From the NCBI GenBank assembly GCA_000934665.2, contig JYFJ02003796.1:1-37487 (forward strand): 37,487 nucleotides of DNA, in the 5' to 3' direction. Below the pieces are notes generated by a model. It was not told the DNA's origin and made no database searches. It saw only the letters and a list, made by a program, of their open reading frames with translations. The position numbers were made by a program, and so were the translations under genes. Positions 1-37,487 of the stretch are shown one piece after another. Positions within the stretch are counted from its first letter, which is position 1. Every line of letters starts with the position of its first letter. Source of the stretch: Catajapyx aquilonaris (Eukaryota).

Positions 1-159
1 AGGCATGGGCTAGCCAGTTATGAACAAAAATCCCAAATCCCAGACCAAGGCTAGTTCCCCATTGTTGGGGGATTATGAGAGATAAATGGTGGAAATTGAA
101 AAATTCTAATTCTGCTACTGATTTTGGAAGCATTTTGTGGATTTTTTTCCAAGTTTGGT

Positions 160-538
160 GTTTATTTCCTGTCATAAGTGATAGAAAAGTATTTAGCTGT
201 AAACAAGAAGGTGTATGTTGCCTTTGTAGACCTAGAGAAAGCATATGACACAGTAAGTAGGGAAGGTTTGTGGGAAGTTCTGAGTTTCTATGAAGTGAAG
301 GGTCGCCTGTTGGAGGCTGTAAAGTCATTGTATGAAGAGAGTAGAGCTTGTGTTAGAACTAGTGGGGGTTTCTCTGACTGGTTTAACATTAGTGTTGGGG
401 TTAAAGCAGGGTTGTGTCATGTCTCCCTGGTTATTTAACTTGTACTTAGATGCATGTGTAAGGGAAGCTATGGTTGAAGGTGTAGGAGTGCAGTTTGGTG
501 AGGAGTTAGTTAGTCACTTGCTGTGTGCAGATGTATGA
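160..538 (+). pseudogene. Decayed non-LTR retrotransposon (RTE/BovB-like) reverse transcriptase fragment
   Basis: ORFs 178-438 and 332-538 join across a frameshift near 400 to give RT motifs YVAFVDLEKAYD, GxKQGCVMSPWLFNLYLD and a broken YADD (LLCADV*). Confidence 0.9.
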
Positions 539-1054
539 TACAGGAGGCGGAGTCACCACACACCTGCACAAGACCTTGATGATGCTGTCTGGCAGATTTT
601 CCACATGTAACAGGGATCTTGATGAAGCCGGGCTATCTTAAGCCTATTTTACGAATTCCCTTTTCACAAAGTGACTTCATAACGCCGGAATGCAAGCAAC
701 GCGCATGGTAGACCAATTTATTAAAAGAAGGCGAGCAGTACACAGCTGCGTTTTGCTGCCGAAAGCGCCAGATACAGACTTCAAAATCTCTAGAAGTTCG
801 ACTGCATGCCGACTTGTTGAACCAATCAGAAGTCCCGTCGAGTCACGTGACATCCACACCTCCTCACCTCTCGTCCCCTCCATCTTGCTCCTTTTCCCCC
901 TATGTTTTCCCCAGTCCGCCTGGCCGCTAACATCCCATCCTTTTTCCCCAGCCCCATTTACCTTCGCCTTGTATGTGGTCCAGGACACTGCTCTCACCTG
1001 GTTCACCGCCCTGGAGCTCGCCTCGAGCCTGCCCGACCCCACGTTGGCCTAGCG

Positions 1055-2301
1055 CAGTGGTTCCCAAACTTTTTTTGTNCCCCCCCTCCCCCTGCCCCTC
1101 TCCAACCTGTTAGGCTACCTGAAAATTGTAATTGTGGGCACTGTCTTATCAGTTAGTGCGATGAGTGTGCTTTCTGTCTTTCACCAATGGCATCAATTTA
1201 AGCCCGACGTCTTACTCAACATAGAGTCGATGACAGTACTTTGTTTTCGTGGACGTCAATGGAAAAATACTGTAAGGTTCACATAATTATGCAGTTAGTA
1301 AATTGAATTAAGTACTTCATGTCACTGGTTGCTAGGCCCAGATAGGCTTCCATTTTTTCAGCCCAAAGTTCAAACTTCCATTCACAGAAAATTTAATTTT
1401 GATGAACTTTTCCTGATTCAGCTCTGACATGTTTGGGAGGGGTAAAGATATCTCAAAGTCCTGATGCAAATGATTGGCATGTCCATCTCTGTAAATTAAT
1501 ATTTATAAACTATAGGCCCGTTGATTCTTGTGATCCAATATGTTGACTTGAAAGCTGACCTCAACTGGGCCTCCACTGCCGCTTTGAAATTCTTGAGAGT
1601 GTTGGAAAGCAAGAAAATTTGCTACCTTGTACTCAACATTCCCAAAACTTGAATTTTTGATAATTCCTTCATAATTCCTTTGATAATTCTGTTTTGGACT
1701 TGAAATGCTGTATTGGCGGTCATGTCTTGCTGTTGAAGTTTCATTCGTTGAGACTCGAAATTTTTTAGGCCAGGTAGATGAGCCTGTGCAGCCAGAGTTT
1801 ATTTTCAAATCCTTCACAACGTTGCAAAGCGCAGTGATAGAATTGAACCAAATATTAGGAAAAGGACTTTACTCCACTTTTTGACATTTTCGAGTTAACA
1901 CTACCAATCTACCATGTTGCTTATCGAGTTGCATTGTGTGTGCGGAATGAAAATGTCATCAATCAGAAAATGTCTCAGCATATAATAAATCTTCCCTAAA
2001 GTAATACAGTTGAATCCGGATATAACAGCTTCGGCTGTAACAGACTTTTGGTTATAACAGACTGATTTCCTCGGTCAAGTCTGTTATATCCGGATTCAAC
2101 TGTAATAATAGCAAAAAGAAAGATGGGGATAGAGTATAGGACCATTTTTTTTGTGTTTTTCTCAGAAGTTGGTTCCTTCAGGTTGTATCAGAATATTATG
2201 GTTCCACAAATGTAAAGACTGGACACCATTGCACATTATCTTTCGTGTACCCCCAAAATTGTGTTCGTGGGGGTATGCTTAGCCCAGTCTGAAAACCACT
2301 G
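1055..2301. mobile_element. Non-autonomous hAT (Charlie-like) DNA transposon
   Basis: Left TIR CAGTGGTTCCC at 1055 and right TIR GAAAACCACTG ending at 2301. Perfect 8-bp TSD GCCTAGCG at 1047-1054 and 2302-2309. Confidence 0.88.
2007..2102. mobile_element. 96-bp pogo/Tigger-type mini-MITE nested in the hAT element
   Basis: TA|CAGTTGAATCCGGATATAACAG ... CTGTTATATCCGGATTCAACTG|TA. Confidence 0.85.
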
Positions 2302-2312
2302 GCCTAGCGCAT

Positions 2313-2418
2313 GTACTATATCGCCCAAAAAGATAGAGACGATTTTGCATTTGACTCAAGTGCAACTTGCACTTGAATCAAATGCCAATTGTCTCTATCT
2401 TTTTGAGCGATATAGTAC
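2313..2418. repeat. ~106-bp near-perfect palindrome (foldback MITE)
   Basis: GTACTATATCGCCCAAAAAGATAGAGAC...GTCTCTATCTTTTTGAGCGATATAGTAC, with arms pairing almost to the centre. Confidence 0.8.
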
Positions 2419-2642
2419 CTCTGTGACCCTCCCCTTCTCATACTTGCTCATACCTTCTCATACTTTGCCGCGAGCGGAAACCTTTTCATAAATTGACACA
2501 TGGCAGGAAGCAGATTTTGGCTGCGACGACTTGCAGTTTGGGGTGTGAAGTCCCTTTATAATGCGGAAAGGGAATTCGTAAAACAGGCTTTAGGGCGCTC
2601 ACGTAAATGGGTACACTTTGAACAGGCCCTGCTTCCCACATA

Positions 2643-2892
2643 CTCTGACGGCACAAGTTAAAGCCCTGTATCTTCGAAAATCACATAATTGGAGATAAAT
2701 GCACCATTGCACTCCTCTTCGCAAGCCACGCCTTTTGGTACAAAGCCCCTAACTGTAGGAGAAAACCTTGCAAAGTTATGGCCAGTTGAAATCACACACT
2801 TCCATATATGATAATGGAAACAAAAACCTTTAAACGCAAATATCTCGAAATGACAATAAGCCGAGATACAGGGTTTTGACTTGGGCCGTCAG
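2643..2892. mobile_element. TA-flanked MITE with ~29-bp imperfect TIRs
   Basis: TGACGGCACAAGTTAAAGCCCTGTATCT pairs with AGATACAGGGTTTTGACTTGGGCCGTCA. Confidence 0.7.
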
Positions 2893-3286
2893 TACTGCTG
2901 TGAATGCTTTGCAAATGGAACTGTAGGTTCCCCAGGGCTGATTCTAAAAGTACCTATCCACATTCGGTCCTGGCAGCCTGGGGTGCCGAGTGGTAACAGT
3001 GTTGCCAATAATAATTATCGGACAACCCACGTATTAATGACATGGCCAGAAAGTTATGCCCACGTTTATGCCACTGGGGTAACAGTTATTGTGGAAGATC
3101 ATCATACCCATGTAACTTCAAAGTCATTGGGTAAGGGATGGCCAAAATATGATAAAAACCATCCTTACGTTGCCTAGGGTGAGAATAAAGTGTTAGAATT
3201 TTGTTCTTCCCAAAATCCTGCATCGGTGCAGTACAGGGTTCATGTGAAGCAACAATACACATCTGTCCATAATAATTCTCCTGTAG

Positions 3287-3366
3287 GTACTATATCGTGC
3301 AAAATGATATGATTTTGCATTTAGTTTCCATGCAAAATCATCTCCATTTTTGAGCAACAATAATAC
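3287..3366. repeat. Degenerate second copy of the CTATATCG foldback family
   Basis: Begins GTACTATATCG and contains GATTTTGCAT...ATGCAAAATC and TTTTTGAGC, as in 2313-2418. Confidence 0.55.
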
Positions 3367-3546
3367 ATTATAGTAGGCCTACATACTGAATAGTTTCTTT
3401 TTGTTGTACACTGAATGAGGCTATCATTGACATCCTGAGAGTAGGATGAGGCCTCGGATGAGGCCAAGTGAGATGTAAAGCCTTTTTGTATGTACATTTG
3501 TCTGGGAGGAACATCATATTGTCTTGTTCTCATTAATCCAATGTAG

Positions 3547-4138
3547 GAGTCGGAGCAGGCGCAGCTCTCGAAGCCGAAGCCAGGGACATGGTGGTCACCG
3601 TGACCGTAGGCGCCGTGCTGACCGGGACCTGTCCCATTCCAAGTCACGGTCCAAATCACAGTCTGAATCTCCTGAGCACGCCAAGGCAAGGCCCAAGACG
3701 CCTGAGGACTCTCCGTCCAGGTCAAGGTCAAAGACACCCCATGACCACTCAAAGTCCAGGTCAAGGTCAAAGACACCACATGACCAGTCAAAGTCCAGGT
3801 CAAGGTCAAAGACACCCCATGACCAGTCAAAGTCCAGGTCACATTCACCTAAAGCCGTGATGACCAGCGAATCGAAGCAGCACTCTCCATCACATGAGCC
3901 AGAAACTGATGAGGAAAGTCTTGACGATACAAATTACAAGCTGCACATTTCAACCAGCCAGGAATCAGAGGAGGGTGAAGGGGTGGACGAGAAGATGGAT
4001 GATGAGAAACAAGAACACGGGCAGCACTCCCCATCACTGACACCACCAGGCCAGAATGGGCACGAGAGTCCAGCCTTGAATGACAAGCCAGAGGAGGAGG
4101 AGGAGGCTGACATGGAGGAGGAGGAAAAGGCATGCTGA
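3547..4138 (+). CDS. Terminal coding exon of an Arg/Ser-rich (SR/SR-related) protein with an acidic tail; upstream exons not identified in the window
   Basis: Acceptor ...ccaatgtag| at 3546, then RSRSRRSSRSRS, SRSRSKTPHDQSK repeats and an E/D-rich C-terminus. Stop TGA at 4136-4138, followed by a T-rich UTR and AATAAA. Confidence 0.8.
3715..3841 (+). repeat. In-frame 39-bp coding tandem repeat, ~3.3 copies
   Basis: GTCCAGGTCAAGGTCAAAGACACC(C/A)CATGACCA(C/G)TCAAA at 3715, 3754 and 3793, with a partial copy at 3832. Confidence 0.95.
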
Positions 4139-4546
4139 GCCCTGTTAGTAGTGCAGCTTTTTTTCTTGTTCTTCTCTTGTTCCTTTCTTTTTTGTTCTTG
4201 TGCCATTCTTTTCTATTTTTTTTGTTCCTTGTCATGAAAACTGAGGGAGTATCTTCGGTATCACCTTAAGTTGAGGTTGAAATTTGTTGTCCATGTATCT
4301 TTACTTTTAAAAATATACGGTTAAAGGGTCCACATGACGAACAGGGGTCATGGCCAACTGCTCATTAAACTGGTTTTACTGCAACAGCTCAGAAAAAAAA
4401 AATCCTGTGTGATTTTAGCCCACATGTTCAAAAATAATGAATGTCTTTTTATTTCCTTTGACCTATATGGATGTAAGTCATGCCTTACTTTTTGTTTGTT
4501 TTTTCTTTCCATTTTATTCTGAGAGTACATGAATATTGATTATTTC

Positions 4547-4552
4547 AATAAA
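4547..4552 (+). terminator. Putative polyadenylation signal of the RS-protein gene
   Basis: AATAAA ~410 nt after the stop codon, at the end of a U-rich UTR-like stretch. Confidence 0.55.
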
Positions 4553-5586
4553 GCTGGTTGTCATCAATAGTGTAGCTCTTGATTGGGAACGTAGGGGACG
4601 TGAGGGAGTGGGTAGGGAAATGCACAAAAATTTCATGAGAGCCTAAATTCTGCTTTTATTGGTCCATGCTTAAAGGTGTTATTACACTTTTCAGGGGCCG
4701 AATTCAGAGAGTTGCCCTAAACGCATGGTTCGAGGGCGTTTCACTAACCTTTTGGTTAAGGCTTTTAAGCAACCTCTCATACAAGGACCTCTTATGGAGG
4801 CTGGGTAGCAAAAAGAAAAAGCGAGTTGGCATCGCTGTATTACACATGTTTTGTACCCTCCAGGTATGCCCCCAACCCTGACCACCTCTCCTTCCCCCTT
4901 GACTTTTGCCACCCAACCACGTTATTTATGGGACATGTGATTTAACTCACCCTTTTATCAGGAAAGGAATGCCTTCACTGTTGCTATATGAATGCTTTTA
5001 CACCACGTTAACCTGAATTGACCTGAGGCCCAAGTACCATGTAGACCCGGAAAAATAACCCCTAAAATATCCAAAACAATAGTGACTAACCACTGAGGTC
5101 ATAGATTACACAAGCCACCTCTCCGCAACTTTGACATCTTTAACACGTAGCTAAAATGCCCACCCCCTTACTCCAACCCACAAAGATCCTCGTATCTCCA
5201 AGGTGTATGACAAAAAAAGCCCTGTTATTCATCACTTGTTGTCATTATTGCTCATCGCTCCCATACCGCCAGCCTGTTGCTTTCGAGTTCCCCCTGCACT
5301 TCTCCCGTGGGTCTCAGGCCACACTCCACCAGGACTCAGGAAGCCTATCAGCATTTGCCAGCACTCCTCTTCTCTCTCCCCAAACCAAACCTCACCCAGC
5401 AGGGTCAATTTCAAGTCCCATACACGTGATGCGCATTTTGATGTTATATGCTGGATCAGGGAAACCGAGGGGAAGATGTAGGAAAGCATTATAAACGAGA
5501 AAATTTACCATTGGCCCTTATGGGGCTCATCAAGGGACTGGAAAAAAGGGTGTTAAAAGCAGCGTAGCTTCGAGGATAGCATTATA

Positions 5587-5980
5587 CAGGGTGGTCCAAA
5601 TTCAAGTGTCGTTTTATAACGGATATTAATAGAAGCGCTTTAGGATTATCGTAGCAGCCACGTGTAAAATGGCCCACTTCGGCGCCATCGAAAATATTAG
5701 CTGTGTTTCGTTTGCAGGCTTCCCCCTTGCATTACAGGTCCATGGTCCATCTGGTGCCTTGGACGTCACCCATTTCACCCAGGCGCATCGCAGGTCATGT
5801 GTGCACATCCTTTTTTCCAGGTCAACCCAGCAGCAGGGTAGATTACATGTGTGCTGCTATTGGCAGCTAATATTTTCGATGGCGCCGAAGTGGGACATTT
5901 TACACGTCGCTGCTACGTCATTTCAAAATCACTGCTATTAATCACCGTTATAAAACGACACTTGAAGTTGAACCACCCTG
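5587..5980. mobile_element. Tc1/mariner-type MITE with long (~115 bp) TIRs
   Basis: TA|CAGGGTGGTCCAAATTCAAGTGTCGTTTTATAACGG ... CCGTTATAAAACGACACTTGAAGTTGAACCACCCTG|TA. The inner blocks CCACTTCGGCGCCATCGAAAATATTAGCTG are also inverted. Confidence 0.92.
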
Positions 5981-6377
5981 TATACGTAAACATTATATCG
6001 ATATTATACTGTATAGGTGTGAAAAATCAAAATTCCAACCAGGAATGACATAGCTTTGATGATGCCGAGCTTTTGGTTGCCCCTCATGCAAACCCTGTGA
6101 TGCACCAGCCTTGCACTTGATTCTGGAACGCATTGATGAATAAGGACCTGAGCATAACACGTATCATGCGTTTCTGTCATCCTCAACTACATCATTACAG
6201 GCTGGGTGTTCAACACTTCAACATGTTTCACCCCTACAGTATTTATGCAGCACTTACTCGTATTGGGCCAGCACGAACCCTGTTAGAAGATTGACCTTAC
6301 TGTATATTGGAAAGTATCAATGGTATATAGTGTAAAATGACATCTATCAGGTGATTCAAATGAAAGAAAGCTAGTAA

Positions 6378-7384
6378 GGCCGGTTCACACGTGGCGCGAC
6401 CTTTGGTAATAGAATGAGCGCAGCATTGGTGCATTCACAAGGAGCCACAGCCACACACCACTGACGTCCACTTCAGGTTCAGTCATATGTCCAAGCTAGT
6501 TCATGCTGTGAGGAAGGGGCAGTTTACCACCATGGATTCTGCAATTAGTTGAAGAAAATGTCGAAGACTTTAAGTCAAGGCCCATCCCAGTATTTGGGAT
6601 GAATCAGCTGCTGAAAATATCGAAAAAAGCATTTCATCATCTTGCCTCAGATCTTGGTACAGGTTGAGAATCCTTCACCCGAAATGCTTGGGACCTGCAA
6701 TTTTTCGGATTTCAAAAGATTTGCATAAATTTTTAGTAACTTACGTATATGTGCATGTACACCCGCGAGCATAAAGATAGAGACGGAAAGCTCTCACCTT
6801 CGGCAGGCTGCTCTGCCAATCTCAGCTATTACGGTATCAAAATATACTTACATGAATACACGAACATACGCATGAAGCAGCTAACTCGGTCCAAAAAGAG
6901 TTCATTAATTTGAGTCGGATAAAGAAAGGTCAAAAAAGGGCCTGCCGTCTCCATCTTTATGCTCGTGGGGGTACAGTATGTATGGGAAATGACACTAGTC
7001 ATGTCACAATCACATGGAATTTTGCATTTGTGACGTGTCATGTCAGCACTTTTTTTTAAAACCTTTCGAATTTCGGAATGTCGGATAAAGGATCCTCAAA
7101 TAGGGTATGGCACAGTCCTTTCGACGACCTTTCGAGAAATAAAGGACGAACATGAATTTTCCTGTTTTGCCTCCACTATTATTTTCTTCCGTTTCAATAG
7201 AAGGAGTATCAATAGTGCGTGTTCTTCAATGGAATGCCATACTGCATACGACTGGCCCACCTACTGTGGCGATCTTCTGCCCCACTGCAGTTGCTGACTC
7301 TAGCAGTTGCAGTGCCGGACGTGACCAACTGCAGTGGTCAGTTGCTGTGGCTCGTAACTGAAGTGGCCACGTGTGAACCGGCCC
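6378..7384. mobile_element. PIF/Harbinger-like non-autonomous element
   Basis: TAA|GGCCGGTTCACACGTGGC ... GCCACGTGTGAACCGGCCC|TAA. Possible MADF remnant (KAHPSIWDES) at ~6577-6618. Confidence 0.78.
6660..7103. mobile_element. pogo/Tigger-type MITE nested in the Harbinger element
   Basis: TA|CAGGTTGAGAATCCTTCACCCGAAATGCTTGGGACC ... TTTCGGAATGTCGGATAAAGGATCCTCAA; the right end is degenerate. Confidence 0.7.
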
Positions 7385-7489
7385 TAACAACTGCATGCAT
7401 GTGGATGTGCTGTACTGTCAGCACAATTTTATTTAGTACACTTCAGCATGCTTTTCTTATGGGAGTGTGCCTGCAACAATGTCGCCATA

Positions 7490-8351
7490 GTAGGGGAGAC
7501 TGGGGCACAGTGGTCATTTCCATTTTAAAAATATAAGAAACTGGAATAACATCTTCATTTGGTACCTCGTGAAAAAAGTCACTATTGTGCATCCTTCCAA
7601 CATGACAGCCACCTGTGAGATGCCTGAAATCCTGCTGTATCAGGGGAAATCTATTTGAAGGGTAGTGAAGTTACTTCTAACCCACAGTTTAAATGCCATG
7701 TCAGGCATTGATGCTGGGCATGACCCTGATGTAAAAGTGTTGTTGAATAGTGCCACCCTTTGTGCATAAATGCTGGTTGGAAAGCATAATTTGCAATGGA
7801 AGCTATATGATTCATAACATCATGTCAGTTGCAGCCCTCCGGGGCACAATGGTCCATGGACCAGTGTGTACCTCTTTGTGGACGACCGTGCTCCCTTTTG
7901 CCTCTGTACAGCACTTAATGGCATCATAATGTGTATATGCTAATGGTTTTGACAGACACTAGCATGAAATAAAGTTCATTCGCCAAAGGATGTGGCAGGA
8001 CAAGATCTACTTTCCGAAGAGAGACGCCGTTTCACTTGTGTCCGCAGGTTGCAGTAACAGAAGTACCTTTTTATTATTTCCTATTTATTTAGAGGGTTTA
8101 GATGTATGATGAAAAATAAAATATACTTCTTGTGTTAATTAGGGGTCCCAATCACTTCCGGCAGCTTCTAAAAATTTTTTCAACCAAATGGATGGCACAT
8201 GATTGGCACTGCCTGTAGTGACTGTTAGTGACGTGTATTACCAATGAGTACCTCCACCATGCCGGAAAATATTGGGTGTGTAGGTATAACAGGAGCTCTT
8301 ATAAAAAGTCAAATGTTCAAAAGTGGACCACTGTGCCCCAGTCTCCCCTAC
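7490..8351. mobile_element. MITE with perfect 26-bp TIRs (probably Tc1/mariner/pogo superfamily)
   Basis: GTAGGGGAGACTGGGGCACAGTGGTC ... GACCACTGTGCCCCAGTCTCCCCTAC. Confidence 0.88.
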
Positions 8352-8806
8352 ATAAAAACTGAATGAAAAATCTCCACCAATTGCTGTAGTTTACCTGCAA
8401 GTAAAACAACTGTGGAGCAGGTGTTAGATTTAACTTTTCACCCCACCATAAAGAATGTGACCTTAGCAGTGGCAGGGATGTGTGAGAATAAACTGCTTAT
8501 AAATACTAAAGCAACTAATTTTATAGTAATTATTTCATACTAATTTCGTTATTATTGTATATTTTATCATTTACCAAATTTTTTACTTTTGGGGTTACCC
8601 TATTTTGAGGGAGAAATAAGATCCCCTCCCTGCTGCACCATGGCTTTGCCCAAGTGCCTCAGCCTGGCTGCAAGTCTGGATTGAAGATCAGTCTAATAGT
8701 AGCAGCAGTTAATACTTTTAATTGCCACTAAAAACCACAGGTTGTCCCATAAGTCTGGACCCATAGGAGTTGCTCATATTACAGTGTTATATTGTCTGTT
8801 TAGACA

Positions 8807-9073
8807 ATTACCATGGCAACAGCGACATTCAGCAACATCCATAGTTTCATAATATCACCAATGATTGATTGTTGTCGATTGCAATACCACGGAAACAAGC
8901 CATGCAAAGAAGGGGTTGCAATTTAGTCACAATCAACAACAATCAAGGATTGTTGCAACTGTTGCCATGTTAACCAATTGCCATGTAATCTCGTTTTAAT
9001 TGTATGGATTCATTAAAATACAGTTCAACAAAGCGTACAAAATCCACACTCATACTTTACTTGTCCAAATGTG
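8807..9073 (+). repeat. Direct repeat copy 1 (~270 bp), downstream flank of the Piwi pseudogene
   Basis: Aligns by eye, with scattered mismatches, to 15358-15627 (e.g. GACATTCAGCAACATCCATAGTTTCATAATATCACCAATGATTGATTGTTGTCGATT is identical). Confidence 0.93.
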
Positions 9074-9574
9074 GGTTCGAAGGCGGTAGTTACATGCTGC
9101 AATATTATTGTGCCTAAGTACAGTGAAGGAAAGACAGAGACTAGACAAAGTATTTCATAATTTTATTGCCCTCCAGGCATTGTTTACCAGGTTTTTGCCA
9201 TTTTTCATTTCCCCCTTGTCCTTATGCCTTCCAAAGCTGTACAGAATGTTTTAAAATTTATAGAGGGCATTGCGCCATTAAATTAAGTGCAGTACTTGCA
9301 TGATAAGAGTATTAGCTTTACCTACAAGTGCATGCACGTAGTCATTGAAAAAAATATTCAAATAAGTTTTATTGACAAATTTTTTTGGGTCTCACCTGGA
9401 TTTGGGGAAAAAGTGCTAAAATATTAGGTAGTGTTCAAAGAATTAATGTAAGCAAGTAAGTTACCTTTCAGATGACGATTTATGAAATTCAAAGCGAGCA
9501 GCTTTCTGAAAGACTAATGAGTAAATCGCTGAGACAGAAAAATCATAACGAGCTGACATTTTAGTTTTGAAATA

Positions 9575-10176
9575 GAGTAAAACTTCTATAAGTCGAATCT
9601 CTATGGGACCGGGAAAAAACTTCGAGTTATAGAAGATTCGAGTTAGAGAAGTTTGGAGTTTTTGAAGCACCGAACTCTATAAGGAAGCCTACCTTTATAT
9701 CCAGCGACGAAAGGTGTTCAAAACTTTAAAATAACTGTTACTATCACACTTACAATGTACCTCGTTCTGTTGTAAAAAAATCTCCTTTATGGACATTTGC
9801 CTACTCTTAGATTCAAGGATTCAATTGTCACAATCCAGTCAAACACTTCTTTTGGTATGTCTGGTAGACGGAGATCAGGAAATTGAGCCTTTCTGTACAT
9901 GTGGCCTACTCTCGACCCTTCGGCTGGAAAATGAGAGAATTTTCCGTACTCGCCAACATGAACTTGGACTTAGGGAGATTGAAAATGCATTGATATCCCA
10001 TCGTAAGGCCCTGCCTGCACTTCGAGTAATGGTGAACTTCGAGTTATAGAAATTCGAGTTAGGGAAGTTTATTTCCTATTATATATTTTATACATTGTGA
10101 CCAACCAAGCTCATCATTTTCTTCGACTTATAGAGAACTTCGACTTAGGGAAGTTCAACTTATGGAAGGTTTACTC
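9575..10176. mobile_element. pogo/Tigger-type MITE
   Basis: TA|GAGTAAAACTTCTATAAGTCGAA ... TTCAACTTATGGAAGGTTTACTC|TA, with multiple subterminal TTCGAGTTA/TTCGACTTA repeats. Confidence 0.82.
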
Positions 10177-10184
10177 TACTGTTT

Positions 10185-10190
10185 TTTATT
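10185..10190 (-). terminator. Putative polyadenylation signal of the Piwi-like gene
   Basis: AATAAA on the minus strand ~85 nt after the reconstructed stop at 10274. Confidence 0.55.
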
Positions 10191-11647
10191 CATCACATAC
10201 ATAACGATTGAAACACTTGACACTTTAAACGTCAAAGCGTTTGACCATTGTGCATAGTTTGCACTTCCAATCCTTACAGGAAGTAGAGTTTGTCGCTAAT
10301 TGACTTGTGCGGAAGAGCGTGCATGTGGTTGGCCACCAAGTGGTCAACTTCTCTGCATACTGACACGGAGATGGAACCCTGACCTTTCCGCACCAGTTGA
10401 AGTACATGTGGGTCAGAATGTAGGTCGCAACCTGGACATCATCAGCTGGCACTTTCCTCTTGTTGAACAGGATGGACACATTTGCTGGGGTGACAGTGCC
10501 TTGTAAGGACTCCTGGGAGACGATCAGGAAGTCGCATTTGCCCGGGGCCATTATGCACGAGTCAACGATGGTGCCGCCAGCCGGGTTACCGCCATCGGTT
10601 GAGAAGTTCCGCGAGTTACACTGGCGGTTGACCACCGTGGCCACCAGCTTGTACGGACACAATTCGCCCAAGCAGCTCTGGTAATTGTATAGTTTGTCCA
10701 AGTAGTACTTGACCCATTGGACTTCCCTGAACATGGTGCGGGTGATCTGACCCTCACTCATGCCGTTGCGGTACACGAATATGGTGCTGGGCAATAGCCT
10801 GCTGTTGCAGTCGGCGTAGTGCTTTGCAGTGGCAGCCACCCCTTTTCCGATGTTCCGAGGCATATTATTCTCATCCGCTTCTCGGCTTGTTTGGCTGAAG
10901 TATTGGGTGCAGTTGTTGCTGTAGTTGGCCACGACCGAGCCCACAGTGGTGGCGGGATCTAACGAATTGAACGACACATCGATTCCAACGAACATCTCGT
11001 TTTCTGTAGGGTGCTCGACTGCCCAGGGCTCTCCTCCGAGCTTGCAGTTGATATGAATCGCCATTTTCACAGCGACAGATCCCAGTCCCTTATTGCCCGG
11101 ATTAAGTCGGCATCCGAGGACCATCTGGCTTGCGATGCACAGCTCCGTGTTGCACAGCACCTTCACATCATTGTATAGACATCATCAATCACTCCGTCCA
11201 TTACGACCAGTACGAGCTGGATGGGACCAGGCGACTGGCGGCTCTTCCACACGGCCCATCATGTTGGAAGGCATGGTACAACTTCCGCATGACATGCACA
11301 TGGGCAGCAGCCGATGTGTTTGCCAGGGTCTCCCTGCAAACCAAGAACTTTGTTAAAGAGGATGCTGGAAATCTCTTGTAGCACCAACCTCAGAGAATAC
11401 TGGAGGGGGGTGATTTTCCCACCCTTCATTGATCTAACACTTGCCGAAAAGGTCAAAATCAGACTTTTTCTGGTATATTTGGCAACAAGGAGACAGCAGA
11501 AAAATTTACGGATTTGTTTTTGTCCTGCGTAATTTACCGGTGAGCTAATTTTGCATTTTTGTGGATACTTTCATTATTAAATGCAGTAGTGTGCATTATA
11601 AGCATATGGAAAGCAGAAAACTTGTGTATTCATTGCAAAAGTGGTGA

Positions 11648-11718
11648 TTTGGGTACAACAGACCTCGGTTAAACTTTTTTCTGTGGTCCCTTGAAGTCTG
11701 TTACATCCGGATTCAACT
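11648..11718. mobile_element. End fragment of the 2007-2102 MITE family inside a Piwi intron
   Basis: AAGTCTGTTACATCCGGATTCAACT matches AAGTCTGTTATATCCGGATTCAACT at 2077-2101. Confidence 0.7.
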
Positions 11719-13505
11719 CACATGTGTCTCGGAAGCGGAACATGAAAGCCAAGTGCTCTGGCGGAGGGAATCAGCCGAGGTATGAACTGGGGTGGTCATG
11801 CTCATGGGCAGGTGTTGTAATTACCACCCAGTTGTTAACGACTGCGCATGCGGACATGTGACTGACTGAAAATTAAGACACAGGTTGCAGTCATTCTGGT
11901 AATTACATTTTCGCAAGCTGTCAACTACTTACACCTCAGAAATTTTGTCCAGTCCCTATTCGGATTGATCATGCCTCGTTTGCAGGACAGCGTCTGGATC
12001 TGCGGCAGAACCCGGGCGCTCACTTGGAGGCTACCGGGTCTGATGCTGATCCCCCAGTAGCTGTGCTCTCGTTGTACATGGTCGTCATTGTTACCAGAGC
12101 TGCACAGCTCCTCGATCTGGAACAACTGCTGCGCTGGCCCCATGTGGGTGTGGTGCGAGAGGGACTTCATCAGTCGGAAGGCGGATCTCATCCCGGTGGT
12201 CAGTCCGGTCAGATAGGAAAGTTCAGGCAAGAGGTAAACGGTCTCTTTGACACTATCCACAGCTTTCTTGCCCCTCTTCTTCGTGACGACCAGGAGCAGT
12301 TGCAGCGAACACTTCAGATCGATGTTGTACATCTGAAAAATGCCAATTTGTTAGTCGGTGATGCGCATAATGCCCCCAATGCACTTACATGTTTGTAGTA
12401 GTCAATAAAGGTGGTTTGCACACCCTTGTAATCAATCTTTGAGGATGGAGTCACCTTCCTGTCGACTCCTGTCACCAAGTACGCCCTGCGGTTGCAGTGC
12501 GTCATAACGACAGTCCCTTTAAAGAACTGCTCGCAGTTCTTGTGATAGTGCACTGGATCCTTAGCTCGTGCGCTGCTCATGACGTCCACAACAGTTGAAG
12601 TGCGTAGAACTTTGTGTGTCATATCCACTCGCAAGAGCAATCCGGCGTCGCGTTGATGGACTGACGTAATGTATCCGGGCCACAGCTCCAACTGCTCTCT
12701 TTCCGTCGCGATTTTTTTATTTCTGTCGTAAAAGTAGCGGCCCAGCTGATCATAATCTTTGTGCATCATACACCTGCGCAGCAATATCCCAACTATCTGC
12801 ACGGATAATCGGCATTGGATCAAGTACTTTGACGATCTGGACTTCAACTGTCATGAGTCTGCTCTCCGAATTGCACTTTGAGTAGATGGTGATGGGCTAT
12901 GGAAAAAAATTACGATGAGTATAACTATGCGGTTTACAGCTTCTCTTTTACTGACCTCTTTCACCCACTTTGCAGCGTAAAGCACAGAGCCGTCGAAAAT
13001 GTACTTTCCGAGCTTCTCCTCCATGACTTGCTTCATCGAGCGGAGAAGCCCTTTGTGGAATATCGGTTCCTCTTCTTCCGGCGTGACGGTGACTTGGTGT
13101 AGATAGATCCTAAAAGCTTCCTTTTGCTCAATCTCGAAGTAGCTCAACAGAACTTTTACTGTTCCTCCATAGCATCCCTGGCCAGGTGTGGGGAGCTGGG
13201 GAAGAAGCGGGAGTCCTTCAGCTGGCCAGATCTGTCCATCCTCCTTCTCACTGGTGTTGGACCAGTCGAAATCCCTTTCCTTTCGAGGCTTCAGCCTCAT
13301 CGAAGTGCCCTTGTTGGAGTCCACAGATGGTTAGCGCGGGGCTGGGCTTTTCTATCCGGAATAACTGATTCAGCGTTGATTCCTCCGACGGCACCTTCCT
13401 CCTCCGTCGAGCAGGCTGCTTGCTTGAACTGCAGCCTCAGAGCCTCCACTTGCAACGCTAATGTGTCGTCTGAGGCCTGCAGAAATCCAAGATGTTCTGA
13501 TTTAA

Positions 13506-13604
13506 GGGAGGCATGGTGGTCTAGCGGTTACACCGCTGGCCAGCCAAGCGGGAGGCCGGGGTTCAAATCCCGTCTCCGTCACCTCTGCTTGGCCGAGTCT
13601 TTTT
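13506..13604 (+). mobile_element. Truncated tRNA-derived SINE (5' head only)
   Basis: A-box TGGTCTAGCGG and B-box GGTTCAAATCC; near-identical to the first ~100 nt of 17141-17467. Confidence 0.85.
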
Positions 13605-14950
13605 GATAGATCTGCTACACATCAGGAACCGGCTGGCCCCACCTGGCGTCGGACAATGGGTGATCAGGATGAGGTACCGTAGTGCAAATGGCGGGTTCCA
13701 GCCCACACTGGCACCAGCTTCCGGATGTTGCGGCCTCTGCGGCTGTGGACCTCTTCCTCGAGGCCTGTTCACACCTCCCACACCTCCTTCGTCAAGCAGC
13801 CGGTTGTGTACAAGTTGTACTAATTATAATAAAGGTCCTGCAGTACCCCAAGGGGGTCCAAGCACTACCGGATTTTACTGGGCTTGATAGATCTGCTACC
13901 CATCATCAGGAACCGGCTGGCCCCATGACGTCAGACAATGGGTGATCAGGATGAGGTAGTGCAAATGGCGGGTTCCAGCCCACACTGGCTGGCTGGCCGT
14001 TTTCTCCAGTCACACCCACACCAGCTTCCGGATGTTGAGACCTCCGTGGCTGTTGACCTCTTCCTCGAGGCCTGTTCACACCTCCAAGGGCCTGGGTACT
14101 TCGTCAAAGCATCCAGTTGTGTACAAGTTGTACTAATTATAATAACGGTCCTGCAATACCCCAGGCGGGTCCAAGCACTACCGGATTTTACTGGGCTTGA
14201 TAGATCTGCTACCCATCATCAGGAACCGGCTGGCCCCATGACGTCAGACAATGGGTGATCAGGATGAGGTAGTGCAAATGGCGGGTTCCAGCCCACACTG
14301 GCACCAGCTTCCGGATGTTGCGGCCTCTGCGGCTGTGGACCTCGAGGCCTGTTCACACCTCCCACACCTCCTTCGTCAAGCAGCCGGTTGTGTACAAGTT
14401 GTACTAATTATAATAAAGGTCCTGCAGTACCCCAAGCGGGTCCAAGCACTACCGGATTTTACTGGGCTTGATAGATCTGCTACCCATCATCAGGAACCGG
14501 CTGGCCCCATGATGTCAGACAATGGGTGATCAGGATGAGGTAGTGCAAATGGCGGGTTTCAGTCCACACTGGCTGGCTGTCCGTTTTCTCCAGTCACACC
14601 CACACCAGCTTCCGGATGTTGAGGCCTCCGTGGCTGTTGACCTCTTCCTCGAGGCCTGTTCACACCTCCAAGGGCCTGGGCACTTCGTCAAAGCATCCAG
14701 TTGTGTACAAGTTGTACTAATTATAATAAAGGTCCTGCAATACCCCAAGCGGGTCCAAACACCCATCAGGAACCGGCTGGCCCCACCCGGCGTCAGACAA
14801 TGGGGGGTGATCAGGATGAGGTAGCGCAAATGGCCGGTTCCAGCCCACAGTGGCTGGCTGGCCGTTTTCTCCAGTCACACCCACACCAGCTTCTGGATGT
14901 TGAGGCTTCTGTGGCTGTGAACCTCTTCCTCGAGGCCTGTTCACACCTCT
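13605..14950. repeat. Tandem array of ~270-313-bp units (4 full + 1 partial) derived from the first coding exon of the Piwi gene
   Basis: Units start at GATAGATCTGCTAC at 13605, 13886, 14199 and 14470, with a partial unit from ~14760. The minus strand encodes GVNRPRGRG...QHPEAG. Confidence 0.95.
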
Positions 14951-15106
14951 GAGGGCCACGTTACGAATTAGGCCCCTTCGTCCTTACATGTCTAAAACAA
15001 ATGGCAACTGCAGAAATGCAATCAAAATAATTAAGTCACATCAACTGCCTACAACTATCAATGCTGCTCCATTTGATTTAAAATACACTTGAGCAGAGAG
15101 TTAATT

Positions 15107-15196
15107 AATCATCATCATCCTTCATAGCATATTCCCAAAAAGATTTGGGAGTTGCCAGCGGATAAGAAGGAGGAGGTCCTCTCTATACCCTCGTTA
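15107..15196 (-). mobile_element. Short 5'-truncated retroposon insertion
   Basis: 10-bp direct repeat AGAGTTAATT at 15097-15106 and 15197-15206 flanks a 90-bp segment that has an (ATC)n microsatellite at one end. Confidence 0.5.
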
Positions 15197-15357
15197 AGAG
15201 TTAATTNTGTTTCTATTAGTTCATATTAGTTCCCAAAACACAAAAATCTAGATAAAACAGCTTTCTGAATGCTTGTTTGCGAGGAAATGACCATTCCCTA
15301 TAATTATGGGATGCCAGAAAAATGTAACTTAGGATGCCTATAACAGTTGTTGATTAC

Positions 15358-15627
15358 ATTACCATGGCCACAGTGACATTCAGCAACATCCATAGTTTCA
15401 TAATATCACCAATGATTGATTGTTGTCGATTACATTACCATGGAAACAGGCTGTGCAAAGAAGGGGGTTGTAATTGAGTAACAATCAACAACAACTAAGG
15501 ATTGTTGCAACGGTTGCCATGTTAACCAATTCCCATGTCATCTCGTTTTGATATTGTATGGATTCATTAAAATACAGTTCAACAAAGCATACAAAATCCA
15601 CACACATACTTTACGTGTCTAAATGTG
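15358..15627 (+). repeat. Direct repeat copy 2 (~270 bp), upstream flank of the Piwi pseudogene
   Basis: Matches 8807-9073 in the same orientation. Confidence 0.93.
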
Positions 15628-16162
15628 TGTGCATTTGCCTCTTGCGTTCCCCAGAGGGGACACCAGATTTCAACACTACTCTCAAAAAAAAAAAAAAAAA
15701 AAAACTTTCAGACAAGGAAAGTAAAAAAATATGCCTATATTTCCACATCGACATCATCATTCATAAGTTTGTATTACAAACCAAAAATAACTCATAATCC
15801 TAATCAACATTCGAGAATTAATTACTAATGGTCTTCGGAACGTGGAGGTGAAGCCATTATTTCCTGTGTTAAAATTCAAACACCTCTATCTTAAAAATCT
15901 GAAGCAATATTGAGCAGGTTTGAACTTGTATCGTTAGCTGGGACTCTACTGAAGCACACTTGACTACTGCCAGCTCTTTAGCAGCAGAAGAACCTGCGCA
16001 AAAAAATTAAAATGTAACAACTGTGCAGGTGTCCCCTATTGGGGACACTCGGCATATCTGGGTTAAGAATGCCAAAAACTGGGCAATTCAATCAGAAGAG
16101 CCAGACCTGAATGTTTTCGAATGAATTTCATGCAAAAGCATACAACAAATGTACAGTACATA

Positions 16163-16276
16163 CTGCAATGTAGAAATTAATTGGTTTAAAATCTATCAGA
16201 TCTATCTAACAATCCATTAGAAATTAATCGGTTTAAAATCTATCCGATTTTTAAATGATTAATTTCTACATTGCGG
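16163..16276. repeat. Small foldback element with an internal direct duplication
   Basis: GCAATGTAGAAATTAAT ... ATTAATTTCTACATTGC; TAGAAATTAAT(T/C)GGTTTAAAATCTATC occurs twice. Confidence 0.7.
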
Positions 16277-16749
16277 TGTTATCTGAAAGCTGACATTGTA
16301 CATTTTCATTCATTTGTGAAGAAAAGTTAGTGAATTTTCACATACATTCAAGTTGGAAACAATTTTTCTAATGTGGTGGAAATTATTTCTCTGCTGAGGC
16401 TTCACATAAATCTTCATAATATATTCAACAGGTAAATGAAGTGATTTTTCATGCAGTGAATTCCACCACTCAATTGTGTGAATGTAATTTAAGCCTTACT
16501 TTAACTGCAATGACTGATTCAGCATTAAAATGAGCACTTTTTTTTAAACATCTTTGTTTGTCGTATAAATAACAAATACTAGCCTTCAAAATTTTTTATC
16601 TGATGACAATAACAATTGGTATTACTGAACGGTAATTACTTTCTCACTACACAGCAACTTTTCCTATTTAAAAAAATCAACAAATTTTTTGAACAATGTT
16701 ATGGCCATTTATTTCCAATACTTCACTTTTTCCAGCTTTCCTTTTTTAA

Positions 16750-17037
16750 CCCTGGAACCGTGCTGTGCCTACGAGTATTACGGCAACCGTGCCGTGGGGT
16801 CTTTTTGGACCCCACCATATTTTAATTTTTATTAATTATTATAATTATAATACTTTTCAATGTATTGACTATATACAATCATTCTTTGAACAATCCCTAA
16901 AAGGATCGCTAATTCAAAATAAACCTGCACTTCCTGTTATATACTGTAAAAAAATGGCGAAAGTTCATTGTAATTATCATTTTAATGCATTTTTTCCTTG
17001 GGGTCCAAAAAGACCCCAGCACGGCACGGTTCCATGG
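16750..17037. mobile_element. piggyBac-type MITE
   Basis: TTAA|CCCTGGAACCGTGC ... GCACGGTTCCATGG|TTAA, with subterminal inverted GGGGTCTTTTTGGACCCCA. Confidence 0.9.
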
Positions 17038-17140
17038 TTAACTGGCATTACAAAGACATTGTACGTACAAGCTTCCAGTACCGCTACCGCTATAATTCAT
17101 CCAAGATGTGTAACATACCTGTAGAATCTACAGATAACAC

Positions 17141-17467
17141 GGGGAGGCATGGTGGTCTGGTGGTTACGCCACTGGCCAGCCAAGCGGGAGGCCGGGGTTC
17201 AAATCCCGTCCCCGTCACCTCTGCTTGGCCGGGTCTTTTTCTGCTTTTCACCCGACATGCCGGAGCAGAATTGCACTCCCTTCTCTGCTCGGGGCCATGA
17301 GAAAAGGTCTGGTGTTTAAGAGGGTCGGCAATGACTAGAAACTACATGAGAGCGCCCTCCCTTGAGAAGCTCCCCTTCCCCATACACACCCGTGGACCAG
17401 GCCGTTGCGACGAAAACTGTATGTGAAAGAGGTCCGCACTACCCATTATTATTATTATTATTATTAT
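17141..17467 (+). mobile_element. Full-length tRNA-derived SINE with (ATT)n tail
   Basis: Pol III A/B boxes, an (ATT)8 tail and a perfect 12-bp TSD TACAGATAACAC at 17129-17140 and 17468-17479. Confidence 0.95.
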
Positions 17468-17600
17468 TACAGATAACACTAAATCCTGTTTTACAGACAT
17501 CAAAGCAGATATAACCAGGTTGTCATTGAAATTTAAAATGAAGCAAATGGGGGGAATTGTAAAAAATTATTTGTTGGGCAACTTGAAACAACCAATGGCA

Positions 17601-17603
17601 AAT

Positions 17604-17632
<29 letters not shown>
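17601..17632. repeat. (TAAA)n microsatellite
   Basis: Directly visible run of about 7 units. Confidence 0.85.
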
Positions 17633-17636
<4 letters not shown>

Positions 17637-19076
17637 ATAATTAACTATTCATTTCCTTAAATATGACAGAGGACAGTATTTTTGGTGGGCAAAATCAATC
17701 TGATGTGGATAATTTTGCAGAGTTTAATGTATGTTAAACTCATATAGTTCCTGAGCCTACAATTACAGCCTTTGATTCAAAGATATTTGAGATGTATGAC
17801 ATAAAAGATGGCCAAGTCCACTTGAAAAAACTGGTAGTAAAATGATCAAAAACTGCTGATTACTTAAACTTCCACTGCTTTTTACATCCTTATGTTTCTG
17901 CAGTTCAGCTAAATATGCAAACATGCAATGAAATACCCAATGACATTAAAATACGTAATAATTGCTGCACATATTTGTGTTCCGCCACCCCCATTTTGAT
18001 CTCAGACCCCTCATTTTCTCCTAATATTTACTTCCCATATATGTCTAAACACCCTTTCCGTAAATATGTAAGTGTGTGCAAAATTAATACAAAGTTTGGC
18101 ATGTCATGTCGTGTACGCATCACACATGGAATTCGCCTGTGCTTTTTTTCCCTATTGGACGTAAAACACTTTCCCATTTTGCATCCTTGCTTGTTTCTGA
18201 CTATTAATATTATCAGATATTATACTGTATTATAAGAGGTGAGGGGGGAGTGTCTTTCCAAATAATGTGCGACATTGATGGAAATAAAATTATATAATAT
18301 CTTCTATAATAATAATATTATTATTAACTGTTAATATATTGTTGTCCTTGCTCGTTAAGTTCTCCGGAACCAAGAGCTTGCCGGAAAATTATGCGCATCG
18401 AATGGCGCTCAAGTACTACTTGCTGGAATGAACTGTTGGGTTCAGTGCGGAACATCTCAATACCGCTAACTTGATAAGAACACTGGAAGGACTTGGAACA
18501 ATAATAACCGACAAAGCATGGCCAAAATGAGCCTTGTTCTAGAACACTTCCCTACACACCCGTCCTGTACTGGTTCTTATTCCTATTGTACAACTATTCG
18601 TGCTGTATGATATTAGGAGCATCCATTGCCCATGTACTGACAATGGATCAGAGGCAAGTAACAGAAGGATTGGAGAAGATTCTCACCTGGCTGCGAGCTC
18701 GATGCTGCAGCTAGCTGCTCCCAGGGGGGAGCCGTCCCGACAGATTTGCTCTTGTCACGTGACCGTGGCTTTTGGCGTGACGTCATGGAGCAGAGGGTTG
18801 GAAATAAGGGGCCAGTTCGGTTATGTTCGGTTCGAACTCCCAGGGTTGGCACTACGTCCAAGCTGTGTGTAACACACAGATCTACTGAAATTAATTTAAT
18901 AATACTATGAAATGTTGGCAAATTAAATTAATTAAGAGCTAATCCGGTGCGGCAATTGGTTGGATGCGGTTGGATGTCAACCAGGCGGCCAATCAGAGAC
19001 TAGTAATATTGTGACGTCACAAGCAGGGTGACAAGCCTTAAGATATGGCACTCCGCCACTCCGTGGATATGGTCTA

Positions 19077-19438
19077 AAGGGCCGTTTACACTAGGAAACT
19101 TGTCAAATAACTAGTTGCGCAACTAGTTTAGTCCAACCTGAAAATACATGGGACAGATAGGAAGTTGCGCCCTGACCTGAAAAAGCTCCAACTTGTCATC
19201 CAACCAACTTTTTGGTTGTGGGTGGAGCCATAAGTTGTGGGTGGAGCCATAAAGTTTAGCTCTAGGGAGCATACTAGTTGTTCAACCTGGGAGGGGGAAT
19301 AGGGAATCCGACGGAATCCATCTTGAATGTTCAATGTTGGGTTGGTGGGAGGGGCGAGAAGCTGGTCACGTGGGGGGTTTTATTGCAACTAGTTGTACAA
19401 CTAGTTATTTGACAAGTTTCCTAGTGTAAACGGCCCTT
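19077..19438. mobile_element. Harbinger-like MITE with perfect 41-bp TIRs
   Basis: AAGGGCCGTTTACACTAGGAAACTTGTCAAATAACTAGTTG ... CAACTAGTTATTTGACAAGTTTCCTAGTGTAAACGGCCCTT, in a TAA/TAT context. Confidence 0.88.
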
Positions 19439-20234
19439 ATGGTGCAAGCCTTGGTGCAAGCAGGCAACTTTATTTCCAACCCATTTCGACCGTTATAATT
19501 AGAACATATTATTCAAACGGACCAATCAATACAATTATTCAAAACCCGGTTATTATTTAAATGTGTTATTAATAATATGTAAAAAGGTTGCATTTAATTA
19601 ACTCGTTCAAATTACTTTTTAGCACCGCTCAATCCCCAATCCCAATACCACATGAAGTCCTGAAAGTAAGCTCAGATCTGCGCATTGGTCAATATCAAAT
19701 ATCATGTACTCTTTTTTTTACGTTTTACATCTTACATATTACATTTTTATGACTTGCGGATAGTTTGGAGAAAAGCTGGATGGCTTAGCCTGCCTCTGTT
19801 ACTAGAGTCAATCTCTTGGAAGGCAATGCTGATCAAACATGGTGGAAGGTTTGGGAGTACTTGTGAAGCAGCTTCAATCATGCTGGATGATGTGATGTAA
19901 CCTTTACCTGATTAATAGATTGAAATATGAGTTAGTTAGCAATATAATGTTATGATTCATTTTAGAACAAGATACATACTTTGAAGGTCAATGGAAGACA
20001 GCACTGAACTCAAATCATCTTCTGAGTCAACAAAGAGCAGCTTCTGATGTGCAATGGAATGGAACTGGTGAAAAGTCAGACAACCACTGGTCTTTTGAAC
20101 GAGTTCGTCAACATCCCACTGAAAGAAGGCACATGATTCTCTAACATTACTGCTGAGTAGCTATCTATTATGTTTATGTAATAACTACAGTAATATGTAA
20201 TACTATGTTCCAGGAAAGATTGCACATGATAGAA

Positions 20235-20745
20235 CTGTACTATCGGATTCAAATACTTTTGGCCACTTTATCCTGGTCTTGAAGCAACCCTTCGCACACA
20301 CCCCACGTTAAGGAGGTGTGTGGGTGGGTGTGTTGGTGTTCATGTCTTCAATAAGGTGTGGGGACGGAGGTCTGGGTTTCTACTGAAGCTGTGGGGACTA
20401 GTCCGCATTGTGGGGACATTTCTCGGTCCCCACAGTGTTTCACACACACTGTGTACTATTAGAGTGGGGACATGTGTAAATTAGTGGGGACATGTCCCCA
20501 CTATTTTCAGTTGTAGGGTTTCACAAAAGTCAATTTTTCTCAGTCTAGGTTAGTTAGTTAGTGTAGGTTAGGGTAGGGTAGGTGTGGTTAGGTTAGGTTA
20601 GGTTAGGTTACACTCGCTTCGAAAAGTTGAATTTTCACGTCCCCACGCCTTAGTGAAGACAAGGCTGTGTGTGTGGGTGTGTGTGTGAAGGGTTGCTTCA
20701 AGACCAGGATAAAGTGGCGAAAAATATTTGAACCTGATAGTACAG
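20235..20745. mobile_element. MITE with ~65-bp TIRs carrying internal (TTAGG)n and GTGGGGAC repeats
   Basis: CTGTACTATCGGATTCAAATA...GCCACTTTATCCTGGTCTTGAAGCAACCCTTC is inverted at ~20680-20745; TTAGG run at ~20546-20610. Confidence 0.88.
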
Positions 20746-22633
20746 TACCAGTTTAATGAAACACCAAAAGATAATTTGTTTAGTTCTATCAACATTACAT
20801 GATTAACGTTGTAGAAAAAATACGAACCTTATTGGGTTTGAAGCCTGCTACCATCATAATTGCCTTCTTAAACTCCAGCTGAGTCAGGTGACCTTTACTG
20901 CCAGTGTCGTTACTCACAAACGCCTGTAAACAACACATGATAATTATGAGGTTAAAGCGGAAGCAGAGGTAGGCCCTGTATGCATATGAAGACTACCAGT
21001 TACCACTGACTTGAAGTTTGCTTAACAGCTTGTGATGCAATGATGAAAGTTTAAATGGTGCAGTTATTACTTTGTTTCAAGTGTTGGTGCAGAGTTTTAT
21101 CAAGCAAAATTGGTGGAATAGGACATACACACTACAAGCAATAATGCACCTCATCATAATAATAGCCCAATATTTTGTTTCCTGACACAATCCTCCATGA
21201 TTTGTACAAATTGACCATGAGTTCTTTCAAGGCAGTAGTTAGGAGGTTACAATAATGTAATATATTTTGCTATAGTATTTAGGATGGCAGGTAAATAAAG
21301 TTAAGATTACATTAAATCTTAATGCTGTTCACACTTAAATGGATACAATAATTTTTGGTGGTCAACTACTTTAGTCAAGCTGAATTCACATAATATTATA
21401 CGAGTATGTATAGGTTCTGGAATAAGAATACCCCAGTGGCCAGTTCTCCCATGTCGCCCATAGGGGTTAACTGAAATTAAAAACTAACTAAAGAATAGCC
21501 TGATTGCAAAATTACCAGGTCAGTTTTATAAATAAGAGGAGAGAGAACAATTCATAAAATTATGCACCCCAAACTAACTATACAGCATGAATGACAAGGA
21601 ATGCTAGTTACTTCGCAAAATATTACGTTGTTTACGGGCAGCTGTATTATGAGTAATCATATTACTCTTTGTACGAGAATCATGCAAACTCTGGATATAC
21701 ATAATTATCATCTGGACAATTTGGTCCAGCATTGTTGGGCAATGACTTGAACTTTGTCACCCACTTTGTCACCTGGCGCACTGCTGTTTCCCACTATGCT
21801 ATACAACATCGATTTGTTGTGAAGAATGTGAATGGCTTTGCTCTAGGAAACTTGCATCTGATTCTGAAACCACAGTATTGTCGAATCACTTCTGGTCTTT
21901 TAATTTATTAGGCAAATTGTATTTTGCATTATTGAAAAATGCAATTTGACCTTCTCTGTTTGGAAAGTCTCATCGTGTTGCAGTAATGCTACATATTATA
22001 CATGACGTCATACACCATATGATATACACTGTGAATTGCTACAATTTTTATGCATTACTGCATTAATTTCCCAACTAGGAACTTACCTACTTTACCCCTG
22101 GGGTAACTTGTTCACTTTTAACACTTCACATACCTTACCATGGCGGTTGCAGCATGGGTATGTTACCTTTGTTGCCCATGTTCGGGCCCTGAATACAGAT
22201 ATGTAGTTCCTCGACAAAGAGGCAATGTCCTGCATCATTAATCGAACACGACCGAAAACCGTGATACCCAACTGCCCAAGTCTTTCAGCATGAGTATGTC
22301 CCCGGCTACCGTTAGCATGCATGCTTCTAAACACAATTACGTGCAGGAGTGCCTGGGGTTGGATCCAGTTTTCACGTCTTTCGGCAACGTTCGAATTTTG
22401 TTCGAAAGCGGATTATACACACCACAAAAGAAAGATCCTTCATCTGCAATGCAATGTCACACACACCTACATATCCACACCATAATTCTGACCTTACCTT
22501 TTGTATGAGCCGGTCGGTCAAATGATGTTCGAATCCGTGCGCCATCTTGTTAGTCCAGGCCCCTTCCACTAGATGCCGACCGGGCCCTCCTCACCTTTCC
22601 GCGCGGCTGGCCTGTTATCAGGAGCATACCTGA

Positions 22634-22656
22634 GTAACGTCACGAGTCACGTGACC
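22634..22656. promoter_or_regulatory. Candidate proximal promoter motifs of bark (CRE-like plus E-box)
   Basis: TAACGTCACGAGTCACGTGAC in a CpG-richer patch ~230 nt upstream of the ATG. Confidence 0.3.
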
Positions 22657-22875
22657 CACTGTTTAAACCTCCCCTTTCACTGCCCACTTCCCCCAAACTT
22701 TTGCCCGTTGGTAACTGGCTCGGGAGTCGGATAAAAATCCGTTCCTTGGCTGCCTACTAGTAGCTGTTGACGTTGAGGACGCACGAGATGTCCGGCGGTT
22801 GAGGTAGCCCAGATGGTTGCAAGAGTGGCGGCGGGCATTACGAATAGTGTTGCTGCCCCACCCAGTGCTGGAAGG

Positions 22876-23124
22876 ATGATGGAAAGGGTGTGGTGGAGGA
22901 CCATAGTGTTGGTGGTGGTGGTGTGTGGACTCCAGACTCGGGCTACGACGGACCTGGGCGGGACGATACGAGACAAAGTGGTGTTGGGACTGGACCGGAG
23001 TCCCTATGTGGTTAGGGAAGACCTGGTGGTGGAGGAGAAGGGCACGCTGCTTATCCAGAGTGGGGTTGAGATGAGGTTCTTGCCCACTGTGGGCATCACG
23101 GTCAGGGGGACTATGCTGGCTCAG
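22876..23124 (+). CDS. bark: bark exon 1 (signal peptide + N-terminal beta-rich segment)
   Basis: MMERVWWRTIVLVVVVCGLQTRA...SPYVVREDLVV...GITVRGTMLAQ|gtagg, phase 0. Confidence 0.88.
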
Positions 23125-26100
23125 GTAGGTGCCACATGTATTTTGTGTGACAGGTTCAAGTGCCACAACGGTCACTCGGGTGCATGTTGCTAGATGTGGG
23201 GATCGTAATAGGATACCTTGTTATGTTGCCTGCGATAAGAGTGTGAAAATGATTGCCATGATTCATGTGTCAGAAAAGTGTCGCATTGGCAGTTTTATTG
23301 CCGAGCTTTAACTGCTGCTTGGAAAGCAAAGGCTTAGAGGTGAATGAGCCACGCCTTGACTGGCATACGATTTTGTTGAGTAATATAACACGAGCAATGA
23401 ACATCAACAATGTGCTGTGCAGCTGCACTGACACATTACAATAGCTAAATTATGCAACGATCATGAATCAAGCAAAATTACGACAGCAAGTGCAGCTGTG
23501 CAGCAACAAAAAAAAAGTTGAGGTATAATGGACCAGTCATTTTCACTGCATAATCAACAATGAAAGTGAGCACGGCTACCTTCAAGCATTATTATTATTA
23601 TTATACCGGTATTGTACGCCTGACCGAATCGATTTGCTAGAGTGATTGTACTGTAAAAATGATCGTTATCGAATCCATTGACCTAAAGCGTTATGTCAGT
23701 TCCGGCCCACACCTAAGGTGACTCACCCTTTTTTTTCCCTAGTAAAAACTGTATGAGTAAACCGCAATCTCTATCTTACCACATACTTTTGAATTAGTCA
23801 GCTGATTACAACCGGAAGACTCGAACCAATTGGAAGACATGCGATTGTTTTTTTCTTTCTTTCTTTTCCTTTCCCCGATGCTATGAGGTGAAGGAATTCT
23901 GGCGACAGGTGGACTTGAAATGGACGTTACAGGCTAGGGAAGAACTCGTTTGCATTATGTGGCCTCAGGCTAAAAACTGAAAGGAAAGGGGTTAGGTGCG
24001 TCATCTTCAACCAACGGAAAAGTCGTTACGGAGAATGAAGCGTGAGCACACCCTACCCATTAGCATTGCTTTTAATGAACACTTACAGGTTTGGTGCACC
24101 AGTAGCTACCGAGCAGGTAAAAAAGGACAATCCCATTTATTTTTGGCCGAAAATCGTGAGACAAAATGGCCGGCAAATATATTCACAGAACGTAAGAGTG
24201 TAGTCAAAGGAGCATGACGTTAGCTCAATAACAATGGGCACTATTGATAAAACCTGAATGACCATTTTGCAAATTATGAAAGCACATGAAATCAACAGAC
24301 GTAAATTTTGGCACAGATAATTTTCGCGGGTTCGCTTTTTTTTGTTATTTCCACTGGGATGGGGAACCCAACTTTCGCGATGTAGAAAGCAACCACTATT
24401 TTTGCCTGTCACTTTTTGACCAGCGCCGCCTTTTGTTAAGCAATTTGCTGTGTAACCGCAGCCACATGCCCATGACTTTTATTCCACTTATTTTTTGACT
24501 CGAAAGGCGACAATCGGCAGACACACCAGAAATTGAAGGTTCGTGTCATAGACCTGACCCTAGAGGTGACCACAAATAATATCGATGCCAATGTACACTG
24601 CACGTGAGCGGCAAAATGGCAGCACGACCCCAAGTAGAGCAGGAAAATTCGCACGTCACTGGAAACCAGCACAAACTTTGCAATACAATAGGACGGGAAG
24701 CTGGGAAAAACATTTCCCACCGAAAATATTTGCCACTGGATGTTTTACCCCCCTCCTACTAGGGGTTGGTACAATCGGACCATTGTTGTCTCTTCCTGCA
24801 TTTTAGTTGTCGTTTACAGGCAAATTCCGATGAGCATTTATGTCGCTATTTTGTAGGGGGTCCGTTTTTTTTGCATGAGAAATTAGGAGGCGACAGGAAA
24901 TAAGGAGTGGGGGCAGATAGAGAGATATGTCATTATACGAGCACTGGGAATGGGGGACAGAATAACAGTGATTTTTATGCAAGTGCTGGCTGGTTGAAGG
25001 TTTTGTTGTGGTTGGAAACACCTGCCCCCGGGTCGTGAGACCGAATATTCCTTGCCAACAATCGATCTGACACACTTTTTCGAAGACATTGGCAGCGATA
25101 GTGGTGGCTATTAATATCGGCGACCTTATTTTCGCTAATCGAAATGAATTCTGAGCTGTCCATGACAAAGCATGGAAGATGTCCAGTAGCTATTTATTTC
25201 TGCTATATTAATATGATTCCCATGATGATTCCAATGAGCCAATCCTGGTGCATTGTGCAAGTTTGTTCATATCACGTGACCAGTCGATGTTCTTTTGGTA
25301 TGCCGATAAAAATTCCTGAAATGATTAATAGTCGTAGTTATACATCACCTACAACAACGAAAACAGTAACACTCATTGCCTTATCACATAATTTTTGCCG
25401 TACTCACTAAGTATGTAGTGGAATATAAATAGCTGAAGATATGAAGGTATGCGCTTTGTGCTATCCTTGGCAATATAACTTATCAGGCTATTGTCGTTAT
25501 GAGTCATGGCTTGGTTACGGATGATTTTGGCATTGTAATGTGATTATCCACCGCAACAGTTCCGCAACTACATGATTACAAAAGTGGTGGTACTGGTGAC
25601 GTAATGATATGCAACTTTGCCTGGTAAATCGAGCATTACTCCACATAGCCAAGAACCATCAGGTAGATACCATAGAGAATCAAGAATGCCACCTTTTTTC
25701 AGCTAGGCGGGAATGGCTTCAACCTTGAGGAGACATAAGAAGCGTCGCTGATAATAGAACACAAAAGTGCACGATAGACTTGTTTACTTGGGTTATCATC
25801 CAGTGCTTATCGAAGTTGGGCCTTTTGTTCCACAACCATAAAATCCAGACTTGTAATGCACGTTCCAAATCGGCAACACGGAAAAAAATATATACAGTTT
25901 GACGCCTTAAATAGGTCGTTTGCTTTTCCGGAACTAACTGTAACGCAGATATCCCATAATAAACGATTTTTCTTTGGGGTCACGAGCCCCATTTCAGAGG
26001 TGATAAAAAGGAAAATAAGCGAAGTGTGACTGTCTCCGGCGCTTCATCTTTGATTTAGGTGGGATAAAAGGAACAATGCTGAACACCTATGGGAAGGGTT

Positions 26101-29100
26101 TTGTCACGGTTTTAGGGGTTTCACTTTTCGCCCATTTCTTCCGTATGTTTTTGGGAGTGGAGACTTTATGCCCCATGCCTGCCAGGCGATATTGCCATCG
26201 CCATAAGTAGGGCCTGACCTCCCTCACATGCCCAAACCATTATGTTCATGCGCGTGTAGCACCACAGATAGCGTTGTGAAGAGTGAGTTACCACCAACAT
26301 ATGACACCAGGTATATCACCTTGATAGGAGGTAGGCATGTGCAAGCCAGTCATTTTTTTTTTGTTATGAGACATATATTGACGCAGAGGTTGATAACCCT
26401 TTTTGGCCGTACCCACAGTCGTCTAAATAAGTTAGAGCCGTTCCCACTGCTCCACCCATTCGATGTCACTCCTGCTCTCATACCCGAAACCCCGTGGTTA
26501 TTAAGATTGCTAGCAAGCCCAAGCAATAGGGAAGGTCTCAAGTACGGGGTGAGTCACCACAGCCCTCCAATGATCGACTCTATAGGCACCAAAAAATTAC
26601 GGTTTTGTATAATAAATCCCTGTCCATAATAAAGCCCAGTCATCGCAGCTGCAGTGTTTCTATGACATGACAATTAAATTGATTACAATGATTATCCGGC
26701 GTGGTAATTGATGTGAAGTGTCAATCAAACCCATGCATTTTATATCGTACTTATGGCATTTATTTGATGTCGTATTTATTTGGCGCATGAATTTATTTCC
26801 AGGGCGAAGAAGGAGCGCAGATTTTGATGAATAGCTATGTGGAACCATCCAGAGTTGAACCATGGCCATCCATCCGTCTGGTTGACGGGCCATCACCATT
26901 GGAGGGCCGCGTGCAGATACTGTACAGAGGAAAATGGCGGTCGATTTGCACCAATTCCAGAAAGTGAGTGTTGTTTCTTCCACCAGCAAGCTCTTGTCCC
27001 CCCAAGGGCTCATGCATGGCATATGGCAATCAAACGCTTGATACCGAAAGTGAGATAGGCGGCAGCGTTGCCTGGCTGCTCTGTAGTTTGTCCGTAATAT
27101 GTGGAGCAGTCATATTGATCTTAGACGGGTCATTCCACCTGTTAAGACTTCGATCTGTTCCTAAAGCTTCCGGTATATACAATGGTGTGTATGAAATAAG
27201 CGCGTTTCCAAGAATAGGCGTGATGTTAGTCACGCATTGGCAAGGAGTGGTCCCATTTTGGAAAATCGTGGGGAGAATGATCTGAGGTCGTAGTACTTGT
27301 AGTGTAGTAGGCTACAATCTATAAAATCAATGAAATATATTTATGAAATAAATCTGTGCTACTCCAGCAAAATCTACGCCATGTGTGTTTATTATAATAC
27401 AAGTATGACCAGAAATTGGCACAGACACAATAGACTGCTGTGTACAGTATTGGTTATTTTGGGCAAAAGAAGTTGAACAAACCACTGTTGAATGTCTATA
27501 ACTGTGATTTGGCCGGAATAACTCGGAATTTTGACAGGCTGAGAAGATGGTTTGAAGATGATGTTGCTTTTTTTTCTTTTTCATTTTCTTCTGATTGTTG
27601 CACTTGGTGGTTGAATCAGAGCACGTCCTGAGACACGCTCCATAAGATTTGCGCTGGCAAAGAGACACTTCCTTTGTTCACCCATCCTCACGTACACTCC
27701 ATTAGTGGTCCGAGTCCCCAGCACTCCTTTCGGGTCGCGGTTTTTTGAACATAAGACACACGACTACAGTGCTGCGCGCAATTTTCGAAATAGGTGTGGT
27801 TTTTTTGAGACCATCTATATCCGCCCTTGCGATCCGGTTTATGGTTCTTAGGTGTGCATTATAAAAGGTTTCCGTGTTGTAAACATAGCAATTCCGCATT
27901 AAAAAGTAGCAAAAAATGACAATTCACAGTTATGTTGCTGAATAGATTAGAGACAGTCGTAAGCCGCATTTTTGTGCTGCCTGGTAGTCATAAAGTTGAG
28001 AATACCTTACCGTCGTTGCGCTGATTTAACACAGACTATTCGTGAGGATTTTAAATTTTACAGGACGAAAAAAATGCCGATTGCCTGTAAATGTCGTTCT
28101 GTCTGATTGATCAGTCCAGTTGTATAATTCGCATGTGCATCGCATGTCCAATCACATTATTACGGTGTAATAAAGTAGGATAATAAGCGCGTAGAAGTTA
28201 GTATTAGCTGAAGGTAGGTAATCCGAAGGTTCGGAACCTTGGCCTCAGATCTGCCCGTGAAGACCCTTTTTTATGCCTTCCACCTGGATTTCATGCAGAG
28301 AAGGCTCACGAAGGGTCTTTGACTTCGAAGAATCTTCCAGATTGACCTTCGAGCATATGAGAGTTTTGAGCATCAGACAATGCACATGTGACGACCTAGA
28401 CCTCATGGAGGTGCCAATGTTAACCACCATTGCTTGACCCTGTAGCTGGACCAGTGCAGATCTCCATACCGCTTGCCGACAACTGGGGTTCACCGGAGGC
28501 GAGTTCTCCCAATGGTACGACCACTACAACCTGACCCATCAGATGCTGTACGAGAAGCCCAATTGCACCGGCAACGAGGTGTCCCTGCAACAATGCGACT
28601 GGAACAGCCGAGAGATGGGTAGCGGAGTTTGTGGTAAGTCCTGGTTGTCTTGGCGGTTGAGGGAATGTAAAATTGAGCGTGTCTCCCCGAGTGTCGCGAG
28701 AGGAAGGAGATGGGCTGGATCCATTACTTGAGCTGCGAGGTTCATTAGTAGAGCGTGTAAGGAACGAGGGGGCGGAGGTGGGGAGGAAGAGATTTTGACC
28801 TTTGAACCATGGGTGTGCTCTGGTTGAAGGGGCATGCTGAGCAATGATTGACGCATTGATGGGCCCAGGTGGAAATAGAATTAATTAGCGACATCCTGGG
28901 ACCATATGGGAGATTACCACCAATTCGGGGCTGGAGTGGGTGGCATTCATATAAGGTGGTGGGTGGGACATGCATATTGGTTCTTCATTGTACTATCTTC
29001 TTTAGATTGATAGTCGTTAATAGGAGGGTTACAGCACCTCATCCGATTCATATTCGTACGAAGGCATCTCGCCCGATGTACTTTCCGTTCGACGTGACAA

Positions 29101-32100
29101 TTCGGCGGAACATATAATTGGTTACATATCAGATAAGAGAATTACATCGGGTGAATATTATCCGACGGAATGAATTGTTTGGGCTCTGAGGTGGTATTTT
29201 GAGAATGGGAAAATTGCGAGAAACTCACGCGAAAACCATTCACTACGTGGCCCGAGGCATGGCCTTAGTTGCCTCGACATCTCTAATAAACTAAACTACC
29301 TATTTGATAAAAGCGATTGACCTTCAGCGTGTTTTCAAACCGAAAAGCAGGCAAAAAATCGGATGGATTCAGAAGCAGTACAAGTACCGTACAGTTGACC
29401 ACTTGTACTAATGCAAAATTTAAATAAGATATAACACCCATAATTCATTATGACAACCTCTAGTTCTAGGCGCAACAATGCGTGTCTTATCTCTCGATGT
29501 CGTGCTTCTCTTTTGTTTCGAGTGGGGCTGGAGGAAGAAGTAACGTGACTCGTCTATCTCATACCAGAGCCCTTCAATTTTTTGGGGAGGAAGAAGGCAG
29601 CAGACCTCTCAGGTGTGGTGAGCAAGTTAGTAATCTTGAGCGAAGAGGGTCAGAGTCCCTCGGGTTGAACACTTTTTTTGTCGCTGGATTCATGGGCCTA
29701 TGCTCAGATGCGCTTGGAGTCGCTCCGGCTGCTCTTTACGGTGCGCGACCATTTAGAAGCGCTCGAAAGAAATATGGCAAACAGGCAGGAAGCAGGAAAT
29801 CGTTGCATTCGACTCTTTTGCGGGTCTTGCCAGGCTTGTGATGCCCGTTTGGGGCCAAGGCCTTCGCGATGAGAGGCTAGACCCCCCCTCCCGAGAAACT
29901 CACCTTGAGAACTGAGGCAAAAAAATGTGGGGTTGGGGGTTGGGGGTAGAGAAAGGAAAAAAAAACTGGATGTCATTGAAAGATAGTCACGTGTAGCATG
30001 AATTTTGCCCGCTAATGTTTGAAGTAAAGCACTAAACTCATTAAGGACCTAATTTGGGTTTCTTATTACAGTTGCAGAAGCAGGCACGTATACGTGCGAG
30101 TTATTTTGAACAGTTGGAGGAAGTGTCTCACGCTGTTATGTGTGTTGCACTGGATTGATTATCGTTGCTCTGCTGCAGTGGGTTTGGTGTGAAAATCGTG
30201 GCCTAGCCTGTAGCGTGGTATTGAGTACATATAATTAGGGTGCAGGGATGTTGTGATGGTCAAGTAGTGTCATGGGTCTGAGTTTGTTTTTGCTACTTAG
30301 AAGGAGGAGAACGAGTTCATATAACTTCACATTTTAAACATTACTGGCCTAATGATGAGCAGAGGTCACGTGAGAGTTAAAGACAAATAGTTACCATAGT
30401 TCTTTCAGCTTCTGTTTTATATAAGTCACTTATGCAGTATGTGGACAATATCTATGAAGACAAGAAAAATTCAAATTGATCTTCCAAGGCGTCCAAAATG
30501 AGAATTTGCTTCCTTTTTTTTCTGCCCACACTCCTCTTCACATTCCTCATGTGCCAACAGTTGTACAGTACATCAGCAATCCTTTTTTTTCATAAGATGA
30601 CATATGTCAGTTTAATAGAGCAGCAATAAAAATAATTGCAGATACCTTATAATTTAATAAATATAACTAATTAATTTTGAAGTAAACATTGCTAAACATT
30701 GCCCTTCCATCTAGATCTAGAAGCGTGTCCATTAATATGGGTACAAGATGGTGCGTGTATATTAGGCATCTCTCTATGGTTCATGATTTTTTCAAGGGGG
30801 AAAATAGATGAAATTACGCATCAGATAGATTTCTTCCTTGAGAGGATATGGGTGTGCTTACAAGTTAGTGGGGGAGGCTGAAGTGGGCAGTCATAATGGT
30901 TATTATTCATCTTCCTGCTTCCCATCAAGGTAGAAATTGGCAGATCCAAAGTGATGCAGTGCAATATTATCTATAGTCGCTACTTTTGCATCAAGCAGTA
31001 TGGTATGCCAAAGTGTTTGTGTTTCACTGCTACTTTCAGTCAGCACTTAATTAGAATAATAATAATAATAGTCCAACCTGTGATAGGCCAACTGGGGACC
31101 TTTTAGTTTAGGGGATCTTTTCTACACCCAACTATTCATTGATTGTGTTGTGATGGATTTTGATTGTGAGAGGAGAAGTGGGAGAACCCCATGAAAACTC
31201 ATGCAAGCACAGAGAGAACTCATAGGCACTCTTTTCACACAGTGTCCAACCTGGGGATCGAACTCAGGATCTCAGAGGTGGAAGGGTGTGGGTGTGGCAC
31301 TAACCACTACACCACCATGCTGCCCCATACATTTTATGATAACTGCTCTTCAGAAGGTTTTTGTAATGTGTGGAAGAAGTATACTGAAAACTGTGGGATG
31401 GCTGGAACATTTCTGATTATCTTTTTTTGACAGTTCGCTAAAATAGACCTTGAGTTACTGTCTTTTGGAAAAGAGCATACAAGTAAAGATGGTAAACTAA
31501 TGGGTTGCTAACACTGTTAATGTTGTACTTAAACTGTACTTCAAATGTGCTTATCATATAATATTGATATATTGCAGATTTCCATCCCAACCTGGGTCTT
31601 CGTTGTGACCCATACCATGCTCCCAACCTTGCCTCACAACACTGGCGAGGACTTCGCTTCGAGAATGCCCCATGGCAGTATCAGAACATTATGTATGACA
31701 CCATGAAAGTGCCTGTGTCTTACTCATTGCTACGTTTTGTTGAGATACGTAATGCTGGAGCTGGGAAACAGTTTAATGTCACCTCTGCCATTGAAAGCCT
31801 AGGAGTACCTCCGAAGATGGAGTTCCTTAGGATTGAAAACTCAGCCTACTGTGGAGTGAATATAACAGAAGCAAAAGAAGGAGCTTCAATTTTTAATTCA
31901 AGCATTGTTGGAAATAGAGGTTATGGTGTGTATGTCAACAGTTCCTTGGGCATGGCAATGGTTGAAGGTTGCAATGTGTCAAAAAATGGAGCGGATGGTG
32001 TCAAATTTGTGTTTCATGACCGTATATTGGAGAGAAGAGGAGAAGGAAGTGCTTATCAAGATTACTGCTCATCGCCATCAACAGCTTGGCTTACGTATCC

Positions 32101-35100
32101 AGGGCTATACGTGACTTATGGTGATACACCGTGTGGAAAGGTAAATTGTCACTTTTGAATTTCCATTTCTTTCACTACGGTACCTGTCAGCACATCCTTT
32201 TAAAATTGCAACTGCACTTGGAATCTGCTTACTGCAATTTTGTCACATTTATGAGTGATATTGCTAAATATTTTGAGACGCTGACTGTGCAGATGTTGGA
32301 AGGATTACTTTTAGACCATTATTTCTCTCTCCAGTTTTGATTGCACCCAAAATATATCTTCAGATTAGGAAGCGCCTTGGTGGATCTGAAATTTCCTGGT
32401 GTATTGTATTAATACTAGGGACATAATTAATGAGTGTTTTATCATATTTTTATAACATTTTGTTGACCACCTAACTTTGGCTCATAGTTTGTATTTGGAC
32501 CAACAGTTGAACACCAGCTACACTTGTCTGCCACCTAATTCACCTGGTGGTAGGTGAAAATATGATGCAACATGATTTTATAATTGTTTGCCTCACTGAT
32601 GAGCAATTCACATTTCACTTGTTGTTGAGAACTTATGGGAGGGCCTATGTGATGTCACACTGATTAACAACTGCTGATTTCCAGGCAAATTCAACTGAAA
32701 CCTAATTGGATTTGCTTGCACAGTATAGAATTTTAAAAACTGGCAGGGATTTATTTATGATTTTTTGACCTCATCTTGCCAAAGGGCCAATGATCCCTTC
32801 CTTTAACAACAACACATTTCAAAAATGAAAGTTTCTTAGACATTGTTAATAAAATAGTACCAAGCAGATTGGCCTGGGAATAATACGTATGTATGGATCT
32901 TGAGTGCATATTTTTGGAACTTAAGCTACTTTTAAATATACTGCACCTTGTCACATTTGTTGTACTCAAAGATAATTACATTAATATTATTCACAAAAAT
33001 TTCCTTTTTGTTTAAAATAACATTACTTTCTTTCACAGGCCTTTTCAACACGTCGTGGTATGATCCTGACAGTTCACTTCATGTATATGGTTACTGGAGA
33101 TGATGGAGGTGGGGGAGCTCAGGTGGTTGTAAGGGATGGGAGTGATAGTTGGGGTCCAGTGTTGGCATCAGTGACCATCAATAATGGGACATGGGCCCAG
33201 AGTGTGGTATCTACTAGCAACTCACTTTTTCTGGAGTATAAGCCTGCTCCAAGAAAGAAGTCGGTTATCTTCATGGCCATTACCAGTGGACCTTGTGAGT
33301 TAACTTTAGTTTGCTGTAGAAGTAGGAGATGGTTAGCAGGTCAAATTGAAGGATGTCTTTTCATTCATTATTTTTATTTCCAGTCAAATACTATGACCTG
33401 AACATAACAGGTTCTGTAGTAGCAGACAACAATGGGCCAGGCATTTCTGCATACAACATTCGTAATGTAGTCCACATTCATCGCTCTGTTCTGACAACAA
33501 ACTCTGCTGGACTCTATGTGGTTGGTGGTGCTGGTGATGTCAATGTGACTCACACACGTGTGGGGTTCAACGATGGTGATGGGATCAATATCACTTATGC
33601 TGGAGGAAGTCGTAACATCTCATGGTCATCACTAACTTCCAACAAAGGGCGTGGGCTATCAGTTTGGTTTAATGAGAGCTCTGACAGGATTCCAGTAATA
33701 CAGGAGACCATTATTGCATACTCTGAAATATCCAGGAATGAAAGAGAAGGAATCCTGATTGGTAATTGTTGCCGTGAGGGAGTTGTCAATGTGAGTGGTA
33801 ATGCTATCACAGAGAGCAACCCAGGCGTTGACATTGGTTCTTGCTGGCGTAAAGGTGGCCCACTAAATACCACTCATGTGCAGATCGGCAACAACAAATT
33901 TTCCAAAAATGATGGTGTTGCTGTAAGGATACAGCCACCTGCCAACATGGATGGAAAAATTGAATACAACCAGTTTACTGACAATACTTTGGGTTGCATC
34001 TTGATTAAAAGCTTGGACTTGGAAGAATTGGAAGATCTTCCAGTTGATTTGGAGATTTCCAATAATCAGATGTGGACCAATCAAGGTGTCTTTGTTGCCA
34101 ACCTTGGCATGTCACAGTATTCTGTAACACAGCGTTTGTTATTCACACTAAACTTTGTGCGGCAAAATCATATTGAAGAACCATTTCCCACCTTGAATCC
34201 ACGAAGCAAAGTTGCTGCTCCTATTGTTGTGTCTTCACCTAATGTGGACATTTTTCGCAACATTATTGCAAATCCTGCCTGCAAGTATGAAATTGGATCA
34301 CACTTGCGTGATCAGAGCCATGAAATAAATGCAACTTATAATTGGTTGGGATCAAAGGATGAACCCACTGTGTATTACCGTGTTTTTGATCGCAAAGACC
34401 GTTATGATCTTGCCAAAGTTGTGTACTATCCATGGCTTCTTAAAGCATCTGATCCACATACGGATTTCATTTCTCAGTATCACAATTATGATGGTGACTT
34501 TATTCAGAATGGAACTGAAATTGGCGGCGAAATTACTGGGACAACGGAACTTAGAAAATCTGGAACCTACATTGTGAAGCGGGATATCAACGTAAGACCT
34601 GGTGGAAAATTATTCATCACCTACGGGGTTATTTTGCGATTTGAACCATCAATTGGAATGATGGTTGCTGGGAAGTTGCATGCAGATGGAGAGGATTTGA
34701 CTGAAAAGTTCCGTGTCACATTCACTCTAACTGATGCTGGACGTGACAATTTAACAGACATACCAGTGCAGTTAGTAGGGGGTCGCAGTGCAAAGGAAGG
34801 CAGATTACAGGTGAGTGAAGGTAGTTCTAGGGATTTATGATAATTTATTATAATGTAGTAAAGATTTGTCTGTATTTATGGACAAATAGCAATGACTGTG
34901 ACTGTGATTTCATGTAAATTTTAAATGATTGTATTACTTTGTAACAAGTATGATACAGTATACCATTGTCAAATGATGAGATTCTGTCACTGCTGATATA
35001 GAGATGGCATAAGAAGACTGTAGCAATCAAGTGTATTATGTAAACTGATTTTCAGTACGTCCAGATCTTGAAGAATGACAATGAAAGTTCTAGCCCAAAT

Positions 35101-37045
35101 TAGGCTCTAATAGTAGTTTTTCATCAAATTCATGCCAGTTCTTATAATTTAACAAGTAACTTACATTCTGCAAATTTGTGGACTGTAATTCAGTTCCTGG
35201 AAATGTTTTGTGCATGGATCAGAACCATAAGAGTTATATCTGCATATTTAACATGTGTATATATTTACCTAATGCAGGTCAGGATACGAAATGAGTGGGG
35301 ATCAGTGTGTGGATATGGGTTTGGCATCGAAGAAGCTGCCCTTGCCTGCCATCAAATGGGTTTTGTGCTGAATCCAGAAGATTGGTTGTTGCAGCGTGCT
35401 GATGTGCCTATAGCAGGAAACACTGAGAAGGTGCTGCTCAGCCACGTGCAGTGCACTGAGTTGGACTTTGATATCACCAAATGTAGAGCTGAAGGGGAAG
35501 ATGACTTTGAAAATTCATGTGGTCATGAAAACGATGTTGGGATTCGCTGCTTTGATCCATCCTGGGCTGGAATTCGTATAGGAATGACAGCGGAGAAGGC
35601 AATAATACAGAATGCACGAATTGAACAAGCTGGACTTTTGGACTACAGCACAAACACATTTAAGCCTGCAATCCAGCTGGACTTGAGCCATCATCACCTG
35701 CAGAACATACAGGTAAGATTCACATGCATAATCAATGCAATCTAATGCAAGCTGTGCATAACCTAATAAATCACTTCATCGGAACCATTTATATCAGTAG
35801 GATGTTTTGCAAGCCATTGGTTGCTATTTTGCTGGTATGTGCTTGCTGTGAGAAGATAATTACTGGCATTTAATTCCCTTGTGTTTTACAAGATGTTTAT
35901 TGTTGACTGTGGGCCCTTATGCATACCATCATCGCCAGGTTCAAGACAACTTCCATGATGGCCTGGGTGTGGTGTACTCAGATGTGTACTCCCCTGATGA
36001 TGTCAACCAAGTATCTCGTAGCACCTTTATCCGCAATGTTGGCAGTGGGGTGAGCCTTCGTCAACTGGGTCTTGTGCTGCAAGACTGCACCATTGAGAAC
36101 AACCGTGGCTCAGGAGTGATGCACAACCCTGTGATCTCAAGGCAGGATCAGAGAGAGATGGCTGGATGGGTGGCTGCCACGAAGGAGAAGAATTGGGTTG
36201 GGAACCTTATCTTCATTCCCAGTCACCAACAGAATATTGAACTGAAGGAGAATGATGTCCGCTTCTTGATCACAGAGAGAACTAATACAACACGAACAAA
36301 GAAGTTCAACATTACAGTAAGTGTGGGGTACAAATAGCTTTGCTATGACTTAGAACTGTGGCAATACCTGAAAAACTTGCCTTCAGCCCCCTCCTCACAG
36401 TTGTGGGACAAGTAATATCTCTCTTCAGCATTGATAAATAAATCGATGATAAGTCCTAATTTTATAAAATATTTCACCTATTGAGTATCTGCATGTAAAA
36501 TTAGGTTGATGTAAAAATGGAATTCAGAGAAAATTAATACAGTGAAATCCGGATAACTTGAATGTGGATAACTCGATTTTCTCGATAAGTCGAATATATC
36601 ATGTGAACTCTGGCGTTGTCATAAAACATGGTTGTAAAAGGCACTGAGATGACAGTTTTAATAAGGGAATCTGTAGTAGTGCAACAAATTCTGCTGAGGC
36701 ACCATTCCTAACTTTATAAAATAATGATTGTTTGTGTACCGCATATACATTGTATAGTATGCTGGGGATTTTTACTTTACATCCTCTGATTTCAGGCAAC
36801 ACCTCAGAACAATGTGATTGGCATCCACTTACTAAACCCAATCCACAATGACAGCAGTGAGAAGATAATAATTTATGATGCACCATTTGACACGCAGTTG
36901 TTTCCTTGGGAACTGGAAGTTTGGGATGTGCGCAGGGATCAAGTTGTATTTCCTACTGCAAGCAGTGCATATGGAATTGCCCTGGAGTACACACCTGGCT
37001 CCAGTCCCAGGGGCCAGGCCATCATCATGCTCACTGCCAGGAGAA
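22876..37045 (+). CDS. bark: Protein bark beetle / anakonda (tricellular septate junction protein; SRCR, beta-helix PbH1 and CUB-like repeats), 5' part, 9 exons, continues beyond the window
   Basis: Exons 22876-23124, 26803-26963, 28446-28633, 31578-32140, 33039-33294, 33384-34810, 35278-35712, 35939-36316 and 36796-37045. All are GT-AG with consistent phases, giving ~1302 codons without a stop. Signal peptide, SRCR motifs (IRLVDGPSPLEGRVQ; VQLVGGRSAKEGRLQ...WGSVC) and NPRSKVAAPIVV/RVFDRKDRYDLAK motifs. Confidence 0.9.
26803..26963 (+). CDS. bark: bark exon 2 (start of SRCR1); not in the ORF track in this frame
   Basis: ttccag|GEEGAQ...IRLVDGPSPLEGRVQILYRGKWRSICTNSR|gtgagt. Confidence 0.9.
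28446..28633 (+). CDS. bark: bark exon 3 (SRCR1)
   Basis: ctgtag|WTSADLHTACRQLGF...PNCTGNEVSLQQCDW...SGVC|gtaagt. Confidence 0.9.
31055..31326 (-). mobile_element. Degenerate tRNA-derived SINE (second family) in bark intron 3
   Basis: The minus strand begins GGGGCAGCATGGTGGTGTAGTGGTTAG (A-box) and has GAGTTCGATCCCC (B-box); (ATT)n tail at ~31055-31070. Confidence 0.7.
31578..32140 (+). CDS. bark: bark exon 4
   Basis: ttgcag|(D)FHPNLGLRCD...WRGLRFENA...GNRGYGVYVNSS...PCGK|gtaaat. Confidence 0.9.
33039..33294 (+). CDS. bark: bark exon 5 (CUB-like)
   Basis: tcacag|AFSTRRGMILTVHF...QSVVSTSNSLFLEY...TSGP|gtgagt. Confidence 0.88.
33384..34810 (+). CDS. bark: bark exon 6 (beta-helix repeats, start of SRCR2)
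   Basis: ttccag| then the 33353-34840 ORF frame, ending EGRLQ|gtgagt. Confidence 0.92.
35278..35712 (+). CDS. bark: bark exon 7 (SRCR2)
   Basis: atgcag|VRIRNEWGSVCG...CGHENDVGIRC...LQNIQ|gtaaga. Confidence 0.92.
35939..36316 (+). CDS. bark: bark exon 8
   Basis: cgccag|VQDNFHDGLGVVYSD...KKFNIT|gtaagt. Confidence 0.9.
36540..36600 (+). mobile_element. Solitary pogo/Tigger-type MITE end in bark intron 8
   Basis: TA|CAGTGAAATCCGGATAACTTGAA...GATAACTCGA...GATAAGTCGAA subterminal repeats; the partner TIR was not found. Confidence 0.5.
36796..37045 (+). CDS. bark: bark exon 9 (CUB-like)
   Basis: tttcag|ATPQNNVIGIHLLNPIHN...FPTASSAYGIALEY...TARR|gtaaga. Confidence 0.88.
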
Positions 37046-37308
37046 GTAAGAAGCCAAGTTTTATATCAAATACAACTCTCAAGCAAAACAGTCTGTTGGT
37101 TACATTTAGGGAAAAATAGTCAAATATGCCATTCAGAACAGTTGGTGGGTTTTTCATGCTACTTCTAGTTAGCAGCACCACCTGCTATTGACACCCAGAA
37201 AACGCGGAGGTATCTCCACCTAGCGGCTGACGGTGTAAGTTCTTGAGTGCTGGAATGGCTGTTGCCTATGGCAGGCAATGAGGAAACGACGCTCGGAAAA
37301 AGTCTAAT

Positions 37309-37442
37309 ATGAATTGTTGCGTGGGCGGGTACCACCAGTCATACAGCCAAGGTGTGCCTGGAACTATGTTCTACACGTTTCCAGGAAAGCCCTGGGAAAA
37401 CGAGTAGCACGACTAGTGGATTCAGGCAATGAAAATAATCAA
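37309..37442 (+). pseudogene. Decayed THAP-domain ORF (DNA transposon relic) in bark intron 9
   Basis: Manual translation MNCCVGGYHQSYSQGVPGTMFYTFPGKPWENE*HD*WIQAMK fits the THAP pattern C-x-V-x-G-C...F-x-x-FP...R-x-x-W, with the second Cys lost and two stops. Confidence 0.65.
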
Positions 37443-37487
37443 GTTTGCTTCATGAGAGACGTTGATGAGCACTCACAAATCACTCCT

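Follow-up and report, generated by a model that had tools for sequence, protein, structure and literature searches.

The 37,487-bp window analyzed here, from contig JYFJ02003796.1 of Catajapyx aquilonaris, contains a five-unit, 1.4-kb, single-locus tandem repeat of SINE and exon sequence inside a Piwi pseudogene. Each unit is a chimera of ~207 bp of the Piwi first coding exon (codons ~11–80) and the last ~90–105 bp of a dispersed SINE (named SINE-B herein). The array is a transposon-seeded tandem repeat, a kind already known from the SINE-derived repeats outlined in PMC9659126. We consider neutral decay of one member of a large Piwi family with rapid turnover the probable history of the locus, with a SINE insertion, a microhomology-mediated duplication, and unequal exchange around or after the death of the gene. 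Most likely read in this way, the array is a small, clear case of a retroelement insertion seeding a tandem repeat from coding sequence, and both founding junctions are legible against intact paralogs.

The array was confirmed in the position given by the initial annotation, with unit starts at 13605, 13886, 14199, 14470, and ~14761. Units U1 to U4 are 281, 313, 271, and 291 bp long, U5 is the native exon, and the alternation of short and long units reflects a 30-bp deletion common to U1 and U3. Unit lengths, short/long order, and the minus-strand peptide GVNRPRGRG...QHPEAG were all reproduced from the sequence, as was a 6-nt deletion in the RGRG codons of one unit, which is U3. Tandem Repeats Finder and a second repeat finder were concordant on the array. 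The repeat is well above chance (BLAST self-matches to E = 0.0), and none of 35 SINE-centred control loci has a direct repeat of at least 150 nt. Several parts of the earlier description changed. The supposed partial long unit is U5, the native exon with its start codon, and about one-third of each unit is the 3' end of a dispersed SINE and not Piwi. Features of the array and its host gene are as follows, in window coordinates.

10274–13475, minus strand: Piwi-clade pseudogene body, coding exons 2–6 (N, L1, PAZ, L2, MID, and PIWI), from Pfam and paralog comparison
13506–13604, plus strand: SINE-A head, cut at its 3' side, forming the array's left boundary (first-look candidates: 1217, of which 40 were scored, at 96–100%)
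13605–13777, minus strand: U1 Piwi exon fragment, short (A) type, with the 30-bp deletion and a 5-bp insertion, from sequence comparison
13787–13877, plus strand: spacer 1, SINE-B 3' end with a short tail, consensus positions 243–335, from the SINE-B consensus
13878–14092, minus strand: U2 Piwi exon fragment, long (B) type, codons ~11–80, from paralog and SINE comparison
14088–14190, plus strand: spacer 2, SINE-B 3' end, consensus positions ~229–335, containing the false "start" discussed below, from the SINE-B consensus
14191–14361, minus strand: U3 Piwi exon fragment, B type on the left and A type on the right, with the 6-nt RGRG deletion, from unit comparison
14371–14461, plus strand: spacer 3, SINE-B 3' end, A type, from the SINE-B consensus
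14462–14676, minus strand: U4 Piwi exon fragment, long (B) type, from unit comparison
14672–14762, plus strand: spacer 4, SINE-B 3' end, with the tail and adjoining exon bases deleted, from the SINE-B consensus
14761–15007, minus strand: U5, the native first coding exon, with acceptor and a 13-nt insertion before the ATG, from paralog comparison
17142–17467, plus strand: longer SINE-A copy, (ATT)n-tailed, inside what is presumed to be the first intron, from repeat and paralog comparison
18538–19625, minus strand: upstream block conserved with paralogs (67–80% identity), with CCAAT-like boxes, a presumed non-coding first exon

The spacers match a repeat found well beyond the array. Among the 40 matches listed for a spacer query, 36 fall outside it. 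SINE-B is ~335 bp long and dispersed, with 1100 first-look candidates in a search with its 3' part; the long units hold consensus positions of about 229–335 and the short units 243–335. SINE-B tails are (ATTT/ATT)n simple repeats. Thirty genomic copies were compared, taken as the best matches to a 146-bp query, a choice that under-samples short truncated copies. Their best-matching target-site duplications are 5–19 nt long, reach at least 10 nt in 22 of the 30, and frequently start with TA, as at the array junction. SINE-B is thus a dispersed short element with many copies, a simple-repeat tail, and short target duplications, as is typical of SINEs. Its consensus contains a B-box-like GTTCGATCC and a near A box; the candidate Pol III boxes in both SINE-A and SINE-B are assigned by likeness to the general box consensus. 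No match to a tRNA was found in Rfam for the SINE at three loci (five Rfam matches, all far below gathering scores), and ARAGORN identified no tRNA genes within the window.

The overlooked SINE-B piece explains both the unit boundaries and a feature of the long units that had been described as a dead start codon. The two sequences compared in that description, ATG TAA GGA CGA AG at 14989 and ATG CTT TGA CGA AG in U2 and U4, are both present. The second is the reverse complement of SINE-B and not a duplicated Piwi start, an origin that the SINE-B consensus rules out. Its core, CTTCGTCAAAG, occurs in 22 of the 30 SINE-B genomic copies, and AAAGCAT, the letters forming the false ATG, in 0 of 30. 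Judged from these copies, the 7 nt by which it resembles the true start are coincidental. The 99-bp SINE-A head that borders the array has an A-box-like sequence at 13517–13527, a B-box-like sequence at 13561, and a T5 run at 13600–13604, and other SINE-A copies extend beyond the point at which the window's copy is cut off. The two SINEs differ in their heads and are related at their 3' ends (L032, L033, and L035 compared with the SINE-B consensus). Two SINE-A copies (L031 and L034) have a different, A-tailed 3' end.

The host gene has Pfam matches to Piwi, PAZ, and ArgoL1, and its body is 85–88% identical to intact paralogs. With PAZ and PIWI domains and disabling lesions, it is a PIWI-clade pseudogene, the clade call having been made with an intact paralog as query. 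The lesions include a stop directly after the start codon in U5 (ATG TAA at 14989–14984) and six frameshifting indels (near 13321, 12813, 11794, 11245, 11179, and 10340). A 1-nt insertion that seemed to lie near 13478 was not counted, being an artefact of the alignment edge. The dN/dS ratio of the host-gene branch is 0.38 (bootstrap 0.29–0.52; 877 codons compared), and that between the two intact paralogs is 0.15. Together, the ATG-TAA, the frameshifts, and these ratios indicate a copy that was functional over the greater part of its history before dying. By our own estimate, with the functional dN/dS taken as 0.17, it would have been dead for ~0.03–0.09 substitutions per site. An acceptor lies 5 nt ahead of the ATG in six of six paralog loci, and the conserved upstream block contains a putative donor GT at 18686–18685. 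These sites make it very probable that the amplified exon is the first to be coding, and not the first exon as initially named. The second coding exon opens in frame at ASDD directly after an acceptor-like AG (13478–13505). An insertion of ~330 bp in the last intron of the pseudogene (11360–11688) has a partial match to contig C5800.

The genome contains 60 Piwi-domain matches, and the same exon occurs on six other contigs. Two paralogs were modelled as intact six-exon genes, each of 1079 residues and with the exon present once:

L014:2081–5627: intact paralog C7657
L013:3982–7501: intact paralog C5214

Two further paralogs, ended by contig edges, are open over their available length and have one exon copy. 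The best solved relative of the intact paralog is Siwi (PDB 5GUH, E = 5e-55), and C7657 and C5214 have YRNG and YAEKL/YSEKL at what we take to be the positions of slicing-Piwi catalytic residues. The 3' region of C5214 (L013:7500–8200) contains a ~35-bp tandem repeat and an N-joined duplicate of the last codons, likely an assembly artefact. Unlike more distant paralogs, which have GRARGRARG-type runs, the host subgroup has only GRRG and RGRG at its N-terminus. Its intact members have three PAM2-like repeats (PNPDAPDFVP type; Pfam PAM2 E = 0.002–0.006, below the curated cut-off), which the paralog comparison shows to be absent from the window's copy. In that copy, the second coding exon lacks the ~84 codons that hold these repeats; the paralogs may have gained them after the split, or this copy may have lost them precisely. 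As far as the predicted proteins indicate, the actual N-terminal motif repetition in this subgroup is that of the PAM2-like repeats and not of RG.

The first coding exon is duplicated in two of 14 other Piwi loci (C3711 and C3294), compared with none of the 35 controls (P = 0.08). This count includes eight of 20 distant Piwi-domain loci that were fetched, those with a recognizable first coding exon; the other 12 were truncated at contig ends, of AGO type, or had no N-terminus found. The recurrence hints at something that pure chance does not comfortably explain. In C3711 (L015, about 13000–15860), a LINE that is 5'-truncated and has an (ATT)n tail has been inserted, and its frame continues the Piwi N-terminus; this locus also has a stop at codon 434, and its first coding exon is partly duplicated in tandem. 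This LINE and SINE-B have their tail type in common and no clear 3' homology, based on the one LINE compared. C3294 (L074:1662–2374 and 2806–3532) has a ~730-bp 5' duplication that includes the RG exon, with the upstream copy frameshifted.

Both junctions that define the unit can be read against the paralogs. At one, the SINE-B tail joins the exon at a shared TA (...CAA GCC CAG TA), changing TAC to TAA at codon 80 in three of three intact junctions. The opposite SINE/exon junction, 207 bp away, has a shared 5-nt GGGCC, found at 14088–14092 in both the U2 exon fragment and SINE-B. At the 5' junction, a resemblance extending over 20 nt is within chance, as 13.6% of random pairs are equal or better. 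The geometry of the junctions is target, truncated insert, target. The exon site is bounded by TA on either side, 12 nt apart, and the exon has seven TA dinucleotides in 345 nt. The LINE of C3711 lies at the same exon site, and the CCCAG there also closes its 13-nt target duplication, so the site appears to draw this insertion machinery. That two Piwi paralogs were each hit by a retroelement within these few bases likely reflects a target preference.

We propose that SINE-B inserted antisense in the first coding exon, which would have made the stop at codon 80. The junction is observed, and its tail plus TA suggests that the insertion was target-primed. A duplication through the shared GGGCC would then have linked the SINE body to the exon and produced the founding unit, whose junction is likewise observed. 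Five units would have arisen from the resulting direct repeats of ~200 bp by unequal crossing-over and gene conversion, and the A-B-A-B order would consist of B-type units plus a recent A-type tract copied into U3 (the mosaic is seen in the sequence; copying is its presumed mechanism). We slightly favour an insertion followed by microhomology duplication over one 5'-truncated insertion that brought a ~207-bp target-site duplication with it. What could tell these two origins apart, the array's left edge, is deleted together with the 3' part of SINE-A. A long flanking duplication was found at none of the 30 other SINE-B copies, and long target duplication was rejected as a habit of the family; the founding event would therefore be unusual for SINE-B by either route.

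The unit has not dispersed. The exon piece is restricted to the array and Piwi loci (nine of nine candidates scored), and the SINE-A/Piwi junction was found once in the genome, with no second copy. The unit was therefore rejected as a dispersed element of its own. The occurrence of the unit unlinked to Piwi genes had been proposed as a check on the array's Piwi origin; the exon part was not found outside Piwi loci, and the SINE part is dispersed.

The split between U5 and the other units is the oldest in the array (6.5%–8.1% divergence), equal to 0.03–0.04 substitutions per site per lineage. The initial annotation described an A-B-A-B dimer of ~584 bp in a recent, higher-order array. The alternation holds, but the clean dimer does not. 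Between the two "dimers" there are 10 differences in 492 bases, with one substitution in ~234 bp of the short-unit half versus nine in ~258 bp of the long-unit half (Fisher P = 0.02), and a 2-bp deletion and a 3-bp duplication are present in the left parts of U2, U3, and U4 and not in U1 or U5. The uneven halves and shared indels point to U3 as a B/A mosaic produced by recent conversion or double exchange, and not by amplification of a fixed dimer. "Recent" is correct for the last exchange alone (0.4% in the short-unit half) and not for the oldest split. Birth of the array from a Piwi exon is supported to a limited extent by the confinement of the exon piece to the array and Piwi paralogs. The term higher-order satellite was rejected, since there are two monomer types but neither uniform multimer identity nor many copies (five units at one locus). 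With the gene dead for ~0.03–0.09 and the oldest split at 0.03–0.04, the array is estimated to have begun at about the time of gene death or after it, and it may have been the SINE insertion that killed the gene.

The initial annotation offered as one explanation an expansion of RG-motif copy number. Other Piwi proteins are known to be arginine-methylated at the N-terminus and to bind Tudor domains (PMC10212539), and the unit does hold RGRG codons (a predicted Tudor-binding motif), in an exon that is duplicated in C3711 and C3294 too. The extra copies in those loci are broken (truncated in C3711, and with a 20-nt deletion and a frameshift in C3294), none of the loci examined encodes multiplied RG exons, and the proposed check for repeated N-terminal exons found one copy in both intact paralogs and in the two open partial ones. 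Within the array, the junction that defines the unit makes a stop, with TAA after ...QAQ (codon 79) at three of three intact SINE junctions, and the spacer is SINE. The units share no frame (lengths modulo 3 of 2, 1, 1, and 0), same-frame RPRG motifs are separated by stops, and the longest stop-free minus-strand frame in the array is 114 codons long and has no RPRG pair. Splicing-out of the spacers was judged by eye and rejected, with a weak GT after the junction and no pyrimidine tract before the candidate AGs; the 2-bp deletion in U2–U4 shifts the frame regardless. Since each intact SINE junction creates a stop, the predicted reading frames rule out an RG-motif expansion at the protein level, and a relic of a formerly functional expansion is highly improbable. 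As the array is untranslatable, methylation and Tudor biology would not apply to it, and it has no bearing on Tudor-binding valency. An error of assembly, in which two haplotypes of a three-unit array (A-B-native) were set in tandem, is a more serious but still unlikely alternative. The genome is fragmented (20,583 contigs), paralog C5214 has an N-joined duplicated 3' end, and the like units differ by just 10 bases in 492. Support was drawn from the contigs of four runs on a single sample, which may be the very data that the assembly was built from. These give no cover to 14051–14304, including the U2-to-U3 junction, in any of the four runs, a gap that is compatible with such an error and in itself uninformative either way. 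However, contigs from all four runs cover the SINE–exon chimera itself, and all four cover the U4/U5 junction without mismatch. The short-unit spacer junction is also present in contigs, with each of the two letters that distinguish spacer 1 from spacer 3. The B-type left part of U3 and its intact tail junction are not derivable from a simple haplotype pair. Summed contig depth over the array is ~0.7–1.1 of the flanks and not ~0.5 (our own sums, in which depth is not a copy number), which gives weak grounds for saying that a much longer array has not been collapsed.

A further alternative is that the array was favoured as the source of a SINE-like chimeric RNA or of piRNAs against the intact Piwi paralogs or SINE-B, which we regard as improbable. 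The plus strand does offer such a transcript, as SINE-A head, antisense Piwi, and SINE-B 3' end form a 372-nt unit (13506–13877) with three more antisense exon copies beyond it. The next T4 after the head is only at the SINE-B tail (13873), and the T5 that follows the head is also internal to five of five longer SINE-A copies read. The upstream block retained in the pseudogene is promoter-like, a putative promoter whose transcript might serve as the piRNA source instead. A precedent exists in drosophilid telomeric LINEs with amplified aub/piwi fragments and piRNAs against the host gene, as these are described in PMC13534243 and PMC7785250. Between paralog subgroups, the duplicated segment differs at 16–18 of 207 positions versus 13–23 of 455 in the rest of the N-terminus (P = 0.005–0.11, from four non-independent paralog pairs). 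Within subgroups the segment differs less (2/207 versus 15/455, and 1/207 versus 11/455), a pattern that fits patchy gene conversion. The SINE-A head was attached by deletion, and no mobilized copy exists, unlike in the drosophilid cases. The units are only 82%–86% identical to the intact paralogs, and between 0 and 10 of 146–204 26-mers per unit match them with two mismatches or fewer. In the drosophilid data given in PMC13534243, host-gene piRNAs are nearly nil at ~79%–82% identity. In gene capture of the TART-A/nxf2 type the carrier is mobile and multi-copy; the chimeric junction here occurs once in the genome. That the dead Piwi gene is an in-place gene-capture element at its birth, with small RNAs damping the intact paralogs, is similarly doubtful. 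If it were true, the exon duplications in the family (three of 15 loci) would mirror that conflict, and if the chimera did give rise to small RNAs against intact Piwi, it would be a SINE route to the counter-silencing known from fly telomeric LINEs. Under neutral decay, the preferred reading, the array would encode nothing and have no function.

Several known systems resemble parts of this locus. Like the SINE-derived minisatellites and satellites treated in PMC9659126, the array has a SINE piece in a head-to-tail unit and is consistent with amplification by local repair or recombination; unlike the cases described there, two-thirds of the unit is host coding exon, at one locus and in five units. 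Small tandem duplications at human L1 insertions are regarded as large target-site duplications in bioRxiv 10.1101/2024.12.14.628481, and the arrangement reported there, of target, 5'-truncated tailed insert, and target with 5' microhomology, is the one seen here. Those duplications are 1–10 kb long, whereas this one is ~207 bp and involves an invertebrate SINE, for which a two-step origin fits equally. The drosophilid telomeric LINEs that captured aub, piwi, or nxf2 likewise combine a piRNA-gene fragment and a retroelement in several tandem copies, but as presented in PMC13534243 and PMC7785250 the fragment is in a mobile multi-copy element at ~90% identity, with piRNAs demonstrated. Here, the Piwi fragment stays in its own dead gene at 82%–86% identity to intact paralogs, with no daughter copy. 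The host gene resembles cichlid piwil1, as summarized in PMC11753138, in being a PIWI-clade paralog of a lineage-specific expanded family with pseudogenes. In a literature search covering titles and the starts of abstracts, none of the titles concerned a Piwi exon and a SINE arrayed in tandem.

High-copy dispersed repeats and MITE-like elements with inverted repeats flank the gene (15205–16066, 8807–9076, 19077–19438, 20234–20746, and 5583–5984). A large gene has exons on the plus strand at 22677–37487, which include beta-helix repeats (Pfam Beta_helix) and SRCR/CUB-like stretches; it presumably resembles the arthropod bark beetle protein. An RS-rich open frame at 3479–4138, also on the plus strand, contains a 39-bp tandem repeat (3715–3841), has no Pfam match, and is probably the last exon of an SR-type gene.
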